Assembly: GCA_031275285.1 (NCBI GenBank) | Contig: JAISOY010000001.1 | Coordinates: 6,813 to 70,812, forward strand | Origin: Bacteroidales bacterium | GTDB taxonomy: Bacteria; Bacteroidota; Bacteroidia; Bacteroidales; UBA4181 | Length of the DNA: 64,000 nt | Direction of reading: 5' to 3' | Shown here: positions 1 to 64,000 of the stretch, one piece after another | How positions within the stretch are numbered: position 1 is the first letter of the stretch | How the letters are laid out: every line of letters begins with the position of its first letter | Position numbers and translations under genes: made by a program | Notes under the pieces: model-generated | Databases searched by the model: none | What the model was told of the DNA's origin: nothing | What the model saw: only the letters and a program-made list of their open reading frames with translations

Positions 1-690
1 ATAGATTATTATGGTTAGAGCCATGATTATCATGCCCCAAGTGTTATAACTAATCTTTAAAGGAAGGGTAATAAGAAAAATACCTATTCCCATGATAGGA
101 AGAAATTGAGAAAAGGTATGGCTGTATAAAAAAAAAAGTAAAAATAAAAATAAGCTACCGACAAAAAAAAGACGGAAGAGATATTGAAATCCAATGGGAT
201 TAGAATTATAAAATGTGAGAGGACTAAAAGCGACTGTAGATAATCCATCATCATTAGCAATTAAGCAACATTGATTGTCCACGAGCCTAACAGTTTCATA
301 AATATTCCCACTACCTGTTATTGCATCATACATCTCATTACCAGACACCTGCACCGTATTCTTGATTTGAATTTCACGCATGCAAATTTCGCTATCCTCC
401 TGTATAAAATATAGTTGTATCCAAAGTAAATTTACCCATTCTTCTTTAGGTATAAAAAAAATAATTTCTTTTGTTATGATGTCGTTAGTTGTTGGTAGGA
501 TTTCGATCATTCTAGGTTCGAACCTATCATTATCAGGATTAGGGTATATGTATATTAAAACTGTTTTATTTTCAGGAAAATCTCCAATTATTGATATTTC
601 GTATTCACCATAATTGCATGAAAATAAAAAAAATATGCTAAATACACATAATATTAGTGTGTACCTATTCTGAAATAAATGTGATATCAT
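1..690 (-). CDS. hypothetical lipoprotein/membrane protein, partial (3' end beyond window edge; not in supplied ORF track)
   Basis: The reverse frame in phase with position 1 has no stop from 729 down to position 1; I checked every triplet. ATG at 690 gives MISHLFQNRYTLILCVFSIFFLFSC, a signal peptide with a lipobox-like LFSC. The distal part is strongly hydrophobic (FRLFFVGSLFLFLLFF, IMGIGIFLITL). It overlaps the upstream gene end by 26 nt, like the rest of the operon. Confidence 0.45.
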   Translation of the reverse strand, partial: MISHLFQNRYTLILCVFSIFFLFSCNYGEYEISIIGDFPENKTVLIYIYPNPDNDRFEPRMIEILPTTNDIITKEIIFFIPKEEWVNLLWIQLYFIQEDSEICMREIQIKNTVQVSGNEMYDAITGSGNIYETVRLVDNQCCLIANDDGLSTVAFSPLTFYNSNPIGFQYLFRLFFVGSLFLFLLFFLYSHTFSQFLPIMGIGIFLITLPLKISYNTWGMIIMALTIIIY

Positions 691-1663
691 CAACTTTTTC
701 GTGTAAAAACTCAAATTTAATCGTCCGTTCTAGACCTTCCGATAAAGTATATGGAGCACTAAAACCCAAATCACGAACTTTAGATGCATCAAATTGAGTT
801 GTTGCACAGAATTTTTTTACTCGAACACTGCTTATTGAAAGCTTTTTTGAAGTTATCTTCGACAAGAGATCAAAACAATACCCTCCAAACATTCCTAACC
901 AATAAGGTAACTTTATTGAGGGAATTTTTCGCCCCAAAGATTTCCCAACTACATCTATTAATTCATTTGTAGTTAGATCAGGTTTGTCAGCATAATTATA
1001 AAGACAATACCCTGTTTGTTTGCTTTCAATTGTATATTGCATAAAATTAACAATATTTTCAACATAAGCCATTGATTTTTTATTATTGCAATGACCTATT
1101 TTCAAAAATAATCCTGAAGCAATTTGTTTTAATAAATTATAAACATTTCCCCTGTTACGTTCACCAAAAACAACAGTAGGCCTTATAATTGTTAACATTT
1201 TTTGATCACTCTCATTTCTATACCATGCTCGTAAATGTTCTTCAGCCTGAAACTTTGTTTTACCGTAATGATTGAATGGGTCAGTTGAATGTTCCTCATT
1301 TGGATTATTTTTATTCAATCCATATACCGCGACAGAACTAGTAAATATAATTTTTTTCACACCACATTTTTCCATTGCATGGAGAACATTAAGAGTCCCT
1401 TCTACGTTAACATCATAATAAAGTGATACTGGAGCCACATCATCACGATGTTCTGCGGCAAGTAATATTACTATATCTTGTCCTTTTAATAACTCTTCAA
1501 GCCTATTCTTTTCTCGAACATCCGCAACAGTCGTAATCTCTGGGTAAAAAAGACTATCCTTTTTATCAATATTCAAAAGAGAATAATTACTATCCTGTTT
1601 TAGTAACCCTATAAGTCTAGTTCCAATAAACCCAGATCCACCAATAATACAAATATTTTCCAT
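665..1663 (-). CDS. NAD-dependent epimerase/dehydratase (UDP-sugar 4-epimerase-like, extended SDR)
   Basis: 332 aa. Rossmann motif GGSGFIGTRL at the N-terminus and YxxxK (YGKTK). It follows the WbuB-like transferase, as WbjF/WbpK-type epimerases do in L-FucNAc O-antigen clusters. Confidence 0.8.
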   Translation of the reverse strand: MENICIIGGSGFIGTRLIGLLKQDSNYSLLNIDKKDSLFYPEITTVADVREKNRLEELLKGQDIVILLAAEHRDDVAPVSLYYDVNVEGTLNVLHAMEKCGVKKIIFTSSVAVYGLNKNNPNEEHSTDPFNHYGKTKFQAEEHLRAWYRNESDQKMLTIIRPTVVFGERNRGNVYNLLKQIASGLFLKIGHCNNKKSMAYVENIVNFMQYTIESKQTGYCLYNYADKPDLTTNELIDVVGKSLGRKIPSIKLPYWLGMFGGYCFDLLSKITSKKLSISSVRVKKFCATTQFDASKVRDLGFSAPYTLSEGLERTIKFEFLHEKVDDITFISE

Positions 1664-2890
1664 TTATAAAACTGTATCAAATTGTTTCATAATCTTCTTC
1701 TTCGAAAAAATGTTTTCTGCACAAATACGTGCATTCACACCTAATTGAAAAGCTATATCAAAGTACCTTTCATCAACATTGTTAAAAAACTGCACTAACT
1801 CATCATCATAATCACTAAATGACCATCCAATATTATATTTCAGAATATATCTATCAATTTCACTTCCAGATTCTCCAATATATAATATCGGTTTTGCTGC
1901 TGCTAATATATTATAAAATTTTGAAGGGACACCAAGTCCATACATATTTGGGGATAAAGATATCAAAGCCACCTGACATGAATTTAAAAATACTTCCTGT
2001 TGATCTCGAGAAAATGACTCACCAATCATAACATTAAGATTATCTTTCGTTAACTCTTTTAGTCTTTCTTTATAAGCCCCTTCACCCAAAAAAATAAAAT
2101 AAACCAATGGATTTTTCACTTTATCAATAATTTCCGATAATTTATTAAGTCCTTGAACCCTCCCCATATTCCCAGCAAAAAGAAATACAAATTTATTTTC
2201 TACTCCCCATCTTTTCAGATGGGTGTCATCTTTTGGAATTGGCTTTATCTTATCTATATCACTCCAATTGGGAATAACAATGATTTCTACAGTTTTTTTA
2301 TTTTTCTTCCTAATTTTTTTTTCTAAAACTTCAGCCATATCCGAACCTATTGCAATTAGTCTATTGGCCCTTCTGTAGGATCGATTAAATATTTTTAATA
2401 AAAATCGATACAATATGGAAGTTTTTTTTGAAATAATTCCTGCAGCAATCGAATTTTCCGGAAATATATCATGAACTAAAATGGATAAGTTACTTTTTTT
2501 CAAACGGGCAATCCATGTAAAAAAAATCAAAAGTAATGCAGGATTTGTGACTATTAAAACATTTTCTCTTTTTCGAGCTTTAAATAGAAAACATAAGCAA
2601 AGGGCCATACTTATTCCTATCATTCTAACAATTCGTTTCCAAAAGATATTTTTATTAAAATTGAAGATATTAATTCTATGAATAGTTATTCCAGGTAAAT
2701 GATCATCAGATTTAGTGTAATTTACAGATTCATAGCCTTTAGGTCCACATAATACATGAACATCTCTGGTTAGGCTCATTGATTCAGCGATCTCGGTCAA
2801 AATAGCTGCTGTTGATGATTGTTCCGGATAAAACAATTCAGAAACAATCCACAATCTTGGTTTATTCAAACCAAACCTTTCTTTTGACAT
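1664..2890 (-). CDS. glycosyltransferase family 4, WbuB-like (probable L-FucNAc transferase)
   Basis: 408 aa GT-B type protein placed immediately after the fnlA-fnlB-fnlC triad, the usual position of WbuB-type transferases. The stop abuts the next gene's start. Confidence 0.7.
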   Translation of the reverse strand: MSKERFGLNKPRLWIVSELFYPEQSSTAAILTEIAESMSLTRDVHVLCGPKGYESVNYTKSDDHLPGITIHRINIFNFNKNIFWKRIVRMIGISMALCLCFLFKARKRENVLIVTNPALLLIFFTWIARLKKSNLSILVHDIFPENSIAAGIISKKTSILYRFLLKIFNRSYRRANRLIAIGSDMAEVLEKKIRKKNKKTVEIIVIPNWSDIDKIKPIPKDDTHLKRWGVENKFVFLFAGNMGRVQGLNKLSEIIDKVKNPLVYFIFLGEGAYKERLKELTKDNLNVMIGESFSRDQQEVFLNSCQVALISLSPNMYGLGVPSKFYNILAAAKPILYIGESGSEIDRYILKYNIGWSFSDYDDELVQFFNNVDERYFDIAFQLGVNARICAENIFSKKKIMKQFDTVL

Positions 2891-3986
2891 AATCTGTATA
2901 TGATAATATTATTCGTACTATCTTATCTGAAACATTAGGTATATTATAGTCCGATACTTTTTGAAATTCAGTATTACTATCATTTTCCAGTTGGAACAAA
3001 CCTTGTATTATCCTCTCAGGATTTAAGCCTACCATCATTACGGCAGCTTCTTCCATTGCTTCAGGACGTTCGTGTGCTTCGCGGATATTAAGTGCAGAAA
3101 ACCCCAGTATAGAAGCCTCTTCTGAAATGGTGCCACTATCTGAAAGTACTGCTTTTGCATTAACTTGTAATGATATGTAATCACTTAATGACAATGGTTT
3201 CATTAACCGTATCAAAGGGTCAAATTGTATCTTTTGATTTTCAATTACTTTTCTGGTTCGAGGATGTGTAGAAACTATGATTGGGAACTTATATTTTTCA
3301 ACAATTAAATTCAATGCAACTATCAAATTTTTAAAATTTTGTATATCTGCAATATTCTCTTCGCGATGAGCAGATACTACAAAATATTCCTTTTCATTTA
3401 AATTGAGATCAGTTAAAATGGTTGATGTTTTAATTTTAGGCATATAATTATGTAATACTTCAAACATTGGACTACCCGTTTTTATAATCCTATCTGCAGG
3501 AAATCCCTCATTTAAAAGATACGCTCGTGCAATACTGCTATAGGTAAGATTAATATCACTAATATGATCTACAATTTTACGGTTTGTTTCTTCCGGAACT
3601 CGTTGGTCAAAGCAACGATTTCCAGCTTCCATGTGAAAAATAGGAATGTGACGTTTTTTTGCAGGAATCGCGCATAAGCAACTGTTGGTATCTCCTAATA
3701 CTAGAAATGCATCGGGTTTTTCTTTTTCTAATATAGGATCTATCTTTATTAATATATGACCAATAGTTTCAACAGCATTACTTCCAGCAGCATCCAGAAA
3801 ATAATCCGGCATACGAAGTCCTAAGTCATCAAAAAAAATCTGATTCAACTCATAGTCATAATTTTGTCCTGTATGTATCAGCACATGTTCAATAACCGGG
3901 GACAAATCTAATTTGATCAGAACCCGTGATAATCGGATTATTTCCGGACGCGTTCCTACAACTGTTATTACCTTCAATTTTTTCAT
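2862..3986 (-). CDS. fnlC: UDP-N-acetylglucosamine 2-epimerase (non-hydrolysing), FnlC/CapG type
   Basis: 374 aa. N-terminus KVITVVGTRPEIIRLS is typical of the epimerase_2 family. Third gene of the FnlA/B/C set. Confidence 0.85.
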   Translation of the reverse strand: MKKLKVITVVGTRPEIIRLSRVLIKLDLSPVIEHVLIHTGQNYDYELNQIFFDDLGLRMPDYFLDAAGSNAVETIGHILIKIDPILEKEKPDAFLVLGDTNSCLCAIPAKKRHIPIFHMEAGNRCFDQRVPEETNRKIVDHISDINLTYSSIARAYLLNEGFPADRIIKTGSPMFEVLHNYMPKIKTSTILTDLNLNEKEYFVVSAHREENIADIQNFKNLIVALNLIVEKYKFPIIVSTHPRTRKVIENQKIQFDPLIRLMKPLSLSDYISLQVNAKAVLSDSGTISEEASILGFSALNIREAHERPEAMEEAAVMMVGLNPERIIQGLFQLENDSNTEFQKVSDYNIPNVSDKIVRIILSYTDYVKRKVWFE

Positions 3987-4042
3987 CGCATTTATTTCCT
4001 ACAAAGGTACAGTTGATAGTTGATATGAGCAAATTCTTAATT

Positions 4043-5158
4043 CTAAACTGGCTCAAAATACGTATCAGAATCATTCGGATCAAACTGTTCATTTATCCAA
4101 AATAATGTTAAAAGATTGCCTTGACCAACGTTAGTAATGTTATGGGTATACCAAATAGGCATATCTATATATGTAGGAACTTCATGTGAAACATGAAATT
4201 CTAAAATTTCACTTGTTCCAATTTTACGAATCTGAATTCTTGCACTTCCTTGAATTATAATGAAACGTTCTATTTTACGTGTATGGTAGTGATTTCCCCG
4301 GGTAATTCCAGGTTTTGTTACTGAATATGAAACCTGTCCACCCGCATATAGCTTTATAGCTTCTACAAATGATCCTCGTTCGTCTTTGTTTTCCTGTAAC
4401 AGACTTGGAAAATATTTTTTGATATCAATATATGAACGAAATGTGTTAAACAAATTCAATTTGAACGAAGATAATAGATCAGGGATTATCCCGTTAATAT
4501 AATATTGTTCTTTATAAATGTTCAGGAGTTCTAATACTTGAGATACTTTCTTTTTAACAGAAGGGGGTATAAGTAATTCTTCCTGACTCTTATTTGAGAA
4601 AATAACCTGGTATATACACTCAACCAACTCTCCAACATAAATAAGTTGTAACACACCATCTGTATCTATTATAGGTACCTGTCCATGAGTTAATTGATAG
4701 CAAAAAGTGGCAACTACTGAATTATAATAAGGAGTACCAAAAGGACCAAAAACATTTGGAATAACGAGTCCGGTAAATAATGATTGATGTTGTCTGGCCC
4801 ATAAACTGAAAAGTTCCCGGCCTTTATGTTTTGATTTTCCATACAAATTATCTCTTTCTTCCTGTATAGATGAAGAAAATATAATATGAGGAGTAACTTG
4901 CATCCTATCTAATGCATTAATTAACTGGTGAACAAGATTTATATTTGTTTGGTAAAGTTTTTCCTGATCATCACACCGATTAACTGCGGCTAAATGAACT
5001 ATTACATCACATTTAGCCACAAAATCATTTAACAGGTCCGGATTATCAAAATAAGTATCTTTAAATGGAACAACTTCAATTTCCTCTTTTATTTTCAGGT
5101 AATTAAAAAGATAAGTTCCAATAAATCCTGCCTGCCCGGTAATACCTACTTTCTTCAT
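4043..5158 (-). CDS. fnlB: UDP-L-FucNAc pathway reductase, FnlB/CapF type (SDR N-domain plus cupin C-domain)
   Basis: 371 aa. GITGQAGFIGTYL Rossmann N-terminus and a C-terminal cupin-like segment (GNHYHTRKIERFIIIQG). This is the two-domain CapF architecture, and it lies between fnlA and fnlC. Confidence 0.8.
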   Translation of the reverse strand: MKKVGITGQAGFIGTYLFNYLKIKEEIEVVPFKDTYFDNPDLLNDFVAKCDVIVHLAAVNRCDDQEKLYQTNINLVHQLINALDRMQVTPHIIFSSSIQEERDNLYGKSKHKGRELFSLWARQHQSLFTGLVIPNVFGPFGTPYYNSVVATFCYQLTHGQVPIIDTDGVLQLIYVGELVECIYQVIFSNKSQEELLIPPSVKKKVSQVLELLNIYKEQYYINGIIPDLLSSFKLNLFNTFRSYIDIKKYFPSLLQENKDERGSFVEAIKLYAGGQVSYSVTKPGITRGNHYHTRKIERFIIIQGSARIQIRKIGTSEILEFHVSHEVPTYIDMPIWYTHNITNVGQGNLLTLFWINEQFDPNDSDTYFEPV

Positions 5159-5191
5159 ATTTTTTAACTGGTATTTGAATCCTTCCAGGAA

Positions 5192-6208
5192 TCAGTTAAA
5201 TTTTATATCATCAGCAATAAAAGACAACTTTAATAGTAATTGTTTCATCTCATCTATACTTAACTGATATGTATTATGGGAATGATAATCGTCTATAATA
5301 GATACTTTCTCCTGTCCCTCAACAAAATATTGGTCATAATTTAAGTCCCTTGCGTCACATGGAATCCTGAAATATTTTTCCAGGCTCTCTGATTTAGCCA
5401 TTTCTTCCCTGGTAACAAGCGTTTCATAAAGCTTTTCTCCATGTCTTGTACCAATAACTTTTATCTTGCTTTCTGTCTTATATAATGTAATTAATGCTTG
5501 TGCCAATACCTCAATGGTTGCAGCCGGTGCTTTTTGGACAAAAAGATCCCCATTGTTTCCATTTTGAAAAGCATACAAAACAAGATCTACCGCATCATCT
5601 AATGTCATCATGAAACGAGTCATATTCGGATCTGTTATGGTTAAATCTTTTTCATCTTTTATCTGATTGACAAACAAAGGAATGACCGAACCTCTGCTGG
5701 CCATTACATTCCCATAACGGGTACAGGAAATTATAGTTTCAGCATTATTGCCAAGAGATCGGGCCTTAGCAATAGCTACTTTTTCCATCATTGCTTTCGA
5801 AATTCCCATGGCATTGATTGGATAACATGCTTTATCTGTACTTAACACGACGACACGTTTCACTCCATGTTGTATCGCTGAATCAAGTACATTTTCCGTA
5901 CCTAATACATTGGTACGTACAGCCTGCATAGGGAAAAACTCACAAGATGGGACCTGTTTAAGTGCTGCTGCATGGAAGATATAATCCACTCCATCCATAG
6001 CCCCATCAATGGAACGTTTATCTCGAACATCTCCAATATAGAATTTCACTTTATTACTTTGAAGCTGATGACGCATATCATCCTGTTTTTTTTCATCACG
6101 GGAAAATATACGGATTTCTCTTATATCTGTATTTAAGAAGCGTTTAAGCACTGCATTCCCAAAAGATCCTGTTCCTCCGGTAATCAAAAGAATTTTATCA
6201 GTAAACAT
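5192..6208 (-). CDS. fnlA: UDP-GlcNAc 4,6-dehydratase/5-epimerase, FnlA/CapE type
   Basis: 338 aa. MFTDKILLITGGTGSFGNAVLKRF matches the characteristic CapE/FnlA N-terminus. Polysaccharide biosynthesis CapD-like short form. Confidence 0.9.
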   Translation of the reverse strand: MFTDKILLITGGTGSFGNAVLKRFLNTDIREIRIFSRDEKKQDDMRHQLQSNKVKFYIGDVRDKRSIDGAMDGVDYIFHAAALKQVPSCEFFPMQAVRTNVLGTENVLDSAIQHGVKRVVVLSTDKACYPINAMGISKAMMEKVAIAKARSLGNNAETIISCTRYGNVMASRGSVIPLFVNQIKDEKDLTITDPNMTRFMMTLDDAVDLVLYAFQNGNNGDLFVQKAPAATIEVLAQALITLYKTESKIKVIGTRHGEKLYETLVTREEMAKSESLEKYFRIPCDARDLNYDQYFVEGQEKVSIIDDYHSHNTYQLSIDEMKQLLLKLSFIADDIKFN

Positions 6209-6216
6209 TATATTTT

Positions 6217-7248
6217 TTATATTATGTCCTTTTCATATCCATTATATCTCTTATTTGATAAAAAGTAAAATATATTTCGAATAAAATTTATATTTTTAAA
6301 AATAGATTTTATTTTAGAATATAAACGCTCATATATTTTTCTCCTTTTTACTATATAACCATCTATATCAACACATAAATACGTTTTACATACATTTTTG
6401 TATCTTTTCATAAAAGCATCAAAAATAATATTTTTAATACTAACTGAAAGATCATAAGTTACCGTTCTCAATATTAATTTTTTATTTTCAAGGCTTATAC
6501 TGGTACCATGAAAATGAAAAAAAACAATGGAATAGCTCTTTTCATTAAACATGAATTGATAATTGTTCTGAAATCTGTATTGATTCATGTTCCATGGAGC
6601 TACCCCAATCCCTCTATCTTCAAATATATAAACATTTCTAAATTTTGAAGGAAACATATCTAAATATTTTTGATCACCATACCTTCCATTTTCATAACGT
6701 GCATAACACCATTCAATACAAGAATCTTTCCACCATTTTAAAGCAGCCATTCCATCTTTGTCATTTTTAAAATAAACAAATTGAACACAGTATTTTCCTG
6801 CCGGATCTTCTTTAGGTGTAAAGTGCTCTGTAATAGCTATAGATGCATTTACGCTTTCAATAGTATCAAATGCAATTTTAGGCGAATTAAAAAACATGAG
6901 ATCTGCATCAATATATGTGCAATGTTCCAAGTTAAAATTCCGGATTGTATGGTAAATCGCAGAAGGTCCACAAGTCCAACAATATTCAGCACGATTACGA
7001 GTAGGTTTTACATCCAATAGTTCTTTTGTTTCAAGTTCTTTCAACGAAATAACACTCATTTTAGGTAGACGCAATTTCATTAATTTCTGATAACATTCAT
7101 CATCAAAAGCATATACATACATGTGAAAATTATTACACACACTAAAAAGAGAGTCATAAAGAACTAAACCTTTAGGTAAATAATATGAATCGAAAAGTGT
7201 ACAAAAATTATATGTTGAATGTTCCATGCTTTTATGCTCTCCATTCAT
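6217..7248 (-). CDS. putative glycosyltransferase (GT-A/GT8-like, DxD motif)
   Basis: 343 aa with a DADLMFF (DxD) motif and a nucleotide-diphospho-sugar-transferase-like N-half. The start may instead be the second Met at 7227. Confidence 0.5.
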   Translation of the reverse strand: MNGEHKSMEHSTYNFCTLFDSYYLPKGLVLYDSLFSVCNNFHMYVYAFDDECYQKLMKLRLPKMSVISLKELETKELLDVKPTRNRAEYCWTCGPSAIYHTIRNFNLEHCTYIDADLMFFNSPKIAFDTIESVNASIAITEHFTPKEDPAGKYCVQFVYFKNDKDGMAALKWWKDSCIEWCYARYENGRYGDQKYLDMFPSKFRNVYIFEDRGIGVAPWNMNQYRFQNNYQFMFNEKSYSIVFFHFHGTSISLENKKLILRTVTYDLSVSIKNIIFDAFMKRYKNVCKTYLCVDIDGYIVKRRKIYERLYSKIKSIFKNINFIRNIFYFLSNKRYNGYEKDII

Positions 7249-8335
7249 TTATTAATTCAACCACTTTTTCCACTTCATCTAAAGCAATAACAGGACTCAT
7301 TGGTAAACTCAATTCCTGATTGTGGATCAATTCGGTTATCGGAAAAGATTTATAATTATATTCTTTATAGCATCGTTGTTTGTGAGGTGGAATAGGATAA
7401 TGAACGACTGTATGTACATCATTTTCATACAAATAACCTTGCAGTTCATTTCTTTTTTTTGTCCTGACAGTAAATATATGAAACACATGAGTATCCCAAT
7501 CCATTACTTTAGGCATAATTATCTCCGGATGCTTAATGTGATCAATATAATAACGAGCTACATTTTTTCGATGATTATTATCTTCGTCTATGTATTTAAG
7601 TTTAATGTTTAAAACAGCAGCCTGTATTTCATCCAATCGGCTATTTAATCCCTGATAGTCAAATATATATTTTTTTTCAGAACCATAGTTCGCTAACGTT
7701 CGTATCAAATCGGCAACTTTTTTATCATTGGTTGTAATAGCACCAGCATCCCCAAAGGCTCCCATATTTTTTGTGGGGTAAAAGCTATGCGCAGCAGCGT
7801 CTCCAAGAGATCCGGTCATTTTTCCTCTATATTTACATCCGTGTGCCTGTGCATTATCCTCCATAAGCTTTAATTTATATTTTTTGCATATAGAAGCTAT
7901 TTTTTCTGTATATGCACATTGTCCATATAAATGCACGATCATTATTCCTTTAGTCCTATTTGTTATAAAACCCTCAATTTTTTCAGGATCAATCTGATAT
8001 GTATTGATGTCCGGTTCAACCAGTATTGGAACTAAATTATTTTCAGAAATAGCCAAAATTGTGGCTATATATGTATTAGCGGGAACTATTATTTCATCAC
8101 CATAATGCATTATTCCAAGCTCTATATAAGCCCGCATGATTAACTTCAACGCATCTAATCCGTTAGCAACCCCTACACAATGCTCTGTTCCAATGAATTG
8201 AGCATATTTTTTTTCAAATTCGGCATTTTCATGTCCTTGCAGATACCAACCTGATTCAATGACTCGGCAAACAGCTTGTTTATACTCGTCAAGATGTAAG
8301 TTTGTAACAGCCTGAAGATCTATATTTTTAATCAT
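7232..8335 (-). CDS. DegT/DnrJ/EryC1/StrS-family PLP aminotransferase (FdtB/QdtB-like dTDP-3-keto-6-deoxyhexose aminotransferase)
   Basis: 367 aa. PLP-lysine region FYPTKNMGAFGDAGAI. Directly downstream of two FdtA-like ketoisomerase genes. Confidence 0.85.
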   Translation of the reverse strand: MIKNIDLQAVTNLHLDEYKQAVCRVIESGWYLQGHENAEFEKKYAQFIGTEHCVGVANGLDALKLIMRAYIELGIMHYGDEIIVPANTYIATILAISENNLVPILVEPDINTYQIDPEKIEGFITNRTKGIMIVHLYGQCAYTEKIASICKKYKLKLMEDNAQAHGCKYRGKMTGSLGDAAAHSFYPTKNMGAFGDAGAITTNDKKVADLIRTLANYGSEKKYIFDYQGLNSRLDEIQAAVLNIKLKYIDEDNNHRKNVARYYIDHIKHPEIIMPKVMDWDTHVFHIFTVRTKKRNELQGYLYENDVHTVVHYPIPPHKQRCYKEYNYKSFPITELIHNQELSLPMSPVIALDEVEKVVELINEWRA

Positions 8336-8754
8336 TGTTTAATGTATTTCAAATATTTTTCATATTCCCTGATATAATCGGCTTCATCGTATTTATGTGA
8401 TGCAAGTACCAAGCAAATGGATCCGGATGAAAAACCTCTTTCTGCAGCCCAAATACCGGGAGGAATATGTAATCCATAATAAGGACGGTTCAACAAAATT
8501 GTCCTTTTATTAGAACCATCGTTGAGTTCAACTTCGAAACTTCCGCTTGCAGCGACTAACAACTGATGACATTCTTTATGTGCATGAGCTCCTCTATCCT
8601 CACCTCCGGGAATATCGTAAAGATAAAAAACTCGTTTTATAGCAAAGGGTATATCAACAGAACTATGTATAGGAGTTATATTTCCACAAGCTCGTTCTAC
8701 AATGCGGGGTAGTTCAATAACAGAACATTCAAATATACTAACTTTCTTAACCAT
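8332..8754 (-). CDS. sugar 3,4-ketoisomerase, FdtA/WxcM-like cupin (copy with H-A-H dyad)
   Basis: 140 aa single cupin with GGEDRGAHAHKE. Size and motif fit FdtA/QdtA-type dTDP-4-keto-6-deoxyglucose 3,4-isomerases. Confidence 0.7.
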   Translation of the reverse strand: MVKKVSIFECSVIELPRIVERACGNITPIHSSVDIPFAIKRVFYLYDIPGGEDRGAHAHKECHQLLVAASGSFEVELNDGSNKRTILLNRPYYGLHIPPGIWAAERGFSSGSICLVLASHKYDEADYIREYEKYLKYIKQ

Positions 8755-9163
8755 AATTTACAAATTCCAAAAATTTCGTATAATCTCTAATATAATCGTC
8801 TTCATTATATACAGTTGAAGCCAATACCAAACAAAGCGAATTAGTTGAAAAATTATCTAATTTACGCCATAATCCTTTTGGAACATGCACAGCATGATAT
8901 GAGCGATTGAGACTTATCTTCGTTTGTTCATACCCATCATCTATATTAAGATCAAAACTTCCTGAAATAGCAATAAATACTTCTTCCAATTCCTTGTATG
9001 CATGTCCACCCCTTGATTCACCGCCAGGAACATCATAAATGAAATATACTCTTTTTATTTCGAACGGTATATGATTATGCTCTTCAACAAAAGTTAGATT
9101 TCCCCTATCATCCATTATTTTGGGGAGATTAAACAATTTAACCTGTGACAATATCATTTTCAT
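8747..9163 (-). CDS. sugar 3,4-ketoisomerase, FdtA/WxcM-like cupin (paralogue with H-A-Y)
   Basis: 138 aa, a tandem paralogue of the neighbouring cupin, with GGESRGGHAYKE. Confidence 0.7.
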   Translation of the reverse strand: MKMILSQVKLFNLPKIMDDRGNLTFVEEHNHIPFEIKRVYFIYDVPGGESRGGHAYKELEEVFIAISGSFDLNIDDGYEQTKISLNRSYHAVHVPKGLWRKLDNFSTNSLCLVLASTVYNEDDYIRDYTKFLEFVNYG

Positions 9164-9938
9164 TTTCTTTCAGTTTAAATAAACATCCTTTATATTCTGA
9201 AGGTAGATTTAATTGATACTTATCTTTAAAGTAATAAACTGGCTCATATCCATATTGGTTGAAAAAATTCATGAATTTATGTTCACTAAAAATCCAACAT
9301 GGATAGCTTGCATTATAATAATTTTTGGGAACTTTTTGAATAGTGATCCTGTCAGACTGACTTTTCGTGAAACCAGTACGAGTTATGACGATGTATTTAA
9401 ATTTCTTTCCAAGAACATCGGATAATAAATCATAAGGACTTTCCAAATATTGTAATACGGAACCGAACAATACACCTTGAATTTCTTCTGTATTTTGAGA
9501 AATACAGTCATCAACCGACATGTGAAATTTCAAAATATCAGTTTCAAATTTTTTTTTCCCATATTCGACGAAATGAGGTTGTTCCACTACATTCCATCGG
9601 ATTCTCTCTAACTGGTCAAAAAATATTTTATTTTGGTAATACGCAGTACCCAGAGCACCACCAAAGTCAATAATATTCAGTTTACCTTTGTTTTGAGCTG
9701 CTATCCACATCAAAGAAAGTAACAACTCCCAAGGATATTGTTTTGCCTGTTTATTTGATGCATTCTTTAATTCTAACAGGGTTCTTTCGGCTTTTATGAG
9801 AATATTTTCCGCATCGTAACCGGTTGTGAGCCTACTTGCTTCGTCCCACGTTTTATAGTTTCCATACCAGCCACTGCCTCGAAAAAAGACAAATAACCTG
9901 GATGGTATATGATGAATAATGTGATATTTCATACTCAT
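9138..9938 (-). CDS. putative SAM-dependent methyltransferase (O-antigen-cluster type)
   Basis: 266 aa. Glycine-rich motif-I-like IIDFGGALGTAY. It resembles methyltransferases seen in LPS loci; the subfamily assignment is from memory only. Confidence 0.55.
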   Translation of the reverse strand: MSMKYHIIHHIPSRLFVFFRGSGWYGNYKTWDEASRLTTGYDAENILIKAERTLLELKNASNKQAKQYPWELLLSLMWIAAQNKGKLNIIDFGGALGTAYYQNKIFFDQLERIRWNVVEQPHFVEYGKKKFETDILKFHMSVDDCISQNTEEIQGVLFGSVLQYLESPYDLLSDVLGKKFKYIVITRTGFTKSQSDRITIQKVPKNYYNASYPCWIFSEHKFMNFFNQYGYEPVYYFKDKYQLNLPSEYKGCLFKLKENENDIVTG

Positions 9939-11125
9939 ATTACTGTATTTTTATCAAATTTTAATGTTCGTTGTACTATTTTATCATAACTAAGAAATTC
10001 CTCAGAAGTTTTTAACGCCCCTGCTTTCATTTTATTTAATAAATTTGGAGTATCAATTAATACTCTTATTTTCTCAGCTATATTTTCTGCATTAATTTCA
10101 TCTTCCTTTAAAATCATCATATTATTATTTTTGTTTAGATACGCTACCGGTTGATCTTTTAACTGTCCCACAATCAACGGTAATCCCATTCCAATTACTT
10201 GTTGCCATAAAATAGATTGACTTGCAGGAAAAACAGCAAAGTCAGAGGCATCCATATAGTCATACACTTCTTTACCACTTAACCATCCAGTAAAATAGAT
10301 TTGGTTAAATCCTTGACTCATTTTTTCTAACTTAATCTTATAGGTACTATCCTTACCTTGAGGTTCTCCTACTACGATTAAATGGAGACGAGGATCTGAC
10401 AGCATAATAAATGCTTCGATCAAAAAATGAGTCCTTTTCACTATATCTAATTTTCCACCAGTAAAAATCACAAAATCGCCATATGGAATATTGAGTTTTT
10501 CTCTGATTATATGACCATTATGCGCCATTTTAACTTCATTAACCATGTCAATATCGGCTCCTAATGGTAATACCTCCATTCGATCGTAGGGAACTTTATA
10601 TACATCATGTAAAAAAGTCAAGCTAGCTGGTACAACCGGATAGATTTGGTCGATATATTTAATAACGCTATGAAGAAATATTTTTCTTATAATTTTATGC
10701 AAAATATTTAAAGAAATCCAATTGTTTGCAGAATTACTATAATCAGCATGATAATCCATAATAATCTTAGTATTAGGATTTTTCTTTTTATATTTTATCG
10801 CTTCTCTCAAATTCAGATGTATGCTATGTGCAAAAATAATATCTGGTTTTTCAATATTCAATATCTTAGTAACACCTCCGAACTTACGAAGTTTATTAAA
10901 AACATTAAACAAATAGGGAAGTTTTATTATTTTCACGCCATCGATAATCTTTTCATTTTTAACAACGTTTCCGTTATATTTATCAGACATATAATCAAAT
11001 ACAGATTCAAATGTTGAAGCGATAATTGTAACATCATGACCATGTTTTTTATAATACTTTGATAGGAAATTTTCCTGATATTGTAAGGTATGATTATAAA
11101 AATCACATAACATTAGAATTTTCAT
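9935..11125 (-). CDS. glycosyltransferase family 4 (GT-B)
   Basis: 396 aa. MKILMLCDFY N-terminus and GT1/GT4-like C-half. 4-nt overlaps with both neighbours. Confidence 0.75.
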   Translation of the reverse strand: MKILMLCDFYNHTLQYQENFLSKYYKKHGHDVTIIASTFESVFDYMSDKYNGNVVKNEKIIDGVKIIKLPYLFNVFNKLRKFGGVTKILNIEKPDIIFAHSIHLNLREAIKYKKKNPNTKIIMDYHADYSNSANNWISLNILHKIIRKIFLHSVIKYIDQIYPVVPASLTFLHDVYKVPYDRMEVLPLGADIDMVNEVKMAHNGHIIREKLNIPYGDFVIFTGGKLDIVKRTHFLIEAFIMLSDPRLHLIVVGEPQGKDSTYKIKLEKMSQGFNQIYFTGWLSGKEVYDYMDASDFAVFPASQSILWQQVIGMGLPLIVGQLKDQPVAYLNKNNNMMILKEDEINAENIAEKIRVLIDTPNLLNKMKAGALKTSEEFLSYDKIVQRTLKFDKNTVI

Positions 11126-12459
11126 AGAATAGTATGAGAAATTTTATTTGAAAACAAAGGTTCTGAAAAATCGCAATTATTTTTTAACGAAAACATAGTG
11201 GCACTCAATATCCATAGTTCAAAATTATTGAATAGACTACCAGTAACTTGAGCCATCCAGAAAAAAAATACTAATAAACAGAAAAAAAATAAATAGTATG
11301 CAGATTCCCTTCTTAAAGAAGATATTTTTTTATATAAATTATACATAATTATAATAAAAAAGAATAGGCCCAAAAGTCCTAACGCCATCATTATTTCTAA
11401 AAAAATATTGTGAGGATAAGCCCCTCCACTATACTTAGATTCAGTTACAAATCTTTTACCTATAATAGGAGATGATTTAAACATCTCAAAAGCTTCTGAA
11501 TATAAATCAACTCTGGTCTCTTTTTTACCTGTCTGTGAATTTTCTTTCATTAATTTGAACCGATTAAAAATGCCTATTTCGATATTATTCACAGATATAT
11601 ATGATAAAACTAAAGTCCCGGAAATAAATATAATAAATAAAATGGTGAGAATTTTATTATAAAAATTGAATGTCTTTTTTGAATCCGAATAAGTAATAAA
11701 GGCGATTACCATAGTCGTTAAAATTGTTGATAATATAGGTCCTCTGGAGGTACTGATTATCAGATTAAATAATCCTATTATCAAAAAAAACCAAGCAGCA
11801 TTGATTATCAGTCGAGGGAATAGATGTTTGTATTTTACCAATACACAAAAACATGATAAAAAAAGACATCCTCCATATATGCCAAAACTAATTGGGTTAA
11901 GTATATCCAGATCTTTATATAAAAGACCCGCTCTCCTGATAAAAAAGCCTGAAGAGAATGACCAATTGTTCTGATAGAAATAACATAGTAATATTAAAAT
12001 ATTAACAATAATCAGCAAATAAAAACAACGCATTATTGTTTTTTTTACATCCGAAAATTTAAAAGCTATAAGTATTCCAATTACAGGGATTAAAATGGAA
12101 CCCAAGTAATAGGAATAAACATTTAACAGTCCGTAATATACATTAACCTTTACAATTAAAGTATCCCAGATTATTCTTAACAAATAAATAAATAAAAATA
12201 TTAGTAAAGGAGTTGAGGCTTTGCTTAAAGAATGAACTTTTGAAGATAACAGGATAATAATTACATATAACGATAAAAACAAACATATGCCTCTATAAAT
12301 TATACTAATCGGAGTGGACGGAACATTCAATAAAACAGACAATATTGCACATATTGGATAGCCAAAACAAAGTAAAACAAATACCCATGATATAATATTA
12401 CCTAAAAAAACGAATGATTTATTTTGATAGGTATCTGTATGATGGAAATTAGTTACCAT
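11122..12459 (-). CDS. wzy: O-antigen/capsule repeat-unit polymerase (Wzy-like, O-antigen ligase family membrane protein)
   Basis: 445 aa polytopic membrane protein (about 10-12 hydrophobic spans) with a large loop near residues 300-345. Located in the glycan operon. Confidence 0.7.
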   Translation of the reverse strand: MVTNFHHTDTYQNKSFVFLGNIISWVFVLLCFGYPICAILSVLLNVPSTPISIIYRGICLFLSLYVIIILLSSKVHSLSKASTPLLIFLFIYLLRIIWDTLIVKVNVYYGLLNVYSYYLGSILIPVIGILIAFKFSDVKKTIMRCFYLLIIVNILILLCYFYQNNWSFSSGFFIRRAGLLYKDLDILNPISFGIYGGCLFLSCFCVLVKYKHLFPRLIINAAWFFLIIGLFNLIISTSRGPILSTILTTMVIAFITYSDSKKTFNFYNKILTILFIIFISGTLVLSYISVNNIEIGIFNRFKLMKENSQTGKKETRVDLYSEAFEMFKSSPIIGKRFVTESKYSGGAYPHNIFLEIMMALGLLGLFFFIIIMYNLYKKISSLRRESAYYLFFFCLLVFFFWMAQVTGSLFNNFELWILSATMFSLKNNCDFSEPLFSNKISHTIL

Positions 12460-13792
12460 TATGTTTTTTTAGAAAATTACAATACAACTTTTTAAACCAT
12501 TTTCTTTTTCTTGTTACAGAATTATTATGCCACAAGATAGTAAAATTTCCACCAACTATTTTACATCTTTGATATAACTTTACAATCTGTCTATGGGCTT
12601 CTTTGATTGTATATTTCTTGTACCCAAATAAAGTCATATCCATTACAATAAGCGGACGTTCTTTAATCGTAAATTGTACATCATTTTTCAAATCATATGG
12701 ATGAAAGTCATAACATGTTCCACATCGAAACCCTTCCCTATCTGCATATCCAAGAGTAGAATCATATAATATTCCTGCTTTTTCTAAATTCCTGAATGTA
12801 GAATGAATATCAAAACGTAAATAATGCTGTCTCGCATATATAATAGATTTATTAGATGCTAACTCTATCTTTTGTTTCTCCAATGAATACAAGTTTTCAT
12901 CAGTTAAAGTTTCAAAACTTGCATGATATCCAATAATCATATTTATTTTATCGATCTGAAGAAAAACATCTCGAACCTGTGATTGATTTGGATCATATCC
13001 GCAATCATATTTATTAGGTACTGCACCCATAAAATAAAATTCAGATATAAGATTGTATTGATGAGATATGTTAAGCAATTCATTAATAGCTGTAATATAT
13101 GGGTCATTTGCTGGTCTATTAAAAGATCGAATATATTGAATAACAGATCTAAAAAAAACAAAAATATTTTTAGACAAATAGATATCTCCAAGAAGGGTTC
13201 TTATTGATTTTTTAAAACTGGAAAATCTTCTTACCTCATCAATATCATGAGATGGTATTATTGTACACTTCGGAATAACAAAAGTATTTTCCGGAAATAA
13301 TATTTTTAGATATTTTTGTAGTATTAAAGCATATTCGTCTACAATAGGATAATCGATGAAATTATATTTTGTTGCAATGCTATGTTTGCTTTCAAACCTG
13401 CCATATACATCCCGGTCTTGAATAAATGCTTCCTCACAACGTGAAAGCATAATAAATGATAGGGGTATAATATCTGCATATATAAATAATTCATTACCTA
13501 TTACTTCTGCAAAAGAAAAACCATCTTCGAGAGGAATTGGGATCATCCCCATACCATCAATAGTTGCAATTTTATTAAGCTTAAGCCCCCCAGTTATAAG
13601 AGACAAAATATCAGAACAATGTGAGATTTGAAATATTATTTTTTTTGTCCCAATGAGCGCTGATGCCTTTTTTCTATCTTCTGCGACTTCAATTAATACT
13701 TGATCCTGAAATTCAGGGCATGCAATCATTAATAAATGCTTAATTGTATATTTTATGGCATTTACAGTTAAATAGATATTTTCATTTTCCAT
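12449..13792 (-). CDS. hypothetical protein, possibly polysaccharide-deacetylase-like
   Basis: 447 aa, overlapping both neighbours so likely translationally coupled. The motifs SHDIDEV, GYHASFE and ILWHNN vaguely recall CE4-type deacetylases. The function call is weak. Confidence 0.5.
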   Translation of the reverse strand: MENENIYLTVNAIKYTIKHLLMIACPEFQDQVLIEVAEDRKKASALIGTKKIIFQISHCSDILSLITGGLKLNKIATIDGMGMIPIPLEDGFSFAEVIGNELFIYADIIPLSFIMLSRCEEAFIQDRDVYGRFESKHSIATKYNFIDYPIVDEYALILQKYLKILFPENTFVIPKCTIIPSHDIDEVRRFSSFKKSIRTLLGDIYLSKNIFVFFRSVIQYIRSFNRPANDPYITAINELLNISHQYNLISEFYFMGAVPNKYDCGYDPNQSQVRDVFLQIDKINMIIGYHASFETLTDENLYSLEKQKIELASNKSIIYARQHYLRFDIHSTFRNLEKAGILYDSTLGYADREGFRCGTCYDFHPYDLKNDVQFTIKERPLIVMDMTLFGYKKYTIKEAHRQIVKLYQRCKIVGGNFTILWHNNSVTRKRKWFKKLYCNFLKKHNGN

Positions 13793-14423
13793 TCACAAAA
13801 AAATTAATATCAATATCTTTTAGTAAAAAGGGATTTCCATGTCCACTATATACAATAATATTTTTATTATAAAATTTTGAAAAAACAAGATCCAAACTGT
13901 TTTTCAATTGATTTTTATTCCCCCCGGGTAATTTCGTGACTGTTTGGAAATCTTTTATTAAAAGATCTCCACAAAATAAATTATTATAAAAATAAAAAGA
14001 AATACTACCATCAGTATGTCCGGGTGTATTAAAAAAATCAATCATTACCCCATTCCACAATAATTCATTATTAATGGACTCTATAGTTATATCTGCAGGA
14101 CAGCATTTAAATCCGGATTGATTATAAAAAGCAGATAAATTTTTCTTTGCATCAATCATATGTTCACTACAAATTGCAGATGAAATAACTTTGCATGGAA
14201 ACAAATTTTTGAGTTGATTTACCCCCCATATATGATCAAAATGCTCATGTGTAAGTATAATATATTCCGGAGATATTTTTCTATCTTTGATGAACTTTAA
14301 AAGTTCATTGCAATATTCTGCTCCCGGATCTACAATAATACAATTAGCATTATTTTGAATATATAGAATAAAACAATTCGAATCAACAGGCGAATTTATA
14401 ATTTGTTTTACCTCAATTTTCAT
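13782..14423 (-). CDS. MBL-fold metallo-hydrolase (possible thioesterase of the acyl cassette)
   Basis: 213 aa with the canonical HxHxDH motif (THEHFDHIWG). Confidence 0.85.
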   Translation of the reverse strand: MKIEVKQIINSPVDSNCFILYIQNNANCIIVDPGAEYCNELLKFIKDRKISPEYIILTHEHFDHIWGVNQLKNLFPCKVISSAICSEHMIDAKKNLSAFYNQSGFKCCPADITIESINNELLWNGVMIDFFNTPGHTDGSISFYFYNNLFCGDLLIKDFQTVTKLPGGNKNQLKNSLDLVFSKFYNKNIIVYSGHGNPFLLKDIDINFFVNGK

Positions 14424-14427
14424 CAGA

Positions 14428-15183
14428 TCAGGCAGTAACGTTTATAGTCCTTCCTCCATCTACTGTTATTTGCTGACCCGTTATCCACCGGGATTTTTCA
14501 GATAAAAGAAATACAACAGCTTCAGCAATATCCTCCGGAAAACCAAGTCCCAAAGGGTAAGTAGCTTCCATTCTTTTCAAAACTTCTTCATTCTCATAAA
14601 TACTTTCTGTCATTTCTGTTTTTACTCCGCCGGGAAGAACAGAATTAACTCTGACATGAGGAGCTAACTCAACAGCCAAACAACGCATAAGTGAATCCAA
14701 AGCACCCTTAGATGCTCCATAAACACTAAGCGCCTTTGCACCCATGTTACTTATATTACTTGATATAAATACAATATTCTTCATAGCCAGGTTATTTATT
14801 TTCCTTTGCATCAGGGTTTTTATTATAATAACTGCCGATATGAAATTCGTATTTAATGTATTTGAGATATTATCAATTGTCACCATTTTTAACGGAAGCA
14901 TTTTCATATAACCGGCACAATGGACAAAATGGCTTATTCTGATCTGATTTTTTTCTATAAATTCAGATAAGGTTGATGCTATGTCGTTGATATTGTTTAA
15001 ATCAAATGTCCAGATTAAGATTTTCCTTTCTTTTCCACACATTTTTTCCGTAGATTCTAATCGTTCTTCGTTTCTTCCGTTCAGAATAATATTATATTCT
15101 TTTGACAAAATAGATGCCATAACCTTTCCTATTCCGGAAGAAGCTCCGGTTAACAATAAATAAGAATCCCTTTCATCTTCCAT
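14428..15183 (-). CDS. SDR-family oxidoreductase (3-oxoacyl-ACP reductase-like)
   Basis: 251 aa with TGASSGIGK and YGASK (YxxxK). Confidence 0.9.
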   Translation of the reverse strand: MEDERDSYLLLTGASSGIGKVMASILSKEYNIILNGRNEERLESTEKMCGKERKILIWTFDLNNINDIASTLSEFIEKNQIRISHFVHCAGYMKMLPLKMVTIDNISNTLNTNFISAVIIIKTLMQRKINNLAMKNIVFISSNISNMGAKALSVYGASKGALDSLMRCLAVELAPHVRVNSVLPGGVKTEMTESIYENEEVLKRMEATYPLGLGFPEDIAEAVVFLLSEKSRWITGQQITVDGGRTINVTA

Positions 15184-15201
15184 AATGATATGTTCTAATT
15201 A

Positions 15202-15963
15202 TTATTGTGCTGTAAATCCACCATCGATATTAAAAACAGCTCCAGTAACCCATTTACTGGCATCCGATAATAAATACGATATCGCATAAGCGATATCTTC
15301 CGGATCGCCAAGTCCTAAAGGATGTAATTTTTCCAAAATATCTGAATGGCTTTCATCAAACATTGGATTAATATCATCCGACATTTTTGTTTTAATAAAT
15401 CCCGGAGCGACACAATTGACACGTATCCCTTTTGATGCAAGCTCCATCGATAGAGATTTAGTAATACCAATGATCGCTGATTTACTCATCGCATACCCTA
15501 CATTTGCAGCAGAACCAACAATACCATATACTGATGAAACCAGAACAATGGAAGCCGTTCCTCCTGCATATACATTTCTGTTTATAAAAGTTTTAGCTAA
15601 TTCGATTGCCGAATATGTATTCAGATTATAGATTTCCTGACATTTTCTTTCATTAATTGACTTAAGAGGTGCAATATATGGCTTTCCTGCAAGATGAACC
15701 AATCCATTGAGTTTTCCAAAATCACATACTTTAGTAAGTACTTTATCTTTAATTTCAGAAGGAATACTTAAATCAACGATCAAATAATCATCGGTTGATG
15801 CACAAGCTTGTAGCGTTTCTTTTAGTCCATTTTCATTTATATCAACTAAAAGAAGCTTAGCTCCCATTTGAGACAAAAAAAGACTTGTTGCTCTCCCGAT
15901 TCCAGATGCAGCTCCTGTTATCAAAAATGTTTTCTCCCTAAGAGAGAATGGATTTATATCCAT
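15202..15963 (-). CDS. SDR-family oxidoreductase (FabG-like)
   Basis: 253 aa with TGAASGIGRA and YAMSK (YxxxK). Confidence 0.9.
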   Translation of the reverse strand: MDINPFSLREKTFLITGAASGIGRATSLFLSQMGAKLLLVDINENGLKETLQACASTDDYLIVDLSIPSEIKDKVLTKVCDFGKLNGLVHLAGKPYIAPLKSINERKCQEIYNLNTYSAIELAKTFINRNVYAGGTASIVLVSSVYGIVGSAANVGYAMSKSAIIGITKSLSMELASKGIRVNCVAPGFIKTKMSDDINPMFDESHSDILEKLHPLGLGDPEDIAYAISYLLSDASKWVTGAVFNIDGGFTAQ

Positions 15964-15975
15964 CGTTTTATCAAA

Positions 15976-16191
15976 TTACTTTTTACTAATTATCAGTTTC
16001 TTTAAATTACCAATTGTTTTTGCATCATTAATTTCAGCAGCAGAAAGAGTAACACTATAATTTTCATCTGCTAATGCAATAATTGAAAGAATTGTTAACG
16101 AATCCCAACAATCAAAGCCAGATAATTCATCATCTAATTCTACGGTATCAACTTCAAGAACTTCTGCCATATCTTTTTCAAAATTTTCCAT
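15976..16191 (-). CDS. acyl carrier protein
   Basis: 71 aa acidic protein with a DSL phosphopantetheine-serine motif (CWDSLTILSI). Confidence 0.8.
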   Translation of the reverse strand: MENFEKDMAEVLEVDTVELDDELSGFDCWDSLTILSIIALADENYSVTLSAAEINDAKTIGNLKKLIISKK

Positions 16192-16196
16192 AATGA

Positions 16197-17261
16197 TTAA
16201 TAATAAATGATTTCATTAAATTTTAAATTATTCATATCAAGTAAAAGCGATCCCCAGGTCAATCCGACACCAAATCCGGCTAAACATAATTTAAAGTTAT
16301 GTTTGGTCAGGTTTTCTCCCAAGTTATAACTAATATTTAGCGGAATTGTAACACCGCTCGAATTTCCAAAATTTTCTACGATATTACTGGGAATTTTATC
16401 ACGAGAGACACCTATCTTATCTGCTAATTTCTGCAGCATAAACCGATTAGGTTGATGAAACATGTAATAATCAATATCGTCCCTAGTCACATTTGCTTGA
16501 ACAAGAAGTGACTCAATCATCGGAGGTACTTCTTTCTGGACAAAATTAAATACTTCATCTCCTTTCATTACCAGATGATCTTTACTTCTAAGGTTACCAT
16601 TAATATCTTCTTCCAGAATCGCTGTTTTCGGAGATGATGGCAGTCGCGCACCTCCAGCAGGGATATTAAGAGCCATTGCACCTGCACCATTCATTTTTAT
16701 ATTTCCAAAAATAATATTCTCGTCATCAGAAATTTCAACAATAGTAATTGCTGCTGCATCACCGATTAACGGATTACTATTTCTATCCTTTTTCGATACC
16801 TTAGGACTTAACACATCAGCATTAAGCAGTACAACCTTTTTAATGGCTTCCAAATCCAATAACATAAAAGCTTGTATAAGGCCGAGAATATATCCTGCAC
16901 ACCCTTGGTTTATATCCAGACATATCATATCTTCCTTCAGTCCAAAATATCCTTGTATCAAATTACTGGTAGGGGGCATTATATAATCCCCTGATTGAGT
17001 AACCAACACAAGCGCATCAATATCTTCCTTTTCCAATTTTCCAACTTCAAAAAGATACGATAATCCATGTATGCAGAGATCAGAAGAACAGACTCCTTCT
17101 TCTACAATTCGTTTCTTATTATATCCCATAGCCATTTTTAATTTTAAGGATTTCGCAGTGGAAAAATTATAATTTCCCATTTCATCCTCAAAATAGACTT
17201 CCCTATCAGGGAGAATAGATAAGATTCCGGTTATTTTCTTATTTTGAAATTTAAAATCCAT
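16197..17261 (-). CDS. 3-oxoacyl-ACP synthase III (KAS III/FabH-like)
   Basis: 354 aa with the Cys-His-Asn triad contexts NQGCAGY, FHQPN and FGNSSGVT. Confidence 0.85.
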   Translation of the reverse strand: MDFKFQNKKITGILSILPDREVYFEDEMGNYNFSTAKSLKLKMAMGYNKKRIVEEGVCSSDLCIHGLSYLFEVGKLEKEDIDALVLVTQSGDYIMPPTSNLIQGYFGLKEDMICLDINQGCAGYILGLIQAFMLLDLEAIKKVVLLNADVLSPKVSKKDRNSNPLIGDAAAITIVEISDDENIIFGNIKMNGAGAMALNIPAGGARLPSSPKTAILEEDINGNLRSKDHLVMKGDEVFNFVQKEVPPMIESLLVQANVTRDDIDYYMFHQPNRFMLQKLADKIGVSRDKIPSNIVENFGNSSGVTIPLNISYNLGENLTKHNFKLCLAGFGVGLTWGSLLLDMNNLKFNEIIYY

Positions 17262-17263
17262 AA

Positions 17264-17494
17264 TTATATAACACCCTTTTTTCTTAATAAAGTAGCGATA
17301 CTTTCAATAGAAGAAAAATTATCAGGGATAATATCTATTCCATCAATAGAAATATCAAATGTTGTATCTAAGGAATTGACCAAATTTACAATATCAAATG
17401 AGTCCAACATTCCTTCTTCTATAAAATTAACATCTTCAGTAAAATCAAATTCTGGGCGAAGATCGGTTAAAATTGTTATTATTTTCTCTATCAT
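17264..17494 (-). CDS. acyl/peptidyl carrier protein (DltC-like)
   Basis: 76 aa with the GMLDSFDIVNLV serine motif. Adjacent to the adenylating enzyme cassette. Confidence 0.8.
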   Translation of the reverse strand: MIEKIITILTDLRPEFDFTEDVNFIEEGMLDSFDIVNLVNSLDTTFDISIDGIDIIPDNFSSIESIATLLRKKGVI

Positions 17495-17502
17495 ATGATT
17501 AA

Positions 17503-18291
17503 TTACATTATAAGTATTTCATCCATAATATTTTCAAATCGAAAGCCATAGTGTATATATCGCTTAATGGCATTTTCATTATCCTTTAAAACCCAAAATA
17601 ATTGCCGTTTCGAATTATTTCCTTTAAAAAAGAATTTTCTTAACAAAAGAGATCCAATTTTAATACCTCGACATTCTTTTGCTACAAACCAATAACGCAG
17701 ATATTGAGTAGCACCTGATATTTCATATGCGAGAAAACCTGCAATTCTATTGTTTTTCTTATATAGCAATAATGTCTTGTCTTCAATCCAATTATCAATC
17801 TCTTCTATGAATGGGATTTGCTCTGCCCTTTTATCAAAATTGTCATATAATAAAGATAATATGTCTTCAGCATCCGTTTTTTGTGCTTCAATAATTTCAT
17901 CACCAATGAATGAAGCTTCAAGGACTGTTTTTCTACTCATCCTTATTAAAGATTTGTACGGAGAAAACCCATATTCTAAAAAAGGTATTTTCAATCTTTC
18001 AATTGTTTCTTTATCTCCTCCCAAAATATCAATTGAATAACTACATTTATCTAAATACTTTACATCTCTAGATAAATCTTCTATAGAACCTGAGCAAAAG
18101 AAAAGGTGATAAAAGTCATCATTTTGTTTTAACAAAAAAAGTGTGTTTCCAAATGTTACTAATTTCAGCACTCTTTTTTCCACCCATAAATTGTGCTTTT
18201 TCATGTCAAGGAAAAAATTAGTGATAAAACCTTTAGATTTTACACCAGCGACAGCTTCTTGAATTTGATATATGTTTTCAACTAAAACCAT
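17503..18291 (-). CDS. GNAT-family acyltransferase (putative)
   Basis: 262 aa. The C-terminal half has a GNAT motif-A-like segment (ECRGIKIGSLLLRKF). Confidence 0.55.
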   Translation of the reverse strand: MVLVENIYQIQEAVAGVKSKGFITNFFLDMKKHNLWVEKRVLKLVTFGNTLFLLKQNDDFYHLFFCSGSIEDLSRDVKYLDKCSYSIDILGGDKETIERLKIPFLEYGFSPYKSLIRMSRKTVLEASFIGDEIIEAQKTDAEDILSLLYDNFDKRAEQIPFIEEIDNWIEDKTLLLYKKNNRIAGFLAYEISGATQYLRYWFVAKECRGIKIGSLLLRKFFFKGNNSKRQLFWVLKDNENAIKRYIHYGFRFENIMDEILIM

Positions 18292-18296
18292 ATAAA

Positions 18297-19823
18297 TTAT
18301 CCATTCACTATTTTAGTCAAAGATAGTCTATCTATTTTTCCATTCGTATTTCTGGGTAATTCATCCATTTTTAAATAAATGGTAGGAAGCATATATTTGG
18401 GTAAAACTGTAGTAATTTGCTTCCTGAACTCCGCTATAGATATTTCTTTTTCGGATTCATAAAAAAGAGTAATTTCTTTTTTTGCATAATTATATATTAC
18501 ACATCCATTTTTTGCTAACTTTAGTGTATTTACTATAACATGTTCAATTTCGCCCAACTCTATTCTATACCCTAAATGCTTGATTAAACTATCCTTACGA
18601 CCTTTAAAAATTATTTCACCTCTATTATTAGTACTTACAATATCACCAGTTCTATAAATTATTTCAGGATATGATCTATTCACTGGGTTCTGGACAAATG
18701 CAACTTTTGTTTTTTCAGGATTATTATAATATCCCATTGCAAGAGAAGTTCCCCTGACACACAATTCCCCTTCCTCCCCTTGAGATGCTAATTCTTCTTT
18801 TTCATTTAAAATAAGGATATCTGTATTTCTACATGGAAATCCAATAGGAATAGGTTCATCATCATTTATTTCCCTATTTGCAATAAAAAAAGTACAATCC
18901 AGTGTAATTTCTATTGGCCCATATAAATTAGTAAACTGGACATTTGACAATTGTTTTTTCCAATAATTAAATTGCTTAGTAGGAAATACTTCACCAGCAA
19001 ACCATACTTTTTTTAAATCAGGCAACTGAATTTTCGATAACAGATCCATGTTGGCAATATTTACCATGATAGTAGGTACCCAAAATAAAAAAGTAACCTT
19101 TTTTTCCTTTAATAAATCCAATATTTTTATAGGAAAAGCAGCAAAAGAATCAGGGATCAAAACAATTGTACTCCCTTTTGCCATTAACATACAAAGTTCA
19201 AAACTATAAATATCAAAAACCAAGGGAGAAAGAGAACCCATAATTTCATTATCGGAAAATTGAAATGTATCTTTTGCCCATTCTGTAAAATCAATAAAGC
19301 TTTTATGATTAAGTAGCACTCCTTTAGGAACACCTGTTGATCCAGAAGTATTTATGATACAATAAGGATCTGTATCTATTACAGAATCTCGTTTTATTTT
19401 TAAACGTTCATTTTTTGAATAAGAGTCATTATCAATATCATCAATATTGATGATATTGATGTTAGTGTTTATTCTTCTTAACTTTTCAATATTAAAAGAA
19501 TTTGTAATTATTGCAGCAGGTTGAATTAGTTCTAGTATATTATTGATCCGGATTTCCGGAGATTTTATATCTATATTCATATAAAAATTTGCACTATAGG
19601 TAATTGCAATATCAGCAACGACACTATCTACACTTTTAGGTAGGTAAACCGCAATAGGTTTATTGATTATATTTGAAAAAAAAGTATCTAAATGTAAAGC
19701 TAATGCTAAAGATCTTTTTTGTAGAGATAAAAAACTAACATTAAATTCACCATCTATAACGGCAATTTTAGATGGTTGCTTTTTAACCGTTTCTTCAAAA
19801 TATTCAATTATATTTATTTGCAT
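18297..19823 (-). CDS. adenylate-forming enzyme (stand-alone adenylation domain, DltA/amino-acid-adenylation-like)
   Basis: 508 aa with core motifs NTSGSTGVPKGV, YRTGD, GRKDSLIKHLGYRIELGEIE and NGKIDR. Confidence 0.9.
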   Translation of the reverse strand: MQINIIEYFEETVKKQPSKIAVIDGEFNVSFLSLQKRSLALALHLDTFFSNIINKPIAVYLPKSVDSVVADIAITYSANFYMNIDIKSPEIRINNILELIQPAAIITNSFNIEKLRRINTNINIINIDDIDNDSYSKNERLKIKRDSVIDTDPYCIINTSGSTGVPKGVLLNHKSFIDFTEWAKDTFQFSDNEIMGSLSPLVFDIYSFELCMLMAKGSTIVLIPDSFAAFPIKILDLLKEKKVTFLFWVPTIMVNIANMDLLSKIQLPDLKKVWFAGEVFPTKQFNYWKKQLSNVQFTNLYGPIEITLDCTFFIANREINDDEPIPIGFPCRNTDILILNEKEELASQGEEGELCVRGTSLAMGYYNNPEKTKVAFVQNPVNRSYPEIIYRTGDIVSTNNRGEIIFKGRKDSLIKHLGYRIELGEIEHVIVNTLKLAKNGCVIYNYAKKEITLFYESEKEISIAEFRKQITTVLPKYMLPTIYLKMDELPRNTNGKIDRLSLTKIVNG

Positions 19824-19829
19824 TTGGAA

Positions 19830-20750
19830 TTAATTGTTTTTCGTGAAATATTTCTTTAAAGGAACAGGTCGCAAATATACAACAATACCTCTTCTTCCAA
19901 GCTCAATAGTTTTATGTATAAAATATTTTGCATCATACACATTAACTGTCAAATTAGAAATTCGTTTTCTTATATATTTAGATTTATCAAAATATTTGCT
20001 GATCATCTTATTATGAGAACGATTTGTAAAATGATAGGAAAAATTATCGGAAGAGGTTAAATATTTCTGTTCATAAATTGTATTATCTTCTAATTTTATC
20101 TTTATTATTGTTTCTTTTTGAAAAAAAAGAGCAAAATAAGGCAATTCTGTTCTTAATATACTATCAGCACAATGCATTATCGTTCCTACAAAATACTTAC
20201 CTAGTCCGAATGTAAATACAAGAGCATTAAGTTCCGCCAACTTATAGTACGGTGATTTTTCATCCCAACAGCTAGTTGAAAACTGATGCTCATTTAAAAG
20301 GTAATCACTCATCGGACCTAAGGCACAAACAGAATGCCTGTTTATACTACGTTTTACATTAGGATAATTTCTGAAAGTTTCGGCAATTATTCCTGCAGCT
20401 GTGGGAGTTCCTTTGATACTAAAAACACTATCCGGTTTCCTTAATAATGGATATGCCGGCATTGCCAAAGTTCCCTCAGTTCCAATTTCTGTAAGTACTG
20501 CATTTATAAATTCATTTATTGTTCCTGTATAATTATAAAACTCATCCCATGAACTATGAATGAAAATAGTAGCTCCTTTTTTTAGTCCCATAGACTTCAT
20601 TAGTTCAATTAAATCATAGGTCGAATAGGTTTGTTTATATATTTTTTGTTCAACTTTTCTTTTAACATTCGTTTTGAAGGCCTCCCAAGAACGTACTTTC
20701 GTTCTTTTTTTTATCCAATACCATATCTTATGTTGTAATTTAAAAAACAT
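19830..20750 (-). CDS. AAC(3)-family-like N-acyltransferase
   Basis: 306 aa. LGLKKGATIFIHSS and GTEGTLAMPAYP resemble the aminoglycoside 3-N-acetyltransferase fold signature. Confidence 0.65.
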   Translation of the reverse strand: MFFKLQHKIWYWIKKRTKVRSWEAFKTNVKRKVEQKIYKQTYSTYDLIELMKSMGLKKGATIFIHSSWDEFYNYTGTINEFINAVLTEIGTEGTLAMPAYPLLRKPDSVFSIKGTPTAAGIIAETFRNYPNVKRSINRHSVCALGPMSDYLLNEHQFSTSCWDEKSPYYKLAELNALVFTFGLGKYFVGTIMHCADSILRTELPYFALFFQKETIIKIKLEDNTIYEQKYLTSSDNFSYHFTNRSHNKMISKYFDKSKYIRKRISNLTVNVYDAKYFIHKTIELGRRGIVVYLRPVPLKKYFTKNN

Positions 20751-20753
20751 GTT

Positions 20754-22052
20754 TTATTTTTTTCCTTTTGCCAATCTATATGTAAGACCAATCTGAATAA
20801 GATAAGCAAGACTTCGTCCTATACAAAACAAAATCAGTGTGGCCTTAATATCGTCTAAAACCATACCTATTATTAATGATGTTAAAGTTAACAATAAAAA
20901 GAGACTCTGCCAAAATAAATCCAATTTTTGTTTTTCAGCAATAATAAAAATCCAACTCGTTGGCATACTAATAAAACTTATCATATACATCACACACAAT
21001 AATCTTGCATATTCTCCTGCAACATACCATTCTGCGCCAAAAATGAACGAAAAAAGAGAGGGCGCAATAATGAATAAAATAATAAATGGGATAATCACAA
21101 TCTTTAAAAGAGTAAGGGTTGTTTTTCTGTATATAGCAAGACAATTTCCTGTATTGTTATAATCATGAGTTGCTCTCTGCTTAAAAACATCTTTAAATGT
21201 ATTGCCTAAAAAGCTAAGAGGAACACCTAAAACTCTATCTGTTAGTGCAAACAAACCGACTTCATGAATACCAAATTCCATAGTAATAAAAAATATGGGC
21301 AACCGGCCGGCTAAAGTATTTAGAAATTGTCCTGGAATGTTATATTTTGCAAAATCCAAATATCTTCTAGAAAAATATTTCATTTTGCGTATTGTAACAT
21401 ATTTAAACAAATAGAGATCTTCCTTTAAAACTCTATAAATTGCCAATGATGATGAAATAAGTTGACCGATTATTTGTCCAAATATCAGACCTGAAGAGGT
21501 CTTTGTAAAACCAAACAGGAGAGATCCTCCTGTAATACCGCTTGTATTAGTGATTTTATTCTTACTTAATATAATAAAACTCTTTTTTCTTATGCACCAT
21601 TCATTAAAAACCAAGTATATTGTAGCCAAAAATGCGCTCATTGGAACTAACCACAACACATTTTGAAAATCTCCTCCATTGAGGATAGAAGAAAGAAATG
21701 AAGATATGGGTTTTTCAAAAATTAGAAATAAAAAAAGTAATATAAGAGAAAAAGATAAAGCCAATATACAACTAAGAGATAAAACATTTATGGCTTCTTG
21801 ATTTCTTTTTGGTAAAATAATTGCTAGTTCATATTTCCCCGAAATAAAAATCGTAATAATTGCAGTTATTGCCATAAAATTTTCATATACCCCAAATTCA
21901 TCCGGTGAAAAAAGTCTGGTTAATAACGGGGCACAGAGTATAGGTATTAATTGTGCAATGGCAGTACCACTCATTAGTGTTAGCAAGTTTTTCTTAAACT
22001 CACTCCCTTGTAGCACTTTATGAAAGAATTTATTAATTATATTTTTCTCCAC
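20754..22052 (-). CDS. wzx: Wzx-type oligosaccharide flippase (MOP superfamily)
   Basis: 432 aa, about 12 predicted hydrophobic helices, GTG start. Located in the glycan operon. Confidence 0.8.
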   Translation of the reverse strand: MEKNIINKFFHKVLQGSEFKKNLLTLMSGTAIAQLIPILCAPLLTRLFSPDEFGVYENFMAITAIITIFISGKYELAIILPKRNQEAINVLSLSCILALSFSLILLFLFLIFEKPISSFLSSILNGGDFQNVLWLVPMSAFLATIYLVFNEWCIRKKSFIILSKNKITNTSGITGGSLLFGFTKTSSGLIFGQIIGQLISSSLAIYRVLKEDLYLFKYVTIRKMKYFSRRYLDFAKYNIPGQFLNTLAGRLPIFFITMEFGIHEVGLFALTDRVLGVPLSFLGNTFKDVFKQRATHDYNNTGNCLAIYRKTTLTLLKIVIIPFIILFIIAPSLFSFIFGAEWYVAGEYARLLCVMYMISFISMPTSWIFIIAEKQKLDLFWQSLFLLLTLTSLIIGMVLDDIKATLILFCIGRSLAYLIQIGLTYRLAKGKK

Positions 22053-22106
22053 ATTTCATTCTTCATAAAATAAAGCAAACTTTGCCCCTCTATGCATATA
22101 TTATTT

Positions 22107-23066
22107 TTAAAACGATATCTTCTCCATCAATCTAATTCCAGAAAGTACATCCTCCTGACTCGGAAATTTCTCCCATTGTTTTTTTACAATATATTCATAC
22201 ATCTTATCATGTCCTTTACCATACTGGTGGTCAATGGTAAAATCCATATCCGGTTTTTCCATCTCCTCCACATCCCAAAAATCAATCCGGTTCAGATTGG
22301 TTCCGCTTAAACGAACAGTTCCTTTTTCACCAATGACTGTCAGTTCCGTCATAAAATTGGTACGATATACGCTTACCGTTGCATTTAATGCACCTATTGT
22401 TCCGCTTTCCAATTCACAGATGGCAGAAATGGTGTCATGGACTTCAAATTTACGTAAATCCCCACCTACGCCATAAGCATTTTTTATCTTTCCGAAAAGG
22501 AAATGGATCATATCCACATAATGACTGGCTTGTGTATAAAAAACACCTCCGTCATATGCTTTGGTACCATGCCAGTCGATGTTAAAATATTCATCATTCC
22601 GGTTCCAGAATATATTACATACAAACTGATAAATCTTGCCTAAACGGCCGGATTCGACCAGTTCTTTCATAAAAGCCACCAAAGGATTGTAACGATTCTG
22701 GAAGACCGGTAATAAGATTTTACCAGCTCTTTTTACTTTATCCAGCATTTCAAATACTTCCCGTGAAGTAAGGGAAATAGGTTTTTCACAAATGATATAA
22801 GGAATGTCCGTGGTCTCAGCTATTTCTATTACATGCCGGGGATGCATACCTGAAGGGGTTAATACAGCAACTATGTCAACATCTTTCAGTTGCTTATAAT
22901 CTGTAACATAAGGTACGGAAAGTTGTGAAGAAACCGCTTTGGCCTTTTCTTCATTTATATCGCAAATCTGTGTAATATCGATCCCGTCAACAACCTGAAC
23001 CGCTTCGATGTGTCGTTTAGATATTCTTCCGCAACCGACCAGTGCCAATCTTTTATTTTGTGTCAT
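22107..23066 (-). CDS. wbpB: Gfo/Idh/MocA oxidoreductase, WbpB-like UDP-GlcNAcA 3-dehydrogenase
   Basis: 319 aa. LALVGCGRISKRH Rossmann N-terminus with no signal peptide. Embedded with WbpA/D/E-like genes. Confidence 0.75.
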   Translation of the reverse strand: MTQNKRLALVGCGRISKRHIEAVQVVDGIDITQICDINEEKAKAVSSQLSVPYVTDYKQLKDVDIVAVLTPSGMHPRHVIEIAETTDIPYIICEKPISLTSREVFEMLDKVKRAGKILLPVFQNRYNPLVAFMKELVESGRLGKIYQFVCNIFWNRNDEYFNIDWHGTKAYDGGVFYTQASHYVDMIHFLFGKIKNAYGVGGDLRKFEVHDTISAICELESGTIGALNATVSVYRTNFMTELTVIGEKGTVRLSGTNLNRIDFWDVEEMEKPDMDFTIDHQYGKGHDKMYEYIVKKQWEKFPSQEDVLSGIRLMEKISF

Positions 23067-23072
23067 TCCTTT

Positions 23073-24371
23073 TTAAAGCTTATAAATGTTTTCTTCGTTT
23101 TGTGAATAAGCATTTTGTAAATCTACGATCATTTTAGCATGTTTACGGATCATCTCAAAATCATATGCCGAATGCTTCGTAGAGATCACTACGACATCTG
23201 CATCAGAAAGGTTTTCGGGAGATAATTCAATTGAAGAAAAAGAATTTCCTCCGCACGTCTTTATTTGTGAAATAAAAGGATCATTGTATGATACAACACC
23301 TCCTTTTTTAACCACTTCATCTATAATTTCCAATGCAGGGGACTCACGTTCATCATCAATATTCGGTTTGTAGGCTACTCCAAGGAAAAATACCTTACTC
23401 CCGTTAACAGGCTTTTTCTGTCTGTTCAACGCTGTATTTATTTTAATATACATATAATGAGGCATTCGCATATTGATATGTCCTGCCGTATGAATCATAC
23501 TCAGATCAAATTCATACATTTTGGCAATATGTTCCAAATAAAAGGGATCTAAAGGAATACAATGCCCTCCAATCCCAGGACCCGGATAAAAAGCCTGAAA
23601 ACCGAAAGGTTTGGTCTTGGCTGCTTCTATGACTTCCCAGATATTGATATCCATTTTTCCGGATAATAATGCCAGTTCATTAATCAAACTGATATTGATC
23701 AGCCGGTAAGTATTTTCAAGAATTTTCACCATTTCCGCTACGCGGGGAGAACTGACCGGATAGATATGATCAATGGCTTTGGAATAAATTTTCTTACCGA
23801 TTTCTAATCCTTCTGAAGTCATGGCTCCCAAAACCTTAGGCGTATTTTTGGTGTGGAAATTTTTATTCCCGGGATCTACCCTTTCCGGCGAATAGGCCAG
23901 CCAGAAATCTTTACCTACTTTCATCCCTGATTCCTTTTCAATAATAGGGAGCATCACGTTTTCGGTAGTTGTCGGATAAGTGGTACTTTCCAGACAAATG
24001 AATACTTCCCGTTTCATATTTTGTCCGATGCTGATACAAGCTGATTCGATATAACTCATATCCGGCTTTCTGAACCGGTCCAATGGAGTCGGAACACAGA
24101 TCAAAATAGCATCACATTGATTCAATTCGGAAAAATCAGTGGTCGCACGGAAATAGACTTTGTTGACGACTTCCTTCAATACGGCATCACGGATATCTTT
24201 TATATAATTTTCACCATGATTGACTTTATCTACCTTTGACTGAGATTTGTCAAACCCAATGACATGTACACCTGCTTCAGCAAATGCAACCGCCAAAGGT
24301 AATCCGACATACCCTAGTCCTATAACACCAATAATTTCCTGATTATTATCTATTTTCTCGTGTATATTCAT
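23073..24371 (-). CDS. wbpA: nucleotide-sugar 6-dehydrogenase, WbpA-like (UDP-GlcNAc 6-dehydrogenase)
   Basis: 432 aa. GVIGLGYVGLPLA NAD site and catalytic-Cys context GPGIGGHCIPLDP. Confidence 0.8.
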   Translation of the reverse strand: MNIHEKIDNNQEIIGVIGLGYVGLPLAVAFAEAGVHVIGFDKSQSKVDKVNHGENYIKDIRDAVLKEVVNKVYFRATTDFSELNQCDAILICVPTPLDRFRKPDMSYIESACISIGQNMKREVFICLESTTYPTTTENVMLPIIEKESGMKVGKDFWLAYSPERVDPGNKNFHTKNTPKVLGAMTSEGLEIGKKIYSKAIDHIYPVSSPRVAEMVKILENTYRLINISLINELALLSGKMDINIWEVIEAAKTKPFGFQAFYPGPGIGGHCIPLDPFYLEHIAKMYEFDLSMIHTAGHINMRMPHYMYIKINTALNRQKKPVNGSKVFFLGVAYKPNIDDERESPALEIIDEVVKKGGVVSYNDPFISQIKTCGGNSFSSIELSPENLSDADVVVISTKHSAYDFEMIRKHAKMIVDLQNAYSQNEENIYKL

Positions 24372-24391
24372 TTTTCAAATTTGACGCAAAT

Positions 24392-24970
24392 TTAATCAAT
24401 CCGATGGACTTTATTATTCTCCAGTTGATATTTCTGCTTGCTTTCAGGGCAAACAGCTAATCCGTTTCCATCAAAAGCCAGGTTATAACCATATTCGCTC
24501 ATCCATCCTTTATGTCTGGCCGGATTACCGACCCACAAGGAATATGGAGGTATATTTTTAGTAACAACAGCTCCTGCCCCGATAAAAGCAAATTCACCTA
24601 TATCATTTCCACATACGATGGTAGCATTGGCACCAATCGTCGCACCTTTTCCCACGTGTGTCCGGGCATATTCACCCCGACGATTAATCTGACTTCGGGG
24701 ATTGATCACATTGGTAAAAACACAGGATGGACCTAAGAAAACATCATCTGCACAGGTTACACCCGTATAGACAGATACATTGTTCTGTATCTTGACGTTA
24801 TTTCCCAGGATAACTTCCGGTGATACTACCACATTCTGACCTATATTACAATTTTCCCCAATCTTACAACCTTTCATGATATGCGAAAAATGCCATATTT
24901 TCGTTCCTCTACCAATGGCACAATCATCGTCAATCACGGCTGTAGGATGTGCAAAGTAAATTTTATCCAT
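24392..24970 (-). CDS. wbpD: hexapeptide-repeat N-acetyltransferase, WbpD-like
   Basis: 192 aa left-handed beta-helix repeats. YFAHPTAVIDDDCAIGRGTKIWHFSHIM matches the WbpD-type N-terminus. TAATG overlap with the upstream gene. Confidence 0.8.
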   Translation of the reverse strand: MDKIYFAHPTAVIDDDCAIGRGTKIWHFSHIMKGCKIGENCNIGQNVVVSPEVILGNNVKIQNNVSVYTGVTCADDVFLGPSCVFTNVINPRSQINRRGEYARTHVGKGATIGANATIVCGNDIGEFAFIGAGAVVTKNIPPYSLWVGNPARHKGWMSEYGYNLAFDGNGLAVCPESKQKYQLENNKVHRID

Positions 24971-26094
24971 TATTCAAAAAAGGACTTAATTGCTGATATG
25001 ATAATTTCTTGTTCTTTTTTCGTTAGTTCGGTATGCATCGGCAAAGACAATACAGATGAGGACAATTCTTTAGAAATATGTAATGATTCGGCAGCTTTGG
25101 CTATATTTCTAAAAGCGGGTTGTTCACTCATCGGCAAAGGATAATAGATCATTGACGGGATACTTTTTTCTGCAAGGTATTGTTTTAATTTATCCCGCTT
25201 TCCGTTTTTTATTTTTAATGTATATTGATGATATACATGCGTAGAATAAGGCATTTCCTGAGGTATTTCAATACCACTAATCCCTTTTAATCCATCATGA
25301 TAAATCTGTGCTGCCTGATACCTGGATTGTGCATACTCATCCAGATATTTCAGTTTCACATCAAGAATAGCAGCTTGCAAGGTATCTAAACGCGAATTAC
25401 AACCCAACACTTCATGATGATATTTTACTTTTTGCCCATGCATGGTGATCATGCGGAGTTTTTCTGCTAACTCGTCATCTTCTGTCATAATAGCTCCACC
25501 ATCGCCGAAACAACCTAAATTTTTAGACGGAAAAAATGAAGTACAACCAATATGTCCGATGGTACCTGTTTGTTTTTCTGATCCATCAGAAAATTGATAT
25601 CTGGTTCCCAATGCCTGAGCGTTATCTTCAACTACGTATAAATTGTTTTTCAGGGCAAAATTCATGATCTCTTCCATTGGGCAACTCTGTCCGAACAGGT
25701 GTACCGGAATTATAGCCTTGGTTTTAGAAGTTAACCCTCTTTCTATATTTGCTAGGGATATATTAAACGATCGCGGATCAACATCTACCATTACCGGTAT
25801 TAATTTCAGAAGTCCGATAACTTCAGCTGCAGCTACGTAGGTAAATGCCGGAACGATTACCTCGTCCCCCGGTTGCAGCCCCAACGCCATCAACGAAATT
25901 TGCAAGGCGTCCGTACCGTTCCCGCATGTTATCACATGTTTAGCTCCCGTATATTTCTCCAGATTTGCTTTGAATTTCCTTACTTGTGGTCCATTAATAA
26001 AAGCTGTATCTGTTATTACTTTTGATATAGCATCATCCACTTCTTGTTGAATCTTTCGATATTGACCCAAAAGATCACACATTTGTATTGCCAT
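24970..26094 (-). CDS. wbpE: DegT-family PLP aminotransferase, WbpE-like
   Basis: The ORF opens with TTG at 26103. The first ATG (26094) gives MAIQMCDLLGQY, typical of the family. PLP-Lys context FFPSKNLGCFGDGGAI. First gene of the operon. Confidence 0.85.
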   Translation of the reverse strand: MAIQMCDLLGQYRKIQQEVDDAISKVITDTAFINGPQVRKFKANLEKYTGAKHVITCGNGTDALQISLMALGLQPGDEVIVPAFTYVAAAEVIGLLKLIPVMVDVDPRSFNISLANIERGLTSKTKAIIPVHLFGQSCPMEEIMNFALKNNLYVVEDNAQALGTRYQFSDGSEKQTGTIGHIGCTSFFPSKNLGCFGDGGAIMTEDDELAEKLRMITMHGQKVKYHHEVLGCNSRLDTLQAAILDVKLKYLDEYAQSRYQAAQIYHDGLKGISGIEIPQEMPYSTHVYHQYTLKIKNGKRDKLKQYLAEKSIPSMIYYPLPMSEQPAFRNIAKAAESLHISKELSSSVLSLPMHTELTKKEQEIIISAIKSFFE

Positions 26095-26142
26095 ATTTGT
26101 CAAATCATTATCCTGTTTATGTCATGCTTTGTTAAGACCCCG

Positions 26143-26150
26143 CAAAGATA
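26143..26150 (-). promoter_or_regulatory. Bacteroidetes-type -7 box (TATCTTTG) for the glycan operon
   Basis: Reverse complement of caaagata. It matches TAnnTTTG about 45 nt upstream of the wbpE-like start. Confidence 0.45.
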
Positions 26151-26253
26151 GTTAAATACGTAAAATAAAACAATCCGGATATTATTATGTTCCAGATGTC
26201 CCAAATATTTTTTAATTTTTAATCTTTCACCATTCCAATTCAATCCATTTATT

Positions 26254-26261
26254 TATTTTTG
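26254..26261 (+). promoter_or_regulatory. Bacteroidetes-type -7 box (TATTTTTG) for the PAP2 gene
   Basis: Matches TAnnTTTG 30 nt upstream of the ATG at 26291. Confidence 0.4.
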
Positions 26262-26290
26262 TAAATTGTTGAAGTAGAAACAGCCATTAC

Positions 26291-26962
26291 ATGAAAACAC
26301 TTTTCCGCCAAAATATCTATTATTTCATAACCATATTCATCCTAATTATCTCAGGAGGACTTATCTTACTTTTTTCATCTAAAGAAGGCTTTTCGCTATG
26401 GGTGAATGCGCGTTATTCCGGGTTAATGGATATCGTTATATTAGGCATCAACCAGATAGGTACAGTTTGGTTCAATGCGTTAATCGTCATTCTGCTATGG
26501 TTATGGAAAGGGTGGAAAACAGCCTTACAGGGAGCTTCCTGCTTTGCAGTAACAGTTTTAGTAATTGCTTTCTTCAAATATGTGGTTTTTCCCGGCACTC
26601 CACGTCCGACGGTACTTTTCGAAGGAAGAGAAATACTCCGGCTCATTGAGGGCGTGGTCCAGTTAAAAACGGAAAGTTTTCCATCCGGACATACGGCATC
26701 AGCTTTTTCCATAGCCACAGTCCTGGCATTTTTGCTTCCCGGAAAGCAATACCACTGGCTACTTGCATTGGCAGCTGCTTTGGTAGGATATGGTAGGATT
26801 TACCTCTCACAACATTTCATCACAGATGTGTATGCAGGAATGATCATTGCCGTAATTGTTTCTACATTCATTTACTGGTGGATGGAAAGAGTTTTGCATA
26901 TCAATAATCCGGTTCAGCCGGAAGTAATAACGAACAAAAATATTCATCCATCAACATCATGA
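26291..26962 (+). CDS. PAP2-family phosphatase (undecaprenyl-diphosphatase-like membrane protein)
   Basis: 223 aa with multiple TM spans and PAP2 motifs GTPRP, PSGHTASAF and SQHFITDV. Confidence 0.85.
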   Translation: MKTLFRQNIYYFITIFILIISGGLILLFSSKEGFSLWVNARYSGLMDIVILGINQIGTVWFNALIVILLWLWKGWKTALQGASCFAVTVLVIAFFKYVVFPGTPRPTVLFEGREILRLIEGVVQLKTESFPSGHTASAFSIATVLAFLLPGKQYHWLLALAAALVGYGRIYLSQHFITDVYAGMIIAVIVSTFIYWWMERVLHINNPVQPEVITNKNIHPSTS

Positions 26963-28092
26963 ATCAACATACCAGAAGAGGATTTATCAGATCGACACTT
27001 GGGGTAACTGCCGGAATACTGGCAGGCAATTCTTTATCGGGGAATGCATTTTCTCCCTTGATGATACCCCATCGCCAAAGCCAACCACGCATCCGTTTTT
27101 CCGTAATAGGACTGAACCATGGACATATTTACGGTCAGGTACAATCAGTCATCAAAGGTGGAGGGGAGCTGGTTGCATTTTATGCAAAAGAGGACGATCT
27201 GTCCCAGGCTTTTGCAAAACGTTATCCAAACGCCAAACGGGCCCGGAGTGAGGAAGAAATCCTCGAAGACAACAGCATACAGCTGATTGTGAGCGCTTCC
27301 ATACCTAGTGAACGGGCTCCGCTGGGTGTGCGGGTAATGGAACATGGAAAAGATTTTATGGTGGATAAACCGGGAATCACGTCCTTATCCCAACTAAAAG
27401 AAGTGCGTAAGGTACAAAAGAAAACCGGACGCATATATTCCATTTTATATTCCGAACGGTTCGAAAATAAAGCAACCGTGAAAGCGGGTGAGCTGGTGAA
27501 GGCCGGAGCTATTGGAAAAGTGATCCAGACCATTGGTCTGGGACCCCACCGGATAAGTATCAAATCAAGGCCGGAATGGTTTTTTGATAAAAAATACTTT
27601 GGTGGGATCATCTGTGATATCGGCAGCCATCAGTTTGACCAGTTTTTGTTTTTTACAGGTTCTACCGAAGCAAAAATCCTGGCATCGCAGATAGGAAATG
27701 TACACTATCCGCAATATCCTGAATTTGAGGATTTCGGAGATGCAATGGTACAGGGAAATCATGGAAGCGGCTATATCCGTGTCGATTGGTTTACTCCTGA
27801 CGGGCTAAAAACATGGGGAGACGGACGGTTGACCATCCTCGGGACAGACGGTTATATAGAAATCAGAAAAAACATTGATATTGACGGAAAGAATGGTGGC
27901 AATCATTTATTTCTGGTCGATCACAAAGAGACCCGGCACATCGATTGCGGAAATGTGGACCTGCCCTACGGCAAGCAATTGGTGGATGATATTGTTAACC
28001 GGACAGAAACAGCCATGACTCAGGAACATTGTTTTCTGGCTACGGAGTTAACCTTGCAGGCACAGAAGAATGCAGTAAAGATGAAAAAGTAG
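26959..28092 (+). CDS. Gfo/Idh/MocA-family oxidoreductase with twin-arginine signal
   Basis: 377 aa. Tat motif TRRGFIRSTLGVTAG and Rossmann FSVIGLNHGHIY. ATGA overlap with the PAP2 stop. Confidence 0.85.
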   Translation: MNQHTRRGFIRSTLGVTAGILAGNSLSGNAFSPLMIPHRQSQPRIRFSVIGLNHGHIYGQVQSVIKGGGELVAFYAKEDDLSQAFAKRYPNAKRARSEEEILEDNSIQLIVSASIPSERAPLGVRVMEHGKDFMVDKPGITSLSQLKEVRKVQKKTGRIYSILYSERFENKATVKAGELVKAGAIGKVIQTIGLGPHRISIKSRPEWFFDKKYFGGIICDIGSHQFDQFLFFTGSTEAKILASQIGNVHYPQYPEFEDFGDAMVQGNHGSGYIRVDWFTPDGLKTWGDGRLTILGTDGYIEIRKNIDIDGKNGGNHLFLVDHKETRHIDCGNVDLPYGKQLVDDIVNRTETAMTQEHCFLATELTLQAQKNAVKMKK

Positions 28093-28095
28093 AAA

Positions 28096-28290
28096 GTCAA
28101 AAGTTTATAAAGTTGGAAAGTTAAAAGTTTATAAAGTCATAAAGTAGGAATGTTGAATGTTGAATGATGAATAAGAAATGGAAAAAGATATCCGAACCCA
28201 CTTTCGGACTTTTTGACTTCTGGTATAGAACAATGAACTGAAAAAATCATAATTCGTAATTCATCATCCGTAATTCGTAATTCATAGTTT
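28096..28290. repeat. intergenic word-repeat array (AAAGT/ATAAAGT octamers, GAATGTT heptamers, CGTAATTC repeats)
   Basis: Runs aagtttataaagttggaaagttaaaagtttataaagtcataaagtaggaatgttgaatgttgaatgatgaat, then cgtaattcatcatccgtaattcgtaattcat. It contains the hairpin TCCGAA/TTCGGA (28191-28208) followed by a T-run. Confidence 0.5.
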
Positions 28291-28309
28291 TTGGTTCATA
28301 AAACTTTAC

Positions 28310-28317
28310 TACTTTTG
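28310..28317 (+). promoter_or_regulatory. -7 box (TACTTTTG) upstream of mutS2
   Basis: Matches TAnnTTTG 47 nt upstream of the GTG start at 28364. Confidence 0.45.
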
Positions 28318-28363
28318 CGGAAAACATTGAGACATTTCAATTAGTTATTGTAAAGATTTTTTT

Positions 28364-30853
28364 GTGATTTATCCGAATAATTTCGAAGAAAAGATCAACT
28401 TTCTACACATACGTGAGTGGCTGAAAGAGTTGTGTATTTCTCCTCTGGGAGCGCAAAAGGTAGATGAAATCAGTTTCAGCACCGTATTCAGGGAAATCGA
28501 TTTACTGACCGGGCAAACCGAAGAGTTTCGACAGATCTGCCTGATGGAGACCGGATTTCCTGCGCAGGATTACTTTGATGTGACTCCCATGTTCAAGCGT
28601 ATTGTCATTCCCGGAACGTTTCCAAATATGGAAGATGTATTTGCCCTAAAAAAATCACTGGAAACCATACGCGATATTCTTGCTTTTTTCCGGAATAAGG
28701 AAGAGCAATACCCCTTATTGCGCGACCTGATGGGCGATATTGCCTATTTTCCTGATATCATTAAAGCTATTGATAAGATACTGGACCATAACGGTCGTAT
28801 CCGCGACAATGCCACACCGGAACTGGCCCGCATACGTCGGGAAATTTCCGAAAAGCAGATGTCCGTGTCACGTACCATGCAACGCATCATCAAACAGGCG
28901 CAGGCTGACGGATTGGTCGAAACAGGAACTACCCCTGCTGTCCGTGACGGACGAACGGTTATTCCGGTCAATTCATCATTCAAACGCAAAATCAACGGGA
29001 TTGTCCATGATGAATCGGCTACCGGGCGCACCTCATATATTGAACCCGCAGAAGTAGTAGCCGCCAACAATGCCATTCGCGAGCTGACTTTTGCAGAGCA
29101 ACGTGAAATAGTAAAAATACTCACTGCTTTTGCCAACCTACTTCGTCCGCACATGGATGAATTATATCAGGCTTTTGATTTTTTAGGAAGCATCGATTTC
29201 ATAAGAGCAAAGGCCCTACTTGCCATCAAACAGAACGCCATCAAGCCGGCATTCCAAAACCAACAGTCCTTCGAGTGGAAAAGAGCTGTACATCCGGTAA
29301 TGTTCCTGAACTTTAAAAAGGAAAACCGCGAAGTAGTTCCTCTGGACATCATACTGACCGAAGAAGACCGAATCATACTGATATCCGGACCCAATGCGGG
29401 CGGAAAGAGTGTCTGCCTGAAAACGACCGGACTGATACAATACATGTTCCAGTGCGGATTACTGGTTCCCATGTCCGAAAATTCCGAAATGGGATTATTT
29501 GAAAATATCTGTATTGATATCGGTGATGAACAGTCCATCGATAACGACCTGAGTACCTATAGTTCCCATCTGTTGAACATGAAACAGTTCGTTCGTTATG
29601 CCGGACCTTCCACTATGGTACTGATCGATGAATTCGGAGCAGGCACGGAACCCATCATCGGAGGAGCTATTGCCGAAGCCATCCTTTCCAGTCTCAACCA
29701 TAAAGGCGTATGGGGTGTAATCACCACCCATTACAGCAATCTTAAGCATTACGCTTCATCGAATAAAGGAGTGATCAACGGGGCCATGCTGTACGACAGT
29801 CATAAAATGCAACCTCTTTTCCGTATGGAGATCGGGAAACCGGGCAGTTCCTTTGCTTTCGAGATCGCGAGAAAGATCGGGCTTCCAGAGGATATTCTGA
29901 CAGACGCTGCCGATAAAGCCGGACACCAGCATGTCGATTTCGAGAAACACCTGCGCGAGATCGAGCGGGACAAGCGTTACTGGGAACGAAAACGTGATGA
30001 AGTCAGGAAGCATGAAAAACGTCTGGACGAAATCTCCGGAAAGCAACTGGCAGAACTTGAAAAGATAGAAACAGAGCGAAAAAGTATTATCAATCAGGCA
30101 CGCGAAGAAGCGAAGCAAATCCTTGCCGATACCAACCGTACCATTGAGAATACCATCCGGACGATCAAAGAAAGCCAGGCAGAAAAAGAAAAAACAAAGA
30201 CCGTCCGAAAGGAATTGGAACAATTTAAAGAACAGACGATTAATCAATCTAAAGGCGAAGAAGAGGAACGTATTCTCCGGAAGATTGCCCAATTAAAAAA
30301 ACGGGAGCAAAAGCGCGCCGAAAAGAAGCAAACAGCTGAACAGAAAACCAGATCCGAATTACCGGTAGAAGAAAATCCGGAGGATAAGATGATCCGGAAA
30401 GGCGATATGGTAAAGATCGAAGGACAGGAAACCGCCGGAGAAGTCATGGAAATCAACGGTAAGCACATCACTGTTGCTTTTGGTCAGTTGTTGAGTACCA
30501 TTTCTGCAGACAGACTGACCAAGATTTCAAAAAACGAATACAAAAAGCAGACCCAGACACGCCGTGCACCAACGGTACAGGTATATAACGTAGGTGAACG
30601 GCGGTTACGTTTCAAATCATCCATCGATGTTCGTGGCATGCGCACCGAAGAGGCCCTTCCGAAAGTGGAGGAACTGGTAGATGAAGCAGCCATGTTGAAC
30701 ATCGGTGAAGTAAGGATCCTGCATGGAAAGGGTAATGGCATCTTACGGCAGATGATCCGCCAGTACCTGAAAAGCTCTCCCGTAGTCGACTTTTATGATG
30801 ATGAAGATATCCAGCAGGGAGGAACAGGAATAACAGTCGTGAAAATAAAATAG
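28364..30853 (+). CDS. mutS2: endonuclease MutS2 (MutS domain V ATPase plus C-terminal Smr)
   Basis: 829 aa with a GTG start. MIYPNNFEEKINF is the family N-terminus, Walker A is GPNAGGKSV, and the C-terminal Smr is DVRGMRTEEA...ILHGKGNGILR. Confidence 0.95.
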   Translation: MIYPNNFEEKINFLHIREWLKELCISPLGAQKVDEISFSTVFREIDLLTGQTEEFRQICLMETGFPAQDYFDVTPMFKRIVIPGTFPNMEDVFALKKSLETIRDILAFFRNKEEQYPLLRDLMGDIAYFPDIIKAIDKILDHNGRIRDNATPELARIRREISEKQMSVSRTMQRIIKQAQADGLVETGTTPAVRDGRTVIPVNSSFKRKINGIVHDESATGRTSYIEPAEVVAANNAIRELTFAEQREIVKILTAFANLLRPHMDELYQAFDFLGSIDFIRAKALLAIKQNAIKPAFQNQQSFEWKRAVHPVMFLNFKKENREVVPLDIILTEEDRIILISGPNAGGKSVCLKTTGLIQYMFQCGLLVPMSENSEMGLFENICIDIGDEQSIDNDLSTYSSHLLNMKQFVRYAGPSTMVLIDEFGAGTEPIIGGAIAEAILSSLNHKGVWGVITTHYSNLKHYASSNKGVINGAMLYDSHKMQPLFRMEIGKPGSSFAFEIARKIGLPEDILTDAADKAGHQHVDFEKHLREIERDKRYWERKRDEVRKHEKRLDEISGKQLAELEKIETERKSIINQAREEAKQILADTNRTIENTIRTIKESQAEKEKTKTVRKELEQFKEQTINQSKGEEEERILRKIAQLKKREQKRAEKKQTAEQKTRSELPVEENPEDKMIRKGDMVKIEGQETAGEVMEINGKHITVAFGQLLSTISADRLTKISKNEYKKQTQTRRAPTVQVYNVGERRLRFKSSIDVRGMRTEEALPKVEELVDEAAMLNIGEVRILHGKGNGILRQMIRQYLKSSPVVDFYDDEDIQQGGTGITVVKIK

Positions 30854-30854
30854 C

Positions 30855-31649
30855 ATGCAGATATATCAGGTAGATTCATTTTCAAAAGAACCTTTCAAAG
30901 GTAATCCGGCAGGAGTTTGCATACTGGAAAAATTTCCGGAGACGGAACTAATGCAAAACATCGCTATGGAAATGAACCTGTCGGAAACTGCATTTGTCGT
31001 CATAGAAGAGGGACAATACAAGATCAGGTATTTTACACCGGTACATGAGGTGCCCTTATGCGGACATGCCACGCTGGCAAGCGCACACATTGTATATGAG
31101 TCAGGATTGATTCCTGTCGACCGTGCCTTTACCTTTAAGTCCAGCGAATCGGATCTGCTCATTTCAATGGAAGACGGTTGGATCAAAATGATCTTTCCCG
31201 TTTATGAGATATCAAAAATTTCTTTGCCGGAAAGTTTCAATGAGATCATCGGGATTAACGCTGTTGAAACCTATAAAAGTCCTAATAACTGGATTGTTGC
31301 GCGGGTAAAAACGGAAGCTGATGTGTTGGACGCTGCTCCGGATTTCGGTGCTTTTGAAAAAGAGGATCTGGCTGTTTTGGTCGCAGTAACGGCTCCTGCT
31401 GATACTCCCGGTTACGATTTTGTAGTGAGGGTATTCTGCCATCCGGCATCAGGTATTACCGAAGATCCGGCAACAGGATCAGCCAATTGCATCCTGGCGC
31501 CTTATTGGTCGGAAAAACTGGGTAAAAGTCAATTCAAATCAAAACAACTGTCTAAAAGGACAGGAGAATTAAATATCAAACTTAATGGCGACAAAGTTGT
31601 TATTAAGGGACAAGCAGTCACAGTCTTTAAAATAAAAATGAATCATTAA
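30855..31649 (+). CDS. PhzF-family isomerase-like protein
   Basis: 264 aa. MQIYQVDSFSKEPFKGNPAGVC is the classic PhzF-family N-terminus. Confidence 0.9.
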   Translation: MQIYQVDSFSKEPFKGNPAGVCILEKFPETELMQNIAMEMNLSETAFVVIEEGQYKIRYFTPVHEVPLCGHATLASAHIVYESGLIPVDRAFTFKSSESDLLISMEDGWIKMIFPVYEISKISLPESFNEIIGINAVETYKSPNNWIVARVKTEADVLDAAPDFGAFEKEDLAVLVAVTAPADTPGYDFVVRVFCHPASGITEDPATGSANCILAPYWSEKLGKSQFKSKQLSKRTGELNIKLNGDKVVIKGQAVTVFKIKMNH

Positions 31650-31661
31650 TACAGAAACCAT

Positions 31662-33512
31662 ATGTGGATCACCTTAGGAATTTTATTACTGGCCACCGTC
31701 TTTTTTGTCAGTGGCAAAATACGTTCGGATATTGTCGCGTTGTGTGCATTGATCCTCTTAATGCTCTTCGATATCCTGACTCCGGCAGAAGCCCTTTCCG
31801 GTTTTTCCAACTCGATCGTGATCATGATGATCGGCCTGTTCATTGTGGGTGGAGCTGTTTTCCAGACCGGACTGGCAAAGATGATCAGCAGCAAAATATT
31901 GTCACTTGCCGGAAATAACCAGACCCGGTTATATCTTCTGATCATGCTGGTAACTTCTGCCATAGGCGGATTTGTCAGCAATACAGGAACGGTCGCCCTG
32001 ATGCTCCCGATTGTTGTCAGCCTTGCTGCTTCGGCCAATATGAGCCCCAGTCGTTTATTGATGCCATTGGCATTTGCCAGCAGTATGGGTGGTATGATGA
32101 CGCTGATCGGTACACCTCCCAACTTGGTCATCAACAATACTCTGATAGAAAATAATTACGAAGGGTTGAAGTTTTTCTCATTTCTACCGGTAGGTTTGAT
32201 TTGTGTTGTATTTGGCACCCTTGCCCTGTGGCCGCTGAGCAAAAAATTCCTCTCAAAAGATGAAGACAAGGAAAGTAAAAAGAAGAAAAACAAGTCGTTA
32301 AAGGATCTGGCACAGGAATATCAATTGTCACAGAATCTTTTCCGGTTGCAGGTGAACAAAGAATCGCAAATCATCAATAAAAAATTACTGGAACTTGAAA
32401 TTCCACAGAAATATGGTTTTTCAGTACTGGAGATACGGCGAAAATCGAGTAGCCAGAATCCCTTTATGAAAACCATTAACCAGAAGATTGCAGGCCCGAC
32501 TACTGTAATTGAAGAAAACGACATCCTGTATGTATCGGGCGCTTTTGAAAAAGTACAACTTTTCGCCGATGATAACCGACTGAAAATTATGGATGTCCAT
32601 GAAACGGAAACCCCGTCTTTTTCAGGAAAGCTCAGGTTTGATGAAATCGGGATCGCAGAAGTGGTATTGTTATCGAACTCACAATTGATCAATCAGCCTG
32701 TCAGCAAATCAGGGTTCAGGGAAAAATACAATGTAAACATACTCGGTATCCAGCGTAAAGATGAATACATCCTTCAGGACCTAAAAGACGAAAAAATGCA
32801 GTCCGGAGACGTATTGCTGATACAGGGCGAATGGAGTGCTATTGCCCGGATGACCGAAGAATCACTGGAGTGGGTGGTCGTAGGACAGCCTTTGACTGAA
32901 GCTTCCAAGGTAACTATGGACTACAAAGCGCCTTTGGCTGCCATTATCATGTTATTAATGGTACTGGCCATGGCTTTTGATGTTATACCCGCGGTAACAG
33001 CTGTACTGATCGCATCTGTACTGATGATCCTTACCGGTTGTTTGCGGAATGTGGAAGAAGCGTATAAAACCATCAACTGGGAAAGTATCGTATTAATAGG
33101 CGCCATGCTCCCCATGTCCATCGCACTGGAAAAAACAGGGACCTCCGCACTTATTTCAAAGGGACTGGTTGAAATGTTAGGTTCATACGGTAATATAGTG
33201 TTGTTGGCCGGGATCTATTTCGGAACATCTTTGCTTACCATGTTCATCAGTAATACGGCTACTGCAGTGCTTTTTGCACCTATCGCAATAAGTGTGGCTG
33301 TTGCGAATGGGGCAAGCCCATATCCATTCCTGTTTGCCGTAACTGTAGCAGCCAGCATGTGTTTTGCCAGTCCTTTCTCCACTCCTCCGAATGCACTCGT
33401 GATGTCGGCCGGACGGTATACCTTCATGGATTATGTGAAAGTCGGATTGCCCTTACAGATAGGCCTGGGAATATTAATGATCTTCGTTCTTCCGTTGATC
33501 TTCCCGTTTTAA
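31662..33512 (+). CDS. SLC13/DASS-family anion permease with two central TrkA-C (RCK_C) domains
   Basis: 616 aa. Two polytopic halves flank a soluble segment of about 200 aa that carries two RCK_C-like repeats. Confidence 0.9.
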   Translation: MWITLGILLLATVFFVSGKIRSDIVALCALILLMLFDILTPAEALSGFSNSIVIMMIGLFIVGGAVFQTGLAKMISSKILSLAGNNQTRLYLLIMLVTSAIGGFVSNTGTVALMLPIVVSLAASANMSPSRLLMPLAFASSMGGMMTLIGTPPNLVINNTLIENNYEGLKFFSFLPVGLICVVFGTLALWPLSKKFLSKDEDKESKKKKNKSLKDLAQEYQLSQNLFRLQVNKESQIINKKLLELEIPQKYGFSVLEIRRKSSSQNPFMKTINQKIAGPTTVIEENDILYVSGAFEKVQLFADDNRLKIMDVHETETPSFSGKLRFDEIGIAEVVLLSNSQLINQPVSKSGFREKYNVNILGIQRKDEYILQDLKDEKMQSGDVLLIQGEWSAIARMTEESLEWVVVGQPLTEASKVTMDYKAPLAAIIMLLMVLAMAFDVIPAVTAVLIASVLMILTGCLRNVEEAYKTINWESIVLIGAMLPMSIALEKTGTSALISKGLVEMLGSYGNIVLLAGIYFGTSLLTMFISNTATAVLFAPIAISVAVANGASPYPFLFAVTVAASMCFASPFSTPPNALVMSAGRYTFMDYVKVGLPLQIGLGILMIFVLPLIFPF

Positions 33513-33560
33513 ATAAAAGTACATAGAAAGCATTTGTTCGTAATAATTACGAATTTCTGA

Positions 33561-34871
33561 TCATTTGGATTGAGGAAATTTCCATGGTTTCCGGTAGGCT
33601 GGTTGAATTAATTTATCTGCTTCCCGGTGGTGAAAAGAATGACGGTTTTCATCGTATTTCAATTGAGACCCGACACGTGCAGAAATATTCCCAAGATGGG
33701 CATATTTAGCACACAGACTTCCGTTCTGTATGGTACAAGCCGTATCAAATTCCCGTTTTTTCATACAATCCAGAAAATTAGTCACATGATCCTGGTGATC
33801 ATTATTTTTTGGTAAACTCTTCATAGCCTCCATCTTGTTTCCTTCCGGATATATTTCCATACTCTCCCTGTTGACTACCAGCGTCCCGTTCGTTCCTTTG
33901 AATGCCAGCCCGTAATTACGCCCGTAAGGACCTGTCTCCGTACCAGCTATATTGGTCCACTGGATCAGAAAATCATCAAATTCATACACCACGGTCAATG
34001 TATCGAAAGTTTCAGGAGCATTTTCCGGAAAAGCAAATTTTCCACCTGATCCCGTTACTTGATGAGGCATCCCGGTTACATTCATCCCCCAAAGCGCCAT
34101 ATCCAGCAGATGTACCCCCCAGTCGGTCAGTAAACCGCCCCCGTAATCCCAGAACATCCGCCAGGAACCATGAAAACGCTGCTGGTTAAATGTCCGTTGT
34201 GGTGCAGGCCCCAGCCACATATCGAAATCCACCCCTTCAGGAACAGTACTATCCGGAATAGGAAGGGATAATGCTCCGTAATTAAAATTGGCCCAAACTT
34301 CCACGCGAGGGATTCGTCCCAATTGTCCACTGTCTATAAAACGTTTCATCTCCTGCCAAAGGATCCCGCTCCGTTGTTGCTGCCCTACCTGGACCACACG
34401 GCTATACCTGCCTGCAGCCTGCACCATTGCGTCACATTCGGCAATGGAATTGGCGATCGGCTTCTCCACATACACGTCCTTCCCGGCAGCACAGGCATCC
34501 ACCATCTGCAGGCAATGCCAGTGGTCAGGCGTTCCGATAATGACCGCATCAATATCTTTCCTCTCCAACAACTGTCTGTAGTCATTGTATAGTTCCGGCT
34601 TCTTGTCACGCCGTTTCATCACTTCCACTGCTTTTGCGTTCAACATGTTCTGATCCACATCACACAAAGCCACACAATCTACTTCCGGATGGATCAGGAA
34701 ATCACTCAAATTGCCCCACCCCATATTCCGGCAGCCGACTAATCCCACTCTAATCCTGTCATTAGCTCCGACAGTCCGGGCAAATATTTTTCCATCCGAC
34801 AGGGAAGGTAATAAGATACCGGCGGCCATAGCCGATGCGGATTGGCGGAGAAAATTTCGTCTTGTCGTCAT
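33561..34871 (-). CDS. Gfo/Idh/MocA-family oxidoreductase with twin-arginine signal
   Basis: The ORF extends to 34925, but Met19 gives MTTRRNFLRQSASAMAAGILL, a Tat signal. Rossmann RVGLVGCRNMGWGN. Confidence 0.85.
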   Translation of the reverse strand: MTTRRNFLRQSASAMAAGILLPSLSDGKIFARTVGANDRIRVGLVGCRNMGWGNLSDFLIHPEVDCVALCDVDQNMLNAKAVEVMKRRDKKPELYNDYRQLLERKDIDAVIIGTPDHWHCLQMVDACAAGKDVYVEKPIANSIAECDAMVQAAGRYSRVVQVGQQQRSGILWQEMKRFIDSGQLGRIPRVEVWANFNYGALSLPIPDSTVPEGVDFDMWLGPAPQRTFNQQRFHGSWRMFWDYGGGLLTDWGVHLLDMALWGMNVTGMPHQVTGSGGKFAFPENAPETFDTLTVVYEFDDFLIQWTNIAGTETGPYGRNYGLAFKGTNGTLVVNRESMEIYPEGNKMEAMKSLPKNNDHQDHVTNFLDCMKKREFDTACTIQNGSLCAKYAHLGNISARVGSQLKYDENRHSFHHREADKLIQPAYRKPWKFPQSK

Positions 34872-35059
34872 AAAGCGTATATTTTTAAGTGGTTTCCAGA
34901 TAATTTCTTCACAAATCACAATCAATTAAGGACAAGTTATCCATCATTTGAATGGGATTTTCATAAAAGTAGTAAAAATAAGGATTATTTTAAACTGATT
35001 GATACTGTATCTCAATTATTAACTTAATATTGAGAAATCATCAAAAATATACATCATTT

Positions 35060-36001
35060 TTAAACTAATGCAGCTTCAATCACCTTACGTGTTTTATTGA
35101 GAGATGTCAATAGAACTTGTTGTACCGTATTCTGGCTGCAATATTCCTTGTTGAATAGCTCTACGGAGAATGCACCTCTGAATCCGTTTTCAAATAATTC
35201 CGGAATAATGGAAGGAAATGGACATATCCCGTCTCCGGGATAAACCCTATCACTATCACTCAATTGTTCTCTTTTTAGAGTAGAAGGATAATCATTGATA
35301 TGAAAGAGTGGCATTCGCGAAGTATTAACCATCATCAGGCTATCAAAAGAATTATTCCCCCTGTACAGATGGTAAAAGTCCAACAGTAAATTAGCACTTT
35401 TGTGAGCAGCACCAATGGCTATATGTGAAGCATCGGACAATTTGTTCAAGGTTCCGGCTCCCCATAGTTCCAGCAAAGGGGTTATCCCGATTTTCTCGCC
35501 TTCTTCCAGGATATGACGATACCTATCTGCGTAAACCTCAAGTTTTGAGCCATCTATTTTGCTGATACCTATTACCGGAGCTGCAATGTACCGGCCACCG
35601 AGCCGGGCAGTCAATTCCATTTCCTCTTTCATTTGTATCTGTCCTTTTTTACGAACAGTATCATCATCTGAAGCCCATGCCGCAAAGCCAATCATATTCT
35701 CCAATTTCAACCCGGATGATTGAATGTGTCCGGCTAAAACTGATACTTTTCCCCCTTGATTCAGGTATTGTTGTATATCCGAAATCCATAATTCTATTCC
35801 GTCAAAACCGGTTTCGGCACACAGTTCGATCTGTTTTGTCACAGGCAGCTTATAAGGCTCGATTGTCGAAGTATTCAAACTGATCCGAAAGGAAGGTGTT
35901 TTTCGCAATTTTGCACGTTCAGAAGCAAACAGATTGATTCCGGAAAATCCGGCCGCAACGAGCAATGAGCTTTTTTTCAGAAAGTCTCTTCTTACCAGCA
36001 T
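35060..36001 (-). CDS. xylose-isomerase-like TIM-barrel protein (sugar phosphate isomerase/epimerase family) with Tat signal
   Basis: The ORF extends to 36085. The internal Met gives MLVRRDFLKKSSLLVAAG and starts 4 nt after the upstream stop. Confidence 0.8.
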   Translation of the reverse strand: MLVRRDFLKKSSLLVAAGFSGINLFASERAKLRKTPSFRISLNTSTIEPYKLPVTKQIELCAETGFDGIELWISDIQQYLNQGGKVSVLAGHIQSSGLKLENMIGFAAWASDDDTVRKKGQIQMKEEMELTARLGGRYIAAPVIGISKIDGSKLEVYADRYRHILEEGEKIGITPLLELWGAGTLNKLSDASHIAIGAAHKSANLLLDFYHLYRGNNSFDSLMMVNTSRMPLFHINDYPSTLKREQLSDSDRVYPGDGICPFPSIIPELFENGFRGAFSVELFNKEYCSQNTVQQVLLTSLNKTRKVIEAALV

Positions 36002-36005
36002 CGCA

Positions 36006-36857
36006 TCAGAATTTGAGGTTAGAAAGGTAATTTGCTGCGGTCCTGATACACATTTCAGGGTTTTCCGGATGATCATGCTCAACAATGAAATGTTTCGCTC
36101 CTGCGATTTTGTTATGCCTGAATATCTCCGGGAAATCTATACGACCATCGCCGACGCATGCAAATCCCATATTATCGGTTTTATCCATGTCTTTAACATG
36201 AAAAACAGGGTATCTTCCCGGATATTTCCGAATGTAATCAACAGCAGATTGTCCGCCTTTTACTATCCAGTAGAGGTCTAATTCTATATTGACAAGTTTG
36301 GGATCAAGATTGGGAAGCAAGGTATCAAATGGAATTTCTCCTTGGACCGGTCTGAATTCGATATCATGATTATGATACAATAAACGGAGTCCTTCTTTTT
36401 TACAAACCTCTCCACCCTTATTCAATTGATCGGCCACATTCTTCCAATCATCCAGGGTTTTATTTCTTCCATCGTCAGTCCATGGCCAGTAACATACAAT
36501 AAATTTTTTCCCGAGTTCCTGACAATCCGCGATATCTTTTCTTAGTTGTTCCGTATTACCCATAGCGTGCATGGATGTCGGGCCTATCAATGCCCTTAAG
36601 CCTGTTTGCTTGAGGATTTTTTTCAATCCTGTTACATCCATGCCGAAATAACCTCCGAATTCAGGGTCTTTAAACCCCAACCGGGCGATTTCTTCCAATG
36701 CTTCTTTAGAATGATTCTTTATCCAATCACCACCCGTATTTCCGGTAATGAGTCCAAAAGATGGTAATTTTCCTTTTCCCTGAGCTGAGAGCATTTCCGG
36801 CAGAGAAACAACAGTTGTTGCCATAGCCAGTGTTTTGATAAAACTACGTCGTTCCAT
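36006..36857 (-). CDS. xylose-isomerase-like TIM-barrel protein with Tat signal
   Basis: 283 aa. MERRSFIKTLAMATTVVSL Tat signal. First gene of a three-gene operon. Confidence 0.85.
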   Translation of the reverse strand: MERRSFIKTLAMATTVVSLPEMLSAQGKGKLPSFGLITGNTGGDWIKNHSKEALEEIARLGFKDPEFGGYFGMDVTGLKKILKQTGLRALIGPTSMHAMGNTEQLRKDIADCQELGKKFIVCYWPWTDDGRNKTLDDWKNVADQLNKGGEVCKKEGLRLLYHNHDIEFRPVQGEIPFDTLLPNLDPKLVNIELDLYWIVKGGQSAVDYIRKYPGRYPVFHVKDMDKTDNMGFACVGDGRIDFPEIFRHNKIAGAKHFIVEHDHPENPEMCIRTAANYLSNLKF

Positions 36858-36964
36858 TTTGTAAATAGGTTTTTAAAAACTTAAAGCGATCCATGTTTTT
36901 CTAATTGTGTAAATATACATTTTTTATTTTCCATGAACCATAATGATAAAATTATGCATTAAAT

Positions 36965-37243
36965 TAAGTAATTATTCAAAATTACATCATCCATATATGG
37001 AATTATTTTTTACCCTTCTTTTTCTTGATAAAAAGAAGCAAAAATCAAGGCTTGCTTCCTCAGCGACCAGTCACTGCACGCTACAGGACACCGGAAGAAC
37101 TCACCTGACGGCTCTGACAGCTTCCGGCTTGCCCCTTCACTTTGCAGAACTGGTGTCCGCTTCCGGAAGCTCAGGCCTTCCTGGTGTAACACCTCTGTAT
37201 GAGCAGGAGAACAGAAATATGATATATGCGAACTACTTATGAA
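36965..37243 (+). repeat. 279-nt conserved element, copy 1 (candidate structured RNA/leader or MITE-like repeat)
   Basis: About 90 percent identical to the reverse complement of 55850-56128. GC-rich core with stems CTTCTTTTT/AAAAAGAAG, CCGGAAG/CTTCCGG and GGACACC/GGTGTCC. It ends about 90 nt upstream of the gene at 37330. Confidence 0.7.
36977..36984 (-). promoter_or_regulatory. -7 box (TAATTTTG) inside the repeat, facing the Tat-enzyme operon
   Basis: Reverse complement of caaaatta. It is conserved in copy 2 (56109-56116, +). It lies 120 nt upstream of the start at 36857. Confidence 0.35.
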
Positions 37244-37329
37244 GGAATAACAGATGAATTAACTATAAAATCTCTCTGTTTTTATCTATATTGCACAAGG
37301 TTCACAACGCAGCAATAATAGATAAACTT

Positions 37330-37749
37330 ATGCAGGTGTTCAAATTCAAACTCGCCACTAAATATCCTTTATTAGATCTGATAATATGTCTGATCATTAT
37401 CGTATTACTACATATATGGATTGGCCGTGAAACAACCAATTCCACAAAAGTTAAAAATGGATTTTCCTATAATATCGGTAACAAGTGGCACTATGAATTC
37501 TCCTATCTCGAAGGAAAAGTTAATGGCTCTTTTGCAGCAAAAAACAGTGATACCCGGTTAATTTATTCCTCTCTTCTGGAAAAAGGCAACATCCGCTTTG
37601 AATTATATGATGCAAAAAACACTCTCATCACTAGTTTTCAGGCCAAAAACACATCAGACACAATAAAAAACCTGATCCATGGGGAAAAATACAGGGTGAG
37701 GGCAATAGCCCAAAATGCCAAAGGCAGTTTTTATATGGAAATGGATTGA
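37330..37749 (+). CDS. hypothetical membrane-anchored protein
   Basis: The ORF opens at TTG 37291. The first ATG (37330) gives MQVFKFKLATKYPLLDLIICLIIIVLL, an N-terminal TM anchor. I recognise no family. Confidence 0.5.
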   Translation: MQVFKFKLATKYPLLDLIICLIIIVLLHIWIGRETTNSTKVKNGFSYNIGNKWHYEFSYLEGKVNGSFAAKNSDTRLIYSSLLEKGNIRFELYDAKNTLITSFQAKNTSDTIKNLIHGEKYRVRAIAQNAKGSFYMEMD

Positions 37750-37935
37750 GAATGGAGAATGGAGAATGGAGAATGATGAACTATAAACTGAATTGAAAAA
37801 TTCATCGTTCCTACTTTTGACTTTTAACTTTTTTACTTTATAAACATTCTGACTTTCAAACTTTCAAACTTTATAAACTTTCTAACATTCCTACTTTCAG
37901 ACATTCAGACTTTATGAACATTCAGACTCTGGCCA
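37748..37935. repeat. intergenic word-repeat array: 4 perfect GAGAATG heptamers, then reverse-orientation ACTTT/CATTC words
   Basis: GAGAATG x4 at 37748-37775, overlapping the stop codon. Hairpin GAATGATGAA (37771-80)/TTCATCGTTC (37801-10) is followed by T-rich sequence. The remainder is the reverse complement of the word set seen at 28096-28175. Confidence 0.55.
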
Positions 37936-37959
37936 CATACTTCCAATGAACATTTTTCT

Positions 37960-37967
37960 TACCTTTG
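37960..37967 (+). promoter_or_regulatory. -7 box (TACCTTTG) upstream of fabD
   Basis: Matches TAnnTTTG 31 nt upstream of the ATG at 37998. Confidence 0.5.
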
Positions 37968-37997
37968 CCCTCTTAATTTAAAATTACATTTTTTATT

Positions 37998-38882
37998 ATG
38001 AAAACTGCATATGTTTTTCCCGGTCAGGGAGCACAATATCCCGGTATGGGAAAAGAGATGTACGATAATTCGGCAGAAGCACGTGCTTTATTTGAAAAGG
38101 CAAATGAAATACTTGGTTTCAGCATTACCGATATCATGTTTTCCGGAACAGAAGAAGACCTGAAACAAACCAAGGTAACCCAACCTGCTGTTTTCCTGCA
38201 TTCAGTCATTATGGCTAAGATGCTGGGGGATAAATTCCGCCCGGATATGGCTGCCGGCCATTCATTGGGTGAATTCTCGGCTTTAGTTGCCTGTGGCGCC
38301 ATGTCTTTTGAAGACGGCCTGGTCCTGGTATCCAAACGCGCCATGGCCATGCAGAAAGCCTGCGAGGCGCAACCATCCACAATGGCCGCCGTATTGGGAC
38401 TGGACGATGCCAAGGTAGAAGAAATATGTGGTCCTATTGACGGCATAGTAGTTCCTGCCAATTATAACTGTCCCGGACAACTGGTCATCTCAGGCGCCAT
38501 TGAAGCAGTAGATGCAGCCTGTGAAAAATTGAAAGAGGCCGGCGCCAAACGTGCATTGAGATTACAGGTAGGCGGCGCTTTTCATTCCCCGTTGATGGAA
38601 CCGGCACGTATCGCCCTTGAAGAAGCCATCAATGCTACCAAATTTAATCAACCGGTATGTCCTATTTATCAGAATGTAACGGCAAAACCGGAAACTGATC
38701 CGGAAAAGATCAAGGCCAATCTGGTGGCACAGCTCACTGCTCCTGTCCGTTGGACACAATCCGTAACCAATATGATCGCCGATGGTGCTACTGATTTTAT
38801 TGAAGTAGGTCCCGGAAAAGTTTTACAGGGACTGATCAAAAAAACCAACCCGTCAGTAAACGCCGAAAGCGCCGTTATCTAA
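37998..38882 (+). CDS. fabD: malonyl-CoA:ACP transacylase
   Basis: 294 aa. FPGQGAQYPGMG N-terminus and active-site GHSLGEFSA. Confidence 0.95.
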   Translation: MKTAYVFPGQGAQYPGMGKEMYDNSAEARALFEKANEILGFSITDIMFSGTEEDLKQTKVTQPAVFLHSVIMAKMLGDKFRPDMAAGHSLGEFSALVACGAMSFEDGLVLVSKRAMAMQKACEAQPSTMAAVLGLDDAKVEEICGPIDGIVVPANYNCPGQLVISGAIEAVDAACEKLKEAGAKRALRLQVGGAFHSPLMEPARIALEEAINATKFNQPVCPIYQNVTAKPETDPEKIKANLVAQLTAPVRWTQSVTNMIADGATDFIEVGPGKVLQGLIKKTNPSVNAESAVI

Positions 38883-38966
38883 AAATTACGCGATCAACAC
38901 ATTGTGGCTGATCGTCGGTTCATTCATTATCAATTATCCATTTTCCATTATCAATTTCCTATTGAT

Positions 38967-41402
38967 ATGAAGATTCTCAAATTTGGTGGTTCATCTATGC
39001 GGGATGCCCGTTCCATCAGCCTGGTACAACAGATTATCGAATCTCAGAAAGAATCGTGTATCGTTGTTGTTTCTGCATTTGACGGAGTTACCCACCAATT
39101 ATTAAAACTGGCGCAACAGGCCGTTCAGCACGACGACTCCTATAAAAGCGATATACAGTCGATCTCCAAACTACATTTCGATGTGGTCAATTCCCTGGTG
39201 CCTGCAGCACAACGAACCACCGTACTGGCCGAAGTACAACGTATCCTTGAAGAATACGAGGATATCCTCCAGGGATTATACCTCTTACAGGATCTGACCC
39301 CGAAAACCAGGGCACGGATTCTCAGTATTGGAGTACGTATGTCGGCCTATGTACTCAGCCGGGTTGTAAATAATGCCCGGTACCATAGTACAAGTGAGAT
39401 CATTCGTACCAATTCGGGATATATTGATGCCAAAGTGGAATTTAACGAGACCAATAAACTTATCCGGAAGCGTTTCGACCGTCTCGACCATATAGCTGTA
39501 CTTCCCGGATATATGGCCGGTAACAAAAACGGAAACATCACCAATCTGGGACAACGTGGAGCGGATTATGTGGCATCTATCCTGGCTGCTGCATTGAATG
39601 CAACCGGACTGGAATTATGGATGAATGTCGACGGCTTCATGACAGCCGACCCTGATATCATATCGAAGGCCCAGCCTATCGAACATCTATCCTACTCCGA
39701 AGCCATCGAATTATCACATTTCGGTGCATCAGTGATCTTCTCGCCGACTATCCGTCCGGTATACGAGGAAAATATTCCGATCACGATCAAGAACACCTAT
39801 AATCCCGAGGCAAAAGGGACTTTGATATATAACAAAAAGAAATTCCAGGACAATGAGACATCCCTGATCAAAGGGATCTCGTCCATTGAAAATATTTCAC
39901 TGATCTCCCTGCAGGGAACGGGACTGGTAGGGATCACCAATACATCGGCCCGGTTCTTCAAAGTATTATCAGACCATAAGATCAACATCATTATGGTCAC
40001 CCAGGCCTCGTCTGAATATTCCATCACCATTGCTGTAAGGCCCGAAGAAGCGGATACCGCTATCGATGCGTTGAATAAGGAATTTTATCCGAAGATCACT
40101 ACAGCCGGAGAGATCAAACTGATCGTGGAAACCGACCTGTCCATCATCGCCATTGTAGGTGAACGTATGCGTAACACTCCGGGGATATCCGCCACATTAT
40201 TCAAATCACTGGCATATAATGGAATAAGCGTTATTGCTACGGCCCAGGGTTCCTCGGAACTGAATATTTCGCTGGTCATTCGCCGTAATAACCTCCGGAA
40301 GGCACTCAATGCGATCCATGAAGGATTTTTCCTCTCGAATTACAAAGAACTTCATTTGTTCCTGGTGGGTGTCGGAAATGTGGGAAGAAGCCTGCTCCAA
40401 CAGATACAGAGTCAGCGAAGCATACTGATGGATGAGCTTAAGCTGAAGATCAACCTGATAGGAGTGACCAATTCACGTAAGATGTACATTACTCCCGGAG
40501 GCATCGAACCGGCTACTTTTGCCGAAACCCTGGAAGAAAAAGGAGAACCTTTCGATATCAACCTGTTTACGGACAATATTTCCGAACTAAATCTGCGTAA
40601 CAGCGTGTTCATCGATTGTACAGGAAGCGAAGTCATCGCCTCCTCCTACGGTAAGTTGTTCGAACACTATATTTCTGTAGTAACGGCAAATAAAATCGCT
40701 TGTTCTTCTGAATACAGCCTGTACCACTCCTTAAAGGAAAACGCCAAGGAGCACGGAGTGCGGTTTATGTTCGAGACCAATGTCGGTGCGGGATTACCGG
40801 TGATCAACACCATCAATGACCTGATCCGGAGCGGTGACCGTATTTTAAAGATAGAAGCCGTTGTTTCCGGAACACTGAACTTCATTTTCAATGTGTTGAG
40901 TGAAGATATCCCTATGAGCAAAGCCATCCGGATGGCCAAAGAAAAAGGATATTCCGAACCGGATCCCCGTCTTGATCTCAGCGGTACCGATGTAGTACGC
41001 AAACTGATCATCCTGGCACGGGAATCGGATTACCCTATTGAGAAAAAAGATGTGCAGATACAAACCTTCCTTCCGGATGATTGCTTCGAAGGCACACTGG
41101 ATGATTTCTGGAAAAAGGTAGAAGCGCTGGACGCCGACTTTGAAATCCGTCGGAAAGAGCTTGCAGCACAAAATAAAAAATGGCGCTTCATCGCATCACT
41201 CGAAAACGGACAGCCTTCAGTCGGATTGCAGAGTGTAGACAGCAAACATCCTTCCTATGAACTGGAAGGAAGTAACAACATTATCATGCTGACTACCGCC
41301 CGATATTTCGAACAACCCATGGTAATCAAAGGTTATGGCGCCGGTGCGGAAGTAACCGCAGCCGGGGTTTTTGCCGACATCATCAGGGTAGCCAACGTAT
41401 AA
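38967..41402 (+). CDS. thrA: bifunctional aspartokinase / homoserine dehydrogenase
   Basis: The ORF opens with GTG at 38904, but MKILKFGGSSM (38967) is the conserved aspartokinase N-terminus. ACT region in the middle and a homoserine dehydrogenase C-half. Confidence 0.95.
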   Translation: MKILKFGGSSMRDARSISLVQQIIESQKESCIVVVSAFDGVTHQLLKLAQQAVQHDDSYKSDIQSISKLHFDVVNSLVPAAQRTTVLAEVQRILEEYEDILQGLYLLQDLTPKTRARILSIGVRMSAYVLSRVVNNARYHSTSEIIRTNSGYIDAKVEFNETNKLIRKRFDRLDHIAVLPGYMAGNKNGNITNLGQRGADYVASILAAALNATGLELWMNVDGFMTADPDIISKAQPIEHLSYSEAIELSHFGASVIFSPTIRPVYEENIPITIKNTYNPEAKGTLIYNKKKFQDNETSLIKGISSIENISLISLQGTGLVGITNTSARFFKVLSDHKINIIMVTQASSEYSITIAVRPEEADTAIDALNKEFYPKITTAGEIKLIVETDLSIIAIVGERMRNTPGISATLFKSLAYNGISVIATAQGSSELNISLVIRRNNLRKALNAIHEGFFLSNYKELHLFLVGVGNVGRSLLQQIQSQRSILMDELKLKINLIGVTNSRKMYITPGGIEPATFAETLEEKGEPFDINLFTDNISELNLRNSVFIDCTGSEVIASSYGKLFEHYISVVTANKIACSSEYSLYHSLKENAKEHGVRFMFETNVGAGLPVINTINDLIRSGDRILKIEAVVSGTLNFIFNVLSEDIPMSKAIRMAKEKGYSEPDPRLDLSGTDVVRKLIILARESDYPIEKKDVQIQTFLPDDCFEGTLDDFWKKVEALDADFEIRRKELAAQNKKWRFIASLENGQPSVGLQSVDSKHPSYELEGSNNIIMLTTARYFEQPMVIKGYGAGAEVTAAGVFADIIRVANV

Positions 41403-41475
41403 TTAATTGAAAATGGAGAATTGAGAATGGAAAATTTTCAATTTTCAATTTATAATTCATCATTATAATTAACCA
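41403..41475. repeat. heptamer word array (GAAAATG/GAGAATT/GAGAATG then TTCAATT units), imperfect palindrome
   Basis: Sequence gaaaatggagaattgagaatggaaaattttcaattttcaatttataattcatcatt. Same word family as 28148-28175 and 37748-37775. Confidence 0.4.
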
Positions 41476-41478
41476 GCC

Positions 41479-43005
41479 GTGACAGAAAGAAAAATACGTG
41501 TGCGTTTTGCACCCAGCCCCACCGGACCATTGCATATCGGAGGTGTCCGGACAGCATTGTACAATTACCTGTTTGCCCGTAAATATGGAGGTAGTATGAT
41601 TCTCCGTATCGAAGATACCGACCAGACACGTTTTGTGCCCGGAGCCGAATCATACATCATCGAAGCGCTTACCTGGCTGGGAATACAATTCGACGAGGGT
41701 GTACATACCGGAGGAGATTATGCACCTTACAGGCAATCAGACAGGAAATCCATGTACAAACAGTATGCGGACCAACTGATTGACAACGGATGGGCCTATT
41801 ATGCCTTTGACCTGCCTGAGGATCTGGAAAAGAAAAGAAAAGAATACGAACAGGAAAAGAAGACTTTTCAGTACGACGCATCTACACGTGGTATGATGTG
41901 TAATTCCCTTACTTTAAGTGAAAATGAAGTACAACAACGTCTGAATGAAGGAACCCCTTATGTGGTTCGTTTCAAATTCCCTGCCGATACCGAAATACAT
42001 GTCAATGACCTGATCCGTGGAGAGGTAGTGGTTAATTCCAATCAATTGGATGATAAGGTATTGTTTAAATCTGACGGAATGCCGACTTATCACCTGGCGA
42101 ATATCGTGGATGATCATCTCATGGAGATCAGCCATGTCATACGCGGCGAAGAATGGTTACCCTCCGCTCCCCTGCATGTAATGCTTTACAAAGCCTTCGA
42201 ATGGGAAGATACCATGCCTTGCTTCGCACATCTGCCGCTATTGCTTAAACCCGACGGAAACGGTAAACTGAGTAAGCGCGATGGCGACCGGTTGGGTTTT
42301 CCGGTATTTCCACTTCAATGGACCGATCCGAAAACCAATGAGGTTTCATCGGGATACCGTGAAAGCGGCTATTTTCCGGAAGCAGTGGTAAATATGCTGG
42401 CACTGCTGGGCTGGAACCCAGGTATTGAACAGGAAATATTCAGTATGGATGAACTTACCGACTTGTTTTCATTGGATCGGATCAGTAAATCCGGTGCTAA
42501 ATTCGACCTGAAAAAGGCGCACTGGTTCAATCATGAATACCTGATCGCAAAACCGGATAAGGAACTGGCCGGATTATTCATGCAGATACTACATGAAAAA
42601 GGAATCACTGCAGATACAGGTTATGTGGAAAAAATATGCGGACTGATAAAAGACCGCGTCAATTTTGTTTCCGAAATGTGGGAACAGTCCTCGTTTTTCT
42701 TTACTGCTCCCAAAAGCTATGATGAAGCTGTCATCAAAAAACGCTGGAAAGAAAATACTCCGTCCATTTTACAGGATGTAAAAGGAGTTTTATCCGGAAT
42801 GACCGACTTTTCGGAGCAAAATATCCATGATACCTTACAGGCATACTCCGAAGAAAAAGCCATAGGTATGGGACAGGTAATGATCCCGTTACGTATCGCC
42901 CTGGTAGGAGGAACATTTGGCCCCGACCTGCAGGTGATCGCAAACATGCTGGGCAAAGAAGAAGTGGTGAAGCGAATCGATAAGATACTGTCCACCATCA
43001 GGTAA
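41479..43005 (+). CDS. gltX: glutamate--tRNA ligase
   Basis: 508 aa with a GTG start. [19 protein letters not shown] (HIGH) and GKLSKRDG (KMSKS). Confidence 0.95.
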
Positions 43006-43010
43006 CAATA

Positions 43011-43499
43011 ATGGATGATAAAATCTTTTATCCGGAAAAAATGAAAAAACCCGAACTTATATCCGAAAATAAATACCACACAGCCGTCAATATCGGAAAA
43101 CTGGATGGGATTACAGATTACTCGATGATTCATCCCAAATCAGGGAAAGAGATCAAAGGAAAGGTATTTCTGAAAGATGTGACAAAGGCTACTGGAACGG
43201 AAATTTCATTCCAGATACTCCCTCCCAGAACCGAATTACCGTATTTCCATACTCATCGTAAAAATGAAGAAACTTACCTGATCCTGAAAGGTTCGGGAAA
43301 ATTCCAGGTAAACGATGATTGTTTCCCGATTACGGAAGGAAGCATCATACGGATCGCTCCGCAAGGGAAACGGGGATTGTACAATTCATCGGATGAACCG
43401 ATGATGTACATGGTAATTCAATCAAAAGAAAATTCCCTGGAAGAATATTCTTCCGATGACGGAGAGCGGATGACCGTGGAGACAAAGTGGAATGATTAA
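43011..43499 (+). CDS. cupin-domain protein
   Basis: 162 aa. The core HTHRKNEETYLILKGSG...GSIIRIAP is typical of a cupin_2 fold. Confidence 0.7.
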   Translation: MDDKIFYPEKMKKPELISENKYHTAVNIGKLDGITDYSMIHPKSGKEIKGKVFLKDVTKATGTEISFQILPPRTELPYFHTHRKNEETYLILKGSGKFQVNDDCFPITEGSIIRIAPQGKRGLYNSSDEPMMYMVIQSKENSLEEYSSDDGERMTVETKWND

Positions 43500-43528
43500 T
43501 GAAGAAATAGGAAATGCAATATTAACAT

Positions 43529-43590
43529 CAGAAAGTTGATAAAGTAAAAGTTAGCATGTCTGAATGTATATAAAGCCAGAAGCGAAAGTT
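43529..43590. repeat. word-repeat array (GAAAGT, ATAAAGT, AAAAGT, GAATGT)
   Basis: Sequence cagaaagttgataaagtaaaagttagcatgtctgaatgtatataaagccagaagcgaaagtt. Same vocabulary as the 28.1 kb and 37.8 kb arrays. Confidence 0.35.
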
Positions 43591-43682
43591 ACTATTACTA
43601 TGATTGTTCTGCTTTTAAAACTTTCTGTTCTCTATTTGCATTATGTGATATATTCATTGATCTTGTCTTAAATGAACATTTC

Positions 43683-44420
43683 TTATTCATTTTCCTCCGA
43701 ATTAAGATGAGATTGTTCAATTAAATCCCGGATAACAACAGAAGCACAGGTACAACCAAACATAGCCGGAAGATAGGAAATGGTACCTACTACCGACTTC
43801 TTATTCTGTTCATCACAGGGCTCTACCAACTCTTTATTAATTTGTTCCGTCGAGAAAACAGCTTTTATTCCTTCTGTGATCCCCAGCTTACGAAGTCGTT
43901 TCCGTAGAACATAGGCCAACCGGCAATTATAGGTTTTCGAGAGGTCTTCGACCTTTATCTGTAACGGATCGAACTTACCTCCTGCTCCCATGGAACTGAC
44001 GATACGCCGCTTATTCTTTAACCCGTAATACAGCAGGAATATTTTCGGCGAAAGCGTATCTATGGCATCTACCACATAATCATAAGGCCGGCTGATAATT
44101 TCGATCAAACGATCATCCCGGATAAATTCACTGATCAGATCTAATTTTATCTCCGGATTAATATCCTGCAAACGTTCTGCCATTACTTCTGTTTTCAGGC
44201 AACCTTCATTACTTTTTAGTGCCAGGAGCTGGCGATTACGGTTACTTGGCTGTACCCTGTCCCCATCGATAAGCGTCAGCCGGCCAATACCCGAACGGCA
44301 CAACATTTCCGCAGCATACGCTCCTACTCCACCCAGTCCAACGACCAGCACATGAGCAGATTGCAATTGATCCATGCCGCCCTTACCTACAAGCATTTCA
44401 GTTCTGGATAACCATTCCAT
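43683..44420 (-). CDS. tcdA: tRNA threonylcarbamoyladenosine dehydratase (ThiF/HesA family, TcdA/CsdL)
   Basis: 245 aa. VLVVGLGGVGAYAAE nucleotide-binding motif and IDGDRVQPSNRNRQ. Confidence 0.85.
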   Translation of the reverse strand: MEWLSRTEMLVGKGGMDQLQSAHVLVVGLGGVGAYAAEMLCRSGIGRLTLIDGDRVQPSNRNRQLLALKSNEGCLKTEVMAERLQDINPEIKLDLISEFIRDDRLIEIISRPYDYVVDAIDTLSPKIFLLYYGLKNKRRIVSSMGAGGKFDPLQIKVEDLSKTYNCRLAYVLRKRLRKLGITEGIKAVFSTEQINKELVEPCDEQNKKSVVGTISYLPAMFGCTCASVVIRDLIEQSHLNSEENE

Positions 44421-44464
44421 CTGTACAAATCATCAACAAATTAGTTTTCTTCTCCGATTATCAT

Positions 44465-44472
44465 TATTTTTG
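44465..44472 (+). promoter_or_regulatory. -7 box (TATTTTTG) for the PurL-like gene
   Basis: Half of the near-palindrome TATTTTTGCAAAGATA, 53 nt upstream of the ATG at 44525. Confidence 0.45.
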
Positions 44473-44480
44473 CAAAGATA
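44473..44480 (-). promoter_or_regulatory. -7 box (TATCTTTG) for tcdA
   Basis: The other half of the same near-palindrome, 53 nt upstream of the tcdA start at 44420. Confidence 0.45.
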
Positions 44481-44524
44481 ATTAAAACAAAACAGTAGCT
44501 GTTGATATAACAATTACCATACCT

Positions 44525-46591
44525 ATGGATACACAAAACACATCCGCTTTTGGAAAGCAGGAAATGGATAACCTGGAAGAAATACTGAAATACGCGGCAA
44601 AAAGCCTTAACCGTAACCTGAGTAGTCTGGAACAAAGTCTCATCACTTCCTTATATGATGATTATACAGCTTCTGTTGACCGGATCATCGTGAACAAAAA
44701 TGATGGCTTGTTGCTGCCTGAAACAGACGACAGGGCGGGAGTTGTGGATCTAACGGAGGATTACGCATGTGTATTCAAAACCGAACCGGTCTGTGTTTCT
44801 TCTCCGGATGAAAACATCGCCACCACAAACGGAAAAATGTACCAGGATCTGTTCGAGCACGGAGCACAGCCTATGGCATCATTATTATCTCTATCTGTCA
44901 GTAAAACCGATATGTCATCCCCTGAAAAAACAAGGAACCTCATTGCCCAGATCGCATCGCCCAATAACCTGTACGGAATACCGATGGTAGGGGGAGACAT
45001 CTGTTTCAGCGATGCCGGAAAGGGAGTAAGCGCTGACGTTATGTCCATAGGTATCATCGATAAGAGCGCCTGGTTGTCTCCTGCCAGTAATGGGGAAGGT
45101 AACCATGTATATCTGCTTAGTACATATGATAAAAACGAACCGGAAATTTTTTCTTTCAGAACGACATACGAGTTGATCTGTGACCTGCATGACGAAGGGC
45201 TGATCGTTTCCGCACGTGGAGTAGGAAAACAAGGAGTACTGGGTGCATGTGCTGATATGGTGGCTGCCGGAAATAACGGTATTGAATTTTATGCCGATCC
45301 TTTTACTGAGCAGGCCCCTGATTTCCAACAATTGCTGAAATACGATCCGGATCAGATTGTCCTTATTATCAAAGAGGAACATCGGGGAGACATGGAGCAA
45401 TTGTGCCGTAAATGGAACAAACAATGGTTACACATCGGAACCGTGACAGATGAACATCAGTTAACAGTGCTTCATCATCAAACGAAGATAGCCGAACTTC
45501 CTGCAAATATCCTCACAGCCTTTAAAAACACGGATCAGAAAGAGGGAAATGCAGACCTCTCACCTGAAAAACGGAATGATCCGGACTTTCCCGAAGTACC
45601 GCTTCCTGAAAATGACCAGGAAATTGCCAAATTCATGCTGAGCAACCCTAATCTTTTATCCAAACAATGGATATTTGAACAGTTTGACAGTACCATCGGC
45701 ACCAATAACCTGACCACCAATTTTATTTCCGACACTTCCGTATTGCAGGTCAAAGGCTCACGTCACGCCCTAGCCGTATCATTCTGTAACCATTTGTTCA
45801 ATATTGAAAAATACCCTGAAGCCATCCATAATATCGCTGCTGAAGCGTCCCGAAGAGTGGTCTGCTCCGGTGGAGCCCCCCTTGCCCTGACCGGTTGTAT
45901 GAATTTCGACAAGATCAATGATATTCAAAAACCGGAATACCTGCATGCCATCAGAAAAAACTTTGCTGTTGCATGTGAAAAATTGGGAATGTCTTCTTCA
46001 GGCATCAATATTAAAAATGCCTGTCCGTCAAATGACGCTCCGGTTCAGGCATCCATCGGATGTATCGGCTTCCTGAATGACAAGCATCATCACATAACCA
46101 TGTCATTCAAAGGAAAAGGAGATATGATCTACCTGATCGGCAGATCTACGGAAAGCCTTCTCTCATCGGAATACATCCGTTCCTACCATCAGATGAAAGA
46201 TACTCCTCCTCCTTCCATTGATCTGGAAGCCGAAGCGAAAGTACAATCTGTCATTCAACGCCTGATCTCGAGAAAACTGGTAAAATCGGCTCATGCTATA
46301 TCACGCGGAGGCTTGTTCCTGTCTTTGCTCGAATCCTCTATGATACGTGGTTTTGGATTTGATATCACAGTCGACGGAGAGATACGTAAAGATGCTTTCC
46401 TGTTTGGTGAATCTCCCTCCCGTGTCGTCGTAAGTGTCGCAACCTCCAGGGAAACGGATTTTATTGATTTTATGATGGAAACGGGTGTTTCTTTCATGAC
46501 ATTGGGACATGTTACCAGAGAAGAAATACGGATCGATGACAATTCTTACGGCTTTGTCAGTGATTACAAGAAGAAATTCCATTCCGCCTGA
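44525..46591 (+). CDS. AIR-synthase-related / PurL (FGAM synthase II)-like protein, divergent
   Basis: 688 aa with two PurM-like repeats (GAQPMASLLSLS, GIPMVGGDICF, WIFEQFDSTIGTNN, GGAPLALTGCMNF). The expected HNHPS and GGxxRD motifs are not recognisable. Confidence 0.65.
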   Translation: MDTQNTSAFGKQEMDNLEEILKYAAKSLNRNLSSLEQSLITSLYDDYTASVDRIIVNKNDGLLLPETDDRAGVVDLTEDYACVFKTEPVCVSSPDENIATTNGKMYQDLFEHGAQPMASLLSLSVSKTDMSSPEKTRNLIAQIASPNNLYGIPMVGGDICFSDAGKGVSADVMSIGIIDKSAWLSPASNGEGNHVYLLSTYDKNEPEIFSFRTTYELICDLHDEGLIVSARGVGKQGVLGACADMVAAGNNGIEFYADPFTEQAPDFQQLLKYDPDQIVLIIKEEHRGDMEQLCRKWNKQWLHIGTVTDEHQLTVLHHQTKIAELPANILTAFKNTDQKEGNADLSPEKRNDPDFPEVPLPENDQEIAKFMLSNPNLLSKQWIFEQFDSTIGTNNLTTNFISDTSVLQVKGSRHALAVSFCNHLFNIEKYPEAIHNIAAEASRRVVCSGGAPLALTGCMNFDKINDIQKPEYLHAIRKNFAVACEKLGMSSSGINIKNACPSNDAPVQASIGCIGFLNDKHHHITMSFKGKGDMIYLIGRSTESLLSSEYIRSYHQMKDTPPPSIDLEAEAKVQSVIQRLISRKLVKSAHAISRGGLFLSLLESSMIRGFGFDITVDGEIRKDAFLFGESPSRVVVSVATSRETDFIDFMMETGVSFMTLGHVTREEIRIDDNSYGFVSDYKKKFHSA

Positions 46592-46665
46592 TATCATTTA
46601 AACCTATTTCCGTAGAGTAATCGAAAAACGGACAGTTATCGTATCTGTCATATAAAAGCAGAAAG

Positions 46666-47178
46666 ATGAGAATATTTCTGATCGGATTCATGGGAAGTGG
46701 CAAAACCACGATCGGTAAACGATTAGCTGAACCAATAGGTTTTGATTTTGTGGATACGGATGAGTTGATCGAACATAAATACGGAAAATCCATTCCTGAA
46801 ATCTTTTCTGAATCCGGAGAAGCAGCCTTCCGCCGTATAGAGCAGGAAATGCTGGAAACCCTCCTGCAACGGGAATATATAGTAATATCCACTGGTGGAG
46901 GTATGCCTTGTTATCACGAGAACATGAAAGTCATGTCAGGAAAAGGAAAGGTAGTATACCTGAGAACCGAATCCGGAACATTGGCCAAACGCCTGATGCG
47001 TTCCCGTACCGAAAGACCCCTTATCAAAGGTAAATCCCCGGAAGAATTACAACTATACATTGAAGATAAACTGATAGAACGGGAACCGTTTTACAACCAG
47101 GCTCATATCGTTGTTGATACTGAAAACTTTACTATTGAACAACTGCTTCAATCCCTGCAATTGATGAAATCAAAGTAA
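46666..47178 (+). CDS. aroK: shikimate kinase
   Basis: 170 aa. IFLIGFMGSGKTTIGKRLA P-loop, DTD motif and GGG (ISTGGG). Confidence 0.9.
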   Translation: MRIFLIGFMGSGKTTIGKRLAEPIGFDFVDTDELIEHKYGKSIPEIFSESGEAAFRRIEQEMLETLLQREYIVISTGGGMPCYHENMKVMSGKGKVVYLRTESGTLAKRLMRSRTERPLIKGKSPEELQLYIEDKLIEREPFYNQAHIVVDTENFTIEQLLQSLQLMKSK

Positions 47179-47206
47179 TTAAATTTCTGAAAAGGATTAA
47201 TTGTTT

Positions 47207-47851
47207 CTAAATAGTTAGTTTCATATTGTAATTATAATATTTGTCTCCTTTGAAATAAACATATCCTTCGTTTGGTTTATCAAAACCCAATCGAGAATAA
47301 AATATTACATTTTCAGGAAGTTGTGTTGTTAATCCAATTAAGTTACACGCTGGATTCGAAGAGATTAGTTCCTTTATAGCATATTTGATTGCATAAGAAC
47401 CTATACCCACACCCCTGTATTCGTTTCGGATCACGACCATAGACAAATAATAAAAATCTGCTTCTTTTATTGATTTTTTAAGTGTCAATTTATTACAGTT
47501 GTCCAAATACAACATTCGAATAAATGACTTCAATCCAAATTTCAAAATAAAGTCAAATATCCCGATTTTCGAATAAACAGCAATCCCGTTTTTCACTCCT
47601 TGTGGTGGCAATAAAGTAAAGGTACCGATTATTTTTCCTGTATCTTTTCTCTTAATAATACGAGTCAAGGTCTGTTTATGATTGTTGAGAATAAGACTCG
47701 CTCTGAATACCCATATTAAACCTTCTTTTAGTTGATTTTTGTTTTTAAAGATAATCGAATAGGCTGGATTTGTTATAAAAGCATCAGTTAGCATATCAGC
47801 GACTTCATTAATCTCTGAACTATCTATTTTTTCAATTAAAAACTCTTCCAT
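47207..47851 (-). CDS. GNAT-family N-acetyltransferase
   Basis: The ORF extends to 48001 over a GC-richer spacer. The Met at 47851 gives MEEFLIEKIDSSE. GNAT motif A is YRGVGIGSYAIKYAI. Low GC. Confidence 0.7.
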   Translation of the reverse strand: MEEFLIEKIDSSEINEVADMLTDAFITNPAYSIIFKNKNQLKEGLIWVFRASLILNNHKQTLTRIIKRKDTGKIIGTFTLLPPQGVKNGIAVYSKIGIFDFILKFGLKSFIRMLYLDNCNKLTLKKSIKEADFYYLSMVVIRNEYRGVGIGSYAIKYAIKELISSNPACNLIGLTTQLPENVIFYSRLGFDKPNEGYVYFKGDKYYNYNMKLTI

Positions 47852-48165
47852 ATTGTAATTCTTTACGCTTTTTTCGCATTTCAATATTATAGTACTGTTC
47901 TCAACTTGCACACAACGCTTGGCGGAGTATGGTTGGTGGGACTTTAATCTTGTCAACCGAAGCAAATGCCTGAGCGAGCGATTAAACTTCCAAAATTCCA
48001 CTAATCAGCCTGAGTGACACCAAACCGCTTGTAATGCTTTTCATCTTGTTTGGTTTACTCGCTTCGTGGTGCGTTGGCTTGGAGGCTCTTTTGCAATTTT
48101 GGCTTTATACGGTTGGCTTGTACGAATTGCAAATGTACTACCAAAAGCGTGGATTCCTCTTGCCG

Positions 48166-48978
48166 TTATTTTAATAAATTCCGTTTTTCAACGTCTTGTA
48201 ATATACTCATTTGCTGGATTGCAATTTTATTCAGTTTTATCAATCGTTCTTTTTGTAGAATTTTCTCATTGATGAAAACGGCATTTAAGTTTTCCATATT
48301 GGATAAGCAAATCAGTTCGTTGATTGTCGCATAATCACGGATATTTCCTTTCAAATCTGCATTTGTTTCACGCCACTGTTTGGCTGTTCTTCCGAATAAA
48401 GCAACATTCAAAACGTCTGCTTCGTTGGCATAAATGATTGATGTTTGGGCAAACGAAAGTTCTTGCGGTATCAAATTGTGTTTTATGGCATCTGTATGAA
48501 TGTGGTAATTAAGTTTTGCTAATTCTCGTTTAGCTGTCCAGCCCAATTGCTTTTGTTCTTCTTCTTTGAGACGTTGAAATTCAGTTATCAAATACAATTT
48601 GAACGGAACGCTTATAGCTGAACCAAATTCAAAAGCGATGTCTTTATGTGCATATGTTCCGCCATATTTACCCTTTCTTACGATTATTCCAATGGCATTT
48701 GTTTTATCAATCCATTCGGAAACACTTAATACAAAACTCGGTAAACCTGCTTGCATTTTAAAGTGGTCAAATTCCACCACTTTAAAATTCGGATTATTGA
48801 TTTGCTCCCAAGTTCCGATAAACTCAAGTGTATAGCGGGTTCTAATCCAGTTTTTGATAATATCAGCAGCTCGGCTTTCGCTTTCTTTGGCATTTGCCAT
48901 ATCCGTTAACGAAATATAATCTCGCTCTTCGACCGATATAATCGTTATTTCCGTATCTTTTACATTGATTTTTGCCAT
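48166..48978 (-). CDS. KilA-N domain-containing protein
   Basis: Start at the Met giving MAKINVKDTEITIISVEERDYISLTDMA. The layout matches the roughly 270-aa KilA-N family common in Bacteroidales. Family recognised from memory. Confidence 0.7.
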   Translation of the reverse strand: MAKINVKDTEITIISVEERDYISLTDMANAKESESRAADIIKNWIRTRYTLEFIGTWEQINNPNFKVVEFDHFKMQAGLPSFVLSVSEWIDKTNAIGIIVRKGKYGGTYAHKDIAFEFGSAISVPFKLYLITEFQRLKEEEQKQLGWTAKRELAKLNYHIHTDAIKHNLIPQELSFAQTSIIYANEADVLNVALFGRTAKQWRETNADLKGNIRDYATINELICLSNMENLNAVFINEKILQKERLIKLNKIAIQQMSILQDVEKRNLLK

Positions 48979-49019
48979 AATACAAAGTTGCAAAAAAAAT
49001 TAAGATAAAATAAAATGTG

Positions 49020-50060
49020 TCAGGGTTTGGCTGGTTGAAACATATTAAACCCATCGCCATTTTTTCTAAATTGGCCCGGCTTAATCTGAAAATGTTTCCG
49101 GAAAAATTTATTGAAAGCGCTTTGGCTCTCGAAGCCTAAAAGAAACGCAATTTCCACCAACGGGATTTTTTCTTTTAAATACTTCCGGGATAACTCTATG
49201 CGTAAAGTATCTAATATCTGTTGATAAGACGTACCTTCTTCTTTTAACTTTCGTTGAATATTTCGTTCACTCATATTGAATCTGGCAGCAATATACTTCA
49301 GAGAAAGAGTTGTATTCGAAAGGTTGTGCATCAGATTTCGTCGAACAGATCGGGAGAGCATATTGTTCTGTCCTATATCCAGGTTTCTTATCTCATTCAT
49401 GTAATCTTTGAATACTGAATATAAAGAATCGCTTCCTGTAATTATTGGTAGATCCAATACAGTTTTGTTGAAAATAAGACTTAATTTATCCTGATAAAAT
49501 TCTATCGGGCAATATAAAAATTCTTCCAACATATCTTTTTCCCCTTCTTTTTGATACGCAGAATACGCTCTGATAGGATATAAATACCTACCTGTAAAGC
49601 TATATGCATATTGAAGCGAAACCCCATATTGCATTTCAAGCCAATGTCTGGAGGCAATAGGAAACCGATGCTCAAATTCAGGGTTAAGCGTTATTTCAAA
49701 GAAGAAGCAATCTCCCTCTTCCTTTGTTGTATAGTTTACTATATTATTGGCAGCAGGTTCAAAAGGTTCCGGATTTCCAAAAATCTCACGAACAGTTGTA
49801 CTTTGATTATAAATATTATAAAGGCTTCCTGTATAAACAAATGGCAATAAAAACCCGGTTTTCAGCCCGATTCTATTATCGCCTGTTTTCTTTACAATAA
49901 AATCCAAATACATTCCCAATACATCTGCATCAATCTTATTTGTCGGATTTTGTAAAATCGAGCCATCAAGCTTCAATTCCGATAATATCCGAGAAATATC
50001 GGCCAGATCGGTTTTAAAATGCGCTATTAATAGATTCAATAAACCAGCTGCAACAAACAT
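49020..50060 (-). CDS. AraC-family transcriptional regulator
   Basis: The ORF opens at TTG 50081 and the first ATG is at 50060. C-terminal HTH pair ends ...GFESQSAFNKFFRKHFQIKPGQFR. Confidence 0.85.
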   Translation of the reverse strand: MFVAAGLLNLLIAHFKTDLADISRILSELKLDGSILQNPTNKIDADVLGMYLDFIVKKTGDNRIGLKTGFLLPFVYTGSLYNIYNQSTTVREIFGNPEPFEPAANNIVNYTTKEEGDCFFFEITLNPEFEHRFPIASRHWLEMQYGVSLQYAYSFTGRYLYPIRAYSAYQKEGEKDMLEEFLYCPIEFYQDKLSLIFNKTVLDLPIITGSDSLYSVFKDYMNEIRNLDIGQNNMLSRSVRRNLMHNLSNTTLSLKYIAARFNMSERNIQRKLKEEGTSYQQILDTLRIELSRKYLKEKIPLVEIAFLLGFESQSAFNKFFRKHFQIKPGQFRKNGDGFNMFQPAKP

Positions 50061-50160
50061 ATCATTGTCGTTTTTGGACAAAAATATGGCTTAATTTTCA
50101 ACTATCCTAAATATTTCAGGGTTTACCTTTGTCAGTAAAAAAATAAAAGTTAAAAATGAC

Positions 50161-50532
50161 ATGCAAAATAAACTGATTATTACCGGAGGTGTATTGCTGA
50201 TAGTACTTGCTTTGTTTCACCTCTCATTCTGGAGCCTGTTCAACTGGCAGGAAGAATTACCCAGGCTAAGCGCAGAAAACAGCGGGATTATGCAAATGTC
50301 AACTGTCGGGTTCGTATGCCTGTTTTTGTCTTTGGGAATAATCTTTATAAATTTTCGAAAAGAAATCGCCAATACAAAGTTAGGCAAAGCCTTGTCATTT
50401 GCCTTGGCTTTCTTTTTCTTTATAAGGACTATTGCCGAATTTATATTTCCGGGAAGTTCAATCGAACTGGGTATATTTCTGGGTATATGTACCCTCGTGT
50501 TCTTCATACCTACAACAATGAAGAAAAAATAG
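50161..50532 (+). CDS. small hypothetical membrane protein (about 4 TM)
   Basis: 123 aa with four hydrophobic segments. I recognise no family. Confidence 0.5.
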   Translation: MQNKLIITGGVLLIVLALFHLSFWSLFNWQEELPRLSAENSGIMQMSTVGFVCLFLSLGIIFINFRKEIANTKLGKALSFALAFFFFIRTIAEFIFPGSSIELGIFLGICTLVFFIPTTMKKK

Positions 50533-50600
50533 GTTAAAGTGAATGATTATTCAAACTATATTTTCAAACCCCAAAATCTTAATAATCAAACAAAAATGAT

Positions 50601-50608
50601 TATCTTTG
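50601..50608 (+). promoter_or_regulatory. -7 box (TATCTTTG) ahead of a structured leader
   Basis: Matches TAnnTTTG 264 nt upstream of the ATG at 50872 and about 95 nt upstream of a strong terminator. Confidence 0.4.
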
Positions 50609-50700
50609 CCCCGTAATTGTAAATAATCACATTTTGAGAGTAATTCTTAAACTTATACTGGCTTAATATTAGCCTCATCACCACAGGCTAATAGTTCTTT

Positions 50701-50731
50701 TATTTGAGTAGCCCTACTCAAATAGGTTTTT
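50701..50731 (+). terminator. intrinsic terminator / attenuator hairpin
   Basis: TATTTGAGTA/TACTCAAATA is a 10-bp stem with a 4-nt loop, followed by GGTTTTT. Confidence 0.7.
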
Positions 50732-50871
50732 CATACATCATTTTATCATTCACAGTATTATCCGTTAAGGCCGATAGCATTTGCTATGGTAGTTTATGAT
50801 GATATATGTTTTCATAAACTGCAATACTGTGATTAATAACCATCAAAAGAACATTAAGCATAGTATAGATA

Positions 50872-51513
50872 ATGAAAAAAGAATATATATGGGAAATAAA
50901 TGTTAAAAACACCCCTTTGTTAAAAAGAAAATGTAATCACTGTAATGGTGACAGGTTTTATTGCAGTAACAAATTCAGGATGAATTCTCAGAAAAGAAAT
51001 ATTGATATATGGTTGATTTACCGATGTACAAAATGTGATAGTACATATAATCTGACCATATTATCGCGTACAAAACCCGAAGCAATAAAAAAAGATTTAT
51101 TTCTCAAATTCTCAGAGAATGACGAAGCGACCGCGTGGGAATATGCTTTCTCTTCTGAGACAGTAAGAAAAAACAATGTTGAATTGGATGATCACTCTGT
51201 CGAATATGAGATTGCATATGACAATATTTCAATAAATGATATTTTAAACGTTGAGGATAAGGCAATAGCATTTAAGATTAAAGCTAATTATAAATTCGGG
51301 CTAAAATTATCTTCTGTCATCAAAACATGTTTAGGGATATCGACAAATCAATTTAACCGGATGATTGAAACAGATGAAATTTATGTACTGCAAGGCTATT
51401 CACTCAAAAAACACAAAGTCAGGGATGGAGATATTGTATGGATAAATAAGGAGAAGTTGCAAAGCATATATAAACGGGATAATACCATAGATTCATGCAA
51501 AACCGGGGATTAA
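50872..51513 (+). CDS. DUF1062-like protein (N-terminal CxxC...CxxC zinc ribbon, C-terminal S4-like region)
   Basis: 213 aa with CNHCNGDRFYCSNKFRMNSQKRNIDIWLIYRCTKCDSTYN. Family assignment from memory. Confidence 0.6.
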   Translation: MKKEYIWEINVKNTPLLKRKCNHCNGDRFYCSNKFRMNSQKRNIDIWLIYRCTKCDSTYNLTILSRTKPEAIKKDLFLKFSENDEATAWEYAFSSETVRKNNVELDDHSVEYEIAYDNISINDILNVEDKAIAFKIKANYKFGLKLSSVIKTCLGISTNQFNRMIETDEIYVLQGYSLKKHKVRDGDIVWINKEKLQSIYKRDNTIDSCKTGD

Positions 51514-51574
51514 CGGGGATATGTATATATCATTGATTTTTTTATCCTGACGATCAATCAAATGTACATTATTT

Positions 51575-51607
51575 ATAGGGGAGTAAGTGTACTACTCCCC
51601 TATTTTT
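51575..51607 (+). terminator. intrinsic terminator
   Basis: ATAGGGGAGTA/TACTCCCCTAT is an 11-bp stem with a 7-nt loop, followed by TTTT. Confidence 0.75.
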
Positions 51608-51706
51608 AGCTTTATTCTTCCATCCTTTACTTTGTCAATTGATTGAAAACAAGAATATTTAATTGATTGGCAACAAATTTTCATTCAAATAATAAAATAT
51701 ATGATG

Positions 51707-51714
51707 TATCTTTG
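51707..51714 (+). promoter_or_regulatory. -7 box (TATCTTTG) ahead of the methyltransferase leader
   Basis: Matches TAnnTTTG 200 nt upstream of the ATG at 51914. Confidence 0.4.
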
Positions 51715-51913
51715 CAAAATGTTAAATACTTTACAATCGGATTTGGTGTAGTAAACAATCTGTAATTCTTATACAGATTGTCCCTTCGTTTGCTCTCGGA
51801 TGACTCTTTTCGGGAGTAGTTCCTATATTTTATAATTTTAGTTTTTAATCTGCGTACAATGATGAAAGCATTGGTATGCTTTCTGTATAGTGTATGCAAA
51901 ATACATTAAGATA

Positions 51914-52759
51914 ATGAGTAACAAAAATAAAACAATTGAGCTACACTCCAATGACCTCATGCTCGACCAAATGAGTGAACACACTTCGTCCTCGCCTAAC
52001 CGGACAATTCATGAATTCGATTTAAGTTTAATCTGCGAATTTTTCTCCAATATGGAGCGGCAGGGGCCCGGGAGTCCTGAAGTCACTCTTAAAGCACTGA
52101 GTTTCATCGACAATCTGACCGAAAAATCCCGTATCGCCGATCTCGGTTGCGGTACAGGCGGACAGACAATGGTACTGGCTCAGCATGCACCCGGGCATTT
52201 TACCGGACTCGACTTGTTTCCCGAATTTATCGATATCTTCAACCGGAATGCAGAGCGGTTAGGTTTGCAGGACAGGGTAAAAGGTATTGCAGGCTCAATG
52301 GATGATCTTCCTTTTCAACATGAGGAGTTAGACCTTATCTGGTCCGAAGGAGCCATTTACAATATCGGTTTTGAACGGGGACTCAACGAGTGGCGTAAAT
52401 ACCTGAAAACAGGAGGATATATTGCTGTTTCCGAAAGTTCGTGGTTTACGGACGAACGGCCTGCAGATATCCACCATTTCTGGGTCGATGCGTATCCCGA
52501 AATAGATACCATCCCCAATCAGGTAGCCAAGATACATAAAGCAGGGTATCTTCCCGTCGCCACCTTTATTCTGCCGGAGAATTGCTGGACAGAGCATTAC
52601 TTTGCTCCGAAGGTTAAAGCTCAGGAGATCTTTATGAATAAATATGCAGGAAATAAAGCAGCCGAAGAATTCAACGCAATGCAATCTCATGAAGGAGAAT
52701 TGTACCGCAAGTATAAAGAATTCTACGGCTACACATTTTTCATAGCAAAAAAAAGATAG
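51914..52759 (+). CDS. class I SAM-dependent methyltransferase
   Basis: The ORF opens at 51890; the second Met gives MSNKNKTIE. Motif I is [16 protein letters not shown]. Confidence 0.85.
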
Positions 52760-52763
52760 AACA

Positions 52764-53819
52764 ATGATTCATTTAAATACATATGGTTGGAACGAAAAGT
52801 TAAACCAACTAAAACAAGGATCCATACATAGAACCTTGCCTCACGGACGGGTTGCCATTGTACATCGAACCTGTTATGACGTTATTTCCGAAGACGGACT
52901 GTTCCAGTGCGAACTCACCGGAAATATGATGTACGGTAAATCGGACTTTGAACTGCCTTGCGTGGGCGACTGGGTAATTTTTCAACCCTTCGACGAAAGT
53001 AAAGGGATTATAGTGGATATGTTACCGCGCGAACGAACCTTGTATCGCAAGAAAAGCGGAACAGTTGCCGACCGGCAGTCCATTGCTTCCTTTGTCGACA
53101 AGGCGTTTATCGTACAAAGCCTCGATGATAACTTCAACGTGCGCCGGGCCGAACGTTTTATGGTTCAGATACTGGAAGAGCATATCAAACCCGTACTGGT
53201 GCTCAATAAGGCCGACCTGGATTTCGACCGGCAGAAAGTGGAAGAGCAGATCAAACACATTGCCAGTCAGATGCCAGTATTTTTCACAAGTACACATCAA
53301 CCCGAAACGATTCTCCGGCTACGGGAATCAATCTCGGAAGGCGAAACGGTTGTATTTGTCGGCTCTTCGGGTGTCGGGAAAAGTTCGTTGGTGAATGCAC
53401 TTTGCGAAAAATCGGTATTGCTCACATCGGATATCAGCGTATCCACTGGAAAAGGTCGCCATACGTCGACCCGCCGGGAAATGGTGTTGATGGACGGTTC
53501 AGGTGTCTTAATCGACACTCCGGGCGTCCGGGAATTCGGCCTGGCTATCGATAATCCCGATTCACTCGCTGAAATGTTGGACATTTCCGACTTTGCACAA
53601 TCGTGTCGTTTCAAGGATTGCGAGCATATCAACGAGCCCGGATGTGCTGTGTTAGAAGCCGTAAACAACGGTGCATTAGACCGTAAAGTCTATGGAAGCT
53701 ATCTGAAACTCCGTCGGGAAGCATGGCACTTTTCTACTTCAGAACATGAAAAGCGCAAAAGGGATAAATCCTTTTCAAAACTCGTAGACGAAGTAAAGAA
53801 GCGCAAGGCTGAGCTTTGA
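52764..53819 (+). CDS. rsgA: ribosome small-subunit-dependent GTPase A
   Basis: 351 aa. Circularly permuted GTPase with NKADL and VGSSGVGKSSLVNAL, plus zinc knuckle CRFKDCEHINEPGCAV. Confidence 0.95.
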   Translation: MIHLNTYGWNEKLNQLKQGSIHRTLPHGRVAIVHRTCYDVISEDGLFQCELTGNMMYGKSDFELPCVGDWVIFQPFDESKGIIVDMLPRERTLYRKKSGTVADRQSIASFVDKAFIVQSLDDNFNVRRAERFMVQILEEHIKPVLVLNKADLDFDRQKVEEQIKHIASQMPVFFTSTHQPETILRLRESISEGETVVFVGSSGVGKSSLVNALCEKSVLLTSDISVSTGKGRHTSTRREMVLMDGSGVLIDTPGVREFGLAIDNPDSLAEMLDISDFAQSCRFKDCEHINEPGCAVLEAVNNGALDRKVYGSYLKLRREAWHFSTSEHEKRKRDKSFSKLVDEVKKRKAEL

Positions 53820-53829
53820 TTTCTATTTG

Positions 53830-53871
53830 AACAATGCGGGTATTTTCGAATATCCGCATTGTTATATTTTT
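53830..53871 (+). terminator. intrinsic terminator after rsgA
   Basis: AACAATGCGG/CCGCATTGTT stem, extendable to about 15 bp, followed by ATATTTTT. Confidence 0.75.
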
Positions 53872-54026
53872 AAAGGACATACCGAAATTCAATATCAGAT
53901 GATTGCCGTTCTCGTAATCAGATACAGAATTGTCCATCTGTTTTTCATTTCCGGGAAAGGATATGAAAATCATATCAGGAAACTATTTCTTTGTAGTGAG
54001 CGATAACACTTTACTGCTCTTCTTTT

Positions 54027-55730
54027 TCAACAAGTCTCAAACCTGGATAAAAATAAGTTTTTTGCTTCTTCTAAATGATTTACCATAATGTTTTTAAACC
54101 AATAGGTATATTTCTCCGGCTCACGATCCATGTCTGCCTGTAAATGTTTGATGTCGCACCACATCCATTCGCAAACCTCTGCACTATTAGGTTTTGGATC
54201 TTTATCATATAAACCGGCATAGATATGATCGATTTCATTTTCTATCATGCCATAGCTGAAATCTATTCTGTAATGAAATTTTTTTACGAACGTTAGTTCA
54301 CAATCAAATCCCATTTCATATTGTAATCTGGTGTGTACATACGAATCCATTCTTTCTTCCTGAGTGAGGTGGCTACAACATGTGTTTGTCCATAATCCGC
54401 CGGAGTGATATTTATCCATAGCTCTGCGATGTAGCATCAATTCTCCTTTGCGGTTAAAAATGAGAATAGAAAATGCCCTGTGCAGAAGGCCCTTCTGGTG
54501 AACCCGCATTTTTTCTTCAAATCCGGTTATTTCATCATTCATATTTACAAGTGCAATTTGCTCCTTACCTTTATTATGTTGTTCTTTCACTCCCAAAATG
54601 TGTAATAAATGTCCGGTATTAAGCGATGTGGGAATCCCTTTTTTATCCCAATGTTTTTTACATCCGCAAAAATCCAGATACACACATTGGGAGGGTATTC
54701 CCAGACTGATCATTTCATAACCTCCCAACAAAAGATTTAATACACAGGCAACACCTACCAATGAAACATCCGGCACCTCTTTCCAGCGTTTCAGCGTTTT
54801 TGAGAAGTTCGAACTGTGAGGAATAAGGTAAGCATCTATCTGGTAATTTTTTAAGGAGGCACTTACTTTTCCAACGTTGCATTGTGAATGGCAACAGATA
54901 CATTTTTTTTCTGAACCCTCCGGTTTAGCTTTGCAGGCATGATCATCCACTATGCGCATACAGGTAGGTAGTAAAACTACCTTACGTTTTGCTTCCATAA
55001 ATTTCCCCCTCAAAGCCCTGTTCAGGATTTCTGCAGCCACCATGTTAAAATGGTACTCGATCTCTTTACGGGTAGCCAGACCATAGTCTTCTCTCTGCCT
55101 GTATTCGGTTTTGGCTTTTTCGATAAAAGGATTGACGTTTCGGGTATAAGCTCCTAATTTATCTTTGGATACCTCTTCAAACCAACCTGCGAAATCGTAG
55201 GCCTTTTTTAACAAACTGTCCGTTTCTGAGGCAGATAACAATTTTGTGTATCTGAACCAGTTAGTGATTCTTCGGGTTTCCTCAAAAAATTCACCGGTGG
55301 CATTTAACCAACCTATCAGGCGGCCGAATGATCGGCCGGTAAAATATAAGTTACTTCCTTCAGGTTTGTTATAGAGCATCGGTGTCATCATTTTTCCGCG
55401 TACCTTATCAACTGTTTTTTTCAATTTCGGATTGTTTTTACGCACTAGATATAACTTATATAAAAGCCGGCTTTGCCATATCGGTGTACGTTTCGCTTCA
55501 TTTTCATAAGAACGCCACAGCACTCCGATCATAATGATTTCGAGCAGATATTCATCAAATGATCTGCACTCTTCAATATTTGCATCTATAATAAACTGCT
55601 GATATCTTTCTATATCTACCTTGAATAGAGGTACGGCCTGTGTTGATACAAAATCCGTGAGTCCGGCAATGTCTTTATAAAAATTATTATTGCCGTTGTT
55701 CGTTGCACTAATTGAGTAGGTGAGCTCCAT
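54027..55730 (-). CDS. idi: three-part fusion: N-terminal helical domain + DUF116-like Cys-rich domain + type 1 isopentenyl-diphosphate delta-isomerase (Nudix)
   Basis: 567 aa. C-terminal IDI-1 motifs are LHRAFSILIFN, WTNTCCSH and ENEIDHIY. The middle domain carries LLPTCM, CKAKPEGSEKKCICCHSQC, VGVACVLNLLLGG and DFCGCKKHW. Confidence 0.85.
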   Translation of the reverse strand: MELTYSISATNNGNNNFYKDIAGLTDFVSTQAVPLFKVDIERYQQFIIDANIEECRSFDEYLLEIIMIGVLWRSYENEAKRTPIWQSRLLYKLYLVRKNNPKLKKTVDKVRGKMMTPMLYNKPEGSNLYFTGRSFGRLIGWLNATGEFFEETRRITNWFRYTKLLSASETDSLLKKAYDFAGWFEEVSKDKLGAYTRNVNPFIEKAKTEYRQREDYGLATRKEIEYHFNMVAAEILNRALRGKFMEAKRKVVLLPTCMRIVDDHACKAKPEGSEKKCICCHSQCNVGKVSASLKNYQIDAYLIPHSSNFSKTLKRWKEVPDVSLVGVACVLNLLLGGYEMISLGIPSQCVYLDFCGCKKHWDKKGIPTSLNTGHLLHILGVKEQHNKGKEQIALVNMNDEITGFEEKMRVHQKGLLHRAFSILIFNRKGELMLHRRAMDKYHSGGLWTNTCCSHLTQEERMDSYVHTRLQYEMGFDCELTFVKKFHYRIDFSYGMIENEIDHIYAGLYDKDPKPNSAEVCEWMWCDIKHLQADMDREPEKYTYWFKNIMVNHLEEAKNLFLSRFETC

Positions 55731-55849
55731 ATTTATATTCTTTTTTTGATAAATATTTCTTATATTTTAGTATTAAACACCCGGTGCTATTTATTGTTTT
55801 CTTAAGTCGCATTGATCAAATTGATTACGGCTATTTAATTAAGTAGATG

Positions 55850-56128
55850 TTCATAATTAGTTCACATATAGCATATTTACTATTCTCCTGTTCATACAGT
55901 GGTGTTACACCAGGAAGGCCTGAGCTTCCGAAAGTGGGCACCAGTCCTGCAAAGTGAAGGGGCAAGCCGGAAGCTGTCTGAGCCGTCAGGTGAGTCCTTC
56001 CGGCGTCCCGTAGCGTGCAGTGGCTGGTCGCTGAGGAAGTAAGCCTTGATTTTTGCTTCTTTTTATCAAGGAAAAGAAGGGTAAAAATGATTCCATATAT
56101 GTATGGTATAATTTTGAACAATTACTTA
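55850..56128 (-). repeat. 279-nt conserved element, copy 2 (inverted relative to copy 1)
   Basis: Its reverse complement aligns base-for-base with 36965-37243. The 183-nt core has 14 substitutions, with a few more substitutions and a 1-nt indel in the AT-rich ends. It ends about 120 nt upstream of the fusion gene start at 55730, the same relative orientation as copy 1 has to its downstream gene. Confidence 0.7.
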
Positions 56129-56208
56129 TAACATTAATTTATTGGCATTAGTTGATTATTATATTTCACAAACAGAGCAATCTCTCTGTTTGTCGACAAA
56201 AAAATAGC

Positions 56209-56832
56209 CTAAGCTTTAAGCATGGTATATAATCCTTCCCACAATAAACGCATGGTCTTTCGCATATAACCCACATCCTGATTGATCAACCTTGTGATAG
56301 CATTCCCATAGGATATGGTTACAAAATACTGGGCTAATATCTCATTATCCAGGTCAGATTTAATCTCTCCTGATCGCTTGGCACTGGCAATAACCTCCAT
56401 CCATATAGTTAACTCCTTATTCTGGGCAAGAAGTGTTCTTTCTTTAAAAGTTGGAATAATCCGGTAAGCCTCGAATATAAAAGAATAAAAATTTGCGCCT
56501 TCACTATCTATATTGAATTCCTTATCAATTATATCCATCACTTTTTCGCTTCGTTCTAAAGAACCCTGAATAAAATCTTTTAAGGTGATTCCTTCCTGTG
56601 CAGGAAAAGGAAGATTGATAAATTCAAACCAATAATGGTTAGCAACTTCTATGAAAAGTTCTTCCTTTGTTTTAAAATAATGGTAAAAAGCTCCGTTAGA
56701 AAAGCCTGACCTGGCAATAATTTCCCGGAGTGTAACAGCCTTAAAACTTTTTTGCATAAAAAGCATGAAGGCTGTCTTCATGATATGTTCTTTAGAATCT
56801 TTCACATCAAAAACAGAGCATTTGCTCTGCAA
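56209..56832 (-). CDS. TetR/AcrR-family transcriptional regulator
   Basis: HTH region VTLREIIARSGFSNGAFYHYFKTKEELF. The TTG at 56832 lies inside a -7-box-like TATTTTTG, so the in-frame GTG at 56805 (MKDSKEHI...) is the more likely start. Confidence 0.85.
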   Translation of the reverse strand: MQSKCSVFDVKDSKEHIMKTAFMLFMQKSFKAVTLREIIARSGFSNGAFYHYFKTKEELFIEVANHYWFEFINLPFPAQEGITLKDFIQGSLERSEKVMDIIDKEFNIDSEGANFYSFIFEAYRIIPTFKERTLLAQNKELTIWMEVIASAKRSGEIKSDLDNEILAQYFVTISYGNAITRLINQDVGYMRKTMRLLWEGLYTMLKA

Positions 56833-56837
56833 AAATA
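56830..56837 (-). promoter_or_regulatory. -7 box (TATTTTTG) for the TetR gene
   Basis: Reverse complement of caaaaata. About 25 nt upstream of the GTG at 56805. Confidence 0.35.
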
Positions 56838-57287
56838 GATAATACTTTTGAAGTAAAAAAATAATTATACATTATTTTATGCCAACACTCTATAGTACTT
56901 ATTATTAGCGAAATAAACACAAGAAATAATTCGTAGTAATAAGGTGAACCTGAAAATATACACTCCTTATTAAGTAAGATTATACTAATTTTTCGCTGTT
57001 ATGTTAATCATTTACAAGTAATTGAAGATTGCCATTCGGCTAAGAATCGTGGCTGACATAGTGAAACTATATTTTGCACTTAAATCTACCCATAATTAAA
57101 AAGAAATATATAACAGTTGATATTTAGATAAATAACATCCGTGAACTTCAGAGTAAAGCTACTTGAGCTACAAAACAACAAACTTCTCCCTGTAATCGGA
57201 AAAAGTTCGCACTATAACTACTTTTTAACTTGTAACATATTTCAATTTGATTGTTGTTAGTAAATTCTATCATCAAGAGCATGATAG

Positions 57288-57312
57288 GGAGCATTTGAGA
57301 ATCAAATGCTCC
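57288..57312. terminator. strong hairpin between the spacer and the Omp85-like gene end
   Basis: GGAGCATTTG/CAAATGCTCC is a 10-bp stem with a 5-nt loop. The T-rich tract (tgtttggttttt) follows on the plus strand only. Confidence 0.45.
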
Positions 57313-57322
57313 TGTTTGGTTT

Positions 57323-58507
57323 TTAGAACGCTTCGCTGATTCCAATCACAAAACCGCTGGTTTCTTTACCAAAACCAAAATCAATACGGGCATTTACGTT
57401 TTTCTTTACTTCCACACGTAATCCTAATCCATAATTCGGAAGCACATTCTTAAAATCAAATTCTTTGAAAGCGGGGAATACGGTTCCGGCACCAACCCAA
57501 GCGGCACAACCGAAACGACCTACGATGTGTTGTCTTAGTTCCATTTGAGCGGAGACGATGTTATTATCAATATATCTACCGACATAATACCCCCTCATGC
57601 GATTGTGGGCACCAAGCTCTTCCCTCAAGGCCCAGGGAAGATTCTTACTGCTAACCTGCCCATAAAGATCAAGGGCAAAAATGCCTCCTTTCCATATCGG
57701 CTGATAAAAGTCCGCAATGAAAGTTGTCCGCCATAAGGCCTTATTTACGGTACCAAATATTTCCGGATAAATGGTCTGACGCAGAAAAATATACATCCCC
57801 CTCTTCGGGTTGGGAATGAAGTTGCGGGAATCGTATTGTATTGAAAGCCCCAACCCGGTGGTTACATATGAATCTTTCTGATCTTTGAGGTAAGTGATGT
57901 CATCAATTTTGCTTGCACTGGTATATAAGAAGTCCAATGTAGCTCCCGCGTAGAAATGACGCAACAGCTCATACTGGTAATTACCATAAATTTTTACGGT
58001 TTGGCGTTGATAGCTGATAACCGGATTCTCATCACAGTCATCAAAAGTTATTCCCCAGAAGTCGAGATTTTTATTGGCAAAGGCAACCTGATAAGACAGG
58101 CGCGACTTATTTCCTTTGAAATTATTATTCCCTTCAACCGCTAACGCATAAAATCCTTTAACTGAGGCATTGAATGTCAGTGTTATATTAGAAGGCATCA
58201 TTAGGGAGTCCGTGCGATCTAAACGATATAGACCAGTTGCCATACCGCCGATACCGAAACTGGCTTCGCGGGTATAGGAAGGAGCAACGACAAAACTAAG
58301 ATCCAATTTCTTCTCGAAAGTACGGTCTATGTGCCCGTAAATAAGGCGCCTCCAATAGTTGTCTTTCGGCACTTTAACCGACTGTAGTGAATCGGCGACC
58401 AACGAACCGGGTTTTTCCGCGGTAGATTGTTGGGCATATGAGTTGAAATCTAAGAGTAGGATAAAGCAGACGAGAGCGGATATGTTTTTGAAAACAGTGT
58501 ATTTCAT
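57323..58507 (-). CDS. Omp85/BamA-TamA-family outer-membrane beta-barrel protein (barrel only)
   Basis: The internal Met gives MKYTVFKNISALVCFILLLDFNSYAQQ, a signal peptide. Alternating beta-strand pattern with a C-terminal ...GISEAF ending in Phe. Confidence 0.75.
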   Translation of the reverse strand: MKYTVFKNISALVCFILLLDFNSYAQQSTAEKPGSLVADSLQSVKVPKDNYWRRLIYGHIDRTFEKKLDLSFVVAPSYTREASFGIGGMATGLYRLDRTDSLMMPSNITLTFNASVKGFYALAVEGNNNFKGNKSRLSYQVAFANKNLDFWGITFDDCDENPVISYQRQTVKIYGNYQYELLRHFYAGATLDFLYTSASKIDDITYLKDQKDSYVTTGLGLSIQYDSRNFIPNPKRGMYIFLRQTIYPEIFGTVNKALWRTTFIADFYQPIWKGGIFALDLYGQVSSKNLPWALREELGAHNRMRGYYVGRYIDNNIVSAQMELRQHIVGRFGCAAWVGAGTVFPAFKEFDFKNVLPNYGLGLRVEVKKNVNARIDFGFGKETSGFVIGISEAF

Positions 58508-58526
58508 TTTTTCAGAATTAATAATG

Positions 58527-59171
58527 TTATTTTCCAAAACGATATCCCAAGCCGAGACTGGCTGCATGGGGCATCATTTTGAATATGCTGCTGTTTGCAT
58601 CCAGAATATTGGCAACTCCGATTTTATAACTGGCATTGATCTGTATGCCATTGGCAAATTCATAACCAACCATCATTCCAAATCCGATATCAGAGTCTTT
58701 CATTGCAGAAATTTCGGTAGCTCCGTCTTTTTCATACAAATCCATTTTCTCTCCCTCCCGCTTCAAACGGGCGCTAAACCCAAATTCCGCATAAGGGCCT
58801 AAACCGGCATAAACCCTGCCTCCCCTGTTAAAATTCCATTGATAAACCGCATACATTGGGATCTGCACTCCCCAATACTGAAATTCGTTGGTCATCCATT
58901 GTATCTCCATGCCCGATGCCCTGTAATGGAACAGTAATTCTCCCCGGAGAGCCCAATGATTTGTGAATTCGAAATTCACAAATCCGCCGCCTGAACCTCC
59001 AAGCTTCATATCGCTTGTCACAACGGAAGTACCGGACACAATGAATCCGGATAAATTCATTTCGGCTTTGAGTCCCCATGTGGTTTTGACTGATCTGTTG
59101 TTCTCGTTTTGAGCGTATGCTCCTGTCAAACAGATTATCAGGAGTAAAGTTATTGCTGATTTTTTTTTCAT
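58527..59171 (-). CDS. small outer-membrane beta-barrel (porin-family/OmpA-beta-barrel-like) protein
   Basis: 214 aa. Signal peptide MKKKSAITLLLIICLTGAYAQ, amphipathic strands, and a C-terminal LGLGYRFGK. Confidence 0.75.
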   Translation of the reverse strand: MKKKSAITLLLIICLTGAYAQNENNRSVKTTWGLKAEMNLSGFIVSGTSVVTSDMKLGGSGGGFVNFEFTNHWALRGELLFHYRASGMEIQWMTNEFQYWGVQIPMYAVYQWNFNRGGRVYAGLGPYAEFGFSARLKREGEKMDLYEKDGATEISAMKDSDIGFGMMVGYEFANGIQINASYKIGVANILDANSSIFKMMPHAASLGLGYRFGK

Positions 59172-59401
59172 TTTTTATAAAAATTGTCTATATTAATATC
59201 ACCGACAACTGAAATCAAATAAAATACTGAAACATACCCACTCATTTGAATCTGATATTTGAATTGTATTGAGTACGGATCCAGAATAGGGTCCACAGGG
59301 TTACATGCGGACATACAACAACAAAACAATATCAATGAAAAGTACATAATAAATGTTCCGCAGCGGACATATCTATTTTTCATGACTTTATTCTTCATCA
59401 T
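59168..59401 (-). CDS. small putative lipoprotein
   Basis: 77 aa. Hydrophobic N-terminus ends in CMSAC, a lipobox-like motif. ATGA overlap with the downstream barrel gene suggests coupling. Confidence 0.4.
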   Translation of the reverse strand: MMKNKVMKNRYVRCGTFIMYFSLILFCCCMSACNPVDPILDPYSIQFKYQIQMSGYVSVFYLISVVGDINIDNFYKK

Positions 59402-59534
59402 ATCAATATTAATTTTAGATGAAGCAAAAGTATTGGGAAGACAGGAGCTAAAAAAGGCTATATGGATAAATTACTTTCCGTTTGGTCGGAATTGAGTTTG
59501 AAAATAAGACAAAAGAGAATATATTTGAAAAAAT

Positions 59535-60407
59535 ATGGATATTATGAATACACAGATTAGAAAGTACAGCGGATATTCACTATTGGATGAGAGTGAAAAT
59601 GTGCATAGTATTGATAGGGATTTCATGTTACTGGATAAAGCATTCATTTTTCCGGAATTTTTGCACCCATTCAGAATGGATTTATTAACGGCTGTGATAT
59701 CTATAAAAGGTTTTGCACAGGGAAAAATAAATCTAAAGCTATGTAGGTCGGAAGCTCCTGGACTGACCGTCATTATGGCGGACCAGATATTGCAGCATGA
59801 CTCTATGAGTGATGATTACGAAGCAGTTTATATAGTCATGTCTAGACGCTTTCTTGAAAGCCTGAATGTTGACCAAAACTTATCTGCATTTAGGACTATT
59901 CGGGAAAATCCCTACATCCCATTAAGCGAAAAAGCGCTTCATGCGATGTTAGGATATTATAACATGATGCTAGGCACAATTGCAGCAGATGATAATCCGT
60001 ATCGCTTGGAAATAGCCAAGAATCTGACAAGAGCTTTTTTCTACGGTATCGGCTACTATATACACAAAATGCCCGAGGATAAAAAAAATAAAAATGAGCA
60101 ATTGGCAGGTAAATTCCTGAAATTGCTTGAAATACACTTTAAAGAATATCGGGATTTGAGCTTTTATGCAGAAAAACTTTGTCTTACACCCAAGTATATG
60201 TCCACAATTATTAAAGAAGGGAGTGGCAAGTCGGCAGGGGAATGGATTGATAGTCGTGTAATGTTGGAAGCAAAAGTTTTGTTAAAATCGGCGAGTATGA
60301 CAGCCCAGCAAATTGCCGACCTATTAAACTTTCCCACACAATCGTCTTTCAGCAAATATTTCAAGAGGTTAGCCGGAATGTCTCCTAAAGAGTATAGAAA
60401 TAGCTAA
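59535..60407 (+). CDS. AraC-family transcriptional regulator
   Basis: 290 aa. C-terminal HTH ...LNFPTQSSFSKYFKRLAGMSPKEYR. Divergent from the outer-membrane operon. Confidence 0.85.
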   Translation: MDIMNTQIRKYSGYSLLDESENVHSIDRDFMLLDKAFIFPEFLHPFRMDLLTAVISIKGFAQGKINLKLCRSEAPGLTVIMADQILQHDSMSDDYEAVYIVMSRRFLESLNVDQNLSAFRTIRENPYIPLSEKALHAMLGYYNMMLGTIAADDNPYRLEIAKNLTRAFFYGIGYYIHKMPEDKKNKNEQLAGKFLKLLEIHFKEYRDLSFYAEKLCLTPKYMSTIIKEGSGKSAGEWIDSRVMLEAKVLLKSASMTAQQIADLLNFPTQSSFSKYFKRLAGMSPKEYRNS

Positions 60408-60438
60408 GTGCCTAATTGTTCCTTTCTTATATATCAAA

Positions 60439-60543
60439 GTAACCGATGTTTGTTATGATGTTGGATTTAAAAACCTTTCTCACTTTACAACCGCATTCAA
60501 AAAACACTACAGGTATTCGCTCAATGAAGATACCATAGCTTAA
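60439..60543 (+). pseudogene. remnant of an AraC-family gene (last ~34 codons only)
   Basis: Translates VTDVCYDVGFKNLSHFTTAFKKHYRYSLNEDTIA-stop. This is the second HTH helix region of AraC proteins, with no upstream ORF. Confidence 0.6.
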
Positions 60544-60792
60544 TGCGTTTATCCACTATCAAGCTATTTTACAACTACTTAACGAATCAAAAAAAGGCAG
60601 TGATTTAGAAACAAAACTATGCTTTTTGATTATTCTTTTCTGAATCAACCGTTTGGCTTGGCTGTTATTCAGAATAGGTAACGGATAAGTAACGAGATAA
60701 CTTCATCAATTTGCCCCGCTTTGAGCAGGTTGATTAGCTTAGGGCAAAGGTAACACAATTTTTCAAATTATATATCATTCACTCCAATATCA

Positions 60793-62928
60793 TTATTTTC
60801 GGAGCTTATTATAGTATCGGTTTCGCTGTTTGAACATCTTATCGAAATAATCAATCTTGGAATCTCGATAGTCAAAGATCACCGGAGGTTTTCCTGAGCG
60901 TTGAACTCTTCCTATATATTGCACCAACTTCCCTTCAAAAGTAAATGGGTAAACGATAAACAAACATTCCAAGGCACTTATATCAATTCCTTCCCCAAAG
61001 TATTGTCCTGTGGAAATAATAATTTGAAAATGTCCCTGCTCAATCTGTTCCAACTTACTTTTCCGACTTCTTTCCGAATCATCTCCCGAAATGGCAATCG
61101 TTTCGTATTTTTCTTTCAAATAGAGGTTTAGGATATTCACATGAGATTTTCTTTCAGTCAGTATCAGTATGGATTTGAACCGAGAGATATTCTCGTCAAT
61201 ATCTTTTAAAATCAAGCCATTTCGAGCAGTGTCATATATAAGAACCTGCGAAACCGTTTCGTAGTTATCGGTTTTGTAGTCGAAAGGAACGAACAGTTCT
61301 GTTTCCTTTATATTAATTTCAGCTTTGCTGTTTTGTTGCTCCAGTAGCTCCTTTTGGGTCATTTCATAGATGATGTTGCCAATATATACATAGATCAACT
61401 TCTCATCGTTATTTTTCCGCTTTGGAGTAGCTGTTAGTCCGTACAGGTAATAGCAATTTAGTTGAGTTATGACTTCCCGAAACGACTTCGCCGGTATATG
61501 ATGGCATTCATCAACAATCACCATTCCGAATCGGCTTTTCAGTTCGGACAGATCACCTCTGGTTAATGACTGTATCATGGCAACGGTCACTTCTTTTCCT
61601 ATTTTATCTTTCTGATTTCCGATTTGTCCAATTTGCTTTTTGGATATAGATAAGAAGTTTTGTATTCGGTCAATCCATTGGTCAAATAGTTGCTTGCGAT
61701 GAACGAGAATGAGAGTTGGCTGTTTTTTCTGAGAAATCAATTCTAACCCTATAATTGTCTTGCCCGAACCGGGAGGAGAAACAATTACTCCAAAGTCTTT
61801 CGTCTCTGTTCGCTCCAATACTTCCTGTTGATGTGGGAGTAAGTCAATTTTAGAGTTTACGATAATCTCTTCCTGCCGACATCGCTCGTCTATGATTTTG
61901 ATAGGAATGTTTTCTGAATTGCAAAATTTTACCAGAGAAGAAGCAAATCCACGAGGAATAATGATTCCCTCCGTAGTTTCTTCTATCAGCTTGAAATATT
62001 TTTCAATGTTGTATGCGGTTTTCCCCAACCGCTTCTTGACGATATAATCTGAGTTCAGAAAGTTTAGATTATCCCGTAGAAAATCAATCAGTTTCTGATT
62101 TAGTTGTATTCTTTTGAGATATATCTCACTGTTTATAAGTATTTCTAATTCGAAGATGGATTTAGAATCGGTATATTTTGAAGTGAAGACTTCTTTTGTT
62201 TTTCCTGATAGCAGTAAATGCAAAGAATCTATCTTCTGTTTAGGTATTTTCTTGACGGTTTCTAAAAAAGTCCACTGGTTTTCAATGGGAGCGAATGTCT
62301 CCGGCTCTATAAAACAAGAGTTTCCTTGTGCTAATGAATTGCCTTGCAGAGGAAGAGCAATCAAATTGCCGACACCTTTTCCTGAGTGAATATCCTGATT
62401 AGGAAAGAGTCTATCAAAACTCGGTTCTTTTTCGAATTTAGATATAATGCCGGATTGTAGCAAAAGTTCGAAGATTATTTTCCGGCTTTGGAAAGCAGGG
62501 ATATTCTCTTCAAAGAACAACCACAAGTGTCCGCCGTTACCGGAGCGTGAACGTTCTATATATGCAGGCAATTCGACTTCTTGACATGCTTTGTACAGTT
62601 TGAGTATGGATTCTTGCCAATTTTCTTCGTCAAAATCGGCCGCAATGAAAAACGAAGTATTATCCTGTAAGAGAGGATAAATTCCGACTGTCGTTTTTCC
62701 AGAGAAGTGATCTTTTAATGCTGTGTCATTAAATGGAAGATATTCCTTTTTCGTGTAACTGGCAAATGTTCCTCCTGAGGCTTTGTGTTTATTATAATCA
62801 TCCCAATCCACTTTGTAGGCTGGCATATATCCGCCTCGTCCATCCTTCTCCCAACGAACCGCATAAACATCATCCCTTCCTCGAAAAAGAGATTTGTGGG
62901 TATCTATGTGGGATTGGAGTATTTGCAT
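60793..62928 (-). CDS. AEP (archaeo-eukaryotic primase/PrimPol-like) domain fused to an SF2 DEAD/DEAH (ResIII-like) helicase
   Basis: 711 aa. AEP motifs FIAADFDEE (DxD/E) and SRSGNGGHLWLFF (sGxGxH). Helicase motifs SPPGSGKT, VDECHH, LTATP and QYIGRVQR. Confidence 0.85.
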   Translation of the reverse strand: MQILQSHIDTHKSLFRGRDDVYAVRWEKDGRGGYMPAYKVDWDDYNKHKASGGTFASYTKKEYLPFNDTALKDHFSGKTTVGIYPLLQDNTSFFIAADFDEENWQESILKLYKACQEVELPAYIERSRSGNGGHLWLFFEENIPAFQSRKIIFELLLQSGIISKFEKEPSFDRLFPNQDIHSGKGVGNLIALPLQGNSLAQGNSCFIEPETFAPIENQWTFLETVKKIPKQKIDSLHLLLSGKTKEVFTSKYTDSKSIFELEILINSEIYLKRIQLNQKLIDFLRDNLNFLNSDYIVKKRLGKTAYNIEKYFKLIEETTEGIIIPRGFASSLVKFCNSENIPIKIIDERCRQEEIIVNSKIDLLPHQQEVLERTETKDFGVIVSPPGSGKTIIGLELISQKKQPTLILVHRKQLFDQWIDRIQNFLSISKKQIGQIGNQKDKIGKEVTVAMIQSLTRGDLSELKSRFGMVIVDECHHIPAKSFREVITQLNCYYLYGLTATPKRKNNDEKLIYVYIGNIIYEMTQKELLEQQNSKAEINIKETELFVPFDYKTDNYETVSQVLIYDTARNGLILKDIDENISRFKSILILTERKSHVNILNLYLKEKYETIAISGDDSERSRKSKLEQIEQGHFQIIISTGQYFGEGIDISALECLFIVYPFTFEGKLVQYIGRVQRSGKPPVIFDYRDSKIDYFDKMFKQRNRYYNKLRK

Positions 62929-62961
62929 TGGAAAGACTTTTATGGCTAATGTTTCATATTC

Positions 62962-63993
62962 CTACGATTTCTTATTATTCTTTTTACCAAGCAATTTTAG
63001 TTTTTCCTCAGCTTGCTCAATGCTTGCTATAAATTGTTTTTCGACTTCTGAAAGTTCAGCATTACTTTTTTGTTTATATGCGTCATACTCAGCCAAAGCT
63101 TTTCTTTGTGCTAATTCTGCCGATATTTTGCCGGCATGAGTTAAAACATCTTGTCGGCTCATTGAAATGAAACCGTCCAGCACCTCAATCCATTCTTTCA
63201 TATACATCGGCTTCTGCTGTATGGCATTTATTTCTGCAATGTCTAAATAAGCGGAAACGAGGCGATTTAAAAGAGCTAGCTCCTCTTCTGTCAGATAGTT
63301 CTTTGCGACAGTAATTTCTTGCTTGGTCGGTTTCTTTCCTTTGAAGGCGGTTAAACCCATAAAAGGGAGTTCGGCATTGGCTCTTTGGAAAATCACTTCA
63401 GCTGCCGTATGTCCATGTGCCGCCCAATGCAGTTTGTTTTGCACGGTTTGAAAAAACTTTTGCGTAATGTCAGTTCGAGGGTCATAATCAATGCTTGTCG
63501 CATAAATTTCGAGAACCTTGCGGTAGAAAAGCTTTTCGGAAGAACGTATATCGCGAATCCGGTTGAGTAATTCTTCAAAATATCCTCCTCCTTGTTTTAA
63601 TAGTTCGTCATTCATCGTGAATCCTTTTATCAGATATTCACGCAACCGTTCGGTAGCCCATATTCGGAATTGAGTACCTCTCAGCGACTTTACTCTATAA
63701 CCAACGGAGATTATGACATCCAGATTGTAGTGTTCAATTTCACGCTCTACCTGCCGGCTACCTTCTAATCGAACTGTTCGGAAATTCCGAACAGTTGAAT
63801 CAGGCATTAGCTCTCCTTCTTCAAAAATATGCTTTATATGCTCGCTTATATTAGATTTTGACGATTGAAACAATTCGACCATGTCGGCTTGTGTCAGCCA
63901 AACGGTATTATCGTCCAAGCGTACTTGTATCTTGATTTTCCCGTCTTCGGATTGATATAACAATATTTCGCTATTTGATTTTTGGGGCAGCAT
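62962..63993 (-). CDS. RhuM-family (virulence protein RhuM-like) protein
   Basis: 343 aa with LLYQSEDGKIKIQVRLDDNTVWLTQADMVELFQ and VISVGYRVKSLRGTQFRIWATERLREYLIKGF. Family recognised from memory. It lies 33 nt upstream of the AEP-helicase gene on the same strand. Confidence 0.8.
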   Translation of the reverse strand: MLPQKSNSEILLYQSEDGKIKIQVRLDDNTVWLTQADMVELFQSSKSNISEHIKHIFEEGELMPDSTVRNFRTVRLEGSRQVEREIEHYNLDVIISVGYRVKSLRGTQFRIWATERLREYLIKGFTMNDELLKQGGGYFEELLNRIRDIRSSEKLFYRKVLEIYATSIDYDPRTDITQKFFQTVQNKLHWAAHGHTAAEVIFQRANAELPFMGLTAFKGKKPTKQEITVAKNYLTEEELALLNRLVSAYLDIAEINAIQQKPMYMKEWIEVLDGFISMSRQDVLTHAGKISAELAQRKALAEYDAYKQKSNAELSEVEKQFIASIEQAEEKLKLLGKKNNKKS

Positions 63994-64000
63994 ATATGAT

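What the first reader, a model, noticed from the sequence alone, without database searches (positions are those of the whole stretch)
13782..20750. Seven-kb carrier-protein acyl-assembly cassette embedded in the glycan operon
Seen in sequence: nine consecutive, mostly overlapping genes sit between wzx and wzy.
- AAC(3)-like N-acyltransferase.
- Stand-alone adenylation enzyme (NTSGSTGVPKGV, NGKIDR).
- GNAT-like protein.
- Carrier protein (DSF serine).
- KAS III with an intact Cys-His-Asn triad.
- A second carrier protein (DSL serine).
- Two FabG-like SDRs.
- An MBL-fold hydrolase.

Established knowledge: O-antigen loci can carry ACP/ligase modules that build unusual N-acyl substituents, for example the rfbK-O tetronate genes of Vibrio cholerae O1. 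DltA/DltC-type pairs load amino acids on carrier proteins.

Inference: the locus probably builds a non-acetyl acyl group. An adenylated starter would be loaded on carrier 1, extended by KAS III with carrier 2, then reduced. The group would be installed on one of the amino sugars made by the flanking WbpE-like or FdtB-like aminotransferases, with the AAC(3)-like enzyme as the N-acyl transferase and the MBL protein as a releasing or editing hydrolase. As far as I know, the full nine-gene combination has no assigned product.
Basis: partly seen in the sequence, partly recalled or inferred. Interest (0 to 1): 0.65.

Follow-up and report, generated by a model that had tools for sequence, protein, structure and literature searches.

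The report
Carrier-protein acyl cassette for a surface sugar
A Bacteroidales surface-polysaccharide operon carries a conserved gene set, found in several phyla, that probably builds an unusual amino-acid-derived acyl group on carrier proteins and puts it on a diamino uronic acid in place of an acetyl group; its product is unknown.

Summary
The nine genes are real, on the minus strand at the stated coordinates, and every quoted motif is present. Two corrections apply. The genes are 2-18 nt apart and do not overlap. A tenth gene, a VimE-like deacetylase (12449-13792), lies between the MBL gene and wzy.

Comparison with about 35 loci shows two nested units, all inside glycan loci:
- **Core.** Adenylation enzyme, GNAT, carrier 1, KAS III, carrier 2, SDR, SDR, MBL.
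- **Frame.** Wbp genes, Wzx, AAC(3)-like, [acyl cassette], VimE-like, Wzy, GT4. The cassette inside the frame can be swapped.

The whole ten-gene arrangement recurs in cultured Chryseobacterium vrystaatense.

Best reading, all inferred from sequence:
1. An amino acid is loaded on carrier 1.
2. It is N-capped. GNAT is replaced by an Fmt-like formyltransferase in two loci.
3. KAS III extends it with malonyl-carrier 2, and it is then reduced.
4. The AAC(3)-fold enzyme transfers it to the amine that the VimE-like enzyme frees on the Wbp-derived 2,3-diamino uronic acid.

I found no assigned product in the literature I could search. This is a new variant of a known kind.

The parts
19830..20750 (-). 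AAC(3)-fold (Antibiotic_NAT) protein, subfamily I. Proposed carrier-protein-dependent N-acyltransferase that puts the finished acyl group on the sugar amine.
   Evidence: PF02522 E 9.5e-26. It scores only 60 bits against the AAC(3) resistance models, whose cut-offs are 270 bits and above. Best PDB matches are YokD and AAC(3)-IVa. Orthologues at 43-66% identity sit directly after Wzx and beside carrier/KAS III/SDR cassettes in L020-L023, L112, L114 and L115.
18297..19823 (-). Stand-alone NRPS-type adenylation enzyme. Proposed to activate an amino acid and load it on carrier 1.
   Evidence: TIGR01733 304 bits and DltA model 272 bits, both below cut-off. Best PDB matches are the LgrA, GrsA and DltA A domains. 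The Asp235 and Lys517 equivalents are invariant in 21 aligned sequences. The pocket code is DIFFWALLDK.
17503..18291 (-). Cassette-specific tandem-GNAT acetyltransferase. Proposed to N-acetylate the amino group of the starter.
   Evidence: GNAT Pfam hits cover residues 143-256. The AF2 model has pLDDT 96.7 and a tandem GNAT fold. Foldseek top hits are VipF, WecD, MshD and a glucosamine N-acetyltransferase. The family has 54 clusters and lay inside the cassette in 7 of 7 contig look-ups. An Fmt-like formyltransferase occupies the same slot in L001 and L114.
17264..17494 (-). Carrier protein 1 (DltC/PCP-like, motif G-M-L-D-S-F-D). Proposed aminoacyl carrier.
   Evidence: PP-binding E 1.5e-4, with weak AmcB and DltC hits. 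The serine is invariant. It lies directly upstream of this KAS III clade in 27 of 27 loci.
16197..17261 (-). KAS III (FabH-like) condensing enzyme of a distinct clade.
   Evidence: PF08545 and PF08541; PRK12880 201 bits, below cut-off. The Cys-His-Asn triad is invariant in 18 orthologues. Orthologues are 55-76% identical across five phyla. KAS III proteins of simple cassettes that lack carrier 1 are only 30-35% identical.
15976..16191 (-). Carrier protein 2 (ACP-like, motif W-D-S-L). Proposed malonyl/extender and product carrier.
   Evidence: PP-binding E 1.1e-5. The serine is invariant.
15202..15963 (-). SDR1, the accessory FabG-like oxidoreductase with an NAD-type signature.
   Evidence: adh_short_C2 E 3.5e-48. 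It has Ser-Tyr-Lys and a conserved Asp after strand beta-2. It is absent from single-SDR cassettes.
14428..15183 (-). SDR2, the core FabG-like ketoreductase with an NADP-type signature.
   Evidence: adh_short_C2 E 2.3e-44. A conserved Gly-Arg follows beta-2. This is the type kept in single-SDR cassettes L004, L008, L010, L025 and L026.
13782..14423 (-). Small MBL-fold, glyoxalase-II-like hydrolase. Proposed thioesterase for editing or release.
   Evidence: Lactamase_B E 1.9e-18; GloB models about 70 bits, below cut-off. Best PDB matches are 7ev5, 7l0b and 2xf4. The HEHFDH, PGH and GHG ligands are conserved.
12449..13792 (-). Proposed to remove an N-acetyl from the Wbp sugar and so expose the acceptor amine.
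   Evidence: PF23019 E 1.8e-21; NF053580 VimE 173 bits against a cut-off of 440. It overlaps the MBL gene by 11 nt. H182, D183, D185, H290, R321, H323 and H422 are invariant in 39 homologues. It follows the acyl cassette in L001, L112, L113, L114 and L115.
22107..26103 (-). Wbp-like genes for a UDP-2,3-diacetamido-2,3-dideoxy-uronic acid: WbpB-like 22107-23066, WbpA-like 23073-24371, WbpD-like 24392-24970, WbpE-like 24970-26103.
   Evidence: Pfam and NCBIfam hits. The same genes lie upstream of Wzx and the AAC(3)-like gene in L113, L114 and L115.
20754..22052 (-). Wzx flippase, the upstream member of the conserved frame.
   Evidence: Polysacc_synt_3. Wzx and the AAC(3)-like gene are adjacent in L020, L021 and L112-L115.
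9935..12459 (-). Wzy polymerase (11122-12459) and GT4 glycosyltransferase (9935-11125), the downstream members of the frame.
   Evidence: Wzy_C and Glycos_transf_1. The order VimE-like, Wzy, GT4 recurs in L114 and L115, with GT4 50% and 48% identical.

Best explanation
The ten genes from 20750 down to 12449 sit inside a Wzx/Wzy-dependent glycan operon. Together they replace an N-acetyl group on one sugar of the repeat unit with a larger acyl group made on carrier proteins.

Proposed steps (all inferred, none assayed):
1. The Wbp-like enzymes make a UDP-2,3-diacetamido-2,3-dideoxy-uronic acid.
2. The VimE-like deacetylase removes one acetyl. By analogy with P. gingivalis VimE this is the one on N-2.
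3. The NRPS-type adenylation enzyme activates a small amino acid of unknown identity and loads it on carrier 1.
4. The tandem GNAT acetylates its amino group.
5. KAS III takes this N-capped aminoacyl unit from carrier 1 and condenses it with malonyl-carrier 2. The product is a 4-acylamino-3-oxoacyl thioester.
6. SDR2 (NADPH type) reduces the 3-oxo group. SDR1 (NAD type, optional in relatives) carries out a second redox step that I cannot specify.
7. The AAC(3)-fold enzyme transfers the finished chain from carrier 2 to the freed sugar amine.
8. The MBL-fold enzyme acts as an editing or release thioesterase.

My confidence differs by claim:
- A carrier-protein-built N-acyl group for a glycan amino sugar: about 0.8.
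- The acceptor assignment: about 0.6.
- The aminoacyl-primed KAS III chemistry: about 0.45.
For: **Context**
- Every related locus is a glycan locus.

**Core block**
- The block adenylation enzyme, GNAT, carrier 1, KAS III, carrier 2, SDR, SDR, MBL recurs in L002, L006, L028, L030, L031 and L115. In L003 it lacks the MBL gene. In L029 a transposase gene lies between KAS III and carrier 2.
- The KAS III protein is 55-76% identical across Bacteroidota, Firmicutes, Proteobacteria, Spirochaetota and Gastranaerophilales.

**Amino-acid starter**
- The adenylation enzyme is most like NRPS A domains.
- The amine-binding Asp235 and Lys517 equivalents are invariant.
- Carrier 1 carries a DltC-like LDS motif.

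**N-capping**
- The slot between the adenylation gene and carrier 1 holds a GNAT in 17 loci.
- In L001 and L114 it holds instead a formyltransferase that scores best against Met-tRNA formyltransferase: 146 bits, against 64 bits for a sugar formyltransferase.
- In L114 the other cassette proteins are 52-76% identical to the window's; in L001, where the adenylation gene is cut by the contig end, 39-72%.
- Type A loci have one sugar aminotransferase but two N-acyltransferases (GNAT and a PglD-like enzyme), so the second amine should lie on the acyl chain.
- The GNAT fold resembles MshD, which acetylates the amine of a cysteinyl residue on an amino sugar.

**KAS III tied to carrier 1**
- The two are adjacent in 27 of 27 loci.
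- KAS III proteins of simple cassettes without the adenylation enzyme or carrier 1 form a different clade, 30-35% identical.
- The catalytic triad is intact.

**Transferase and acceptor**
- The frame Wbp, Wzx, AAC(3)-like, [cassette], VimE-like, Wzy, GT4 is conserved in the window, L114 and L115.
- In L112 and L113 the same frame holds a different cassette.
- VimE is proposed to deacetylate the Wbp product so that another acyl group can be added (PMC7468200).

**Precedents**
- ACP, KAS and KR genes plus a PglD-like transferase are predicted to make 3,5-dihydroxyhexanoyl-bacillosamine in F. psychrophilum (PMC6519341).
- Non-acetyl acyl groups are known on 2,3-diamino uronic acids (PMC3210612).
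Against: - No biochemical or structural data exist for any member.
- KAS III enzymes normally take acyl-CoA primers. Use of a carrier-bound aminoacyl primer is inferred from gene linkage alone.
- The cassette has no malonyl transferase (FabD), so loading of carrier 2 is unexplained.
- L009 and L015 have carrier 1 and this KAS III but no adenylation gene within the sequence held; L015 is a 3.7-kb contig.
- The Muriicola-type loci (L005, L011, L012) have no N-capping enzyme and no SDR. A free 4-amino-3-oxo thioester might cyclise.
- The role of the second SDR is unknown.
- The tandem GNAT fold also matches the nucleotide-sugar N-acetyltransferase WecD. It could therefore act on a sugar amine.
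- The window also encodes an FdtA/FdtB route to a 3-amino-3,6-dideoxyhexose. The other Antibiotic_NAT subfamily co-occurs with that route (L008, L025, L026), so the acceptor could be that sugar.
- The VimE-like protein scores far below the VimE equivalog cut-off (173 against 440 bits). Its substrate and position specificity are assumed.
- The pocket code DIFFWALLDK matches no specificity code that I know.
Confidence: 0.55

Rival explanations
1. The cassette makes two separate pieces. KAS III works like ordinary FabH: acetyl-CoA plus malonyl-carrier 2 gives acetoacetyl, which is reduced to 3-hydroxybutanoyl-carrier 2. The adenylation enzyme and carrier 1 supply an aminoacyl unit. The two are then joined into an N-(3-hydroxybutanoyl)-aminoacyl group, a substituent already known on O-antigen amino sugars, or they go to two different amines.
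For: - KAS III enzymes normally use acyl-CoA primers (established knowledge).
- N-[(R)-3-hydroxybutyryl]-L-alanyl and N-acetyl-alanyl groups are known on Qui4N and Qui3N (PMC3210612).
- Simple FabD, carrier, KAS III, SDR cassettes exist next to the same AAC(3)-like subfamily (L020, L021).
- L006 has an extra carrier, SDR, KAS III' set inserted right after its GNAT.
Against: - The exchange of GNAT for an Fmt-like formyltransferase implies that the amine is capped by acetyl or formyl, not by hydroxybutanoyl. In L114 the rest of the cassette is 52-76% identical to the window's.
- This KAS III clade is never found without carrier 1. It is distinct (30-35% identity) from the KAS III proteins of the simple hydroxyacyl cassettes.
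- Type A loci have only one sugar aminotransferase and one terminal transferase.
- No enzyme is evident that would join the two pieces if the GNAT uses acetyl-CoA.
Confidence: 0.2
2. The chemistry of the acyl group is as in the best explanation, but the acceptor is different. It is the 3-amino-3,6-dideoxyhexose made by the FdtA/FdtB-like genes downstream (7232-9163). The VimE-like enzyme simply leaves a free amine on the uronic acid, giving a zwitterionic sugar, or it serves another acyltransferase.
For: - The window has two FdtA-like cupins and an FdtB-like aminotransferase but no FdtC-like acetyltransferase beside them.
- Antibiotic_NAT subfamily II sits next to the aminotransferase in loci whose amino-sugar route is Fdt-type (L026, L025, L008).
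- FdtA pairs also occur in L020, L021 and L112, which have subfamily I.
Against: - Subfamily I, the window's type, keeps a fixed position between Wzx and the cassette, with the VimE-like gene closing the cassette, in the window and L112-L115.
- Wbp genes lie upstream in the window, L113, L114 and L115. L112 shows a WbpB remnant (87% identity) at its contig start.
- L113 and L115 show no FdtA pair in the 21 kb held; L114 has only weak remnants (a 49-aa FdtA hit and a 94-aa ORF 33% identical to the window's second cupin).
- An unassigned 343-aa protein follows the aminotransferase in the window, and its homologue (51% identity) does so in L114. It could be the enzyme that modifies that sugar.
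Confidence: 0.2
3. The block is not glycan-directed. It could make a lipid, a siderophore-like or other small metabolite, or it could be a Dlt-like D-alanyl esterification system that happens to lie in the operon.
For: The parts (A domain, carriers, KAS III, ketoreductases, MBL thioesterase) are typical of secondary-metabolite clusters. The adenylation enzyme and carrier 1 resemble DltA and DltC.
Against: - All roughly 35 related loci are glycan loci. The block is packed within the operon with 2-18 nt spacers, between wzx and wzy.
- A sugar-type N-acyltransferase (PglD-like or AAC(3)-like) and a sugar aminotransferase or deacetylase always accompany it.
- The family searches of the operon gave no DltB (MBOAT), DltD, condensation domain or transporter.
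Confidence: 0.04

Closest known systems
Flavobacterium psychrophilum O-antigen R-group genes wfpC-wfpG, predicted to make 3,5-dihydroxyhexanoyl on Qui2NAc4N (PMC6519341)
   Same: - Lies inside a Bacteroidota Wzx/Wzy glycan locus.
- Has a dedicated carrier protein, KAS-type condensing enzymes and a FabG-like reductase.
- A sugar N-acyltransferase is predicted to take the acyl group from the carrier protein.
- The R-group genes vary between serotypes, as the cassette does here.
   Different: - It has no adenylation enzyme, no second (DltC-like) carrier, no GNAT or formyltransferase, no MBL and no deacetylase.
- The transferase is PglD-like and the acceptor is bacillosamine.
- The product has no nitrogen.
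Wbp/Vim pathway of Porphyromonas gingivalis and Tannerella forsythia (WbpABED, VimE, VimA; PMC7468200)
   Same: - The Wbp genes make a 2,3-diacetamido uronic acid.
- A VimE-type deacetylase is proposed to remove one acetyl so that a different, amino-acid-derived acyl group can be added.
   Different: - There the new group is a plain seryl or glycyl residue added by VimA, a FemAB-like GNAT.
- Here no VimA/FemAB-type protein was detected among the family hits.
- The donor is proposed to be a carrier-protein thioester and the transferase has the AAC(3) fold.
- The VimE-like protein is below the VimE equivalog cut-off.
Vibrio cholerae O1 rfbK-rfbO (tetronate N-acylation of perosamine), recalled from memory
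   Same: An O-antigen locus with an ACP, an acyl-activating ligase, redox enzymes and an N-acyltransferase that builds a non-acetyl N-acyl group.
   Different: It has no KAS III, no amino-acid-type A domain, no second carrier and no deacetylase. The enzyme families and product differ. I did not test it here.
Butirosin AHBA side chain (BtrI/J/K/O/V/H/G) and the pactamycin PtmS/PtmI/PtmK initiation module, recalled from memory
   Same: - An amino-acid-derived acyl chain is built on a discrete carrier protein, with protection of its amine (Btr), and is moved onto an amino-sugar amine.
- A discrete adenylating enzyme loads an amino-acid-like starter on an ACP, and a ketosynthase then extends it with malonyl (Ptm).
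   Different: These are actinomycete and Bacillus antibiotic pathways, not cell-surface glycans. The loading (ATP-grasp in Btr), protecting and transferring enzymes belong to different families. No sequence relationship was tested beyond the generic domains.
Aminoglycoside 3-N-acetyltransferases, AAC(3), and YokD
   Same: Same fold and family (PF02522), with the conserved His region kept. They N-acylate an amine on an amino sugar or aminocyclitol.
   Different: The window protein scores 60 bits or less against every AAC(3) resistance model, whose cut-offs are 270-675 bits. It is embedded in glycan loci next to carrier-protein cassettes. There is no reason to call it a resistance gene.

Membership tests
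AAC(3) aminoglycoside N-acetyltransferase (resistance enzyme) | Antibiotic_NAT (PF02522) domain over the full length | tested here: met
   PF02522 E 9.5e-26, 91 bits against a cut-off of 25; residues 64-277 match profile positions 2-223 of 232.
AAC(3) aminoglycoside N-acetyltransferase (resistance enzyme) | Score above the NCBIfam cut-off of an AAC(3) equivalog or subfamily | tested here: not met
   The best is AAC_3_IV at 60.4 bits against a cut-off of 420. AAC_3 scores 48.7 against 270. File it as AAC(3)-fold, not as a resistance gene.
NRPS-type amino-acid adenylation enzyme | AMP-binding core motifs with the Asp235 (amine-binding) and Lys517 equivalents | tested here: met
   The FDIYSFE and NGKIDR motifs are present, and both residues are invariant in 21 aligned sequences. 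TIGR01733 scores 304.2 bits, just under its cut-off of 317.4. The best PDB hits are NRPS A domains.
DltA/DltC D-alanylation system | DltA equivalog score | tested here: not met
   NF003417 scores 272 against 476, and TIGR01734 scores 256 against 560.
DltA/DltC D-alanylation system | DltB (MBOAT) and DltD partners | tested here: not met
   None of the 27 operon proteins scanned gave an MBOAT or DltD hit. The rest of the window was not scanned.
KAS III (FabH) | ACP_syn_III N and C domains with the Cys-His-Asn triad | tested here: met
   PF08545 and PF08541 hits. The triad is invariant in 18 orthologues.
KAS III (FabH) | Housekeeping FabH equivalog score, which would imply an acetyl-CoA primer | tested here: not met
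   TIGR00747 scores 160.6 against 292.1, and PRK12880 scores 200.8 against 436. Primer specificity cannot be tested with these tools.
FabG 3-oxoacyl-ACP reductase | Classical SDR with Ser-Tyr-Lys and a score above the FabG cut-off | tested here: inconclusive
   The catalytic residues are present. TIGR01830 scores 151 bits (SDR1) and 125 bits (SDR2) against a cut-off of 297.75.
Glyoxalase II / MBL-fold thioesterase | HxHxDH motif and the downstream His ligands | tested here: met
   HEHFDH, PGH and GHG are conserved in 11 sequences. GloB TIGR03413 scores 70 against 200.8, so it is not a GloB orthologue.
VimE (UDP-2,3-diacetamido-2,3-dideoxy-glucuronate deacetylase) | Equivalog score for NF053580 | tested here: not met
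   It scores 172.9 bits against a cut-off of 440, although the alignment covers residues 86-442. The DUF7033 domain is present.
VimE (UDP-2,3-diacetamido-2,3-dideoxy-glucuronate deacetylase) | Genomic association with the WbpA/B/D/E genes | tested here: met
   Wbp-like genes lie in the same operon in the window, L113, L114 and L115.
VimE (UDP-2,3-diacetamido-2,3-dideoxy-glucuronate deacetylase) | Deacetylase activity at N-2 of the Wbp product | not testable with these tools
   Candidate catalytic His, Asp and Arg residues are invariant. Substrate and position are assumed by analogy with PMC7468200.
Wbp/Vim pathway | VimA (FemAB-like GNAT) as the aminoacyl transferase | tested here: not met
   The cassette GNAT hits only RimI and ArsN2 models weakly, with no FemAB/VimA-type family. 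The GNAT also occurs in loci that lack a VimE-like gene.
Carrier-protein-dependent N-acyl side-chain cassettes of O-antigen/CPS loci (F. psychrophilum wfpC-G type) | Dedicated carrier protein, condensing enzyme, ketoreductase and sugar N-acyltransferase inside a Wzx/Wzy locus | tested here: met
   for the window. The arrangement recurs in about 35 loci.
Carrier-protein-dependent N-acyl side-chain cassettes of O-antigen/CPS loci (F. psychrophilum wfpC-G type) | Acyl group demonstrated on the polysaccharide | not testable with these tools
   I found no structure for any organism that carries this cassette.

The most novel reading that the evidence does not exclude
The cassette is a discrete hybrid of NRPS-type and fatty-acid-type (type II) enzymes. 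A KAS III is primed by an N-capped aminoacyl carrier protein and makes a statine-like (4-acylamino-3-hydroxy) acyl group, a substituent not yet reported on any bacterial glycan. An AAC(3)-fold enzyme acts as a carrier-protein-dependent sugar N-acyltransferase. Together with a VimE-like deacetylase it forms a 'remove acetyl, add custom acyl' frame into which different acyl cassettes can be swapped to vary the surface antigen.
Probability: 0.35. Interest if true: 0.72.

Novelty: new variant of a known kind. Interest (0 to 1): 0.6.

Why it matters
Non-acetyl N-acyl groups on surface sugars are dominant antigenic and phage-receptor determinants, yet the genes that make them are mostly unassigned.

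- **A recurring, unstudied module.** This cassette recurs across at least five phyla, always in glycan loci, with no known product.
- **New functions for known folds.** If the model holds, it adds an aminoacyl-primed KAS III route to the known ways of decorating glycans. It gives a physiological role to AAC(3)-fold proteins outside antibiotic resistance.
- **Reach of the Vim logic.** It extends the 'deacetylate, then re-acylate' logic of the P. gingivalis Vim pathway to many Bacteroidota.
- **A handle for serotype prediction.** The AAC(3)-like/VimE-like frame with exchangeable cassettes could be used to predict serotype diversity from sequence.
- **A testable system.** The full arrangement is present in a cultured Chryseobacterium, so the model can be tested directly.

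Tried and rejected
- **Literature searches.** Terms combined adenylation, carrier protein, KAS, O-antigen, capsule, DUF7033 and Chryseobacterium structures. None found an assigned product or a description of this cassette. The pactamycin search gave only a gene list.
- **Genome scan with the VimE-like protein.** It returned one distant locus (L024, 32% identity) with no cassette. The protein search plus contig look-ups were needed instead.
- **Specificity code.** I mapped the ten Stachelhaus positions by motif and checked the mapping on LgrA module 2, which gave DIANLCIIYK, close to the Gly code as I recall it. The window code DIFFWALLDK matches no code I know, so I name no amino acid.
- **Assembly-line reading of L006 and L009.** I first read the extra carrier, SDR, KAS III' set as an added elongation module. 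I dropped this because the extra carrier is of the WDSL type and the extra KAS III belongs to the simple-cassette clade.
- **Sigma-70 promoter and terminator scan of 12-27 kb.** Promoter-like sites were no more frequent than in shuffles (73 against 79±9). Terminator-like sites were about twice as frequent (16 against 7.4±2.9), but I did not interpret them. Bacteroidota promoters are not covered.
- **tRNA scan.** It found none.
- **Host identification through MutS2.** The best match to any species representative is only about 53%, all in Bacteroidales, so no genus is assigned.
- **The 343-aa protein at 6217-7248.** It has no Pfam, NCBIfam or PDB sequence match.

Full report
**Observation**

The window's minus strand carries one long, low-GC operon: 32% G+C over 665-26103, against 41% for the rest.

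Pfam and NCBIfam assign them, in order, to:
- Antibiotic_NAT / AAC(3)
- AMP-binding, of the amino-acid adenylation type
- GNAT
- PP-binding
- KAS III
- PP-binding
- two classical SDRs
- Lactamase_B, glyoxalase-II-like

All quoted motifs are present. The KAS III Cys-His-Asn triad and both carrier serines are invariant in the 14-18 orthologues aligned.

Two details are wrong. The nine genes are separated by 2-18 nt and do not overlap. A tenth gene, 12449-13792, lies between the MBL gene and wzy and overlaps both by 11 nt. It is a DUF7033 protein whose only NCBIfam match is VimE, the UDP-2,3-diacetamido-2,3-dideoxy-glucuronate deacetylase. The match is 173 bits over nearly the full length but below the cut-off of 440.

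**Surroundings**

Upstream of wzx lie WbpB-, WbpA-, WbpD- and WbpE-like genes (22107-26103).

Downstream of wzy lie:
- a GT4 glycosyltransferase
- a TIGR04325 methyltransferase
- two FdtA-type cupins
- an FdtB-like aminotransferase
- an unassignable 343-aa protein
- FnlA/B/C-like genes for L-FucNAc
- a WcaI-like glycosyltransferase
- an epimerase

The repeat unit therefore probably contains a 2,3-diamino uronic acid, a 3-amino-3,6-dideoxyhexose and L-FucNAc. The host is a Bacteroidales bacterium with no close species representative; its MutS2 is at most about 53% identical to any. The exact KAS III protein occurs on only one other public contig, from run SRR14710916.

**The core cassette is a conserved, mobile module of glycan loci**

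A genome scan with the KAS III protein found 18 loci, 55-72% identical. They come from Bacteroidota, Neobacillus, Gastranaerophilales, Silanimonas, other Proteobacteria and Spirochaetota. The GNAT family has only 54 clusters, and all seven contig look-ups landed inside the same cassette.

Across 27 independent loci:
- Carrier 1 lies immediately upstream of this KAS III in every case.
- The adenylation gene is present in 23 of the 24 loci with enough upstream sequence.

The commonest architecture ('type A') is adenylation enzyme, GNAT, carrier 1, KAS III, carrier 2, SDR1, SDR2, MBL, PglD-like transferase, DegT aminotransferase. It occurs in L002, L006, L028, L030 and L031. L029 has the core as far as the MBL gene, interrupted by a transposase between KAS III and carrier 2, but no PglD-like or DegT gene follows it in the sequence held.

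A second architecture ('type B') has one SDR and an Antibiotic_NAT protein next to the aminotransferase, with FdtA pairs nearby. It occurs in L025, L026 and L008.

Every locus is a glycan locus.

**What the parts say about the chemistry**

*Adenylation enzyme.* It is most like NRPS A domains (LgrA, GrsA, DltA). It keeps the Asp that binds the substrate amine and the catalytic Lys in all 21 aligned sequences.

*Carrier 1.* It has a DltC-like LDS motif. Carrier 2 has an ACP-like WDSL motif.

*The slot between the adenylation gene and carrier 1.* This is the most informative feature.
- It holds the GNAT in 17 loci.
- It holds a formyltransferase in L001 and L114. The other cassette proteins are 52-76% identical to the window's in L114 and 39-72% in L001.
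- It is empty in the Muriicola-type loci.
- The L001 formyltransferase scores best against Met-tRNA formyltransferase: 146 bits, against 64 bits for a sugar formyltransferase.
- The best PDB relative of the adenylation enzyme, LgrA, formylates a carrier-bound valine (from memory).

*GNAT.* It is predicted with high confidence (pLDDT 96.7) to be a tandem GNAT. Its fold neighbours include MshD, which acetylates the amine of a cysteinyl residue on an amino sugar. They also include WecD, a nucleotide-sugar N-acetyltransferase.

*Counting amines.* Type A loci have one sugar aminotransferase but two N-acyltransferases. I therefore read the slot enzyme as capping the amino group of an amino-acid starter, not a sugar amine. 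This is an inference.

*KAS III and the tailoring enzymes*
- The KAS III clade is strictly tied to carrier 1. It is only 30-35% identical to the KAS III proteins of simple FabD, carrier, KAS III, SDR cassettes that lack the adenylation enzyme and carrier 1 (L020-L022, L112, L113).
- This favours a carrier-1-bound primer condensed with malonyl-carrier 2. The product would be a 4-acylamino-3-oxoacyl thioester.
- Single-SDR cassettes keep the SDR2 type, which has an NADP-type Gly-Arg signature. SDR1 has an NAD-type Asp and is optional. SDR2 is thus the likely 3-ketoreductase, and the second redox step is unknown.
- The MBL protein is a small GloB/YcbL-like enzyme with all metal ligands, so it is probably a thioesterase.

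**Transferase and acceptor**

The window's AAC(3)-like protein belongs to a subfamily with 194 clusters at E≤1e-20. Its members sit directly after Wzx. The closest VimE-like homologues were traced to their contigs, and all showed the same frame:

| Locus | Arrangement |
|---|---|
| L114 | WbpA, WbpB, WbpD, Wzx, AAC(3)-like (64% identical), adenylation enzyme (70%), formyltransferase, carrier 1, KAS III (76%), carrier 2, SDR, SDR, MBL, VimE-like (51%), a 430-aa protein with no family hit in the Wzy position, GT4 (50%) |
| L112 | WbpB remnant (87%), Wzx (65%), AAC(3)-like (66%), then a different cassette (carrier, SDR, KAS III', glyoxalase-fold protein and others), then VimE-like (56%) |
| L113 | WbpE/D/B, Wzx, an Antibiotic_NAT protein, then another cassette with a Rieske oxygenase and two KAS III genes, then VimE-like (49%) |

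The complete ten-gene arrangement, with Wza/Wzc and WbpA/E/D/B upstream and Wzy and GT4 downstream, occurs in Chryseobacterium vrystaatense. Its proteins are 35-63% identical to the window's ten, gene by gene.

The AAC(3)-like and VimE-like genes therefore bracket an exchangeable acyl-synthesis cassette next to the Wbp genes. In P. gingivalis, VimE is proposed to remove the N-2 acetyl of the Wbp product so that VimA can add serine (PMC7468200). By analogy, the VimE-like enzyme here exposes the amine that the AAC(3)-fold enzyme acylates from carrier 2. No VimA/FemAB-type protein is present.

The alternative acceptor is the Fdt-derived 3-amino sugar, and I cannot exclude it. The other Antibiotic_NAT subfamily travels with Fdt genes. 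However, the 343-aa protein that follows the aminotransferase, both here and in L114, could serve that sugar.

**Comparison with known systems**

The general idea is known. A carrier protein, condensing enzyme, reductase and sugar N-acyltransferase in an O-antigen locus are predicted for F. psychrophilum (PMC6519341), and a comparable system exists for V. cholerae O1 (from memory). Unusual acyl groups on 2,3-diamino uronic acids, such as malyl and 3-hydroxybutyryl, are documented (PMC3210612).

New here:
- the NRPS-type adenylation enzyme with a DltC-like carrier feeding a KAS III
- the exchangeable acetyl or formyl cap
- the AAC(3)-fold transferase
- the deacetylase/transferase frame

None of the proteins reaches an equivalog cut-off for AAC(3), DltA, FabH, FabG, GloB or VimE. 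I therefore describe them by fold and family, not as members of those named enzymes. I found no paper that assigns a product, though the searchable library is limited.

**Verdict**

This is a new variant of a known kind, of moderate to good interest. It can be tested directly in a cultured Chryseobacterium. Every mechanistic step remains inferred from sequence and gene context.

Noticed in passing
window 6217-7248 (-): A 343-aa protein with no Pfam, NCBIfam or PDB sequence match lies directly downstream of the FdtB-like aminotransferase. A homologue (51% identity) also lies directly after a DegT aminotransferase in L114 (17907-18944). It may be an undescribed enzyme that modifies an amino sugar.
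   Followed up: partly
window 8332-9163 (-); also L008, L020, L021, L025, L026, L112: Two tandem FdtA-type cupin genes (138 and 140 aa) overlap by 8 nt. They are conserved as a pair, 54-63% identical, in at least six other loci. Why two copies are kept is unclear.
   Followed up: partly
window 9138-9938 (-): A TIGR04325 (LIC12133-type) methyltransferase lies between the GT4 gene and the FdtA pair. L112 has a different methyltransferase beside its Fdt genes, which suggests a methylated 3-amino sugar.
   Followed up: no
window 665-26103 compared with 26104-64000: The whole glycan operon has 32% G+C against 41% for the rest of the window. A divergently transcribed PAP2 gene lies at 26291. The 26291-30853 stretch that was family-searched holds PAP2, GFO/IDH and MutS2 genes and no UpxY-type antiterminator.
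   Followed up: partly
L029 12245-13675: A DDE transposase gene is inserted between the KAS III and carrier 2 genes of an otherwise complete cassette. The module is probably inactivated in that genome.
   Followed up: no
L113 3222-11335: In this locus the AAC(3)-like and VimE-like genes bracket a different cassette. It has a ferredoxin-reductase-like protein, a PglD-like transferase, a carrier, two KAS III genes, an SDR and a Rieske oxygenase. This implies yet another, probably hydroxylated, acyl group.
   Followed up: no
L026 (JGI 3300013138), 4629-16475: A compact version of the cassette (type B) lies next to GtrA, GT2 and YfhO/PMT_2 genes. This suggests that the acylated 3-amino sugar is delivered through a polyprenyl-phosphate carrier to decorate another polymer, not built into a Wzy repeat unit.
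   Followed up: no
L007 (Neobacillus drentensis) 11097-11465: A 4'-phosphopantetheinyl transferase gene follows the KAS III gene directly. This fits carriers that need dedicated activation. The window operon has no such gene.
   Followed up: no
L001 7610-9496 and L029 5834-7864: Asparagine-synthase-like amidotransferases (WbpS-like) lie near the cassette. This suggests that the uronic acid is amidated in some relatives.
   Followed up: no
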